A stretch of DNA of 64,000 bases from Tubulanus polymorphus. Its lineage: Eukaryota; Animalia; Nemertea. Below, one piece after another: positions 1 through 64,000 of this stretch. The notes under the pieces were generated by a model. The model made no database searches, was not told where the DNA came from, and worked only from the letters and a program-made list of their open reading frames with translations. The stretch's first letter is position 1. Every line of letters begins with the position of its first letter. The DNA is taken from contig NC_134031.1 of the NCBI RefSeq assembly GCF_964204645.1, positions 15,611,807 through 15,675,806 of the forward strand. The letters are read 5' to 3'. The translations under genes and the position numbers were made by a program.

Positions 1-75
1 TCGTGCGACTTATAAACTAGTTAACCTATTAAGAACTATTCGTCTGGTTTTACTTGTTTAAGGGTCCATACGTAC

Positions 76-139
76 CGAGTTGCGATATACCCACCAGAGC
101 TAAAATGAACGCGAGTCCGTCGCCGCCATTGCGGTGCAT
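76..139 (-). CDS. Possible first (signal-peptide-like) exon of a gene running off the left edge, MHRNGGDGLAFILALVGISQL
   Basis: ATG at 139-137, hydrophobic stretch, phase-1 donor G|GTACGT at 76/75. No downstream exon is visible in the window. Confidence 0.3.
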
Positions 140-634
140 TTTGTCGTGATACAAGCGGCACTTCGTTTGTTCGTCGTCGAAGTCATAAACTCATCCGCAA
201 GCCGATATATCATAACATTATGTGAAATTATAACCACGTTCGGGTGACAGCCGCTATGGCAAATATGTGATAACGAACTAACTAGAACACGGTAGCGTGT
301 AATGAAATACAACACAGATAAATCGCTGTTTGATAGGGCCATAAAATGTGCGTAATTTTATGTTTTTAATTTGGAAAATATGCCTCAAGATGATTGCCAA
401 CCTTGTAAACAATTCGCGCGATTATCGTTGTCAGAGAAATTGCGCAATTTTTCTTCAAACGGCGCGCGTGGGAATGGCAAATAACGTCGTGTGGTTGAGA
501 AACAAAGCGTCATTATTTCCCTCAATGATTCCCTCAACGACAAGATAATCACCAAATGAATGAAGATGCTAGATTACACGTGTATGTAGGAAATTTATTA
601 TATCCATTATTTAGGCATCATTATTCCAGTCATT

Positions 635-1609
635 TTACTTTAAGGGGAAAGGTATTTTAGTCTTCTGCGCGTAAAGAGTGTCGCGAACTACGTCATCTTC
701 ATCGGCATCCGGGCCGTTATTCTTGTCCTCATTGAACATTCTATATTGTATACTATTCGGATCTATTTCCCAGTTCGAGTTGTCGGCGCTGGTCCGTAGT
801 TTCTCTCCGTACAGATTCGTATTGTCTAGATTACGATTGCGCCAAATTCGGGCTTCATTCTCGGCTTTATGGCGTTCGATTGAGTTAACTTCGACGTTCC
901 AATTTTGCGAGAATGTCCCGACCAGTTTCTCCCATTTCTTCTGGACTTCTTTCAGCCACTTGATATGTTCTTCGCTTCGATGACCTAGAAAATAGAAAAC
1001 AAAAAAGATTCTTGATTATTACTAGAATATATCTCACGTGTACACTAGGAATACGGTTTTTATCAGCGCATATTTCACAGCGCCATTGCCTCATAGTTAG
1101 ACATTAGTTGATTCAGCAATTTGACATAATTGTGACGGAAGCGAATTGATATTTTCAAGATACACGATTACCCGATTTTCGTTCGCTAGGTTTAACATGA
1201 CGTTGTCGATTTTCCGCAGTTCCTTCTTTACCTTTCTTTCCTTTCGCTGTTCTTCTTTTTTTGCTCGCTTCGGAAAGATCTTTTCTTCCCTTCGACGAAC
1301 TCTCTTTTCCAGTTACCACGCTTGTAGATTTGGCTTTTCGATTCGGCTTCTCTTTTCTATATTTTTCCGCGGTAATTTTTCCCGATTTTCCCGTTACTTT
1401 CGTAGGTTTACGTTTTTGCTCTTCGGTAGGATCGAACGGTTCCCACGGACCCCAGTCGTCGGGCTTCGGCAGCTTCGATTTCTCGATCATTTTCCGCCAT
1501 TGTTTGTAACTTCTCGGTAAGGTTTTATCATACTTTGCCCACTGTCGATAGAGCACCAGTTTGAACTTGGCCCCGTACTTCTTTTTCAGTGCAGCCGGCA
1601 ACGAGACCC
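635..1609 (-). CDS. Two 3' exons (1609-1172, 984-635) of an uncharacterised Lys-rich, then acidic, protein; 5' end not resolved
   Basis: Acceptor ttctaag| at 1610/1609, donor TCGG|gtaatc at 1172, acceptor ttttctag| at 984. Both exons are open in the joined frame (VSLPAALKKKY...KSG-HRSEEHIKWLKEVQKKW...IPFPLK*), stop at 637-635. Confidence 0.55.
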
Positions 1610-1744
1610 CTTAGAAATATCAACGGAGACAATTAAGTGATATAAACGCAAATCATATTCGCCAGTCGCTTTGAAATATTTGAGAAAAAAATCAAAGTGT
1701 TTCTTATATGTTTCTTGTTAATGATATCTAACTATTTCAATGAG

Positions 1745-2517
1745 CATGGGCGGCACCAGAGGGGGTCGGCGGTGCGAACGACCCCCTCTTTAAAAATTCC
1801 CAAACGATCGTCGCATAGAGAATAGACCTCGATAAAGCGGTGGCAGCACTTTATGAAAGATGCAAATCTCATATCTGAGAACTAACACACTGTTTGTTTG
1901 CTTATTATCTTTTAAACTGTATGTTGTCGTGAAGTCTGATTCTATTGATATCGTCTGTTTTGTAAAAACAAACATGGACTCCATCCATGATATTACTTGC
2001 CTTCACGTGTGACACATAATTAAAACCAATTTCAGTCCTTCACTAGTAATTAAAGCATAGGCCCTATCATATTAAACAGCCGTCAAATTTAATGGGTTAA
2101 ACTTTTAATAGCAGATGTCTCAATCGGCAAGTGATAAAAGTTGTATCCGTGATATTGCGAAACTTCTCAAATAGCTGTTGCGAGCCAGCTACTGCCACGT
2201 GACAAAGGGTCTCGCTTCGAACTGTGCCAGTTTGAAGTGGCACGCATTGTCGAACATGTCATATGACAAGTAGCGTTTGTCATGAAGCCTAGAATATTTC
2301 TGCAGATCCCGCTCGGGTGCGGGAAAAATATTAGATGGGATCATTAATATTTGTGGATTAGGTCCCGTTGTTCTCGACGTATTTGTTGGTAATAGGCCTA
2401 GTAGATTGCGCCAGAATGCATCTCCTTCGGCCAGCAATTTTTATGCGTTCCTTCGGCTACTTTTAGTTAAATATTACGTACTCGACCCCCCATAGAAAAT
2501 TCCTGGTGCCACCCATG
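1745..2517. mobile_element. Non-autonomous DNA transposon (~773 bp)
   Basis: TIRs CATGGGCGGCACCAG / CTGGTGCCACCCATG; flanking direct repeat ATGAG at 1740-1744 and 2518-2522. Confidence 0.7.
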
Positions 2518-3219
2518 ATGAGCGACATTCAAAAATAAAACGAATGACAAGGTAAGCAAGGGTGGTTCGGATATGGAATGAAAAGTGCCTGTATATACCC
2601 TCTCTTACGGATATCGTTTTTCAGCGCCTTATCTTAGCGGTAAATTCTAGTGTAAAGTCAACGTATGCAAATTCTACTAAAACCTTTTGTGGCATATCCA
2701 AATCTCCGTGAAATTTTAGCCGACTGTACGACCGTGTTTGATCATCGAATCCATTAGCTTCCACCGAAATATACATCTTAGCGTCGGCTTTTAGACGGGT
2801 TTTAGAGGGATTTATAGGTCTTTTTAGCTTCCAGACGACTACTCGAATGAGTTCCATAGCGCTGGTATCGCTATCTATGAACGAAGCTGAACAACGTTCT
2901 CGCTGTGTTGTTCCTATGATATCGTTTTTTTCCTGAAGGAACACGCATTCGCAATCTATATGTATCGAAGTCAAGAGATCGATGTCGTTTTCTTATGCAT
3001 TTATTCAAAAAGTTATTGACATACAATATATAAGCGTCGTATTATCTATTGATGATGTACACAACAACATAATGCGATGAAGTACCCTGTAAGTATCTGA
3101 GAACATCTAGCCAAAGAGTTGTTTTCCTATTCATACGGATTGCATGTTTAGATCTATGAAGTCTAATACTAAAAAAAATTCTTAAAATCTGTCTAGGTTT
3201 GTTAGTCGCGAAAGGCACT

Positions 3220-6200
3220 TTAAACGAAACGGTTCAATGCGGTTACTGTTACCAGGGACAGGGCGGAAAAAATGAAATAACGGAAATCAGCAGCATGCAG
3301 CGTAGGACTGGAACCGAAAGCCGTGTTATTCCAGGTCCATTTGCTGTAGCAAGATGTGAAATCACACTGTGTACCTGGACCTCGTGGCAGAGAACGATCA
3401 GCCACGATACCATTCTTATACTTAATACCATCGGCTGTCAAAGTATATCGAGAAAAAATGCGGTTAGAGATCATGTTCTATTACAATTTCATTACACTTC
3501 AATCTACATCGAAAGGGAGAATTATCTTTAATTGTGTTTTCTTGAAAACTATGTGTCCAGAGCCTGTTTACGGAATCACATTACTACATTTAGTTTCATT
3601 CTTATGTCCCTTCAATAATCTTACACAACGTACAGTACATGAATGCCCGTGTGTATAGCACGGGGCCCCCAGAATTCTAGAAAAATACAAGGATGCTATT
3701 ATATATAATGGACGTATTGACTAGGGTTGAACTCTTGCGATTTTTAAGTTTTCTTATAGACGTCGAATAAAACTCACGAGGACAGAGATTACAGAAGATC
3801 GGACACATGTCGTAGATAGCCGTCGTTTTACAGTCGTACGCCTCGCAGTTGTTATTGGGAAAGTCAATCGGGTTCCGCGTACAATCAACTAGGTATAGAA
3901 TTAAAAATAGAAACTCTTTCACTTGTATCGTGGTGCATAAGCCGCGATTCTATGAATGCCGAAGTTAATTAATTGGAGTGGGAATTATATAGATGTATAT
4001 TTATATACGATACGTACGTTGACAGTCGTCTCCCGAGACCCAGGGAAGCGTCATACCCCCGGCGTAAGTACACTTGCATGTACACGTTTTCGGATCCAAA
4101 ACGCCTCCATTTAGACAAACCTTTCCGCCGCAATCTAGAAATATATAGAAAAAGAAATCAGGTTTTAGCGCACGTGTCCTCTTAAGCGTGCGTGCTTAGG
4201 ATACAGTTCTGATATTAGATAATGGATATTGGCTATTTTTAACAATATCGCTAAGAGCAAGCAGTATTTTTTCAACGTCCATTGATGATCGAGTTTTATG
4301 TGTTTGTTTTTTTTTTGTACTGACCACATAATCCCGTCACGGAATCATAATTACTGCCGCAGTCTTCGCCTCTTTTTCCGCGTACGAACGGCCGGAATTC
4401 CAGCCCGAATGCGTTCGGCTCATTTCCTCTACACGTTAAGAACAGAGACGCAGAAAAAAATATCTTATTACAGAACGCGTAACACGAAAAGAAACGTTCG
4501 CGGTTAACAACGATTCATACGGATAAAAAATCCCAAAAAATGAATGAACTCACGCGGGTGCATAGTTGCATACGTGGTTTAAACCGTTGTTTCCATCAAA
4601 CGCGCACGTAGCCATTCCGCAACCGACTTTTATCGTGGAAGCCCACACGACCTGGAATTAATAGAATCAATTTAATATTTAAAGGGCTCAGTAATGGCTG
4701 AACTAAAATTCAAACCAGTTCCATATTTGATATTTGTGAATACATCACATATGAAAATGAATCTTACACAATATTCTATTTTGATGGCATATGCTCTTTA
4801 AACGTGCAAATGTAAATGATATATTTTCTCCAATTTTTATGGTATTACCCTAACATCGTGAAGCATGGTATTCCTGGGTCCAGTTGCATGCTCGTGATTT
4901 AAGTCCAAAAGTGGTCTTAAATCTTAACTCTTGGCTTTTAAGTTGTTAGATGGGCCAAAGAACTTAGTTCGCCTAATACTGTTGTCCAAGCCCTGACTAT
5001 GCAACTGGCCCCTGAAGATCACTATTAGGATAAAATCGAAAGACTTCGGGCTTATTCTTATTACTTATTGTGGGATTTTGATTATGCCTATGTCCTAGGC
5101 GCTGTAAGTTCAAAGCCTGCTTGAGCGGTGATGGTATGATCGTAACATTTTCTATGAACTATGCTTAAAGTAACTTTTCAGATAGTACAGTTTTGTATAT
5201 GTGAGAGAGTGCATGGAACTGTGAGTGGATCTTTTTTCTATTTCTAATTATCTAATATAACATTTTGATTTGGGGTGGTGAATACTACTAGCTATGCTCT
5301 TCCCCTCTGATAAATTATGTCAATCTATACTTAATTTTGTACAACAACGTACATCATTTGTTATGAATTGCTATAATTTTTAGAAAATACACAACAACAA
5401 TATACCTGGGTAAAATGCCCAGCTTCAGTGCCAGGCTTTGATTTTCCTGTTGTCCAATCGAAGAAGGGGATCTCATCGTACCACAGTTTGACGGCATCGG
5501 CCCACGAAAATGCGCCGTACGCCAAATTCTGACCGGTCGCATATTTACCTAAGAACCAAAAACTAATGAGAATTTGCTGGGGTTTTTTTCTGATAACGAA
5601 TGAAGGATTTTCTAGCTGCTTTGATTTATCAAAACTTAACCAGAAGTAGTTGTCTACTAACCTGGAATCATACGTTCCATGTTACTATCGTGTTCCATTA
5701 GTTTACACCTATCCGCCAGATTCTGAGCGATTCGCGCAGCCTCGTCGTCCCAATACTACGGAACCAGAGGAAAAAGAGTTTTTAGCAAATACTAGCTGTG
5801 TTTTATATGTCAGCAATAACAAACTTCGTTTTTGAACTATTATAATCATAATGTAAGCTTTAATTCATTTAATTTGAAAAAAAATGAATTTAAATTTCTT
5901 CAAAATTGCATAATATCAAACCTAAGCTTAGCTTTCGTATATAAAATACTGATATTATTTGTGCACACAAGGCTCGGTCCCGGACCTCTGGTGTTTAAGG
6001 CGATCGGCCACGGAAGGGTCATGATTTCCCTTTCAGGACTAATCAGGACTCATATCGCAGTCAACGGCTTTTTCGGATGTTGATCCGATTGTTCGGATGT
6101 TCCGACGAGCAAAAGGCAAATAAGTGGCCACCCAAATTTCAAAAAATTTTAAACTTATTATCCGCTTATAAACCCATGAAACATTGTCAAACTATGAGGA

Positions 6201-8169
6201 GAGAATCCCACAATGATAATAAAAAAAAGTCCGAAAAAGAAACTTCGAGATAGTAGTTTATTTCAACGTTTCGACTATATCCTAATAGTCCATTATTCCT
6301 GAAGATGACTATTAGGATATAGTCGAAACGTTGAAATAAACTACTATCTCGAAGTTTCTTTTTCGGACTTTTTATTATTATTGTGGGATTCTCTCCTCAT
6401 CGCGTCAACACGGATATAGCGTTCTACCAATCGTGATTGTCAAACTAAAAAAGGAGCTGTCATCTATGTTTAAACAGATAAAGGAAAACACGAATTAAAA
6501 AAAATGTCTTCAGCTTCGAAAACCGAATGTCGGTTTTCCGTTTTTGATTGACATTTCTTTCGTGATTGTGATATTTTCTCTGGTCGTACGACGACACTTT
6601 TTTTTTCTCTCGCGTTCCTGTTTTACGGACGCCAACGACTGCCATTTATTATCATTACCATTTTCATCATCATTTTCGGTTCGGGCAACACCTTTCCCCG
6701 GTACGCGTTGTGCGTATCGAGTATCACTTTAATATCGTCGGCAGAAACTCCTAAAAAAAGAAATTGATACACGCGAGAAAAAATTGACGAAACTTTCCAC
6801 GACAAGCGGCGATTCTATTTATCATAACGTTCTGACCTCTCGGTTGGTTTTTGACGTATTTGTTTCCCCACAGGCAAAAGGAACTGGTGCCGACTATGGC
6901 GCGATATTTGGCCGGACACGCCTGCAAGTGAAAAAAATGGATTAGAGCGAGTAAGTAATTTATATTTTTACCATGAATATGTACAAAATTTATGATAAAA
7001 AGATTCAATTAAAAGCAGTGAAGTACATATACAGACGAAATGAGCCTGGACAGAGCGATAGAGGCTCCAAAAGGATGACTTTGTTCAGATACCCGTTACG
7101 AGCAGTATAAAACGTTTTTGTACATACAAATGTAGGAAACTGTCAATCAATTGTTAAAACTCTTGAAATCAAAACGTTCAAGTCTCAAAATTGTAAATGT
7201 AGTTTAGAAAATAAAAACTTTCATCCGAAATAAAGAAATATTTTGCATAGTCTATATTCCCAACAAATGTTTTTTAGTCAATTTACAATTGTGTTACTTC
7301 TTATCTCGCCGCCAAAAAGGCACTTACGTTTTCTCCGAATACCAACTCGAAAAAGTTACCTAAAATGATAAATTAGATTTGAAAGATTCCGGTCGAACTA
7401 ATGTCATTTTAATTACACCACAAGTCATTCTCACGTTGATATACTTCTTTGTAATCATTTATGATTAATGTTCATACGCGATTTTTTGAAGAAAAAAAAA
7501 CCAAACAGTAGGACGTCGTCGACTTTGAACAATTGAAACTGTACGAAAACTGTGCGTTATTTTCCCAGTGAAATGGACGTATCATCATCAAAATTCTAAC
7601 CACGTATCTTAGGGTTTTGAGAGGTAACACGGTTGTTTTCCTCCGTTACAGTTATGATAATTAGCAACCTATTTGTCAATGTCACGCGCGGAGTAATGCC
7701 GCCAAGCCAGACGTAGCCTTGACTACCGTCAGCATTATTCAGAATTTACTACATCAATCGAATTAATTAAATGTTGAATATGTGCTTATGAAAATACAGA
7801 TTTCGTTACTTGGGTTCGCTTGATTGTTTTTGTAACCTATAATATATAAAACTTTATACACTCTAACCGCTTAGCTACGATTAGAGTGTTACGCCCAATT
7901 CGAACTCTATGACTATAGCTGATGCGAACCCACCATTGATTCCGAGGTTTTAATTTAGCCTCGTGGCTAGAGAGACCTGAACGGCTAACTGGTCTCCAAA
8001 ATCTGCATCCCCCTGATCTATCATAAGGCCGTCGTCGAGGTTGATTTCTAAGATAATGAATTAGAACCCAAGTTGTACAAGAACCCAATTATTCAAGCGT
8101 ATATAGTAAATACTTACCTGCTATCAAAAGCAGCAGCAAAAGATTCGGACACACCTTCTCGGGGCGCAT
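3220..8169 (-). CDS. CAP/SCP-domain (CRISP-like) secreted protein with EGF-like and ShKT domains and a hydrophobic, GPI-signal-like C-terminus. Exons 8169-8118, 7359-7328, 6921-6837, 6750-6659, 5755-5662, 5548-5406, 4651-4554, 4428-4325, 4134-4018, 3888-3778, 3434-3220
   Basis: Phase-consistent GT-AG splicing. Signal peptide MRPEKVCPNLLLLLLIAG; CAP motifs HNAYR, YWDDEAARIAQ, GQNLA, WYDE, GHFTQVVWASTIKVGCG, VCNYAPAGN; EGF-like CLNGGVLDPKTCTCKC; ShKT-type 6-Cys C..C..C..CPIFCNLC. Confidence 0.9.
4877..5011. mobile_element. PIF/Harbinger-like MITE
   Basis: TIRs GG(T/G)CCAGTTGC / GCAACTGGCCC and 3-bp TSD CTG (4874-4876, 5012-5014). Related copies at 22116-22222 and ~59514-59665. Confidence 0.7.
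6195..6435 (+). mobile_element. Penelope-like non-autonomous fold-back element with hammerhead core and 3' tail
   Basis: ~95-bp near-perfect inverted arms (6195-6290 / 6307-6400), unpaired 35-nt tail 6401-6435, 12-bp TSD ATTGTCAAACTA (6183-6194, 6436-6447). Confidence 0.8.
6293..6338 (+). ncRNA. Minimal hammerhead-ribozyme-like motif
   Basis: CTGAAGA (6299-6305), T, stem II GACTAT/ATAGTC, GAAAC (6325-6329), GTT. The palindromic AACGTT stands in place of helix III. Confidence 0.65.
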
Positions 8170-11146
8170 GTTGTTGTTGATCAGTCGTCAATTCGACAAT
8201 GCACAAGTGTTTGTTTACCTGGAGAAAAAAGCTGAAATGAAAGAGACTCTCTGACGAGGCGCGCTATTGATATATAGAATATCCGTATAATCTTTCATTC
8301 AATCGATACGCAGATTATGAAAATGCCGATATCTTCTTTGTCTGTGGGAGCTTTTAAAAACAACCATCTGTTCTCATTTTACTGTTAAATATACATCTTT
8401 ATAACGAACGTATAGTTCATAAATGCACGTATGGTAGGTAAGTCCTCGCGGTGTCAGTGTTTCCCCAACCACCCGATATGATTGATGATGTTCATAGCAA
8501 CGCCGCAGAAATCATGTCCTAATCTGTTTACATCACGTTGATACAAACTTGTTTGAAATGCTCCCTTTGAAAAAAGCCACATCGATCAACAATCATTGTT
8601 AAGAAAATACCCCGCTCCTTGATCGAGTGTGCTGCCTTAGGTAGCCTTTTCTGGGGAGACCAATTCGTCCAAACATACCTGCTACATACCTTGAGTTGAT
8701 TCGATTTAAATAACCCAGATACTGTTTGACAGTTTTATATCTATTTTTCCTTGACCTGGCGTTGTAAAGAACGAACCTCTTTATACTAGCAAAACGACCA
8801 ACACCGAAATACACCCTTAATTTCGAACCTGTGATTCAACTCACACGCTGCAAATAATCTTGAATCGATTTAAATTCCGCGCGATATTTTCGCCCATATT
8901 CCTGTATAATGTAGTTTAAACAAAATCACACGTTTTTCATATACGAAATCCTTTAAAAAGGATTTAATGACCTCCTTGTTTTAACCGTTTTGCGAATCGG
9001 TACGGTGTTCATCGTTGAAGTTTATTCGACAGAAATAACGCACAAACGAAATAAATAAAACAACAAAAATGACGAGTAGCGGCCACTAGAAAAAAAAGCG
9101 TATACTATTTCTGTAGCTGACGATTAGTCAAACAGAGGACACCATGTCATTAATCATAGGGATCGTATGCAGTATTCATTAAACTGACAATTCGTTGGAG
9201 AAAAAAATAGAATTGGGAACGTAGGTTATGATTGAATACATGACGACTATACTATCAGTCCGTTGTAACTTTCGTTACGAACTGAAATCATGATTGATGA
9301 CCTGTTGGACTGGTTCCATTATAGTCGCCACTTCGAAGTCCAGCCCTGGTTGATTTCTGATTCGCACGATGTGGTTGTTAGTGTTGACATGTCAGGATAT
9401 CCAATACGATAACTTTTGGATCACAAATTTACTGGAAACTATGCTGAAGGTCCATGAAAGACGTTCACACGAAATTGCAAACATTGACCCTTCCCAATAT
9501 CCACGGAATTTCCACATTCCACTCCTTCCCTCTTCTTCCCCGTTCCCTCCCTCGTTCTTGTCCATCGGAAAAAGAAGACGTAGGACCAAAGACATCGGAT
9601 ATCCAGTCATGGAAAAAATTGGTTTTTACTTGATCATCTATTATACACTCTGGATTACAGTTTGTTATTCGAAACATTATCTTAAAAACAGATATGATCC
9701 GTACTGCATGTGAACTATTACCTCCTCTAATTCACAGTTGAAGTAACACTCATCCAAATGAATCACTAAATGATTTGTTCGGGCTTACAGGAATTATACA
9801 GGGAGAAAAAGGATGTCCACTTTCGAACAATCTCTGCCCTCAAGCGTGGACGTCTTTTATGGACAGCCCCTGAGAAATCTGTTACTTCACTAGCTTCTAC
9901 CCACGAAGAAAAAAACTGCCTTACCTTACTTCTGACTATGTATAGCAAAACCCTCTCTGAATTAGAATAATATCACTGTACAGTTTTGATATAATCCTTA
10001 TTTTGATGAAACATTGCGTTGAAAACGATAGCATGAAATCCAGTTAGCGTTTTACATGAAGATGACGCTGATGTAGTATAAAACGGCGCGCTTCAAACAG
10101 TTCAAAGTACAGTAATTATAAAGTCATCAGTGTCAAACTTTATTAATATGGAAGTATTGAGTCATTGTTTGATATTCATTAGCATTTCGTGCAGATGTTT
10201 TGAAAGTCTGTCGTTTCTGTGTCAGCGCCGTTCGTCTTAGTATTATTAACATTTATCTGAACAGGATCATTGTTGCTTTATTTTGAAACAGTGAAATTCA
10301 TCGTGTTTCTTTGCGTATTCTATAAGTTCCACCGTGAACAATACACGCCAGATGGTATGTCAAAAGCCGAAAAAGTCACTAGTATCCCAAGCAGACTTGA
10401 AATTGAAATTTATTTTCATTGTTACATTATTGGACGTAACATGTATTGATATTCCTACCTGACTTGGGTGGAGTTTCCCCCCCTTCTAACCGAATGCCCT
10501 TTTGAAAATCCCTGCCGAAAAATTCCACCCGTCTCTGACCTATGACGAAAGTCCACAGTCCACAGTACCGCTTGTAGCAGTAACATGCACCTCTGCAAGC
10601 GTATCGAGCCTTTGGCGCTCACCAGGACTATTAAGTGCCTCTTGCCTTTCACATGAGGTCAAAAACCCTTTTCTTCCACCCCTACCTGATAACGAAAAAA
10701 CACGAAAATGTTTATGGCCGAAAAATACAACCACTGCTTACACAATGTATTCGAAAAAAACTCGCAAAAGCATCCATCCATTGATTTTTTATCTACAGCC
10801 TAATAAATAGGTCCAGTGTTTTTGTTGCAGTAACTTAACATCTTTTAATGATGGAGCTGTCTCAAAGTAATTTCCTTTTACGCTCAGACAATAATCAGCA
10901 GTTGAATGTTTTACTTACAATGTGGATTGAATGTAAGTTTCTGAATCTACAGGAAAGAAATATGAAACGAATAAATACTAGGACGTTGAATCGCGTAGTT
11001 ATGATTTCTGAAGTCCGCTTTGTAACGACATAATAAACGGAAATGTTTCGATATCATACATTGAGGATATCAGTCAATTTCGAATGTTAATAGAGTAAAC
11101 AGTTTTAGTCATAAGCGCTGTTCTAATGTTTAGATTAGTTTAGTCT

Positions 11147-11812
11147 TCATCTGATGATGGTCTCGTTATTTTCTGTTGCGTCGTCATCTTCGTGGTTCGA
11201 CGCGCATTCCGATAGCCAACGGAATATACGCATTTTAGTGGACTGGTCCAGAAACTTGTCGGCATTGTTCGGTAAAGGGAACACGAATACCGGCGGCGGT
11301 TGGCCGGCATCGTCCACGACTTTATTAAACCGCACTTTTTTCGTGGCTGATTCTGAATCGACGCTGTGCCTCCTGGCGTTTAGTCTGGACGGCAGACGCC
11401 CTGATGGACGCCGCGCGGTTCGGTTTTGCGCTTCCGAAGTCGATTTTCGGCCCGTTACATTCGGGGTTTGTAGAACTTTATTGCGCCGTTCGAATTGTCG
11501 AAGCGTCGACATGAAGAACTCGGTGGGAGAGACGTCGGTGTGAGGTGCGTTCGCTTTTTCGGCTTCGTCTCGGCACCAGCCGTTGATGCGACACTGACGG
11601 GAAATGTAATACGATCTTCGGCGAACTGAGTCGCCGCCGTTTTCTCGGCTGGTCTGCTGGTAATGCTGAGACACGCGGGAGTTACTTTGCGGATTTTCCG
11701 CGCGCCTGTAAAGTCGGCTCGACGGGGAATTGGTCAATCGCGGACTCCTCGAAACCGGTAAATCTTGCCGAGACGCGTGAAACGCCAGACTACTCGGTGT
11801 CAGATGCATCAT
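11147..11812 (-). CDS. Uncharacterised Ser/Arg-rich, probably disordered protein (221 aa, single coding exon)
   Basis: 666-bp GC-enriched ORF in AT-rich flanks; acceptor atttcag| just upstream (~11823) and a candidate non-coding exon donor at ~12406; C-terminal motif KMRIFRWL. Confidence 0.6.
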   Translation of the reverse strand: MMHLTPSSLAFHASRQDLPVSRSPRLTNSPSSRLYRRAENPQSNSRVSQHYQQTSRENGGDSVRRRSYYISRQCRINGWCRDEAEKANAPHTDVSPTEFFMSTLRQFERRNKVLQTPNVTGRKSTSEAQNRTARRPSGRLPSRLNARRHSVDSESATKKVRFNKVVDDAGQPPPVFVFPLPNNADKFLDQSTKMRIFRWLSECASNHEDDDATENNETIIR

Positions 11813-11879
11813 ATCAGCTTTCCCTGAAATATCAAGACACCTTTATATTCAATTTTACATCACGTACATTTTTTACCCT

Positions 11880-12035
11880 AAGATATTTGTTAGTGACATT
11901 TCAAGGTGTCTGAACATCCTTCTGGATATACAGCCTTAATGCCTCTACCCAGGCTCCTGTCACCTCAATGTCTGGTAACCTATTTTGTTATCATTCATTT
12001 TGTACATATTGATGGTGACAAATAAACTACTAAAT
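11880..12035 (+). mobile_element. Probable 3' end of a non-LTR retrotransposon
   Basis: Intronic segment of distinct composition ending in AATAAA followed by a ctacta-like tail. Confidence 0.3.
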
Positions 12036-12834
12036 TAACGACATCGATAACTCACCACTATGTGATATCGGGGGTAACTTAAGCATAATGAAGCCTTCTT
12101 AAGTTATTGTACATATGAAGTCTATAGTATACGAACTAAACTAATTCTCGCTGTGTAGTTAAACACCCGTGCGACTTATTATTATTTTTATTATAACACG
12201 AGTCATTAATGGTCAACGTCCAGTGATTCTCCGCTGCCCCGTCGCATTGACTTTGTTTATCGGCGTAAAACTGCTAAATCAAGATCCCCTCGAAATCTAT
12301 AAAGCCGGACAAATTGTCGCTTTGTTCGTTGTTTACCAAAACTGCAGACGGTTTATACTCGCTTAGCTACATTTTATAATTAATCTTATAATAGAAATTG
12401 TATTACCTTGAGACGGGTTTCTTAAAGAATCACGTGAATACTATTTATGTATGACGTATAGAACGTGTCAAATTCAAACCCCAGGCAATATAAACGCGCT
12501 ATTACGTACCGAGATATGGGGTATGCGGGAGATTATAGAATATATATGGTGACTTCTTTGGTTTCTTGGAATTAGGTTCTTAATTCGTGATCGCTCACAT
12601 TATGCCTTAACGGTTCAAGATTTCCACGAAATTGACTTCGAATCCAAAGGATCCAAATTGCTTTTAGATAGCCTTGTTATGTTGGCTTAGTCAAAAATGA
12701 AAAGTTTTGTCAAACCCATGCCCAGTTTTTGGCTTATGTTTGATACAACTTGAGGTGTCAAAAGTGTAAATTTGTATTCAGTTATGTCTATAACTGATGG
12801 GTCTGTTTAATATCGTTAGCTTGATCATGATTTT

Positions 12835-12920
12835 AAAAAGTAGGCCTTTTTACTGTCTCGAAAGGCGGCCATTACTTTTGAGCTCAGCAGAGAGGGGAAA
12901 CATCACATTTTTTAGCCTTG
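12835..12920 (+). repeat. Dispersed repeat family (copies ~12835-12920, ~17890-18012, reverse ~34064-34210)
   Basis: Shared tagcttgatcatgatt...aaaaag...gctcagcaga(a/g)agg..aaac sequence. Confidence 0.6.
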
Positions 12921-13731
12921 AGGCAACCACACACGAGCCGGAAACTGCGTTGCGCACTTTGCGTACGCAGTTTTCGGCTATAGCATACGAACTTTGCGCA
13001 GCGCAAAATGCGTACGCGAAATTCTCTCGTGGGCGGGGGCCTTTACATTCCAACTGACGATGGTTGTTAAACAGGCAAAATTGTGTGTTTATTTGATAGT
13101 AGTTTATTTGAAAAAAAGAACATATCAATCCTCGGGGCTTCTCCAAGTTGATAACGTTGTCTCGCTGTGTATTAATCAGTACCATCTCTCACGAGGAATA
13201 TGCAGTAATTGCAATGATAGATGTTAATGTCTCAATTTTAGTTCTCATCGAATGCCTTCTGACCTTTATATGTACCAAATACGTAAATCATATCTACCTT
13301 CTCCTCCGTGAGCTACCAATACACCGAATATGCGCGCGGAGATGCACCGTTAATTGCTATGTACGTTTTGACTGTTGAAGTGGTCAAGTCGTACCCGGAC
13401 GTAACCACGGTCTGGGTGGACAGGTCATTAACTGATATGGCATTGCCGTAATCCTATTAGCGAATACGGTCTCCAATTGGTAGAAATAACAGCGGAACTA
13501 AATCAGCGGCTTTAGAAGGAATGTATTCAGGATAACGCGTAAAATGAAGTATGTTTTTGACTACACCAAGAAGTGAAGTTCTCAGCTGACATTTTAGAAG
13601 AGAAAGATTCAAATTAACCTTTGTCCACAACACAAAATAATAGTTTATTCTCTTTGTTTCAGTTCAAACGTGTTTCAACACAATCTTAATTACACAGTTA
13701 ATGTTCTATACTATATGATATATGAATTACT

Positions 13732-16700
13732 CTAAAGATCGCCTAATCTTCTAGTCTTCACTCGATTCCTTTCGCGAACTTGTCGAACCGGTAGTTGCTT
13801 GTTTTCTTCGGCGGCCGGGTCCTCGCACGTACAGCCCCTCGCGCACTCGGCGTCCTGGTCATTCCCGGCGCGTGTAAACGGCTGGACCGCGCCACCTTCC
13901 ACGGTCGACGCGCAACAGTCGCCGCCATCCCACTGACAATAGGCCCGGTTATTCTTTGCGTCGCACCAACTGTCCCCGATATACATCTGAAAAAGAAAGA
14001 GAGCGAAGCTTCGTGTGGACTTTTTGCTGCCGTAAAACCATTACAATAATGTTTTATACATTGATACCTAGTATTAGTTATACCTAGTTATTTAAGGGGT
14101 TCTGTGGACTACGTCATCAATAGTGGCGTTTCAATGTAACAATTAGAATTTTGGAGTTTATTCTATAATTGAATATATTTCATAACTAATACTTTATTTT
14201 TGATAAGTTTCAAATTATTCTTTTGAGGATGTGCACCACGTCATCAATAAATCGGGGCTAGACTGGTTACCAGTCAATTCAATTATCAATATTCAAATCC
14301 AAAATAGCTTTATTGATCATTCAAACTTTCAAGTTTCATTTTTCTTGTTTCATAAATGATATCGAGAATAACATCGGACAAATCTATAAACATTCATTTT
14401 ACAGATATTGACGTTCCCGAGAAATGAAAGCTTTTGTATCCCTGGCAACGTGTTTTAAATGGAAATGCTAATTATCTAGTTTAAACATGTCAAATCATTT
14501 CGTACAATTTTTGAAAAAGACTTGTAAGATAAAGACCCACTATTTACAGATTTAAAAGTTTCGAAATCAAGAATTTGTCCAATCGTCACACCTGATAATG
14601 ATCTCTTTTGAGAGTTCGAAACGCCGTGTCAATTTAAGTTTTGAACGAATAAATTTTCTATTTAAAACTTTTAAATCAGTATATCGTGGGTTTATATCTA
14701 TTATTATCTCCACTTTTGATAGTAGCCATCTTTGCGAGATAGAATACGGTACAGAATAAGTATACGTACCGCCATACATTTCTCGACGCACCCCAGAGAC
14801 GTAACCGGTGGGAACCACTCTTGCATACCGGTGCACAGAATCTGGTTTTTAGTAAGTTTTTCAGGGCCCGTAATTCTGCCGTAATTCATAACTACATCGT
14901 AGTACTGCATTCTACACGATACCACGCATAACGAACCTTTCAAAACAAAATCATACATCTCGATCAAACTGTATAAATTGGTTAAAGGTTTTTGGAAGAC
15001 ACATCACGGTTATTGGGTTACTAGGCGTTTCGTGTTGATGTGTGGATAATTGTTGGTCCTGAATAACCGTGGGAAGGTTTACAACATACTAAAATGCGAA
15101 TAATTACAACAAGGAGGCATTAGATTTAGTAAAAGATAACCATAACAAAATGAACTACAAAACATCATCGGCTATTTTGGAAGATATCTCTGTTTGAGGA
15201 AATTAGTGAACTATAGCCTATACCATTGGCATTTCAGTAAGGAAGTCCATGCCCAAGGGAAGGCGCCTGCTTGAGACTCGTCAGAGATCAATCTCGTTGA
15301 TGACGTCACGCGTATGATGTCATCAGTATGATTAGGCATACAGTTGTATGCGAAAGTTTACGAGTAAGTGCTCTAATTTCATCCAGAGTAACAAAGTGTT
15401 AAATGGATTTCATTAATTAAGATCATGACCTATTTTTCTTATGACCCCCATCAACCAACAAGTCGAAGACGGGTATCTTGCTAGTGCATAGATATATATG
15501 TTGAGTTCGGTTGGATCTCAATGATTACTCGTAGGTTGGATCGTGGTTTGTTTTTGATACTGACCAATCTTCGTATCTGTACACCTAAATCTAAGTATAT
15601 GATTCGCCGGTGGCTGCGGGCATTTCATTTCACCGAAATCGCACATGGTAAATGTGGAATTCCAGCGTCCGTTCTGGCGGCAAATGATCCACGATGAAGC
15701 CTGAATGATGGATAGAGAACGGATAAAAAAATCATATATACAATATATACTTAACCTAAGACCCATAAGACCTAATGCTAATATTGCTGTTTATGTAGTT
15801 TGCGACGGTCAAAATTGTTATAATGGTTTTGGTACAACCATCAAATGCCGTAGATATTTGGTATATCTATAGTCTTATGTTCAATTGTGGGTTTAGTATA
15901 TCAAATATTGTAAATGGATATCACTAAATCTAAGACACCTAAACCTAAGACCTCGGAAACGTAAGAGGTTCTTAGATTTTAAGTCTTAGGTATAGAAACA
16001 CCCGAAAAATTTCATATCATGAACCGAAGCTCTCGGATAAAACCTAAAGAAACAAATTAAACGTACCCGCGCGGCTCCTGGGCACCGTAAAGCACACGTG
16101 CTCCCGGGTAGCAAATCATTGGTACAGTTATACAGGCCGGAGAATACGCTATTCGGCGGGGGACACTTCACCGGAACGCAAGTTGGACCAAACCATTGTC
16201 CGTTATCATCGCAAACTAAATGAGAAACTCTTCTGAAATCGTAAAATGCATAGAATTTTCAAGTTATATACGTACGAAGTGTTTATGGCATTTTACGGTA
16301 ATTCTTTAACAATTCTGATCATCGCAACCTTCGCATAGGCATATCTTCTACGTGGTAACCTCTTTTGCATTTATATCGACACTTCGTGCCTACAGTGTGG
16401 CTCTCGCGGTCCAGACACGTTCTAGTCACCAAGTGCGCGTCGTCGTCAACTGATGGCGGAGTACAGGTCACCTGACAGAACGCGTCCGGTAACGACCACA
16501 GCCCGTCGGCATCGCACCGGATGATATTGTTGCTTCCTGAAAAGACGAATTTACAGAGTCGGAATATGAGACGGACAACTTCTCTCCGAGTCACAGAACC
16601 TTCTCATAGTTTGGCGGACATGCATTTGGGACATCAACACCCATTACCTACCCCAACCCGCAACATTCAACTGATATTACTGTTCAAAGTCATCACCTGT

Positions 16701-19700
16701 TTCTGGAGAGCACCTTTGATAATAGTTCTACTATCTATGAGGTATACAAATATTTACAACATTTGCAAGCTATAAAAATACATAATCCTATCCTTTCATA
16801 CATCATATGAGAGTTTCTTTGTGCCGTCCGTTGGGTTGACAATAATTTGGCCTCAAAGCTGCTCAACAAATTCACTAGGTAAATAAAATTTCGCATAAAT
16901 TGTAATCTCGAAATTGTATTTCCCTTACCGAACATACGCGCAGGCAGGTTACATTTGAAGGAACATTGACTGCCGTGTTCGGTACCTTCGGGACAGACAA
17001 CCGTAGCGTAGAGGATATCAGGATGCCCGCAATCTACTGGCTTGCAGAGGAGATTGGAAACGGATCCCGATCCCGAATTCACCCATTGCTGTCTCGTACA
17101 CATGACTTCATCTTCGTACGAATCCAACGAATAACTACAAAAAATAGAGCGATATTTCCTTATTCAACTTCAAACGACGAGGACGCGTTTCCGAGACGCT
17201 TTGGATCGAGCCGGCAATACCTAGAGTCTAGAGAATCTGAGATTGGGATAATCCGACAGCGCTAAATACGGAACGTATCTCAACACATCTGGACAATATT
17301 CAGGCAGCCTTTTGGCTATAATGACGAACGATCCTACATTCACTGATATCTAATGTTAATTTTTCTGAATGTTTCTAGATTTATCTAAATCCCATCATCA
17401 AGCTAACGGTAATTCATCTACAGTGAGAATACATCATCAGTCGGTCAGCGTTTTTTCAACTGTCTAAAATAATAAAGACTTTGAAAGTCTAAGCACACTG
17501 CAGATTAGTGACGTACGAGATACGTACCCGGTGTTACAGGCGACTTTACAAGTATCGCCATCTTCGTTCCCCGTGCAAGCAGTTTCTCCGTTGGCTACGT
17601 TCAATTTATTGCAGAGTGGTCTCTTGCAAGTGTAGGCGACGCAGTGTCCGGTATGAGGGTTGTACAGCTCGTTAGTAGCGCAGTTGCCGATAGTGATCGG
17701 ATCTAAGTGTTTCGATGAACGTAAGGTGACGGCGGCGATGGCAATGTGGTACGACCGGAATCTGATTATGACCCCTTTATAAATGCAGTAGAAAAAACAC
17801 CTTATCGAGATGACGTATATTCATTAGGCTAGAATAAGGTGATACATTGTCACTCCTAACCGACTGGGTCATGTTTTGCAAACTGCAATGAAATTTGTAA
17901 CCAGTTCATTTCTATCTGCCCCGGTCTACTATGGCTAGCTTGATCATGATTCTTTAAAAAGTTCAACTTTTAAGCTCAGCAGAAAGGAGAAACGAGATAT
18001 CAATTTTTGGCCAAATGCATTCATCGTTTTAAAAGTTTTGATAATGGATTTAAAACCCAAATTTGAACGATGAAAAATTGAATTAGTTTGTCAAATGAAA
18101 TGGAAATTCAAAAGAAACGATAATGCGGACTCTCTTTAAATACCATCTTCAGGAGTCTTATGAGGTGTCTTTTAATGAATAGATTTAGTTTTTTATCTTT
18201 CAAATGTGTATATAGTTGGTTAGTCTGCTATAGTCTTCACGTCTGAGTGTGGCTATCGGCGGTTTATTTAGATACCTTTCGTCCTGAAGAATGGTTTGCT
18301 CAAATCATGCATCACATCGACAGTTACGGGATTGTCTTTGCATTTCAGTTTCACATCTTTATTGCCTATCGGGTAATTGTTACCGTGTTCGTCAGTCAGT
18401 TCCACCGAGAGGGCTTTCGTTTCCATGCTATACTTCGTTATTCCATCGGAGGCCAGGTGAACCACTACGGCTACCGCGATAACAGGCGTCGAAAACTGAA
18501 CCTAAAGTAAATAATCCAAATAAGTTTTTCTAAAATAGATTTTCGAAACAAACCTCGGTTATTCAGCAAGGTGTGTACACTAGAATCGTAGAGCGACGGA
18601 GATCACTGTGGAAACAACCACTTCCAGTAATGATTTCGCAGGGGCTTGTCACAATAGCTGAGGGCTTAAAATAAAAAAATCGACCCAGGATCCTATGTAC
18701 CACCTATAAAAATTTCTTTATCGGTGGTACCTGGGTCGAATCTTTGATTTTAGACATCCAGCTATCGCGACAAGCCCTCGTGGACTGGATGAAGAACCTA
18801 CCTTGATCCAGAAATTGTCATCTTCGGTATAATGGCCGCATGGATACCACGATAATTGCGTGTCTATTTTTGCCTGACAGGTCTACAAAATGATATTTGA
18901 AAAATAGATCCCACGCTCAGAAAGAAAATCTAGTCCGTAAAGATTTCCTTTAAAGTTAAACATAGATTTCCGACGTTTCGACTATATCGCAATAGTCATT
19001 TCCAGTCAGGAATACTGAAGATGACTCCATTACAGATAGTGATATAGGTATCAATGCGAAAGCCAATGTAACGTTAAGCAAAAACTTTTGTCTCCTTTCG
19101 CTTCAAAATTCATCGCTATTAATCACACAAGTCGGTTTGACGATATACTTACCATAGTTTTCGGCGGTGGACCTATGACAACACTTTCAGGACAATCGTG
19201 TCGTTGGAACTCGGGGTTCGCGACGGCAGATATAGCCCACTGATCGACGAATCCGTCCGGTGTATAAAACCCGCAGTCGTGGATACTCGATCGTTTCTCG
19301 AACTCTTCGCATTCACCGTCGCCGTTATGTAGGTAACAAAGACTAGGTTGCCCTGAAAAATAGGGTTCAACTATGATATGATGATAATGATGTATTTTCA
19401 TACGAAATTTCTACAGAATTCATGAATAAATTACAAAAACATTAAAAATATAATGATATTATATGAAGGACTGCGCAGCACTAATAACGTAAATGAATTA
19501 TTTTCAAATTATTTCTTAAATGTTCAAACATGAAACGTTCGCGCGTGTCTGACAGTCGTTTTAAGTTGAATTACGCGCACCAAGTGCGAGAACGTTCAAA
19601 GATCCATATCATAAAATAAAACATCTACATAATAACTTGAACTATAGAATTATGCGGTATCATGATGCTATATGTGTAGTCATGTAGTTATTTAAGTGCT

Positions 19701-22700
19701 ACTTGCAACAACCGAACTTGTAGTCGAAATGAAGTCTACATAGTAATATGAGTGGGATTCGAGCTGAACAGGTTAGCAGCTCATTGTATGCAGTGCAATT
19801 CATATAACCAGTGAATATACGCATTACTATTCAGCTGCGATGGCCGAGTGGTTAAGGCGTTAGACTTGAAATCTAATGGGATCTTCCCGCGTAGGTTCGA
19901 ACCCTACTCGCAGCGAAATTTTTTCCTGCTATTTTTACCTTTACAATTGAAGAATCTTTCTATTTTACATTTCATAGTACAGCCGTCACCGTCTACAGTA
20001 TTTCCATCATCGCATTCTTCTCCGTTTTCTCTGGAATTGTTTGCAATTACATTTATTACATTATAATCAATCAACTGCTTAAAATCTGCTATAAATGAAC
20101 TTAATGTAATAAATGATCATAAGATAAAAACCCGTTATATATAGATTAAAAGTTTTCAAAAACCGAGATTTTATTCAATCAGGTTTCTAAAACTTTTAAT
20201 CTGTGTATAGTGGATTTTTCTCTCATTATCCGTTGGAGTGTGGTTATTCTAATAATAATGAACGTACTTTTCCATTTTTCCGTTGCCGCAGTAAGGTTGT
20301 CCGTGTTTATATGTGAGTATTGGTGACGGACCACTCGACTTCTTACCCATGATCGCGATCACTTGATATTCGTAAGATTTTCCAACTTCGACATTCCTTG
20401 ATGTAAATTGAAAATTGAAATGGATCGCAAAAGATGTCAAAAATAATACGTCAAACGGGTACTAAGCCTACAATTGATTTTTTCCCGACTCACTAACAAA
20501 AAAGTCAGTAAACCGCAAATAGTATTCTGCTGAAGAGGGTTTAGAGGTAACTGATAGATAGATTCAAGTGACTGTTTATGCCGATCTCACCTGTCCAGAT
20601 ACACCGGGATATTCGTCAATGGATTACTGTGCGTGAACTGCGGGTTTCTGGTTATCTGGTATTTTACTGGTTTACACTGTCGGCACTCGGAATTATCAAG
20701 TCTCGAGACGAGCTGAATGGCGTCTATTGCCACAAGAGAATTTGCCAAAACAACCCTCACCTATTCGATTACAACCAAATATATCAAATTATTCCGCGTA
20801 AATTGAATTCGTTCTGGAAGTGACAATAAGCTCGCTTGCCACGGCATCGTTTTGATGTCGTTCTAATAACGACAGTAGCGGCTCTCGACTATCGCACGTG
20901 CTGCATGCCGTCGGGATTCACCATTTCGCCTTTTCAAGTGCCCTCAAGATATCTTCACGAAATAGCGCGCGCTTATGTGCACAACAGGTTGAAAAAGTTA
21001 ATTAAGTAAATAAATATTCATTCAATGTGATCAATCTTTACTTGAAATTTCCCTTTTTGATATTTTACGTTTCTTAAGTGCCCGAAAAATGCATTAGAAT
21101 AACATGGAATTTCAACATGTTTAAAAATGTTCCAACTTCCAAACTTCGTCTCTGGCAGGGCATGGATATTGGCCCTTTTTTAAAGTTAACGCCCTTTTCA
21201 TTTCTTTGCCCTGTATGTCATTTTAGTGGCCCTGGATCCGCCTCTGAACGGGTGAGTTATCCACGCGTGAACGCGCTCTCTAATTAGGCGCGGACCAGTT
21301 TGACTTGGGTCTGGTCCGGACTGGCTTGACCTGGGCCAAGTCGTCACGCAGTGCGACCGTGGGTTTAAATTCACCTTCTGAACGGACTGGTTTACATCCA
21401 AGCGTGTAGTGTATTCGACATCGCAGTAAGCTTCGATCGGTCCCAGGTGGTGTTTCGAGCCATCAGCCAAGTACAAAACAACATCCTTAACACCGTTCTT
21501 CGCACCCAACGTCAGTCACAATTTCAAACTAACGAAATATATTTCAGAATTTAACGTGAAAATTGGAAGTCAGTTTCCGAACAAAAAGGTTGAAAGGAAT
21601 CTAATCGAATCATTTTGTCACATACCGATGTGGAATAACTTTGTATTCGAAGAAAAGGTCTATGTAACAGTCGTCGAGGCATTCCATACTGGCCGGGGCC
21701 CAGGTGTTAGCACTCAATCCACATTCTTCAGCGTCAGGCCCTCCTGAAAATATCGGTATAAGATGGCCATGAGCCGCGGTCTCACAGTGAGGGGATCACA
21801 TTGACTCGGCTAATCTGGAGGCCAAACGTCTGCGTCGTCACCGTCCTTCTTACCCGTGGCCTGAACTGGAGAATAATCGTGATGGCCGCGGAAATAGTTC
21901 GGCGAAACAGCGCGACTGGCGAACTGGACCAGCGAACCATCCATCTGACAACTATTACATACTTCATTATCCCCGACGATTTTGGTACCGAGTGGAGGAA
22001 CCCAGGATAACGTGGCTGTGCTTGACGTGGTGGTAATTATCTGAAATTATACGAGAATTTACGTTTTTTTTCGGTTCGGACGGAATAAATTATAAAAACT
22101 GCTTTTAAAATACTTGGGCCAGTTGCCCAAAAGTTGGTTTAAGATAACCGATGGATAAATACCATAGTAACAATGAACTTTTGATTGTCATATGTCAATA
22201 ACAGCTTTTGAGCAACTGGCCCCTGTATTTTACCTTAGGTGCCAAAGGAGGTGGCGATGGCGCCTTAACGCGCTGCCAAGGCTGATATACAAGGTCAAGG
22301 TAGCAATGCATTCGCGCCATCTGTTGGTGAGTGAACGAGTCCATACAAGCATCGTCTGAAACATTAGGGATAATTCAAAAAAACGCCAGCGATGAGATTT
22401 GGAAATATCGTATTGAAAACGAAATTCATACCTGCATAACCCATGTAGTTTCGGAATAATGTATTGGTGAAAACCTTGAAACCGCATTGTCCACCGGATA
22501 AAGTATCTGGATCGGAACATTTCATATTTTTGGGGGTGGGCGGTGTGTCGGCGACGAGGTCACCGAGTTCGAGAGACGGTTCAATCTCGAGACATTCGTC
22601 GCTACATTCCATCTCGGTTACACCCCGAAACACGTGCCACAGCCCGAGAGTATGTCCGAGCTCGTGGATTAGATTGTCCGTCTTACCCAGCTTACCGAAC

Positions 22701-25700
22701 TTATCCGGATTAACCGTGGCTCCCCCTGGAGATGAAAGAAATTAAGATATTTAGAAACGGGATACAATTTTCCGCGTAGGTTTTTATTTTCGTTTAATCG
22801 TGACTCGAACCGTGGATGCCGTAGACGTTCTTATCCCAAGGGAACGTCGCCACGCCTAATATTCCTGTCGTGATCCAGTTCGCAAAGTATACATTCAAAT
22901 TTGATGACGCAGACAAATTCAGGAAAGACTTGTACTCGGCGATACTGAGATACGCCCTGAAATTTGAAGACTGTTTAACGATTCGTTTTGATTGTGATAT
23001 CATTCATTTCTATTAATCATGAGCAAAAAGGTTTGCGGCCAAAGGCATTCTCCCTCGGTAGGGATTCGAATCTGATGGTATTGCTAGACTCAGCTACGGT
23101 ACGAAACCCTGCTACACTAGATCAGGTGCGCAGGTACATGCGCAGGTTTGCCGCGAGAAAACTTGAGGCGCCAATCAGATTGCTCGTTGCATAATCGCTG
23201 AGACATATTTCACGGATAAACTATAATGGAAAAACCAGAGCTAAAATAAAACAGGATTTCTGATTGGTTAATGATGACATCACCTAAGCTGTGCATGAAG
23301 CACTCGGTTTATTGTGGCAGGATTTCGTACCGTGGCGTGTCTCGATGCTATCAGGTTCGAATCCTGGCCGAGGAGGATGGCTCACCGGTGAATAGACGTC
23401 GGATCGAAACATGTTTTCGATGTGTCTACGGAATTTGGGTCACAGCAATCACCCCCGTCCCACGAATGGTACTGTTTGTTACATTCAAAATCGCATCGTC
23501 CGTTCCCGATCCTATCGCCGTCACACGGCACCGTCATCAGATCGCAATCTCCACCATCGTTCCCGGTTTTGGGGTGATTACATTTCAGGTTACATCTACC
23601 GTTTCCTACTTCGTAGGGATTACATTCGTCGAGGATCGTTCGACTTCGAAGGGACGAATTGAATATTTTATGTTCGGCCATAGTCCAGGATATGTTATAC
23701 GGCATGAAAGCCTGATTCAGCGCTTTCTGTTGGATGTCCATCTGCAGTGACGTCACCGTCGGGTTCGTACCGTCGTCGTTGTAAACGTTCACCAGACGAT
23801 AGTTGATCATCTTCGGTCGGCGAAGACCCGAATTGGCGCTGTAACTTCTAATCACGTCGGGGTCGTCGCACACCGTACGTCCGCAAGGTGGCACCACCAG
23901 CGAAGGGTAGTTAGCCTTCTCCGGTATATCGGACGGGACCGAAGCGGGTCCGCTTTCGGTGTGGTTCACCCAGTTGTGCAGACCGTCGAAATTCTCCAAG
24001 ACAACCAACCCGTGTCTTTTCGCGAACGCGTGCTGCAGGGATGAAACGATGTCCTTGTGCTTCAGCGGGTAGTCCCAAAGCCGCACCTCGTCGACAGTAC
24101 CCCGGAAGAAGCTCTGACCGTTGTAGTCCCCCCCGAGCAACAATTGCTTGCATCTTTGCAACGAAGCGCTGAACAGATCCCCACGTTGCGTGTGGCCGAC
24201 TGCCACCTTCGCTCCGTCTATGTGGAGTTTCATTTGGCGGCCGTCGTAGATGACCGCTAGGTGGAACCACCGAGCCGGTATATAAGCCCTTAACGCCCAT
24301 ATCGTTTCTTCGATCGGTGAGCGGTCGGTGCGGAGCGAGAAATAGAGTCTGGCTCCGCGATTGCCTTCGCTGGGGTGGATACCAACACTCCACGTGCGTT
24401 TTCTATTCGAAGCCGTTGTACATACGTCATAAACGCCTGCAAGAAAAATATAGAAATTACGAAGAAATTTGTATTTGAATGATTTCACTCAATATACAAT
24501 TCAAAGTTCATTGAAAATGAACTGATTTCGACAACGCAAGGATTAGGATTATGATTAGGATTATATTTACACTCCAACTATGTTTAAGGTACATGGAGGG
24601 AGAATGTAAAATATACAATATTTTTAATCAACAGAAAATATGAACTCGTCTTTATGATACATAACAAAAAACGAGTGTTCGTCGCACCATCTGTTGGTAT
24701 AGCTGGATGAATAATTCCACTTTATACTATACAGCTTTAAGGCAAAGTTAAAGATTGTTTTCATACGTGGGTACGAAGGCGACAAAACATTTCGTCGAAA
24801 GTTTCCGGTTCTTGGAAACGACCGCACGCTTGTTATAAATCGACGAATCAAGTCAATCCACGCCCAAACATCTGAATTCCATTTGCGGATAATAAATCTT
24901 GCGTTGATGGTAATTTTTTCTTCTTATAAATCGGTTTTGACGCCTTGACTATTGGCTATGATCGGTAATTGAATGTGTTGGTTACTTTCTACTCATTTTG
25001 ACCTATTAGCACAAGTTTTTTTTCACTATCGTGAATATCATCGTCACGCCTGTTATTATTACATCATCGAGGCCCTGATCTACGAATTTAGAGAATACTT
25101 TGTCGTAGATCTTATTCCAAAAACCATTCCATTTTTTATTTCCAACGCGTCGCGATAATAGTGACGCATTCAGATGTAAAACGGGGGAAACAAGAAGCGA
25201 GACGCTCGGGACATCTGTGCGTGTCGCATTTCTGCTCGATGTCGGCGAGACGGGCCTCCATAAACCAGCCCCCATTGAATAAACCGACTTAATTTTTCCG
25301 CCCACTAACATCATCTCGCATTTTTATACACCCTCAGCGCTACGAAGATTGCCTTCGTGATAAAACAAAAAAATCTGCTCGCCACGTTCTCTTGGACTTG
25401 TATTTCATTCGTCCTTGTACAACGGTATATCATACACTTAGATCATATCCTATACCTTCCCGAGATCGTCTTCAACGACGCCGTGTTGATTTCGGTTCGT
25501 TTCGGTATGTTGAACCTTGACGTGCCTTTGTAAATATTATCAATTTTTTTCTTTGCCAATGTTTCATAGAACATGATAATCGTTGATATTCAACGCTCTG
25601 TAAAGAACCCCGCGTAAAGGTACAAAATCTTTAAAAATTCGTACAAACACAACATGATATCGGCGCGACTGGAGTGACGGACTCACGCTGCGCGCATTCA

Positions 25701-26431
25701 TTTTCAATGTTTGCAAAAACGTCAGTTGAAAATTCTCTTGCGGTTTTCGACAATGGAAGAAAAACGTATCCAATACGACTGAATGTGAAAAGAAATTCTC
25801 TCGGGCGAGGGCATTTTGCCAGGGGAAAACAATTAAGAAGTCGACGCTCAATTATAAAGTTATATCAGGAAAATGTCACCGACACGATAGTTGTGTGAAG
25901 GTTGTCAGAGTTCTTTTCTATGAACGAAATCGCAATTATAGTCGGAATGACTTGTCATAGAGACCTTAATCCACATGACGGGAAATAGAAATTAAAAAAA
26001 AAAGAAATAAGATATTGGTTTTACTTACCGATGATAGTAGCCCCGTCTACCTGTCCTCCCTCGGCGTTTACCCACGCTTCAAAGGTAAAACTATGTCTCG
26101 GAATAGCCCGTACTTTGTTGGGCCCTTCGGGGAGGCGAAGCAGCAACGTTTGGTGACCTCGAAAATACACGGCCTTACCGAAGTCCAGACGATCGCCGAC
26201 GGGCAGCGAGAAAGCGTGCCTCGGGTTGCGCAGCGTTTCGGTACTGGAGCGGCGTGTGTCCCGCCGTGAACGGTGATTTGTACTGCCATCGGTACAGGCC
26301 GGACTCGTAGCCGCCACGCCCGCTTCCAGTGCGGTCCTGCGGTCGAAAACGCCGTCGAATGCGGCAGCCGAACACCGACAGACGACTACTAGAATAACAG
26401 TCGTTATCTTCAACACGTCGTGTATTCCCAT
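13732..26431 (-). CDS. PAPPA: Pappalysin (PAPP-A-like metzincin, M43B). 21 exons: 26431-26029, 24436-23386, 22956-22811, 22725-22432, 22355-22234, 22040-21854, 21743-21626, 21528-21375, 20760-20591, 20396-20268, 20030-19939, 19352-19153, 18882-18802, 18501-18276, 17774-17528, 17134-16929, 16536-16329, 16232-16067, 15700-15565, 14936-14770, 13986-13732. One in-frame TGA at 21516-21518
   Basis: Signal peptide and furin-like RSRR/RDTRR; LamG-like domain (WFHLAVIYDG, FRGTVDEVRLW); LNR repeats (GNDGGDC, WDGGDCC); zinc motif HELGHTLGLWH; Met-turn NYMGY; CCP/sushi repeats; C-terminal LNR (NNRAYCQWDGGDCC). Confidence 0.95.
18641..18778. mobile_element. Palindromic MITE in pappalysin intron
   Basis: GGGGCTTGTCACAATAGCTG ... 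CAGCTATCGCGACAAGCCC termini with internal inverted segments (TCGACCCAGG/CCTGGGTCGA). Confidence 0.6.
18968..19030. mobile_element. Degenerate copy of the hammerhead fold-back family
   Basis: Minus strand GACTATTGCGATATAGTC-GAAAC-GTC; plus strand CTGAAGATGACT; homologous to 6265-6330. Confidence 0.6.
19834..19915 (+). tRNA. trnS-UGA: tRNA-Ser, anticodon TGA
   Basis: Acceptor stem GCTGCGA/TCGCAGC + G; A box TGGCCGAGTGG; anticodon arm TTAGA-CT TGA AA-TCTAA; long variable arm GGGA..TCCC; T arm GTAGG-TTCGAAC-CCTAC; T-run terminator at ~19919-19924. Confidence 0.97.
20120..20250. repeat. Fold-back repeat (second family; relative at ~35200-35390)
   Basis: Arms tatagattaaaagtttt..aaacc / ggtttctaaaacttttaatctgtgtata; tail gagtgtggttattct shared with 35372-35387. 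Confidence 0.55.
22116..22222. mobile_element. PIF/Harbinger-like MITE
   Basis: TIRs GGGCCAGTTGC / GCAACTGGCCC, as at 4877-5011. Confidence 0.65.
23046..23379. mobile_element. MITE with tRNA-like terminal inverted repeats (copy 1)
   Basis: Termini CATTCTCCC..GGATTCGAA / GGTTCGAATCC..GGAGGATG; homologous, in opposite orientation, to 41982-42311. Confidence 0.8.
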
Positions 26432-27304
26432 ATTCCCGAATTATATTCTTTTCATTCAATATTATCCCGACTCGAATCACTACAGAAGGATGTACAATAT
26501 GAAAAACGACTATATTTCCCAGACCGGCTGATATCTACTAAAAATCAGTTTGTTTTGAATAACTTCACACAAAGCGCTCGCCGAGCGATGTCGTTTGATA
26601 CGTTTTCAATTAAATTCGGAATGCATCCTCGTAAATAAAGACTTCTTGGGTTGAAGTCCAGCTCGCGTAATTGCATTCATCCTACAATCATTGATATTGG
26701 TATTAATCTTACGTCAAACGCGAAGAAAGCACGTACCATCGCGTAACAACAACCTCCTGTAAATATATATATATAAGCCTTCGCCGTACGGAAGGAAAAT
26801 TTCACACGATGGGAGCGCTCCGGAGCCTGTCCGCTAAACTGTCCAGAAGCGTGTTAGTCGCTCGGCGATATTTTCATCACTGCAGGTAGTCAAATCGGAC
26901 CACTTTCCGACGTCACCGCTCGTTGACAAGTTCACGCGCTGATTGGTCGACGGGAACAGTTCATTGTCGACAAATCATTACAATTTAGAATTCGAGTTTT
27001 GCCGTGAGTACGTCACAGGGGGCTTCCTAATTAATCGGACGATATTGTCGAGGTGTGAAAAACGTTTTACCCGTTTCGAAACGCCGTCGATTTATTCTCA
27101 GTTGGAAAATACCGAAACATGTCCGCACATAAACCCCATGTGCAACGACGAACGAACTAGACAACTTAATTTTTGTATTGTTTTGATCATTTTGCTTTTA
27201 TTATATCACTACATATCTGACGTGTATTTTGTTCAAGCCGATATTGGAGACCATGGATTATTATTCATTCCAAACAGATATTACACGCGCCCGAGTTGAT
27301 CGAT

Positions 27305-30300
27305 TTATAATTTCGATGCTGGTTTTCTCGCCATCGTGGCCTGGATGTTTCCGGATGGTTTATCAGTTGGAATGAACACCTAAAATAGAAGGCAAATTCT
27401 AAGAAGTTCAGATTTACTTTTTACGGAATGTGACAACCACAGACACAGGCTCGCAACAGCTGAACGAGCATCTTAGCGATCTAATATAGAAAATCTCACA
27501 CCCAAAAAGAAAATGAAAAGAGTCTGAAAAGCTTTCTTTAAGTTAGGGATTAATTTTCGACTTCTTCCTCATAGTCATCGTCAGAGGAATGAAAATCTTA
27601 AAAGCATTTTGCTTATTGGGCCCCTTAAGTTCATCGATATCATAATTTCTGTAACATATTGTGTTATATTATATTATAATTTCGATGTAAATAAACATGA
27701 CTATTATTATCATTATCATCATTATTGTCATTATTATCATTAAAATGAATACCAGAAGATGACTATTAGTATTTAGTCAAACGTCGAAATTAAATCATTA
27801 ACTAGAGAAAACTTTATCGGGTTTCTTCTTCGTTTTTTTTTTCTTTTTGAGTGTGGGATTTCTTTTATGGTCGTTACAGCACGGTCAGAGCGTTCATCAA
27901 TGGTGATCTTATCAATTAATCTTCAACATCGAAGATGCTGTCAAGCTGAATCGCGGTATTTTTGCCCTACCTCGTCATTTCTAGTAATATTCAGCCTTTT
28001 GAATTTAGAGAAGTCCGCCTCGTAATGGTGAACATTCGGCAATTCTATATCCATTGACTCAATCTGCAAAAACAAATGAACATATTATACTTGTAAGTCG
28101 TTATTCAGCGACAAGGATTTTGATGATAGTATTGCATCGTTTATACCTCGGGAATCTTCTCGAGGACTCGTTTTTCTGTGAGGTACAAAGTCTGTTGTAC
28201 GGACGGCGAGAATACTCCAGTATCGGCCGGTCCGGCGAACGTGTCCAGTATTTCACCTTTTACCTTATGCCTTTTGATAGCGGTTTTCGAAAATGAAATG
28301 TTAAGGAAATTCGTTAACAATAAAAACCAAGCTCAATCACACAGTCGAATTCAGGTAAGTCGTCAAAGATAGGGCCATTATTACGCTGACGACTTATCAG
28401 AATGACATTTACACTTAGTTAAATTGAAATGTAAATACAAACTGTGACTCAAACATAGAGACTTTGTAATGTGACGACTTATCCGATGACGTCTTTAAAA
28501 GTTACTTCAGTCAGACTTGGTAAGCTCATTATTATTGGTTAGCTCATTAGTATCATATTGGTTAGTTCATTATCATTGGTTAGCTCATTATTTTTTGTTT
28601 ATAGTTCATTGTTATTTGTTACCTCATTATCATTGGTTACTATTATTTAATATTATTATCAATATTGATATTACTATTGGTTACCTCATTATCTGGTTAG
28701 CTTAATTCTATTAGTAGGTTGATTATTATTGGTTAGTTCAGTTAGTAACTGGCTTGTTAGATGATTACATCTTAATCACGCTGTTATCATAGTTTATTAT
28801 GTGTGCATTTTGTGTGTTCAGGGTTGACTGTGAGCGTGTTTCTTCTTCATTGCATTTCTCTTTTTCACTTTTTCTTCACTTTTCTCTTTTGAGGGACCTG
28901 TTTTATGTAAACTTTTTTTTTATTTTCTACAGAACCCTCCAAGTCTGATTTACTGTATTTTGTATTATGCTTTTGTACACTATGCTGTAAATTATATTTG
29001 AAAAATAAAGCGTTCATTCATTCATTCATTCATTCATTCATTATTATTGGTTAGCTCATTATAATTATTGCATAGTTCATTGTTAGTGGTTAGCTCATCA
29101 TTATTGGTTAGTACGTTATTATTGGTTAGTTCATTATTATTGGAAAGTACGTTATTATTGGTTAGTTCGGTTTACAAAATGATTATTTATTCGGACAGAA
29201 TTCTTTTCGATGGAAATAACCTACCAGGTTTTACAAAAGTCGACGCCGGTTGATCTGTTGTACTTCCAGTGCGAAGAAACGACCGTACAAAAAATTCGGT
29301 CGTCCATATCCGGCAGCGTTCGGAATTCATCGTCGACGAAATCGACGAAAGCCGATTGCGTGGTTTTCATAACTTTCAAGCCCTTGACACCGGAAGTAAT
29401 TCTCGGAGGTCCTGCGTGAAATTTAGATTAATGATAGCGAAAAATGGAACTTGATAAATTCTAGAAGTATTCATAAGGAATTAAACTGGCATACCATAGC
29501 GTTCTTGTTCCACCTTACAGAAACGGATGGATTCAGGGCTGGCTATAAATGCGTGATTATGTTCTTTGCCATTTTCCTGAAAAAAAATGTATTCTAATTT
29601 CCGCCTCTTAACGAGGCAATATGATATTTCTGATTAATACATGAACCTCATCAATAATGAAAGAACCCAGTAGACATTATACTACAGAAAGAACCTCGTT
29701 AATACGGTTCTGTTCAAGACGAACCCCGGTTTATAATGATGATTTCCAGCATGTCCCAGCTAACATGTTTATATCAATAAAGCTTTACATAATACTAAAC
29801 CCGTTACAATATAATTTCACTTTTGCCCCATACAAGAATCGTATTAACAAAGTTCCACTGTTTAAATCTAAAATTTAAAGGGACGAAAGAGAGTCCGAAA
29901 TGTCGCATCTATTTATCTTCTAGTTTAATTCTTTGCGTTTTCAATCTTTCAAATTTGTATATGTGCAGCCCCATTATCCTGTTACATTTTTCTTCGTTTA
30001 ATCATATTCTGTTATATCGTCTAATAATGTAACATTTTAATGAAAATAAATTTCAATTTCAACATATAGCGGGTTTGAATCACAGATTCTGCACATTCGT
30101 ATGTGGCCATTCTAATAGGCTATTGTCGAAAAAAAAGTTGCGTCATCACCAATATGAATTAAGATCAATATTCGGCCCACTTACGACGATCCGTCTCCAG
30201 TTGTATTGATCGATGCTGATCTCGGCTTTCGACACGTGCGGGTACTTATTCAAAAAGTGCTTAGTCAGTTGCATGGCGAAGATTTCAATGCATCGCACCT

Positions 30301-31300
30301 ACACATATGAAAAACAACACAATAATTCGTGAATAATTCATGGCTCTCGTAGCGTTTTTAAGTAGTTTCAACCGTATTGAATATTTCATATATTTCAGAA
30401 ATATCGAGTATACGTAGAAAAGGTATCTGATTTCTGCCTACGTGTGACAGGTCGTGCATACCTTAAGTAATAACGTCCACAGAGGTGAAAATGATAAAGG
30501 GCCAGGACAAAAGGATTTGACGATGTTGACCTCGATTTTGGCCAGATTTTTATGAACAATAACCCACGATTTCTTTAGAAGTCAGTCTTATATCGGTTTA
30601 TTATTGGCCGTTTGATCGACTTTCAATTTTATAATCACGATAAAATCGTTATCTATTTATCGATCTATATTGTAGATTGTGACATTAACTTGACGGATAT
30701 TTTCACCCAGTGGGGCCAACAATATTATTGAATTTCGCAAATTCTAGCAAACGATCTGTTCTGGGCTCGTAAACGATCGGTTTGATAGCCAGGGCCAAAT
30801 TCGGTTTTCGTATCTTGTCGACTAGTGGTCGGAAGTGATAACCGAATGCGTTTGATTTCCGAACTATTTCCGGAATATATAGTTCCGACTAACTGAAATT
30901 CGGTTTCACTTAGTTTGACTGGTAGTCGACTAACACAGATAACCTAAGTTGGCCCTGTGGATAGGCCGTATTCAACAACACCGTTTCAATTTCTAATTTT
31001 GGTGCATTTGACCAAAAAGAAAATCATAGATTTCGTGTTGTAGTAAAGCTAGTTGGGCATTTGAGTAAAGATTTACATATACATACATACCCCGTGTTCT
31101 TTAGCTAATACATAGACGGTGTTTTTCTGGCTGTCCGTGGCTATGATGTCACGGTTGTCTCCGTCAACGAAGTCTTTGATCGTGCTCAACGTCAGACGAG
31201 TGTTCACTTCGACATCTTTGATGTAGTGGACGTTACCTTCGCGTCTCACGTGGAACAAACGCACGTTGTTTTTGCCGTATCCTCGATCGACGATCTCCAT
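27305..31300 (-). CDS. UOX: Urate oxidase (uricase), peroxisomal. Exons 31300-31091, 30298-30185, 29576-29495, 29411-29225, 28270-28147, 28063-27971, 27379-27305
   Basis: YGKNNV, GDNRDIIATDSQKNTVYVLAK, HNHAF, LKVMKTTQSAF..DEFRTLPD..DRI, FSPSVQQTLY, LPNVHH, PTDKPSGNI; ends in the PTS1 signal SKL*. All junctions are GT-AG and in phase. Confidence 0.96.
27480..27910. mobile_element. Older hammerhead fold-back copy in the last uricase intron
   Basis: Minus strand CTGACGA-T-GACT..AGTC-GAAA (27584-27552); plus strand AGAAGATGACTATTAGTATTTAGTC-AAACGTC (27754-27786); tail acagcacggtcagagcgttcatcaatggtgat resembles 6405-6437. Confidence 0.6.
28517..29168. repeat. ~18-bp minisatellite (ttattattggttag(c/t)tca) interrupted by a LINE 3' end
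   Basis: Many tandem degenerate units at 28517-28745 and 29040-29168. Confidence 0.85.
28770..29042 (+). mobile_element. 3' UTR/tail of an L2/CR1-type LINE or dependent SINE
   Basis: AATAAA followed by (TTCA)7, inserted within the minisatellite. Confidence 0.5.
30790..30958. mobile_element. MITE
   Basis: Termini CAGGGCCAA / TTGGCCCTG with internal inverted gtcgacta segments. Confidence 0.55.
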
Positions 31301-32782
31301 TTCTGAAGCTATGAGAAACCTAGTGAAGCGCCAGTTCTTTAATGAGCCGAAATGCAGAATTTGAGGAACAAACCTTCTCTGATTGAATCTAATGTTAACT
31401 ATAAACACCTTATGGGCTTGTTTTGACTTAGGCTTGACTAATACCAACTTGAACCCCGATGCTAACTCAATTCGTGTTCAATATACCCCCTGGTTAAGTT
31501 AATACCAGTCTATAATCAACACCAGCCTCAAAACAAGGTGACTGAATATTTTGAGCTATTTTGAATAATTTCGAATATACATGTTCTTTTCGAATGATAT
31601 AATCACGTATACCGTCACGGACCTCCCTAAGATTACGTACCTTATCGAGCAGTAGTACTACCAGGGATATGAGTACAAGTGAACAATATCACGAGAAGAA
31701 CTCTATATGATATGAGTACTGAGTCCAATGTGCCAGGTATGACCTGCGTTATCTTCAAAAATCACTGACAACATTTGCGAACAGTATGTGGTAATCCCGA
31801 ATTAAAGGCCTCAAAACTATCATTATTATCTTTAATTGGCAATGCATACAATTTTCATAACTATTTTCCGCAGTGCTCGAAAGAGACTAGTGTGATATAC
31901 ATATGGATATATACGGATTACACAAATACATATCGTTTAATAATGCGAATTGAAACAGCGACGAACTAATGACCCAATTTTTGTCAGTTTCAATCATACC
32001 AGACCACATACTGATATACAGTACGTGATCACTGGTATTTAATACAATATGTACATAAAATCTGGCGCCTGTGTGTTCTGTGTGCTTATTGCTATTCAAT
32101 CCAAATAATTTAGTTTTGAATGTAAAACAAAATTTATAATCGATATAATAATGTTATAAACATATAAATAATTTTTTCGAAAGGGATGTTCGCTCTGGCA
32201 TGAGCATGCACCGATTACACATAGAAGCAGCGCCGCCTAATGTCGCGAAATAGACGACGTGAGGTCTGGTAGATTTGTATATCCTTCCGACGGGCCCTGT
32301 AAATAGCCGACTGGCGCGCAAAGCTCGCACGCAACCGTATTTCCTGCAGCGGAAACTTCTCACCGACCCGTTGCGTGAATGTGGGAGCGATCGGAGCGTT
32401 CCGTTTCTATTTACCTCATTATTCTCCCTGTCACTCTCTCTATCTCTTCGTCTGAATTCGGGAGGCTATTTTTCCATCGATTCCGATCGCCAATTGAGCC
32501 ACACGAACATACATATCGATATTGGAAAAAAAGCTACAGGTTCTGAAGTGTGTTTGTTTTATGGGTGAAATCGAAGTTAGATGAAAAGCCTGCAATCGAT
32601 CGATAACGATGGGAATATAGAAAATCATCGGGTTATTTTATGTATACATGATTGGAAAAATGAATTCAAGCTGCCGGAGTGCGTTGCGGTGCCGCGTGTT
32701 TAAAATGCACGCGAGTGTCCGCGTTTTATAATCGAATATCGAATGTTCTTTTAACAGAGTTTGAATAACGCCAATTTACAAT

Positions 32783-35700
32783 ATGTTACTCGGAGATGTG
32801 CAGATATTGTGGGCAACGTTTCGGGTAGGATTTCTCTGGATACTGTGGATAATGTTTCAGACGAGGTATGTAACGTTAAATGTGTTACGTAATATTTTAA
32901 GAACGTTGATACGTTTTGCAGTTTCGCGTCAATATTCTGTTGTACGGACGGTTTAGTCAACTATATTCGAATACGGTTGAATAATCCGTAACAGCTTCAT
33001 TTAAAATAACTATTAATTAATAATTGATATGATTAATATTAGGCCTTGATAATTGATAATAATAATAATCTTTCTTTAATTGAAAATAAGTGGTTTTAAA
33101 ACCGTAAACTAGTTTTAAAACTGGAAAACCGTTTTGCCGCAAGTTTTGTTTTGTTATGAAATCCGTTTCAAAGATTCGAACTTTTGTCAGTGGCGCATTT
33201 AGGGGTGGTCTCGGAGGTCCGGACCCCTGCCTTCCCATTAAGTTTGCCTCTTTTCAAGACGATGATTGTTAAAACCAGATTTGACATTCATACGTTCGGA
33301 AGTTGCATATTTTCCGATATATTTCTTAGAAAATATCTAACGCTGTGGGTGGGACCTGCTAGTATCCTATAACCTGGATGCTTTCTTCGAAAAAATTCCC
33401 TTTTCTTTTCTTTTCATCTGAACTCCAGCCTCCTAAATTTCAGAACTGTTCCTGTTAATATATTATACTCCAAGATTATAGCGAAGAACAGAAAAAGGAG
33501 ACTCCAATGATGTGCGGTATATATTATAGCAGATGACTGTGTTTTGTCATAGGCCTACAAGTATTTCCAAAGTTACTTGATGATGAGGTGTCATTAGATC
33601 TCATTCTTTCTACCAACTTCTCCATGGACATAACCATGTTCTGTGTTCCTGGATGAAATTAGTATCTAGTTCATTTTCCATCAACGTCTTCTACAATTAA
33701 CGAGATTTTCTCCTGACAGCGATTATTATAGTTATTATACAAAAAGGTTTATTAAAAATTAAGAATTTAAGTTTCGCCGAGAAAGTTCAAACATCTTGAA
33801 ATGATTAATGGCCAATAATATATGGTAGGACTCGCTGCCTGAGATCTCACGGGAACAATCAATTTTACTCGCGGAGGGCCTGCCGGCAAGAATTTTACGT
33901 ACATTCTAATAAAAAATTTAGGGTACATCTTTATGCAAATTTTAGTGCATACTGCTTTAATCAGTACTGTGGACTTTGGATCAGAGTCGGGTGGAATTTT
34001 GACATGTAATTTTCCAAAGGGCACTTGGTTCGGACCCCCGGAACCCCTGGACCCGCAACTGACATTGTTTTCCCTTTCTGTTGAGTTAAAAAGTTGACCC
34101 AGCCGGCCGCCTATCTACCCTGTACATTACTTCTCTTTCAATCATGATCAGGCTAACTGTTACAGACCCGGGAGCTATAGAAATGAACTGATTAGGAATT
34201 TATTGCAGTTTTCGAAAGTGACCCGGCCGATTATAACAAGGTATCATTTTTCGCCTAAACATGATGTAATCGAGAGCGCAATCTATACTGAAAATCCTCC
34301 ATAGTTGTATAGGACAAACTTTGATTCATTCATTAACATCCACTTATATCTCGTAGTGCGCTGTAAAATGCGTATAGCAATGTTTCTTTCGATAACGTGG
34401 CATATATTCATCTATAATATTCAGACATCATGTTTGTTTGTCTTGTGGTCTCAAACAAAACATACAGACGATACAAAATTTAACTTTTGAAATGGGGAGA
34501 AACTTGCAAATATTAAGAAAATTCCTTCTTTTTTGGTATTAAAAACACATCCCAGTGAACAAAGATAGCCTATATACATATGCTTACAAAGAATGAAAAC
34601 ATTTTTTCAAAATTTTGCCAACATGATTTTATCGATTATCCGATGAAGCCGGTTCTATGTGCAATAGTTCAAATTTCCTTCAGGTCCGGTTTTGCGTTCA
34701 CATTCCGGGAACACGTCGACTATGTGATGAACTCTACCTACGACAGAAGAAGCCATCCTTTAGAAGCAGAAGGTAAAAAACCCGATGATAATACAAAATT
34801 GTATATAGAAATCAATTGAGACAATCAAGAAAATATTCGTTTCTGTTTAGCAGTACGAATCTTATTTCACGCGTTATCAATATCAATCGATTTTATATCC
34901 GTTACTTGCAATATTAAATACAATGTACATTCAAGCGTAGTTGAAGCGTAGTGAGTTGTTTCATTCACAATGACGTAGCATTCGACCCGCTGTTGTTGAG
35001 AGGTCGTACATACACACTCAATTCCCTCTTCATTTTTGATATAGATTTCTAAAATCGATTACCTTTCATCATTAACTCAGGAAAACAGACAGTATATATT
35101 ACGTACTTTTGAATTATCATATCGCCGTATATTGATATAACGACCAGAAGAGCTAACGTGTGGATATCGAGAACACTATACGGGTGAATGGGTGAATAGA
35201 GAATACTCGGTAACACCGGATCGCCTGATAAAACCAACTATTACACAGATTTAACTTAAAACCAAAATTATACTCAATTTTAAAGTCTCGTCAGCTGCGA
35301 GGGAAACCTAACCTGACGATGATCTCGTGATGTATAGTGGGTTTTTATTATATTATCTGTTCTCCTCGTTTGAGTGTGGTTATTCTACTATGTGTCGAGA
35401 TAACTCCCAGACCTTCTAATCTGATTCCAGACCCGTGCCGAGAGGGGGTTCGGTAGTACCGAACGGACCCCCTGAAATTTTCAAAATGCCCTATAAAAAG
35501 TCAGTGGCAACATATTTGGGTCAATATTTTTCGAAATTGTTCATTTTTTTTTTAATGGAAATTGAAAATTTTTCATTTTCAAATGATTCATTCAGATACC
35601 CGGGCACCTTCATATTTAAGATCCGTCGTTTATCAACAGGAAGGTACCACTTTTTGGTAAAAAGTACCCTTTCTCTTGAAATAGAACTGCCCCTCGAAAA

Positions 35701-38700
35701 AGTTCGGCACGGGCCTGCTGATACCGGGCTCCTACAGATAAAATGGACCTTAGTAATAGCAAACATAGTTTTGATTAAATACCATTTGCTCATCGGGTAC
35801 GCCCATTGGCGCCGATTCTGTATTTATCGCTACACATTGTTCACATTTTAAGGTTATGATAGTTCCCGATGGAGAATGGATTTATGTCCGTTGTCGTAAA
35901 CGTATAGTTGTCTAGTTTTACGATTAAGCGATCCGTGAAATGGCCGTTTTTACGGCACGTGTGTGGTGCGGTTGTCGCTTTGAAAATATCCATTACGAAA
36001 TTTACTGAATTCGCACTAAAATTGCTGCCACGAACCGGATCTTCCCGGATTCCCTGATATCTTCACGTCCCCTCCTCGTAATCAGTAGATCAGAAATAAT
36101 CCACCAGGATCGCTAGTGGCACTAGTTCATCGTAAAAATATTTTGAATTTGATCTCTTTTGGCAATCTTGATATTCTTCCTACAATCCACCTTGCAAAGT
36201 TCAGGCTTAGGTGTACATAGATCCCTCCAATAATTAGTATGTTAGTATTGAAGTTTATAATATTTTCTGTTGATTGTAAATATCATATATTTCATAGTCT
36301 CCCCCCATGCCATAGAAATGGTCGGAGTGTAAATGAGATCCTGTTCCTAATCCGTATCCTGTCGAGCTTCAATTTCCGTCTACATTTAAATTAAATTCAA
36401 ATCGACTTTTCTCATTAGTAAATCAATTTTCAGTGAAATCTCTACCCAGACACTGAGTGAGAAAGCGGATCTTATATTTATTCGATGACTCGTTTGATGA
36501 TATCCGGATGTAGAAGCCTAACAGTCAAGTTCGAAATGAAATTTCATCCAAAAATCACCCGTTATTTTGTTTTGTTGCGCCATCTGGTGAGTGCCGGTAT
36601 CAAATTAGTCGCTTCACCACCCAAGGGCAACCATCGACCGATGTACTGACAGGCACCAGATGGCGTGACTGTACGGTCAGGCTAAAACAGTATCTGGAAA
36701 GCAAACCAAACTTAATTCAATACTTTATAAAATATCTTTCAATTTGTTTTTAATAAGGGATAAATACCGATACCTCCATCGTATTAAGGAACATAACTGT
36801 TCAATGACCTCGTGGGTGATCAAAAACTTCAAATAGTTGCTTTTTGTTTCTTGTACCTAGGTGGAATCGTTGTCGTCAAGATTAATCTTCACGTCAACGA
36901 GATAAGCTCGGTAAACGACTTCTCTATGGTAAGTTTTTCATGCAGAAATCTCTCTTAAGACAAAAACCGAGCATAAATAATGTGTTTCGAGAAAGCGTCG
37001 TTTAATACTAACGAATAACAAAATGATGACGTAGTTAAACAATAGCAATCAAGATTCCCTTTCTAACTCAAAGTTCACCGACTGGATCCTCGGGCGAAGC
37101 TAAATTGGCTCATTTATTTCGACCGGTTCGTTTTGTCTCGCGGAAACACACGAATTAGTGGAGATAACCGCGCAAATGATGACGACAGACCGATCAAATA
37201 GTTCCATATTCACGTGCACGTCGAAACCGCAATCCTTAACTAACTTCGTCGTCATTTATTTCAATTACAGGACTATCGTATGTCGTTCTACTTGCGTCAG
37301 AGATGGAACGACCCCAGACTGTCGTCGAATAATTTCCACAACTCGAACGTTCTCGTACTGCGGTATCCGGATTACACTAAACTCTGGCTGACGGACTTAT
37401 TTTTCACCAACGAAAAGAAATCGTCGTTCCACGAAGTCACGTCGCATAATTCCTATACTAAGGTCTACCCCGACGGCAATATATTATTTAGCCAAAGGTA
37501 CCAGCATAATTCTGTACTAACATTATCTTGATTCATTCACGATCATAGACGGAGTATTATATCCGTGTTGTAATAGCGATGATATCGAAGATCCCACAGT
37601 AAGAAATGTTTCCTTGAGCTAGTTGTTTTATTCGATATTTCAACTATATCATTATAGTTATCTTCGGTAATATTTAAATGCTTATACTACTTATAAGGTG
37701 ACTATTTGATCTTAAATAGGGATTGTCCCAATTACTTATTTGATTGGTAGATTCTGTTTGATTTGTCTTGATGTGGCATCCCTGTCAGACCCACCACACC
37801 TGCGGGGAGTGGAACAAGGGGTTTGAATTTGAAATCAAAAATCGAAGTACGGATATAGTTGTGTGATCAGCGGTCGAAAGAACAGAATTTTCTGTTAAAA
37901 TTGAAGAACATAATTGGAAATTTCGGTTCCGGTTCATGCAAACAATCATCCAGCCAGTGTGAATAAGATGACTATCAGGATATAATCCAAACGGTGAATA
38001 AACTACTAGCTCAAGGAAACATTTCGGACTTTATTTTTCATTCCCAGCATGGGATTTGGATGTATACGATTTATGTTTATATAATTCTGATTGAACAGTT
38101 CAGGGTACTGAATTCACACCACATTTCATTTTACCAAAGTATCCACATTATCCCATATACACTGACGTGGGCGTTTCATGTTAGCACTCAACTGCACCGA
38201 GAGTTCTAACCTACACGCTCATCATCAAATCGTAATAACATCGGTCTTGTATCGATTGATCGAATACCGGTAATATTTTTCTACGGTAAAACACTTTTCA
38301 GTTCGTCCTGTGTTGGAGAGAGATCGCACGGCGTAACGAAACAAATCGAAAAAAAAACCCGCGTCGATTTCATATCGGAGATAGAGTTGTGATTTATTAT
38401 TCTGACGCCGATATGCATCGTGTACCAACTTGACCGCGAGCATGGATTGAAGTCGTCATTAATTACCGTTAATCTATTTTCAACACACAGCACGCTGCAC
38501 GTAAAGCTCTTATCGGCAATTAGAAAAAATCGACAACTCCAACTTGAGCTACGTATGTGGTGCTACGTCGGTGCGAAAATAGATGTGATGGTCCACTTCA
38601 TATATCATATTTTTAGAATGGCGAATTCTGAAAATTGAGAATGGCGAATTCTGAAATCGAAAACCTGCCAGGTTTAATATCATATCAATATCTAGTCCTA

Positions 38701-41700
38701 AAGCTACTCCAGACATCTCGACAGATACTCTCTCTACTGGAAATCTATTTGAAGCATTGTAGTTATCAGAAACTAATCAATTTGACGAATAACTAAAACT
38801 GTACCCTCAACTAAACTGATGTAGTCGAATTCGATAATGTCAACAAGTTTCGTTATTGGCAAACGATTACGTTGTTTAAGTTCCTAAAAAATTTCCAAAT
38901 TTTTCTTTGTTCCGTTATATTTGCATGTCGTCTGCGAATGCTCAATTATTGATGCGAACGAAGCTAATCCTTAAAAAGATAGTGTCTCATATTTGATCCC
39001 ATGAGAGTAACCTGCCGTTGTTGGGCCATTCTTCGCGAAATGGTAATGGCCAGTTTACGTGGCGTTGCATTTACTATTTGTCTTCATAAATATAGGATTA
39101 CTGACGTGAAGATAGTTGCCACTTTTCGGTAGCATTTTCGGATTCTCTTCCGCAATCGTAACTTTTCAAGGGAAAAATCGACTCGGGTACAACCGGAAGC
39201 AGCGTGATGTTATCACCGGAAGTTGATGCGACGCGCTACTGATGTCATCTATCTTATAAAAACTATCCAATTGCCTTGTTACACCGTCGACGGAATAAGA
39301 TACGCAGTTATTGAAGGGCACGTGTATAACACAGGAAGACGCATTGACAAATTACTGAGATCATTCAGAAACCAACCATACCATATCAATACTTCATGCC
39401 ATCGTTAATGGCCGATAATGGATCGATAAGCCCGAGTTTTTATCGTATATTTTTAAAAACCCATTTAAAGGATATCAGATATGACATATTTCGCTCGTAT
39501 CATTCAAACACGGCAATATCCAAGATAAAGTATATACAGGTGAATGTAATTGCTACTCGTGACCGCGGTGCGAACGAGATATGAAATGTAATGAAACTCT
39601 CTTTCATTCGAGAGTTAATGCGAAGATCTACCCCAATGACAACTTATTTAACGCATCCGATATTTTCATGAGTTTGAGAACTGCTCTCGTCTTTAACGAG
39701 TTAAATTCAAGCTAAAAGCTTTGGATTGTCAGAACTGTCGGCTATTTGCGACGATGAGTGGGAATAGTATATTTTACGAAGGTACAAATCATCAACTTGA
39801 TCGTTGATTTCTGACAATTTGACAAGTTTCAGCGTGTACAGTATTTTATTTCTAACTTAAGGTATTTTGAACTCGTCCTTTCCTCGACGACACTTTTACA
39901 CAAACGAGCTTTTATGTGAACGTATCTTAATGATACTGCGCACTACACCCTTAAGATGTAATTTCTTCCGGGTCTAGAATAGTCCGAAGAACTGTTTTCT
40001 CACATCATTCTCGTCTCAATCTACTATCATTCTTTCCTTATTCACCGACGGCAAGATTCCATCCCTAGCCTCGATTTGTCGTTCTCTTTGTTTTCAAGTA
40101 ATTTCTGGATCAGTCATCCACATATCCATCTCATAAAAACTTTGCTATCATATGCCACTATTTAGATATAAGATTTATTTTGTTTGAATTGACTTGAGGT
40201 TCTTCATCCAAAGTGAGATGGAACATAAGGCAACGACACGTTCTCTCCAAGTTCTAGCTACATATCGTTCTACCCGCAGCGCCTCGTCCCCGAGTCAACC
40301 CCAGTTTCAGCTCGCCTCCTGGTTACTTTCGGGCTGTCTCTTCCCTCGGGGTACCAATGTAGGGCTGCAGTCATCGATATGCTGCCAGGCTCCATTCGGA
40401 TTGACATCTGCATCTCAGTCTGCGCCGTCTGATTTCGTTAGGTGCCCTGTCTGTGTCCTACCACGGAGGTCTTCATTCGAGATTTTCCTTGGCCAAAACA
40501 CCTTGCAAACGCGCCATAGGCATCTTTTGTGTAAGGCGGACAGCCTGTTCATCCTTGGGTGTTCGACGAGGCTTCAGAGCCACGCAAGAGTAGAATTGTT
40601 AAGCATTTCCTTTCAATTGCCGGATGTAATTCGCCCACCGGCTTCATGTATGCCTCTCGGGTAGTTGTCATTTTCGTGAGCTTCTTTGTCGTCGCCCCGA
40701 GAAAAGGCGAAATCGAAGAAACCTTTGTAAGGGTATTATGAGAACGTTTTTCAATTATTATGCGCGAACAGCAAGCAGATACCGATCTGAATCCATACAT
40801 GACGTTTGCCATGGAGAATATTGGTCCCGCGGGGCGTAACGTTCACGCACTACGATGCACGGAAATCAGTAATATTGCTCCCCCGAAAAAATATCCCGCA
40901 TGCAGAAAGCATCGTTTCCCTCAGTGGTTATCCATTATCGGACGATCATATGAAGCACACTTCACTTTAGCCAGCGTGTTGTTCCAATGGTTTCATTTAC
41001 GGACTTCCCAAGGACTTCAATCTATGTCATTTAGTTATTTTCGGATATTCTCGATGCTTAGCATAACAACAAAGTTACTTCCGGAATGTCTTTCTGGCTG
41101 TTTTCTCATTGATTCTTCCCAAAATGCGTAACGATACTTTTTGATATTTACGCAGTATTTGAGTCAAATAAAGTGCCTTTCATAACACGATTATAGAAAA
41201 TAGAAACATCGATTGTTTAACGAGAGAAACCAACGATGATTCAGTCAAAGATTATTGAATTAAAGAGATTTATCTTGAGCAACGTTTCGGCTAAACACTA
41301 TTACCATCATCAGGCGTACTAGAGACTAGAGATCAGTGCGCCTGATGATGGCTGATAGCGTTCAGCCGAAACGTTGCTCAGAATAAGAAGAATTTAGAAC
41401 AACAAGAATTTTTCATCTTTGACTGAATCATCGGGTAATTTCACTTGTCATCCATCTAACACGGATAGTGTGTATCTTCTCGACTCGTTAATTGTTTATT
41501 TACAGACTGTCGGCAACGCTGTCGTGTCCAATGTGTTTAACTAATTTCCCTTTCGACTCCCAAACGTGTAACGTTTCTATGGAAAGCTGTAAGTTAACCT
41601 TTAAGTTTTACGCTATCGGGTATTAGTCATTTTATAAACGACTTTCTGCACACTACTGGCAGCATATTGCCATTCCGGGTGTCTGATTACATTTCAATAA

Positions 41701-44700
41701 GGGACCTCACTGTGTAACTAGTTGGTTGTCAATATCGGCGGTCTCCTTGATCGATTCTGTTTGGATGTGGCTTTTCAAAAAATCGTACCGTATAATTTCC
41801 AATAACACATCTGTATAAAATGGTTTGCTCACCACATGTTCTCTACAAAGCAAGTTAAGTTTGCGACGTTGTAAACAAAATCTCAAGTTCATTTTTCCTG
41901 TCTTATAAAAAGCGTTTTATAAACTGAGGAAAATCCATGTATTGTCGAGTTATTACATACGAACCAAATTACATTGTAAAACATCCTCCCCTGCAGGGAT
42001 TCGAACCTGATGGCATCTAGATTGCCACGGTACGAAACCCTGCCACACTAGACCGAGTGCGCAGCTACGTGCGCAGCTTAGATGATGTCATTATTAGCCA
42101 ATCAGATATCCCGTTTCATTTTAGCAAGGGTTTCCCATTTATAGTTCTTCCGTGACATTTACCTCAGCGATTATACAACGAGCAATCTGATCGGTCCCGC
42201 ATGTATTCGTGCGGCAAAGCTGCGCATGTACCTGCGCACCCGGTCTAGTGTGACAGGGGTACGTGCCGTGTAGCGATGCCATCATGTTCGAATCCCTGCC
42301 GAGGGAGGATGATTGTAAAATTGAATGTTTGTTTATTCGTGTAGATAGTTATACGATGGATAGCTTGAGGTTTAATTGGGTGGAGAATAAGAACGAACAC
42401 GTTATACTCAGTAAAAATCTACAACTGCCTGAATACAAGATTAGATCTGTGACGTCGTCGGTTTGCGATACCCACCTGGATACGGGTACGTATGAATAGC
42501 TCAGGGAGGTACCGGCACGACACACGAGATAGCGCCACTATACAGTCGGTTTTGCGCGGTCAAAGTTAGTTCATTTTCGGTGATTTTTGAACGATCGATT
42601 TTCAGGCTCCCGAATACAATTTCTAAACGAGTCATCTAATAGATATAAGATTGGCATCCTTCTCAACATGCGGTTTATATTTCACTGAAAAACGATGTAG
42701 TTCTAATGAATAAAGATGATTCTAATTTAATTGATAAGCAGAAGTGCGTTAACCGAGTAACTAACTACTACTGAAACTAGTGGCGGATCCTTGCGTAATC
42801 TTCGCTTGCCACAATCACGGCGCCGGTACCTCGCTGCGTGTTTGAAAGTGATGCTTTTTGTACTTTTTCTTCTGGTGTGTTATCGATGGGGTAATTTATC
42901 AATTTGAAGCCGTAATCAACAAACGATGCATTATGACTATAAGAATTAGTGAAACATATTGCGACATCCCTCTGTTGCACAATGCGCATAATAGGAAGGG
43001 TTTGACGGTAACCCTTGGTCTGAACAAGCGATTCCATCAATATTGTTACATATCTTTCATTAAAACGTAGTCGTTATGACATTTATGTGCATCCGCTGAA
43101 GATGGTGGATATTTTTGTCAATGTAAGTCTCTATTCAAAGCGACGTATCGCCAACTATTCAATTACTAGTCAAATAAACTATATCGATTGATACCGTGAG
43201 AACAAAATAGCTCACTCAAAATATCGAGTTATCTCGGTTGTAACGTGACAATAAGTGAAGCACCATCGGCTATTCCTCCCCGTGAAAGAAGATATCGTTC
43301 CTAACGCAAAATTATAAGTTGAAAGAAAATACATATCCAACAACGAGGACGGTTTTGCATAGTATATATCTGTTATTTGTCACGCCGTAAAAACCGTTAA
43401 AATGTTTTTTTATACATCACTAACTACTTTGCATTATTTAAGAGGTTGTGTGTGAGTCTATGTGCACTACGTCATCGATATTGGCGTTTCTAAATAGCAA
43501 TTACAATTGTGTAAAATGTCGAAGTTGATATTATAAATATTTTAGAGTTCACGACTCAAATATTCTTTTTAATGGATTTCTTTTTATAAGGTGTCAACAA
43601 ACTTTCTAGTAACAGTTTTCTTGTTCTGTATTGCAAAATTGGCATTTTAGGTTCTTAAAACTATAAGGGCCGGTAACCTTTATTACTAAACGTGTCAACT
43701 TCTCTTCAAACAACCTAGTACATAGAATTTGTCAGTAAGACATTTCCGTTGAATTTCTTCTCTATAGTTTAACCTTAAAGGACTTTATCTATCAACATTG
43801 TTTTTTTTTACCACCCGATGAATTCCACACCTATTACATTTATTTCACATTTTTAAGCTTAGTTCCGAGACAATCAACTTTTGGGCCTAAATTAAATTCT
43901 TTAAATCGCAATCGAAATCGGCTTTGAAAAGTTGGCGCACATGGAGATTTTGGATAATCCTTTCTGTATAAGATACCAACAAATTGTTCGGACTTAATAT
44001 TTATAAAACAACATTCTTCGGTGATGTAAACTTCTTCGTCGGTCGGGGAAATGCATCGCTTCCTGAAATAACATTTTCATATTGGTAGGTAATTTATTAC
44101 GGCATGATATCTCGCACGTATATTCCTACCACCACCTGCAGAGAACACTAAAATCGTAAGGTGAAGTTACATCGCGCCGCGTTTACCTTCCACACATCAA
44201 GCCCGTCTAACAACATTATCTTGGGGCGAACTTATAACCAGGGTTAACGAGGCATTGATTGGAGTGCAATTACTCACCTGCATCGTGGATTCTAAAACGT
44301 TTTTTTTGTCCATGCTTGCATTCGATTTCCTATGGATATTGGAAATCTCCCCGAAGTTAAGGACAAAGCTGGCCTCATAAAAGCTCGTGAAATAGTTGAC
44401 AATTTCACAAAAACCTCATATTTAATAGTACTCATTCAGCTGTTTATGTTTATGAAACAGTGAGAAAATCCTTTAGTTATACCCGAGACAAAATTTGGGG
44501 ATCATAGTGTTTTAGTCGACCTCACAGCAAATTAGCGTAACCGTTTTTTATTTTAAGGTTAATTCAGATGTTTGCGGGCGTCGTGTTTGTTGGTGCGTGA
44601 AGTAATTGTTTTATTTTTGTTTAGGTAATTTCACGTGTTTGCGGGCGTCGTTTTCGTTGGTGCGCGAATTCGGCTACTATTTGATACAGTGGTACATTCC

Positions 44701-47348
44701 TACCGTGCTTATCGTCAGTCTGTCGTGGATTTCGTTTTGGATCGATGTGAGCGCGTCGCCGGCTCGAATATCGCTCGGTTTACTAACCATACTGGCCGTA
44801 ACCACTCACAGCGCCGGTAGTCGTTCGCAACTTCCGCGGGTTTCTTACATCAAAGGTGAGAACGGATATATCCCCGAAACGAATTAACGTTTAGCTTGAT
44901 TTCGATGCATCATTAAGAAAAACTAAAGGATTTTTTGCGCGTCGATGAAAGAAACTAAATAAGAATCTATGCAATAGTAAAATACATTAAGAGGATCCTA
45001 TTAATGTAATTTTGATCGCAGCCTTTGATAGGTTTGAAATGGGTATTTTATTCACAGAAGCTTTAAATGCAGCGTTTGTAGTCGTTGAAATAATTAACGA
45101 AATCTATATGACTATGTACTCCTTCTGGAGTGGGTTTTTTTTCTTTTGATATCCACTTTGACAAAGAAGTGCCTTGGCACAAAAATTAACATGCGCTAAT
45201 TAGCGTCACGGTCGATACGCCTGCTCTTTTTAAGAGTTCGGTCGTTACTTTGATATTAATGATGAGCAATGAGAAATCTGTCTCTGAAGCATTAACGCGA
45301 TATTTCTAGAGTTCATTAGGATAAGAATAATTGCCGTGAAGTCCTTAAAAATCGTGGGGAACCCGCAACACCAGCTTTCCCACCGATGGCGTGACGAGCA
45401 ATAAGTCTTCCGTCGTCAAAATTGGCTCATTTTCGATGAACTTTGAACTGTAGATCTTTTGACTCCCGAATCCAAATATTATCACAGCAACAACAAAATA
45501 TACAATGGATGAATTCGTGTACTCAGATATCGGTATATTTTTCATTAGTCATTGGTTCACTTAGTTTCAATTGAAATGTAGAAAAAAATCGAACGCGGAA
45601 GACCGACTGTCAACCAGCGACATTTGGCGGATCCTCGCCTGCCATACGTGCAATCCTCGAATGCCACAGTAGCGGTGCAGATTCTCCATTAATTTGATCG
45701 TGTGGGTGCATATAGTTAAAAATCAATCTGCCTGTACCTGATATCAAATTTACGAAAATGGTAATAAAACAAAAAAAGAGAACAAAACACTGTGATACAA
45801 ATTCCAGGCCCGGTTTCATAAAACGGCAGCATTTTTCAAAACCGATTAACAATTACTTTATGCTCATACGAGATTTTTAAATGATCATTTTGTTTTCAGC
45901 TAACGATGTATGGACGTCGTCGTGTATGGTATTCGTGTTTGGGGCTTTGATGGAGTTTGCGCTCGCCAATCTTTTAGCCAGACGTGAATTCAAGTACCGA
46001 CGCGCCGCTTCTCTGCGCGTTAAGCATCAGACCGCGATAGTAAGACATCGTTTATCGTGTTTACCTTGCTTTACGTCGTTCGGGTCAAGGTTTCGTAAGA
46101 CGAACCCAATTGAATCCGGTTGTCTATCTTTAACCTCAATGAATACGGTAGACGTCGTTTGAAGTGTTTTCCGTGCGTCGTAAGCGATCAGCAGGACTCG
46201 AACCCTCGTGTCATTCGGGAGCACTGATAGTGAATGCATTAGCATCACACCTAATCCCACTGACCTTGAGGCTTCTACAACGATTTTCACTAATCTCAAA
46301 GATGTGAGAACTGTGAGACCCCGTAACGATTTGTCGTCTTTATAGATCTTCTCCAAGCTGATACCCTACTTTTCACAAATTACAGCCTCAACCGCTACGG
46401 CGACGCAAAAAATTACCCTTGTTTCTCATCAGCCCTTCTTTGGAAAAGTGACGAGGGAGGCCGAGGTTTTTATCTTGTAGCTACCTTTTTTATAAATGAG
46501 AAATAAAAAGCCTAAATTCCAAATTCTAGATTCCAAAAGTAACGAGGCCAGCTATTAAATAGGTAAATTTAGTCGTCAACCTTGAATCAGGATAGAAAGG
46601 ACTTCGTTACCGAAATGCTCACGCGCCACGGTAACAATATTGAGTAGCGACCGTGAGACAAAAACATTTTAGAAAGTGTGATCAAGTTGTTTTTCGGGAT
46701 GCGTGCGAAAGTGTTTTACTTTTAAAACGAGCATCGAAAGTATATTTCTGCATGTGGGATGCGCATTTTCGTTCATATTTTCTACTGAAGATCGATTTGA
46801 CGCGCGCGGAATATGAGCCTGGTTAGAAACAAGCTATCATTTTGACGTGTCCTTATGTAGGCTTGTACCTTGTGCATCTGATAACTATCGTTTAAATCTA
46901 GACGCTCTACGCGTTCTTAGATATCGACTTTCCGCGGTACAAAAGCTTTTAAAGTTCTTCCGGTATTCTATTTTGTACACTTTAAGCTTTTTGCATTTTA
47001 AAATACTCTCTCTTTGTTCCTTTTCAGAGTGACGCCGATGGTAAATCTTCGAAGCGATATCAAAATGGTGATATTTCCGTTATATCCTCTGCGCAACAAA
47101 ATAATCACGATACGAATATAGAGCAAACGGCGCCACCTGGTGATCACCATGGAATCGTACATCCACCGTGTGCCTGCATCGCATTTGGAGTAACGGCGAA
47201 ACGCGTCGATGTCGTTTCGCGCTATTTGTTCCCGTTTTTATTCCTGATTTTTAACGTCGCCTTTTGGCTTTATTACTACAAACCATCTTGCTCAAAATGC
47301 CACGTAGCTGACAGCAGCAAGTCGTGTTCCACGTCAGCGATGCTATAA
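32783..47348 (+). CDS. Cys-loop ligand-gated anion channel subunit, glycine-receptor/GluCl-like. Exons 32783-32865, 34684-34772, 36861-36928, 37271-37497, 41506-41588, 42345-42485, 44625-44855, 45900-46147, 47028-47348
   Basis: Hydrophobic N-terminus; YDRRSHP; [11 protein letters not shown]; DLFFTNEK; Cys loop [15 protein letters not shown]; loop-C disulfide [12 protein letters not shown]; M1 YYLIQWYIP; anion-selective PAR motif before M2; LPRVSYIKA; M4 [21 protein letters not shown]. All phases are consistent. Confidence 0.93.
35428..35717. mobile_element. Non-autonomous DNA transposon
   Basis: TIRs CAGACCCGTGCCGA / TCGGCACGGGCCTG; imperfect flanking direct repeat ctgattc / ctgatac. Confidence 0.65.
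37537..38060 (-). mobile_element. Degenerate hammerhead fold-back copy with ~290 bp between its arms
   Basis: Arms gaaatgtttccttgagctagt..tttattc (37603-37633) / gaataaactactagctcaaggaaacatttc (37996-38025); reverse-strand tail aacacggatata..atcgtg matches 6407-6435. Confidence 0.6.
40195..40610 (-). mobile_element. 5'-truncated, decayed RTE-clade LINE 3' fragment
   Basis: Frameshifted translation LLRGSEA...[61 protein letters not shown] matches the RTE ORF C-terminus pattern. Confidence 0.75.
41220..41490 (+). mobile_element. Penelope-like fold-back element with back-to-back hammerhead cores (different subfamily)
   Basis: Arms cgatgattcagtcaaagat / atctttgactgaatcatcg; tail aacacggatagtgtg..; candidate TSD ATTGTTTA (41212-41219, 41491-41498). 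Confidence 0.75.
41337..41380 (+). ncRNA. Minimal hammerhead-ribozyme-like motif
   Basis: TGCGC, CTGATGA (41342-41348), T, perfect stem II GGCTGA/TCAGCC, GAAAC, GTT, GCTCA (helix I with one mismatch). A mirror copy lies on the minus strand at 41313-41281. Confidence 0.7.
41982..42311. mobile_element. MITE with tRNA-like terminal inverted repeats (copy 2), 9-bp TSD
   Basis: Termini CATCCTCCC / GGGAGGATG; ~90-bp imperfect TIRs; perfect TSD ATTGTAAAA (41973-41981, 42312-42320). Confidence 0.85.
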
Positions 47349-47796
47349 AATCGGGTTATTTTCAAAATGGACTCCTTAAAATAGACCGAAGGTGATCGAA
47401 GTCAATCCACGATTTAATGATGAGGATTTGGAACTTTCAAAACAGGCGCTCAGTCGACAAAAGATATAATCTGAATTTCAAAACAAAATCCTTTATTCAT
47501 CTATGAATTGATGAAGCGTTAGTGAAACGATGAACAAGCGAACCTTTTCTTTTTATTCATTCCACATTAAGCGTTTTCCTTGTTTTATCCGATTCACTTA
47601 TTCACACGATATATTGGTTTGTTAATTTTTGCTTTCAATATTTCTAAACTTGAAATGAAATAATAAAGGTAACAACATTTGTTGTCAGAATGGAATTAGA
47701 AGTTTGAACTAAGTTACTACACGGATGGCTATAGTTGGTTATATAGAGATTTAGAGCAGATAGCTATTGGTCTACTGGTTATTCTTCACTTTATTT

Positions 47797-48906
47797 TTAA
47801 TTCATCTCGGAAAATCTTCTGAACAGAGCTAATACGTCTTGGATATCTTCCTCGCTATCTGCCTTCACCTTTGTCTCAGTTTCTTCGTTTTGCTTTTTTT
47901 GCTTACTGCTGAATTTCTTTCTGAGAAAAGCCAAAGCGGCTTGGAAATCTTCATCGTTAGCAGAGGCTTGTAGTTTTGATTTTGGCTCTTCCTCGCTTTC
48001 TGCCTTCCTCTTTGTTTCAATTTCTTCCTTTTGCTTTTTTTGCTTACTGCTGAATTTCTTTCTGAGAAAAGCCAAAGCGGCTTGGACATCTTCATCGTTA
48101 GCAGAGGCTTGTAGTTTTGATTTTGGCTCTTCCTCGCTTTCTGCCTTCCTCTTTGTTTCAATTTCTTCCTTTTGCTTTTTTTGCTTACTGCTGAATTTCT
48201 TTCTGAGAAAAGCCAAAGCGGCTTGGACATCTTCATCGTTAGCAGAAGCTTGTAGTTTTGATTTTGGCTCTTCCTCGCTTTCTGCCTTCCTCTTTGTTTC
48301 AATTTCTTCCTTTTGCTTTTTTTGCTTACTGCTGAATTTCTTTCTGAGAAAAGCCAAAGCGGCTTGGACATCTTCATCATTAGCAGAGGCTTGTAGTTTT
48401 GATTTTGGCTCTTCCTCGCTATCTACCTTCCTCTTTGTTTCAATTTCTTCCTTTTGCTTTTTTTGCTTACTGCTGAATTTCTTTCTGAGAAAAGCCAAAG
48501 CGCCTTGGACATCTTCATCGTTAGCAGAGGCTTGTAGTTTTGATTTTGGCTCTCCCTCCTGATCTGCCTCCCTGACTTGTAACTCTGCCTGACTATCTAA
48601 CTCAGAAAGGATCCTCTTCACTTCGTCAGAGGTCAGTCCTGAGTTAAGTGGCCCTGCAAAATTCATTATTATCTGAACATTTATAATCTGTTGTTTTCCA
48701 GCCCTCAAAACAGGTAAGTCAGTACAATCGCAGATGATAGCTTTGATGTCTATCCACTGAAGGAAAATTAGAGTCTACTCTTTTCATATCAAAATGCACT
48801 ATTATCTCCCCACATATTTGGCCACAAAAAAAAGAAATAAACAATTACCTGCGACTACTGCATACGCCGACACTACTGTTAAAAGTAGAAACAAATTAAC
48901 TTTCAT
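47797..48906 (-). CDS. Secreted multi-repeat peptide precursor A (~304 aa; exons 48906-48849, 48653-47797) with five 47-aa units and a short divergent final unit
   Basis: Signal peptide MKVNLFLLLTVVSAYAVVA, phase-1 intron, pro-region ending ELQVR, unit KAESEEEPKSKLQASANDEDVQAALAFLRKKFSSKQKKQKEEIETKR; non-coding upstream exon donor at ~49038. Confidence 0.88.
47866..48570 (-). repeat. Coding tandem array, 5 x 141 bp
   Basis: ctgaatttctttctgagaaaagcc recurs every 141 bp. Confidence 0.95.
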
Positions 48907-49129
48907 CTTTAAGATCTGAAAATTCAATAAATCATTACTGAGCTGAGAACCTCTAGACCTATATTACATTCACAATCACCAGTTGCGTTGTGAGTCAATT
49001 CATTCTTCTTATTTTTGATAACGCGAAAGCAGACTTACCCTTTGTTGGTGAACTACTGTTGAAGTCCCGTGCGATGTGGTGAAAGCGTCGGACACTGAAC
49101 ACCGAATAATCGAGTAACATTAAGTCGTT

Positions 49130-49145
49130 ATAGCCCTTATACAGC
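49130..49145 (-). promoter_or_regulatory. Candidate TATA box of precursor gene A
   Basis: GTATAAGGGC on the minus strand upstream of the non-coding exon; the paralogous position in gene B (~51367-51376) reads GTACAAGGGC. Confidence 0.4.
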
Positions 49146-49683
49146 AGGATTTCGTGTCTGTTCCTGTTTTTAGCTTCGATTTTCTAACTTTCTTTTGACT
49201 CGAATACTATAAACCAGCCGCAAAATTGTGTCATACGTCACCAACCGTATTATTAATGTGGATATCATGTAAATGAACTTCTAGATAGACTGAAAGCGAT
49301 ACGCTTCAATAAAAAACGAGAATTCGGACCTTTTATATCGAGTAGACAGTGCATAAAATTTAAAATATGTCATCCAAATTTCAAAGAAATTTTATTCATG
49401 AATCTTTGAATTAATGAGCTCTTATTGATACGATACACAAGCGAACAGTTTTTTTTCATTCATTTGTTCCACTTTCAGCATTTTACTAGTTTAACTATTA
49501 TCATATTTCCCGGTGAATAATTCGATGCGCCTTTACCCGATTATGAGCTCGTTCATAAATGCTTTCGACATATATCATGGATTAATAAAAGATACAACAG
49601 TCGTTTCAAGAATGGAATTAGAATTTGAAATCGAACCACTATATATTGATGTATTGATTTAAATCATAGCTATAGTCTATAAG

Positions 49684-51139
49684 TTATTCTTCACTTTCTT
49701 CTCTCTGCTTTTGTTGCTTCTTGTGGAATTTCTTTCTGAGAAGGGCTAGTGCGTCTTGTACATCTTCATCGTCAGCCGAGGCCTGTAATTCTGATTTTGG
49801 TTTTTCCTCGCTATCTGCTTCCCTCTTTGTTGTACTTGCTTCTCTTTGCTTCTGTTGCTTCTTACGGAATTTCTTTCTGAGAAGGGCTAGTGCGTCTTGT
49901 ACATCTTCATCGTCAGCTGAGGCCTGTAATTCTGATTTGGGTTTTTCCTCGCTATCATCTGCTTCCCTCTTTGTTGTACTTTCTTCTCTTTGCTTTTGTT
50001 GCTTCTTACGGAATTTCTTTCTGAGAAGGGCTAATGCATCTTGTACATCTTCATCGTCAGCCGAGGCCTGTAATTCTGATTTGGGTTTTTCTTCGCTATC
50101 CGCTTCCCTGGCCTGTAATTCCAACTGATTATCTATCCCAGAAACAACCCTTTTCACTTCATCAATAACCTGTCCGACGTCTCGTTCAAGCGGCCCTACA
50201 AAAATCATACGATTATTAAAATATATTTTCCTGATGTTTACAAACCTTCAAACTGATCCATTCTATCATAGACATAAGTTTCGACGTATTTGTCTAACAT
50301 CTGGAAGGGATCTAAATTCATCTTCTACGGAAACGTCCTAGGAACATCATTTTGGAAAAACAAATTTTTCTCTCAACATCTCTCAACATAACCTCAACGC
50401 GAGGCTCATAACCTCCGTCGAGATTTTTATCTCGACATTTACTCAGGTACGATTGATGAAACATTTTGCCGATATTGCGCTGATTTTATACCTAGTTATA
50501 TCTCAACATAAAATGATTTGCGACAAACAAAAATTCAGTATAGTAGTGATTATCATTTGGTTGTTACGTTATTACATTATAACTATTACATAATGGTAAA
50601 AAAGGTAACTAGAAAATGTGTCAAGAATTTATGTCGAGATGATAATTCGACATGAAATCAGCAAAATATTCTATGAATATAGGGTGCAGTCACAGAGCCT
50701 ACAGGCTGTAACAACTTCGGACCAAGCCAAGTGGTGACTGTACCCCGAAAAAAAAGAAAAGATTTATATGATACTGGACGAGATGGATGAAATGAGACAT
50801 GACATGAAGATATTAGTAATAGAGTTTCTTCTTATCAAGCTGACCATCATATTAATCGTAAATTATTTTTGGTTGAGATATATCCCAACCAAAACCAAAA
50901 TTGGATTTTTCGTATATGATGACCCCAGGACGTTTCTTAATCCGTGAATTACATTTTAAAATGCGCTATATCTTTGAAAGATTTTTGACTATCCATAAAA
51001 ATCATACCCTTTGGACCGAGTGCCATTCGATATTGATATTTTGTTTCTTAACTAAATGAGAGACATGTTGAAATGAAATACCTGCGACTGCTGCATAAGT
51101 AGAGACCACTAAAACGAATAGGGCAAAACAAATCTTCAT
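49684..51139 (-). CDS. Secreted multi-repeat peptide precursor B (~189 aa; exons 51139-51082, 50195-49684) with three 45-48-aa units; paralog of A
   Basis: Signal peptide MKICFALFVLVVSTYAAVA, same 58-nt exon and phase-1 intron as A, pro-region ending ELQAR, unit EADSEEKPKSELQASADDEDVQDALALLRKKFRKKQQKQREESTTKR; 3' flank homologous to A. Confidence 0.88.
50325..50945. mobile_element. Degenerate fold-back/MITE in the intron of precursor B
   Basis: Outer inverted gaaacgtcct.gg..catcat / atgatga.cc.aggacgtttc and inner tctcgacat / atgtcgaga; accounts for most of the intron-size difference versus gene A (886 vs 195 bp). Confidence 0.55.
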
Positions 51140-53439
51140 ATTGCTAATTCAAAAATTCAATGATTCCTAAAAAAAACAACGATGCCTTTACATTGACTTA
51201 AGTATGAATTACGTGAAGATATCGACCGCAATTCGATTGAAAATACACGATTCCAAATTAACGTGGCAATTTACTTTTAAATAACTATGAATGAATCAAC
51301 TTACATATGTTGATGTTGAACTGCAGACACTCTCGTGAGATGTGGTGAACGCGAAACACCGTTATTGCCCTTGTACGGGATAAACAGGATAATTTGTAAG
51401 TAATCATGCGTCGATAAACATTCCTAGTTAACTATGGTAAATGAGCGCTATCATAAAAAATTTTCGGCCAGATAAACCCGCACATAAGATCGGTAAACCA
51501 GAGTGCTGTAACCATTTTTACCATCGGATTTAAATGCGCTTTTTCACTAGTTTGGAATGATTCCATTTATTTGAAAAAAAATTGTTTTTTAGGTTTAATT
51601 CGTCGGTAAACTTCAATCGTGTTGAAACCCTTTCTGATAGATCATAGTGTCTATATAGATGGCGCATTCCTCTTTCGAGGAATGTCGTATTCAGACACGC
51701 ATTATGCTGTTCGAAAAAATTCCATTCAAATTCAATAAATAAGATAAAGTTTCATCTAAGTTTGGAATTGCTATCGATGTTTCTTCATAATTGTCTTCTA
51801 CAGCGATAGTTATGTCAATACCGTTTATAGTATGGCAACAGTTTTGGAATAAGTGTATAATTAATCGTTCTTATTTTCATTATCTGTTTAACATAGCAGA
51901 GACATCATGACCTCACGCGGAATATTTAACTGCAAATGTTGTTTTGTTATATGTGCATCATTGTATGACAGTATTTGGAGAGCGTTTAATTACGCAAAAA
52001 CGGTACGTGTTGGCAATTATCGCGAAAGTTCTAACCGCAGTATAAGTGAGCACCATTTTCGTTGACCCGAATTGCGGACGCACTAGATACGCTAAAAGCA
52101 TGTTGATCTCATAGTGTTTATCTCGTCCATTAGTCCTTAAATGCAACAAACGAAAGAAAATAACTCGAAAAAAGTTTTAGTTTTGGTTTTAGTTTTATCT
52201 TCATTTTAATAAACAACATCGTCAACTGATCGATCAACTCCGTCACTTTCTTGAACAGAACATTCTTCTCAGTATTTTTGACACACTAAACATCGACTCA
52301 AAATATCTTTTTTCTTCTTCGTGGCGACAAAAACCTCAACTTTGAACAAAATTCTGAACTGATTTCAAATGCTGCCAATTTCATTCGGAAAAAAAATGTG
52401 AATGATATGTAATAAATATATACCCTGTCCCTGTTCCTTGAAACATGAGCACAGAACAACCTTCTTAACGCGTAACTAACACGACTAACTAGCTCGCCGT
52501 TGTATCTAAATATATATTTCAAATATCGCGCCAAAATATCATGTAAAACTATCTTTGCTAGTGTATATACTGTATTCTTGCATTGGTATATTTGAAAATA
52601 AAATCTAATATGGCAAAAAATGATCTATGTATTTGTTTGCGTCGGGATTATGAGTAGAACCAGAATCGGTTGTCGGGGTACGGTCGCACAAGTGCTCGAG
52701 ACAGATACATTGCTGCGTGAACTTGTTTCGTCGGAGACCAAATTGAACATTACACTTTTTAGCTTCAAACGCCTGATAGATGGCACCGGTGTTTTTCTGA
52801 AATCGTAGTTGAATATCCTGAAATGAACATAGTTAGGAATAGTACCGCGATTGACTTACGTACACGTGTGGTAAAGATTAAGCAAAACCAAGAAAAAACA
52901 CACTGTGGAATTTAAGAAAGAAAATCGTTTTCCGCACGGATCAGATTATCATAATTTCGTTATGCCTCTGCATTTCAGATCCAATTCTCAACCTCAATGT
53001 GACGTGACTGGCTAAAATGAGAAGTTCAAAGACACTTCAGTCTCGTCTATTCATTCATGGTTTATTATAGATTTTTATCGTGATTAAACAAGCGTCCTAT
53101 GCATGAACAAGTCTCGATCGTCTCATTTTTAACAATAAATCTACACAGGCGAACTGATCGTACATGAGAGCGCATAGCCCGTGAAATTACCTTATAAGGG
53201 CATAGAAAACCGGATTGGGGTCAATATCGCGTTTCGCAGTACTGTTAAAACATAGTCACGAAACACAATACTTCTAATAGAATTATAAACGGAATGTTTA
53301 TGAAACGCCCCCTGTTTTTGTCGTTGAGGTCACATGATTGAAACCGCAATACCACGTGACTGCCGAAGATTCAAGTATTTGTGAAGTTTAAAGTCGTAAA
53401 TAAGCCTGTAATCATGAAGCATATGTTAGTTAACCTACC

Positions 53440-53820
53440 AACGGGTTTACGTTCGGCACATCCGATTTAGATCCTCTAATCACGCACTTCCTATTGAATC
53501 TGGTACCAAAACATACCAAGGGACGATCGCTTATGTACCAAATGTAACCTAAACAAAATTGGCGACGAATTCCATTTTGTTTTTGAATGCAATTACTTTT
53601 CGGATTTGCGTAATTTGTATACACTCTAATTTTTCTCACAGTAAACCCAACTATTCACTAATGTAGTAAATCAGTCAATTCAACCAATAGAAATGTGTTA
53701 AGAAAACTTGCAGTTTATGTTAAGATACCGTACAGGAGTTTGTAAACTGTATATTATTTTTATGTATTTACTTTTGTTTGTGGGCTCGAAAAATGTTGTG
53801 TAATTTGATGCAATAAAGAA
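53440..53820 (+). mobile_element. Decayed LINE 3' fragment (C-terminal zinc-knuckle region)
   Basis: RFRSSNHALPIESG...CTKCNLNKIGDEFHFV.EC pattern across frameshifts, then AATAAA. Confidence 0.75.
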
Positions 53821-54619
53821 TAGTCTAATCTACTAATTATACAGCTTAATTTTAAGTTATCACCGATAAGGCGAGATTAAGGCGAAGATGTTTCTTTGTA
53901 TAATGCATGATACCGATATAATGTCGTGAATGTTATTTTTGGTCAGAAAACACCAACAAGTCGAAGTATAGCAGCAAGACGACTCCTACCAAAACACAAC
54001 GCATGACGTTTCACGATACTCTCGTATATTTTAAGTAATATTCCAGCGCAACAAGTTGTCATAGAATGAGCTGTAAGCAGTATCATGGTCGTTTGGGTTA
54101 TATCCGGAATGTCATGATACCACGACTTGAATACTAATTAGATTCTAGTTCACCAATTGATGCTTTTAATCTCAAAACCTATTTGTTCATCGAGGCTTTG
54201 AATCAACTCGTTTTAGTTTTCTCTCTTCTCGTTTTTTATATATGAAATAAAAACCGACGAACATAATTTGTATGGCTTTTAAGCCGCTGAATAAATTATT
54301 ATTATCATTATTATGAAACATGAAATACCAATACTGACTGCCCACAGTCATTCAAACAAACATTGAATACAATTTAACAATAATAAACAGTCCTATATTT
54401 TGCAATTGCGGTAATTCCTGAAAAATAGGATTTACCTTTGGCAGGCATTAGCACGAAGCTATTCCAACCAACCTTGAACTCTTCGGTGGCCTGAGAAAGT
54501 TTATGGATATGAATGAATGAATTTTGCCTAGACGTAAACAAAATTTGTAACAAAGAGTTCAAACAACGGTAGAAATTTTGACGGTTACCTTTAATTAACC
54601 TTTGACGGTACTTATTCTT

Positions 54620-55995
54620 GGTGGACAGAGCTTTTCAAATTGTGCACAAACCCTGAACTCTATACTGCAATCGGATCTAAATAAGATCTTTGACTGGTCG
54701 CAAACATGGTGCCTATCGTTTAAACCCTCGAAAAGCGTCAATATGATTTTTAGTAAGAAAGGCTCTAAAAAGTTTGCCGCGCTGACGTTGGGAAACGAAG
54801 TCATTCCCAGCAAAAAAAAACCCACAAACATTTAGGATTCATCTTTGACGAGAACCTCTCGTTTAATGATCATGTGGAGTCTCTGGCAAATAAGGTGTAA
54901 AAATTAATAAATCCACTGAAGCACTTATCCCGGTTTGTTACAACCCATCATCTCAATAAGATTTACTCGTCCTTCATTAGTCCTCATTTCGACTATAGAG
55001 ACATCTTGTACAACAGTGCAAGTAGAGCCTCCCTCGCAAAACTGGACCGAGTCCACTACTCAGCAGCTCTTTGCGTTTGCGGGTGTATCCGTGGCTCGAA
55101 TTCTAGCAAAGTCTTTTCTTGTCTCAACTGGAAAACACTAGATACTCGTATGAAAGAACGACTTCAAACATATATGTACCGAGTCTCATCAGGAAATATC
55201 CCCACTTATGTCTCTACTATCTTTAATACGCACAGATCAGTTCGACCTCGCTTCATCAGAAATCCTCGACCCTTCACCATACCAGCCGGCACTAGTGCGA
55301 AAACTCGTTCGTCCCCCTCCTTTTTTCTCATGGACACCTGTAACAACACCGACAATAATCTTCGCTCGCCGACTACGCTTTCTTTATTCAAGTCTCGTAT
55401 CAAACATCAAGTTTCGACTGCTGTCCCAACCTACTTGATTAAGGACATAAACCGTGAGGAAGAAATTTCACTTTCTCAACCGATTACGCGCCGACCTCCT
55501 TTTAAAATCTCAATTTTATGTTCACAACTTTATCAATGTCCGTAATCCTACATGCAACTTATGTAACAAACCAGCTAACACTAAACACTTTATGCTTAAA
55601 TGCCAGTCACCTGGCCACAAAACAAAAATCGACAATAAAGTAACTGATAACATCTCAAATCTCACTGAAACCAATAAGATAAACTTCTAACTTAACGGCA
55701 ACATCTCCCTTTTCGACCTTCATACTAACACTCAAATGCTTAAAAATGTTTCAAAATTTATTCTCAGTATTTAATTATTCTCAATTCCAACATTAGACTC
55801 CTACAAATGTACAGTATCTGCTCTGTTAGCCATTTCATATAAAACCAACCATCATGTAACATTTCCAAATCTATGTCTGGTTTACGCCGAATTTGTAACT
55901 TGTAAATGTTTAACTTAACCTTTTTGCCTATAATGTACTTGTACCCTGGCACTGGTATTTACATAATAATGTATATTAATATTCGTGATAAACAT
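54620..55995 (+). mobile_element. 5'-truncated CR1/L2-superfamily LINE (RT C-terminus to 3' UTR), disrupted
   Basis: LQSDLNKIFDWSQTWCLSFKPSKS, KHLGFIFDENLSFNDHV, IYSSFISPHFDY, LNWKTLDTR, CNLCNKPANTKHFMLKC; internal stop and frameshifts. Confidence 0.88.
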
Positions 55996-58900
55996 CTTTA
56001 TAAATCTGAACTCTGAAGTATTGCGCAAAAAATGTTGTCAAGACGTTAACAAAATTTCTAAGAGTCTTAACAAGTAATTAGCGAAATTCGAACTAACTGC
56101 GTAAAAATTTAATATCCTATTTGCAAAAGAGAGCATTTTCTTCCACTATTTGAACTAGCAATTTATTTGGATTGTCGATTTTTATTTGAACAGCATAATA
56201 TTCGTATACCCAACGTAGTGCTGGCTTGTCGAGAAACTTAAAAGACATTCCTTCGTTTGTAATGATATAAAAAACGCCTTCGAGTTTCATTGTTTAGGTT
56301 AAACAGTCGACAATGGGAAAAATTCTTTCTTTCGTCGGTAGTTAGAACGACTCGAGATAATAATGGCTATGCATAAGTGTACACGTAGGTATTATATGTA
56401 TAACAGAAAGTTCGATAATTCGTAGAAATCCAGACATAGCGCCCCGACGACGAAGTGACTTAGACATAATGTCAATTTGAAAGATCATATTAATTTGCTT
56501 TCGTGATTTCAACTGTGTCTACTGTGAGACGTGTATGATATCAGGTCGTAGCTATGCCCATTTTCGTCACATGTCAATAGCTTCTAGTCCGTTATCTTTA
56601 TCTTTCTTTTCCGAGGGCTGCTTTCCTATGTAAGGTAACGTTAGCTTCAAAGCAGTCCACCCCTCATTTAGTCCCACGACCACGAAGCCGAAAAGTTGAA
56701 ATAAAGAAACCTTTAATCGGTTTGTAAAAATCCAACTGTAATCCTTGGTAATGGTTTTTTATGAAAACTGAAAACTCGAATTTTTTATGAATAAATTCTG
56801 ACGTTTCTATTTTTCGACCTTTCGGCTTCGTGATTGTGGCCCTTATATATTGAACTTTCATTCGCGACTTATTGCGTAGTTTTACATCGTCAGTCCTTCC
56901 TTTAATAATCATTACATCTTTAATGTCTACACTGTTTATTCATGAATGTTTGTAAACATTTTGGATGAAAATGAATTACACACAGACATGTACAATTTCG
57001 AATTTGGTGTAATGCTTTTCTGGGATTCTTCTTAGATAGCCTTTGATGATAAGAAAATCCATCAGCAGATGCAGATAGAGGTGATGGAGATAAAGATGTT
57101 TTAACGAAAAATATGTTACCCTATTGATGGAATCGATTGCTCAGACCAAGGGGCTACCGTGAAAACCTTCCTACCACGCGCACTGTGCAACATCGGGATG
57201 TCGCCATATCTTTTCACTAATTCTTAAAGTCATAATGCATCATTTGTTGCCTACGGCTTCAAATTGACAAATTACCCCATCGATAACACGCCAGAAGAAA
57301 AAGAATTTCGATAAGCGGGATTACGATGATATTTGCCCATTCCCACCGCGGTCTAGCAGCCGGAGCCCGACGGTATAAGTTAATTACCTGGCAAACGTCG
57401 AAACGGTGCGTGAGCCGAATAGATAAACCGCTGATGGTGCTTGCGCAACGGAAATACATAAAATACACATGCAATGACAACAGAAACGACGCCTCCAGCG
57501 GGAGATAGATCTTGTTCGCCGCAAAAAGATGTTCGCGGAAATGGTTCAGCCGAATTAAAAGAACTTTAACTAGGACTCGTATCTAAAAAAGACTCCCAAC
57601 CGAAATGCAACTATTCTATGTCCGAAGATATACTCAGACAGCATATGTATATATGTAAGATATATTTCGATGCCTAGTTGATGGAATCCGATCCGATGAC
57701 AGGATGGTGGATGGCTCTTATGAATAAACAATGAATAGTGCTGTCGGTGCATGCATAATAGTAAGTTCTGTATCGCAGAAAATTCTGGAAATCCGAGAAG
57801 GAACTTAGAATATATGCATTTACGACATATGTTTGTATAATTGCACCAAATGTACATATTAGAATCTCGGAGCAAGATTGACAAATTAGGTGCAAAACAT
57901 ACATTTACGGTAACATTATTAAAACTGATGAAATTAGAAGCTTGGATTTTGAATTGCTATCAAACTACAATTAGGGAGAGTTGCTGTCCAGTAACCAGTA
58001 CTACTGGGATAATGTACGTGACCTTCTTATAGTACATGCACCCTCGAATAATTAAGCTCTCTGATCAATTTACTATTGAATGCAACATAAATAACGTAAT
58101 CTAAAGTATCCGGGGTTTGAGCACCATATTACTTTATATGCGACCCTTCTATGAAAGAATAATGGCTGCCGCCGTATCCAAATTCTTTCAATACGTCAAC
58201 AAATGTATACTCTGTTGGTTTTCCGTTGACATGTCACTGTTTAATTCGGTTGACGAACAAAACCTAGAATTGAAGAAACGTAAGTTGATTTTAACGTTTC
58301 GACTCAATTCTATGAGCTATTTTCAAAAATCGAAAGGGCTCGAACGGCTCATAGATTTTGAGTGGAAACGTTACCATCTTGCTTAAATTTGCTCTTCTAT
58401 TGCGGGCTTTATTCGCAAAATTACTCTGGTACTTCTGGTAAGACATTCTGTCGAATTATTTCAGTTCATTTCAAGTGTATGCAATATCGCGCACAGAAAT
58501 TCCCTAGTTCGGTTTACCAGGGCATCAACATCCGATAAAAAGACGCTTTTAGCTTTTTATCAAAATATTTGCGACTGTTTGACACCTCGTCGCGCCGCAG
58601 ATAAGTATGTTTTTCTAGCCAGCTATGCCTGTTCAATCTGTCACCTACCGAGGGTGATTTTTCAAAAAGGACTCCTGTCCTTGAACATCGGAACCTTTAT
58701 GTTTGTGTGTACACACGTCTCGTGATAAAACAACACACTATTTACCATGTCAAACAAGAGTCTACCGATTGCGAATACGTTTTGAAGAAGTCGGGCTATT
58801 AATTTTCAATAATCTGAAGTTCATTTCACGGTTATGAATCATCATTAAGTTCTCTGCAAATGAGAGAGGTTTTTTTAGATTCTATTATTTTGCATCTCGT

Positions 58901-59513
58901 CTCGCGCGGCTGTCGGAATAAATTCGACGATAAATCAATTTACAAACGTGAAGCTGCGACGCCGTTCACAAGGTAGGCAATTTATGCCGCAACCTGGCTG
59001 CGGTTTCCATGGTTACCGGCGTCTCTGGTGTGCTGTTGTGTCTGTGTACACCAAAGACAATCTGCCTCAGCAACCGGTTGCCGCTCTCAAGATGGCCGGA
59101 TAAGTCTGCAATTCTAAATCTTTTAGGATGAAATAAAGAATCCTCGTACCCAGCCATCTATTTCGTTAACACATTCAGGCCCTTTAGCGGTCTTTTTGCA
59201 TACCTAACTTATTTCTACAGATGATATATCGATGTATAATATTTTCGCTTGTTGCGGCGCAGACTAATGTGTAATGGCCGTCTGAATTCTGTCATTAAAT
59301 CATCTCCTGTTTGAGATCGATGATTGTGGCCGACACGCCGATGCAGGCGCGCTGAGAGACGCGACGTTCATTTCATTATCGAAAAATTCATAATTCCCAT
59401 ATGCCTCGGTCGGATACGAATAAATAACATGTATATTCTTACCAATAGTCATATTTCCAATGGAAAAGAATAAATGCAAGGATACGATTTAGAAACCGAG
59501 CCTTATAAGTAGA

Positions 59514-59665
59514 GGGGCCAGTTTCATAGTCAGGGGCCGGTTGCATTGCCGTGGCTTAGACTTAAGACCAGTCTAAGACGAACTTAGTTCTATGGCCAAT
59601 CTAACAACTTAAGACCAGTCTTAAGATTTAAGATTATTTTGGACTTAAGTCACGACTGTGCAACA
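59514..59665. mobile_element. PIF/Harbinger-like MITE, reverse-oriented relative of 4877-5011
   Basis: GGGGCC(A/G)GTT starts, shared gaacttagttc, tctaacaactta and ggacttaa internal sequence. Confidence 0.6.
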
Positions 59666-62600
59666 AGACGATTTTAAGACCACCTTAGTTATATGGCTCT
59701 ATGGTTTAGTTTTCTTAGTTCTTCTTAGTTCTAGTTGTAAGAACCTTTTTCGACGTAAGACCATAATTTTGGACCTTGGTCTCGACTGCGCAAATGACCA
59801 CTGTTCGTTAAATGCTTCGTTGCCAATTCCGTCACCACGCTCCCCTCCTCGCTCCAGTTGGGTTACCCCTTCCCCGCATAAACCGACGGGCTGTGAAATA
59901 TTTGCCTTTCCCGTTTGAAAAAACCTCCCATGAAGGAGGTATATCACGCCTAACTGATTTCAATAATGCGATCATTTATCACCGAGTATCGTATTCTGGC
60001 TGATGCGGCCGCCGACTTGCCATTCATCGCGAACCCATTAATTCTTCAGGTCAACACACCGGCCTCCTGTCATGTCGATACTGATTCAAAGACAGTCGCC
60101 AGTTACCCTGGGCGACCTATTTCAAGAGCAGGTAATAATTCATGACGTCACCGTATCTGACGGAATATACGCAAGAAGCAGCTGAGCAGCCAGACGCGGT
60201 AGAATGTACTTCAATACGCAATATATATGCATTTAGTGTGTCTCGAAGCTGGGACTTAATTAGTCTGTCATGCATATGTAATCTGCACCGTGTCAATTGC
60301 AGATGCTATCATTAAGAATAGTCATTTAGAGTGTACGATGTCCACGGGTCAAAGAGATATAAATTGGTAATGACCAACTATGGCTTTAAGTCATATATGT
60401 AACGACTGCATTCGCCGAAAAGATGGATATTGCTAGAAGTGCTGAAGCGAAGGTCGCCATAAAACGGCGACGTTTAAATCACATTAGAGATCATACAGTA
60501 ATTGAAAATTACAGTTCAAATGCAATAAGCTAATCTATAGAAGTAGACTTCATACGACAAACATCAATTACTGAATTAGTGCCTGTTACCATACGAGTTA
60601 GCGTGGAAATATATGAATGCAATAACGCGTTGAGGACTTTCGGCTTTGGGTCTGAAAATGGTTGAATCGTTCACACGTCCATCGAGAGACTATAGATATG
60701 TAAAACATCTATATCAATTCGATCAAGTGCTTTTGAATGTGCGTAAACGTATCTTATCTTTATTGTACATTTTCGATCAAAAAATAATTTCTTAAATTTT
60801 CGAATCGCTGAAAGAATGCAATTTACTATAAGTTGTCTTATTTTTAACGGTGTCTCTGCCGACATGAGACGACGTGTGTACAATCGACCAACCGTTTTCT
60901 CTAGGCTCGAAAATAGATTTGAAGGACCCTCGATTCTCGTTTTCACCCGCTGTTTACTATAGACGGTGCGTGGAAAATGTTTCGGTGAAGGACCCCTGCG
61001 TTATATACCGTCTACGCGGTCCGGGTCAGGAGCGGGGAAAAAATGCGCCGCGTTCGAATCGTGTGAGAAAATGCTCGCGAAGAACGAATGTCGGAACACA
61101 AATACGTTAAGCGAGAACATTTCAATGCATGTATGTCAAGTTTTTTACTTGTTTTATTCAAGTCAAATACTAGAAAGTGAATTTCTAAATGCCGATACCG
61201 TATTCTCACGTATATGACGTATGTATGAAATAATGAATGGATATCCGGCCCTCGAGTCCTATATACTGATACTCTATACGTGGGCCTTGCGTACGTAGGC
61301 GAAAACCGCAAGACAGTGCGTTACTATGGTGAATTTATCAATGTATGAAATTCGGAAAGAAAATCAACTAAATAAAACATGAAATTTCTTTCCAAATTTA
61401 GTTTAGGCCTAATCACAGTCAAATCTCTTGATTGTAGTGTTTTCTATTTTGTTCTTAATGTACATTCTACGAGCCCGTTGTAACGCCATGGCGTAATAAA
61501 GGAAAATGTTTTCACTGAATTTGAGTGAGATAAGACATATTTTGTTCTCAGAAAAATGTTGGCTTCAAGACAGTACTGAACGCCAGCCGATGGCGGCGTT
61601 TATAACGGGCTTTGACTGTAGACGTTTCGTTGAGAAAATCACTCATTTCGAATTACTAAGAAATTAATCGAAAAAGCAATTGTTCCTGCATTATTTTCAA
61701 TTTGTTTACGGGTATGTGAGTCATGTTGTCATGAGTCGAGCGGTGTAGGCGTAGTTGCAGTTGTCTATATAGTCGCAGTTGTAGAAATTGGTTCGGATTC
61801 GTTTCGTATTGGTGCGTTCACGAGATACACAATATTTTCGTTACACGAGTACCCTCAAACATTCGGAAAAAAATTGGTTATCACTTGAATTTGACACCTA
61901 TGCCACGTTTATATCAATATTTCGCGGTGTGAATCCCTCCCGTATATAGCGTTATCGCTGCTGGATCGACCGACCCGGTAAAAACAAGGGTTCTTTTTGG
62001 TGCACGGTTTTTCACAAAGACTTAACGCAACAACAAAGTTATTATTAAACTTATCGCCGTGTAAGTCATTACTGATAACATTGAAAATTTCACATACACA
62101 TTCACCTATAAAAATCTTCCCAGACAGCTCTAAATAGTGAGGGCTTTATTGAAAAACGCCCGTATAGTAATTTTGAGCACTCTCCATTCTGAACATCGCC
62201 GTCTTTGCGTTGAAGCGGGCTAGTCTTACAGACATTTTCCTACTAGATGGTCAAAAAGGCAATTATAGATAGAAATAGGGAGCTGTATATTTTCATAAAA
62301 GGATTTCAGTGGGAACTTCCTTTTATATTTCAACTAATTCGAATATAATTTACTATAAACTCACATCCAAGCGCAGTAGGCCTTTTACTATACAAAGCGC
62401 GTTTGATCGAAATTTAGACTAGCGAACACGCTGTGACCCGCTGTTGTCTTTTCGGAAAAGATTTATTTTTTTCTTTCATTTTCGGTTCTTTCGGATTTCA
62501 TTATATAGAGGTACACGTTTAACACGTATGGCGGCCATCTTGATTAGAAAGGCACTAGATATGTTAAAGATAAAACTAGTTCGCATAGGTTCATTCTTTT

Positions 62601-64000
62601 GTTTATTTAGTTGAATGACTCCCCATATCAAGAATTAATTATTGTAAATGCCTTTGTCGATGCAGAATTTCCGTCTATTAACGTTTCCTCTTCCTCGTTG
62701 TAGTGTCGAGTTATATCTGAGACGGCATTTTTCCCTCCTTTTCTATCGGTGAGGAGAGGAACCCACGATTACCAGCTAGTCATCGTCGTCGCCGTAGTCT
62801 GGGGAATTCATTAACGGAAGTACCTGGGGCGTAAATATGTCAACAATGCTATGCAAACAATGACGTAATCGATTCTTGTAAGCGAAACCGAGAAAGGCTT
62901 CGCGAATGTAAAAAAAAAGCTCTGGCTTTGGGAATATTTGCTATCTTCGGTGATCTGCTTTGCTGAGTAAACGCCAAAATCATCGATTGCTTTCATTTCG
63001 TATCGTGGGTTTTGCCTCGATTGAATTAGACAGTCACTTGCCTATAGAACCAACCATCAAATCTATTTCACATCGATAATACGCAGGCTAATCGAACTGT
63101 AGAACTCGAAGACCGGACGTGAAAGAACTGTAATTAAATTTGCGGTTATTAGATAATCAGTTGTTTCATACAATGTCTATCGCTTCCGGCTTCCGTTCCA
63201 AAGAATAATCGGTACATGATTATGTACACGTGTTTAGGATGCGGTGTGAGAGCCATTGAAAGACATTCCCATAAATTTCTTCTTTTTTTTAGTAATGTAG
63301 CGGATGCGTGCTGACTTCAGAGAACGTCCGACGAACTTCGTCACGACGGCCTTGCCGGTCAAGGTCATTACATAGGCCGTTCGTTTTGTTCTAAAGAACA
63401 TATCAAATATCATCAGTAAAACAGTCAGTATATGCCGTACTGACGTATTTCCTTTCTCAAAATGAATTATGCGACGCACACAAATGCATACAAATCTGTT
63501 GCGTTCAGGACTTAGACTAAACATACATACTTACACACATATATGTATATTCATTTCCATAAATCCAATATGTGGATGTATATGTATGTGGGAGTGTGGG
63601 AATAGAAGGCCGTTTTTAGTACCTGTATTGTTAGAGGTACACGCAATCTTACATAGTGCTTTTTAATAAGACGAATAAAGAATTTGATGAATGAAACTCG
63701 TGTAGGTGCGGCAGTCTATTCGACGTGACCATAAAAGCCATAAGTTTATTTTTTTTAAATCGCTTCCAAATTGATTATTGAGTCTCAAGACTCACACGTG
63801 TTACTTTACGGCGGTATGGAACGTCTGTTAACCGTGCACTGTATGCAGCCAGCAATGCAAGGGGATCCAAGAATTTCAAAAAGGGCGCCATTTCTGCAAA
63901 AGGCAGTACCGGGTATGTTAATACGTTTCAGCAGGGCGCGGTGGCTTCGGACGCCCACCGTGCCTCCTCCTAAATCCCTCTGGTATATAGGATTCGAGTA

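Follow-up and report, generated by a model that had tools for sequence, protein, structure and literature searches.

A hairpin insertion with a minimal hammerhead and a one-sided tail as a candidate Penelope-type insertion in Tubulanus polymorphus

What kind of insertion process leaves a hairpin that has a minimal hammerhead at its axis and an extension on only one side? The window, the whole stretch of 64,000 nucleotides analysed here, contains such a hairpin insertion of 265 bases at 6183-6447, which combines a minimal hammerhead, a one-sided tail, and a target site duplication (TSD). This pattern has already been described for Penelope-type elements, and the insertion is a further example of it. 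Relatives were examined in the window and in three sets of public assembled contigs (X1-X3). The insertion is located in a predicted host intron of a CAP/SCP-like gene (5756-6658, minus strand) that features GT..AG splice sites in phase 0, and the hammerhead is antisense to this intron. The Pfam CAP match on a downstream exon is weak (E 0.011, below the cut-off), and the predicted reading fits a CAP motif. Taken as a single locus, the insertion is an intronic transposon scar of an ordinary kind.

Anatomy of the insertion

The left TSD (6183-6194, plus strand) is 12 bp long, begins with ATT, and is repeated exactly by the right TSD (6436-6447, plus strand), both copies reading ATTGTCAAACTA. The chance of 12 matches at the local composition is 1.3e-7 per position. 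The TSD edges are ambiguous by 1-2 nt, since the final A of the left TSD, A6194, can also pair with T6400 at the arm end and since four of eight listed contig pieces terminate at 6437; the true TSD may thus be 9-12 bp long. The left arm (6195-6290, minus strand) is a tail-less, 5'-truncated inverted copy that reaches no further than the first base of helix II, leaving out CUGANGA, and the right arm (6307-6400, plus strand) extends to the tail-less end point. The arms are head-to-head and 96 and 93 nt long; the reverse complement of 6195-6290 matches 6307-6399 with 92 identities, 1 mismatch, and a single 3-nt gap that falls in a T-run. They are separated by a 16-nt spacer (6291-6306), in which the head-to-head junction (6291-6293) and the 5' strand of helix I form a segment at 6291-6298 (plus strand) that coincides with the 5' boundary of the family. 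Related copies show CAG immediately before 6294, and the TCAKT at this boundary is a motif that we take to be Inr-like. The tail (6401-6435, plus strand) is 35 nt long, is present on one side only, and features AACACGGAT at 6407. A sequence-only reading of this DNA had proposed a perfect 12-bp TSD, near-perfect inverted arms of ~95 bp, and an unpaired 35-nt extension on one side, all of which were recovered at these coordinates. Its claim that the copy is young is supported by the 92/93 identity of the arms and the intact TSD.

The hammerhead core and its predicted folding

The boxes of minimal hammerhead ribozymes (min-HHRs), CUGANGA (6299-6305), GAAA (6325-6328), and UH (6331-6332), are present in order. 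The CUGAAGA box is followed by an extra U between positions 9 and 10.1 (6299-6306, plus strand), a min-HHR feature (PMC4209133), and this extra base after A9, T6306, is found in 9 of the 9 window copies. Helix II (6307-6324, plus strand) consists of 6 bp with G10.1-C11.1 and a 6-nt loop, its strands being 6307-6312 and 6319-6324, and its pair probability is 0.95-0.99 in the predicted fold of the half unit. Helix II covaries over the nine window copies: four of the six pairs are changed on both sides, and the covariation of 0.463 was reached in 0 of 500 shuffles. The GAAA box, the palindrome, and the GUU triplet (6325-6332, plus strand; GAAAC at 6325-6329, GTT ending at 6332) place the predicted cut after 6332. 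ACGU within AACGUU replaces helix III, as in the min-HHR trait of a palindromic 15.2-16.2, and a palindrome is found in 6 of the 9 window copies. Compensatory covariation of this palindrome was considered and dropped, since the contig variants CA and TG fit CpG decay; the window contains one clear ATAT case. The triplet is GUU in this copy, and 70 X1 contigs have C at 6332.

Helix I is weak. It can be drawn as 3 bp, a bulged A, and 3 bp, with the bulge in its 3' strand (6333-6339, plus strand), its pair probability in the half unit is ~0, and the min-HHR norm is 4-5 bp; 213 X1 contigs exit the alignment at 6335, without the bulged A. The predicted ribozyme fold of the half unit lies 8.7 kcal/mol above the minimum. 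The hammerhead anatomy that had been read at the axis (CTGAAGA from 6299, T6306, helix II, GAAAC, and GTT to 6332) holds, and so does the expectation that CTGANGA/GAAA is conserved above its flanks: the core boxes score 0.87 against 0.48 for helix I and 0.52 for the 3' flank columns in nine window copies that carry an ascertainment bias. A comparison with Rfam came out negative, with no hammerhead family in 14 matches at E <=10 and none at gathering score in the window. The top Rfam matches are hairpin artefacts far under the gathering score.

Because the left arm ends where helix II begins, the complete core is found on the plus strand only. Dimer cleavage in cis is impossible for this copy because its second arm lies on the opposite strand and is without CUGANGA. 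A read-through RNA of the insertion is predicted to favour the hairpin over the ribozyme fold by 46.6 kcal/mol, and the ribozyme of this copy is predicted to be masked by its own hairpin. The hammerhead is likely a passenger in the insertion process proposed below.

Copies in the window and in public contigs

Three older pairs in the window repeat the head-to-head layout. A sister insertion of another subfamily (41212-41498) has two head-to-head hammerhead arms, a right-only tail, and an exact 8-bp TSD, ATTGTTTA. An older pair of the same family (27470-27913) has its tail on the right and a TSD-like 7/8 match, and another older pair (37540-38089) has its tail on the left and no clear TSD. The tail is one-sided in 4 of the 4 head-to-head pairs examined, and both clear TSDs, exact at 12 and 8 bp, begin with ATTGT at AT-rich sites. 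Several subfamilies of similar size have the tail motif in common, and its AACACGG is retained across diverged subfamilies. The spacers of the two wider pairs show no homology to each other and no match elsewhere in the window. A junction at 19011-19018 reads TCAG, 5 nt, CTGA.

The unit is very abundant, with 1,737, 267, and 372 matching contigs in X1, X2, and X3. It begins just 5' of helix I and ends either at the tail end (6435-6437) or near the tail start (6395-6401). At the tail end, the summed X1 depth across 6431-6450 drops from 58,096 to 8,181, 87, and 30, and the loose ends behind 6436 and 6437 are heterogeneous (agreement 0.46 and 0.42); long loose ends also lie behind 6395 and 6401, all among the 6 of 45 listed. 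At the 5' boundary, loose ends before 6294 and 6295 occur in 185 and 56 X1 contigs with an agreement of 0.43 (among the 18 of 308 listed), which is the level of genomic flanks, compared with 0.55-0.60 for loose ends within the family. This boundary rests on contigs of one study, and assembled contigs cannot show an RNA start. The junction is shared by few copies: the X1 depths of 1,552 and 1,771 at 6292-6293 are 1-3% of the 68,025 and 114,946 at 6294-6296. Among the 15 of 21 joints listed, four are other hairpins, in which the short arm halts elsewhere and the long arm starts at 6291-6298. Such junction differences among copies suggest that the hairpin is formed afresh at each insertion. Head-to-tail hammerhead pairs of ~70 nt are rare (7 X1 contigs). 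No copy that begins at 6333, the predicted cut site, appears among the loose ends listed, and detection at this position is poor. No empty site was found among the 15 of 21 joints listed, and single X1 contigs lead from either flank into the element; fixation does not follow from this, as X1 is possibly the source sample, contigs lose rare variants, and X2 and X3 have no flank coverage.

Pattern matching revealed no PLE (Penelope-like element) protein motif and no RT + GIY-YIG ORF in the 64-kb window. The unit has no ORF start, as the ATG at 6305 reaches a stop after 5 codons. A metagenome scan gave 7 loci that share the ~30-nt core alone, with no PLE ORF of >=150 aa, and a viral scan gave at least 132 loci; together, these at least 139 loci are core-length matches only, and the core plus ACACGG is found in 2 of them against ~1.5 by chance (hand estimate). 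The tail motif has 0 matches in three supplementary files of PMC11167929 and 2 in supplementary file 1 of PMC8557442, apparently inside coding sequence.

Proposed origin and comparison with known systems

The data show the anatomy itself, a sharp 5' boundary, two recurrent 3' ends, and junctions and TSD lengths that vary. We lean, with modest confidence, towards a dead-end insertion produced by a PLE through its RT and GIY-YIG endonuclease, in which no more than the first ~110-145 nt of the element's RNA were copied, twice. The endonuclease would nick both strands of an AT-rich site ~12 nt apart, and the RT would prime on each nick, at a distal internal start site for the tailed arm (ending at 6435) and at a proximal one for the tail-less arm (ending at 6400). 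One cDNA would extend to the 5' end of the RNA, immediately ahead of helix I, and the other would stop sooner; the cDNA ends would then be joined, probably via short TCA/TGA microhomology, and gap filling would yield the TSD. EN+ PLE insertions feature an inverted truncated pLTR, a 31-bp tail, and an 8-10 bp TSD (PMC3846280), the one-sided tail of PLEs is 30-40 bp (PMC8557442), and min-HHR pairs on opposite strands, 100-700 bp apart, have been ascribed to truncated PLEs (PMC4209133). In vitro, both target strands are nicked and extended by the anole PLE protein, which prefers 5'-ATT-3' and initiates RT at two internal positions that delimit the tail (PMC11167929). The PLE origin given in the sequence-only reading is supported by the layout of inverted truncated copy, one-sided tail, and TSD. 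It is tentative, and somewhat short of probable, that the hairpins jointly record PLE twin priming in vivo, that the RNA 5' initiator abuts helix I, and that AACACGG is a cis signal for RT initiation. The CAG at the 5' boundary could instead be a splice acceptor, by analogy with a D. virilis intron that ends at helix I (PMC4209133). The window without a PLE protein motif and the unit without an ORF start count against the proposed origin. The anole ORF begins at stem II (PMC11167929) and Adineta pLTRs contain the first 12 codons, but an ORF start is absent here, so a non-coding derivative fits at least as well.

Such a derivative, a non-autonomous ribozyme-bearing retroelement, is what the sequence-only reading proposed. 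The template would then be a non-autonomous mini-PLE that propagates itself, ~145 nt long, with an internal promoter and either single or tandem copies, and the enzymes and priming would be the same. We regard it as possible but rather unlikely. The very high abundance, the missing ORF start, the tail motif common to several subfamilies of like size, and the seven X1 contigs with head-to-tail pairs favour it; non-autonomous pLTR derivatives are known (PMC8557442; bioRxiv 10.64898/2026.07.22.740005), and Penelope has an internal promoter (PMC2377424). However, the anole RT requires RNA to +172, with initiation reported at +111-118 (PMC11167929), and by analogy the required downstream RNA may be missing from copies whose ends lie at the start sites. 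Additionally, a read-through transcript of this copy is predicted to be a hairpin, and no master copy was seen. Self-priming, in which one cDNA folded back on a 5' TCAG/CTGA mini-palindrome and copied itself, corresponds to the mechanism suggested for Adineta, where the template is antisense (PMC3846280). It would account for the near-identical arms and for the 19011-19018 junction, which is what a fold-back would leave, and the GUU and bulged A common to both arms would likewise follow from fold-back of a single template. Self-priming alone leaves the stop of the second arm at the recurrent tail-start point unexplained, though, short arms with varied inner ends occur among the joints listed, and twin priming with microhomology yields an identical junction, all of which makes it improbable here. 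A MITE, a non-autonomous DNA transposon in which the hammerhead-like motif arose by chance, is favoured by long inverted arms, short length, a TSD, and high copy number. It is rejected as extremely unlikely, in agreement with the sequence-only reading, by asymmetric ends (a tail on one side in 4/4 pairs, with 35 nt between arm and right TSD), TSDs of no fixed length (12 vs 8 bp), a junction that most copies do not share, and the helix II covariation.

The family is of modest importance: little is understood of how PLEs integrate, a single in vitro system exists (PMC11167929), and self-priming (PMC3846280) is the sole explanation of head-to-head inverted ends in the PLE literature examined. What is regular about the junction and the tail offers a modest lead, and thousands of short copies with sharp boundaries at both the 5' and the 3' end could discriminate between twin priming and self-priming with no need for experiments. 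If twin priming is true, genome sequence alone would suffice to place the RNA start and the RT start sites from thousands of such junctions, and dimer ribozymes would exist naturally in the rare ~70-nt head-to-tail pairs. Hammerhead PLE stubs also exemplify how MITE mislabelling can arise.

The closest known systems are the complex insertions of EN+ PLEs, Pen2a/Pen2 of Adineta (PMC3846280; PMC8557442), which share the head-to-head inverted truncated end, a 30-40-nt one-sided tail, an 8-12 bp TSD, and a short junction palindrome. Unlike these, there is no ORF between the arms here and the unit is only ~110-145 nt. The metazoan PLE pLTR min-HHRs (PMC4209133), for which opposite-strand pairs were already noted, share CUGANGA/GAAA/UH, the extra base after A9, G10.1-C11.1, a 6-bp helix II, the palindromic 15.2-16.2, and the absence of helix III, whereas the present copy, a putative ribozyme, has a GUU triplet and a bulged helix I. 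The Poseidon element of Anolis, PAc (PMC11167929), is similar in its tail ~100-130 nt downstream of stem II, a target that begins with ATT, and two 3' end points; its ORF starts at stem II, whereas the ATG here closes after 5 codons, and the PAc data were obtained in vitro, in a different clade and species. Metazoan non-LTR retrozymes (PMC7229834; bioRxiv 10.64898/2026.07.22.740005) are likewise non-coding, with a type I hammerhead, PLE pLTR kinship, and a long TSD. They form head-to-tail tandems with mostly canonical cores and circular RNAs, whereas the insertion at 6183-6447 is head-to-head with one minimal core, no head-to-tail complete units, no helix III, and no Rfam hammerhead match.

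Anatomy of the insertion and its locus

The fold-back insertion at 6183-6447 has the architecture described in the sequence-only reading, which comprised a 12-bp TSD, inverted arms, a 35-nt tail and a hammerhead core. Identical 12-mers at 6183-6194 and 6436-6447 form the TSD (chance per position 1.3e-7), and the insertion is 241 bp long, including a 16-nt spacer and the 35-nt tail (6401-6435). Alignment of the arms gave 92 identities, 1 mismatch and one 3-nt gap. The plus-strand core features the order CUGAAGA-U-helix II-GAAAC-GUU with a predicted cut 3' of 6332. The left arm reaches no further than the first helix II base, which leaves the minus strand without a complete core.

The window is intron-containing animal DNA, with exons of a pappalysin-like gene and of uricase. 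On the minus strand, a CAP-like gene has a predicted intron of 903 nt that contains the insertion, and the hammerhead is therefore antisense to the predicted host transcript. The assignment as CAP-like comes from a CAP motif and from a Pfam match below threshold. The predicted multi-exon CAP/SCP gene (3677-6750, minus strand; only a weak Pfam CAP match) features Cys-rich downstream exons that are EGF- and ShK-like by eye. The window also holds a pappalysin-like gene (22364-26440, minus strand) with Pfam matches to Laminin_G_3, LNR and Peptidase_M43, a uricase exon (31073-31477) and a tRNA gene (19834-19915; Rfam RF00005, 66.3 bits). At 47797-50247 (minus strand) a 47-48-aa charged repeat is encoded by two tandem arrays with units of ~141-144 bp; Pfam gave no convincing family for it. 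A 214-aa frame (54901-55545) without a Pfam match resembles, by eye, the C-terminus of ORF2 from a CR1/L2-type LINE.

Hammerhead conservation and predicted activity

The hammerhead shows the features listed for minimal hammerheads, which lack helix III, of metazoan Penelope-like retroelements (PLEs) in PMC4209133. Among nine window copies picked by similarity to the hammerhead region, the core is conserved above its flanks, as the sequence-only reading required of a ribozyme family, with a mean column identity of 0.87 versus 0.48 for the helix I 5' strand and 0.52 for the 3' flank; helix II and loop II have values of 0.76 and 0.80. In these copies 4/6 helix II pairs are changed on both sides, and the covariation score of 0.463 was reached by 0/500 shuffles, with kinship among the copies uncontrolled. 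The palindrome replacing helix III is kept in six of the nine. The Rfam search gave no hammerhead match for the insertion or the window, which is expected because the motif lacks helix III.

Fold predictions count against activity of this hammerhead. Helix I is bulged with a predicted pair probability near 0, and in the half unit (spacer, right arm and tail, 6291-6435; ~145 nt) the ribozyme fold is predicted to lie 8.7 kcal/mol above the minimum. In the full hairpin, the modelled ribozyme fold lies 46.6 kcal/mol above the hairpin fold (-107.9 vs -154.5), which would also count against activity. In published assays, minimal hammerhead monomers stayed uncleaved and dimers were weakly cleaved (PMC4209133), the anole PLE ribozyme required its protein and was dispensable for in vitro insertion (PMC11167929), and 8/9 Xenopus retrozyme dimers stayed uncleaved (bioRxiv 10.64898/2026.07.22.740005).

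Relatives in the window and in public contigs

Three further head-to-head pairs, each with a one-sided tail, emerged from a covariance model and from a profile search of the window in which 10 shuffles scored 5.8 bits at most and the seven seed copies match by design. The pairs are located at 27470-27913 (TSD-like repeat, 7/8 match), 37540-38089 (no clear TSD) and 41212-41498 (a different subfamily, exact 8-bp TSD); the last TSD and the 12-bp TSD of the insertion both start ATTGT. The window has 3 exact AACACGGAT sites, every one of them in a tail and 97-115 nt 3' of a core; of these, only the site at 41458 does not depend on the way the copies were identified. Shuffling yields 0.55 exact sites and 0.2 joint cases, with a maximum of 2 in 100 shuffles. 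Decayed hammerhead-bearing arms are found at 18813-19080, where the junction (19011-19018) is a TCAG/CTGA overlap, 5005-5120 and 58284-58395. Fold-back elements of another subfamily are located at 14527-14750, with a hammerhead-like core, and at 20094-20263, without one and with a 7-bp TSD-like repeat.

Public contigs from three runs of a single study (X1-X3) were matched to 5700-7000 at 85% likeness, which gave 1,737, 267 and 372 contigs, respectively. Summed depth in X1 is 30-37 in the flanks versus 352,000-381,000 in the core; the family is very abundant, contig depth not being a copy number. At the 3' end, X1 depth is 58,096 (6431-6435) and then 8,181, 87 and 30. Among the best 6 of 45 rows, loose ends 3' of 6436/6437 are heterogeneous, and 7 contigs with long loose ends 3' of 6395 and 6 with such ends 3' of 6401 mark tail-less ends, which recur in the family near the tail start. 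At the 5' end, among the best 18 of 308 rows, long loose ends before 6294 (185 contigs) and 6295 (56) have a consensus that finishes CAG and an agreement of 0.43, which resembles genomic flanks (0.42-0.46) and not within-family ends (0.55-0.60). Hairpin junction depth in X1 is 1,552 and 1,771 at 6292-6293 versus 68,025 and 114,946 at 6294-6296, and a separate depth table gives about 20,000 at the left-arm end (6289-6290). Among the matches listed, the joints 6219>6291, 6219>6294, 6225>6294 and 6226>6298 come from further hairpins, in which the left arm is shorter. The low junction depth and varied joints indicate that the hairpin is not amplified as a single fixed unit. Seven of the 1,737 X1 contigs feature head-to-tail hammerhead pairs over 6289-6335 (period near 65-70 nt, similar junction), which are possible natural dimer ribozymes.

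Insertion mechanism and known systems

In vitro, a PLE protein was shown to nick both strands, with a preference for ATT, and to extend them, and its RT starts at two internal sites bounding the tail (PMC11167929). Opposite-strand priming, once per RT start site, would produce a head-to-head pair with a single tail and a TSD, matching the layout seen, and cDNA synthesis running off the 5' end of the RNA would leave a sharp boundary 5' of helix I. TCAGT or TCATT is present at the 5' boundary in three window copies, which resembles the Inr consensus. We lean modestly towards the full mechanism of both-strand priming and run-off. In the literature searched, mostly papers free of subscription, no account was found that explains PLE hairpins by twin priming and 5' run-off. 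The template for this mechanism could be a non-coding derivative, favoured by a unit without an ORF start, or the RNA of an autonomous element; by analogy, the anole RT needs RNA well past its start sites, which would favour dead-end stubs over the derivative. A PLE motif search in the window found none. Self-priming could instead make the second arm and predicts the same junctions as twin priming (PMC3846280), but it leaves the recurrent tail-less end unexplained.

Retrozymes, for which head-to-tail units are required in PMC7229834 and bioRxiv 10.64898/2026.07.22.740005, do not fit the head-to-head insertion. A MITE is excluded because the X1 junction depth and varied joints show a hairpin that is not one fixed amplified unit. 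The window also contains what looks like a real MITE, contrasting with the PLE stubs, with two ~335-bp copies (41973-42320, with an exact 9-bp TSD, and 23046-23379) that are 79% alike, in opposite orientation, with a symmetric inverted repeat.

The insertion is a genuine fold-back derived from a PLE; it is young and carries a minimal hammerhead of known type, and its PLE origin is well supported and very probable. Described PLE insertions feature an inverted truncated copy and a 30-40-bp tail, as here (PMC8557442), or an inverted pLTR, a 31-bp tail and an 8-10-bp TSD, comparable to this layout (PMC3846280), and opposite-strand minimal hammerhead pairs are ascribed to truncated PLEs (PMC4209133). 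The head-to-head layout is already described for PLE insertions, and this insertion is a further example.
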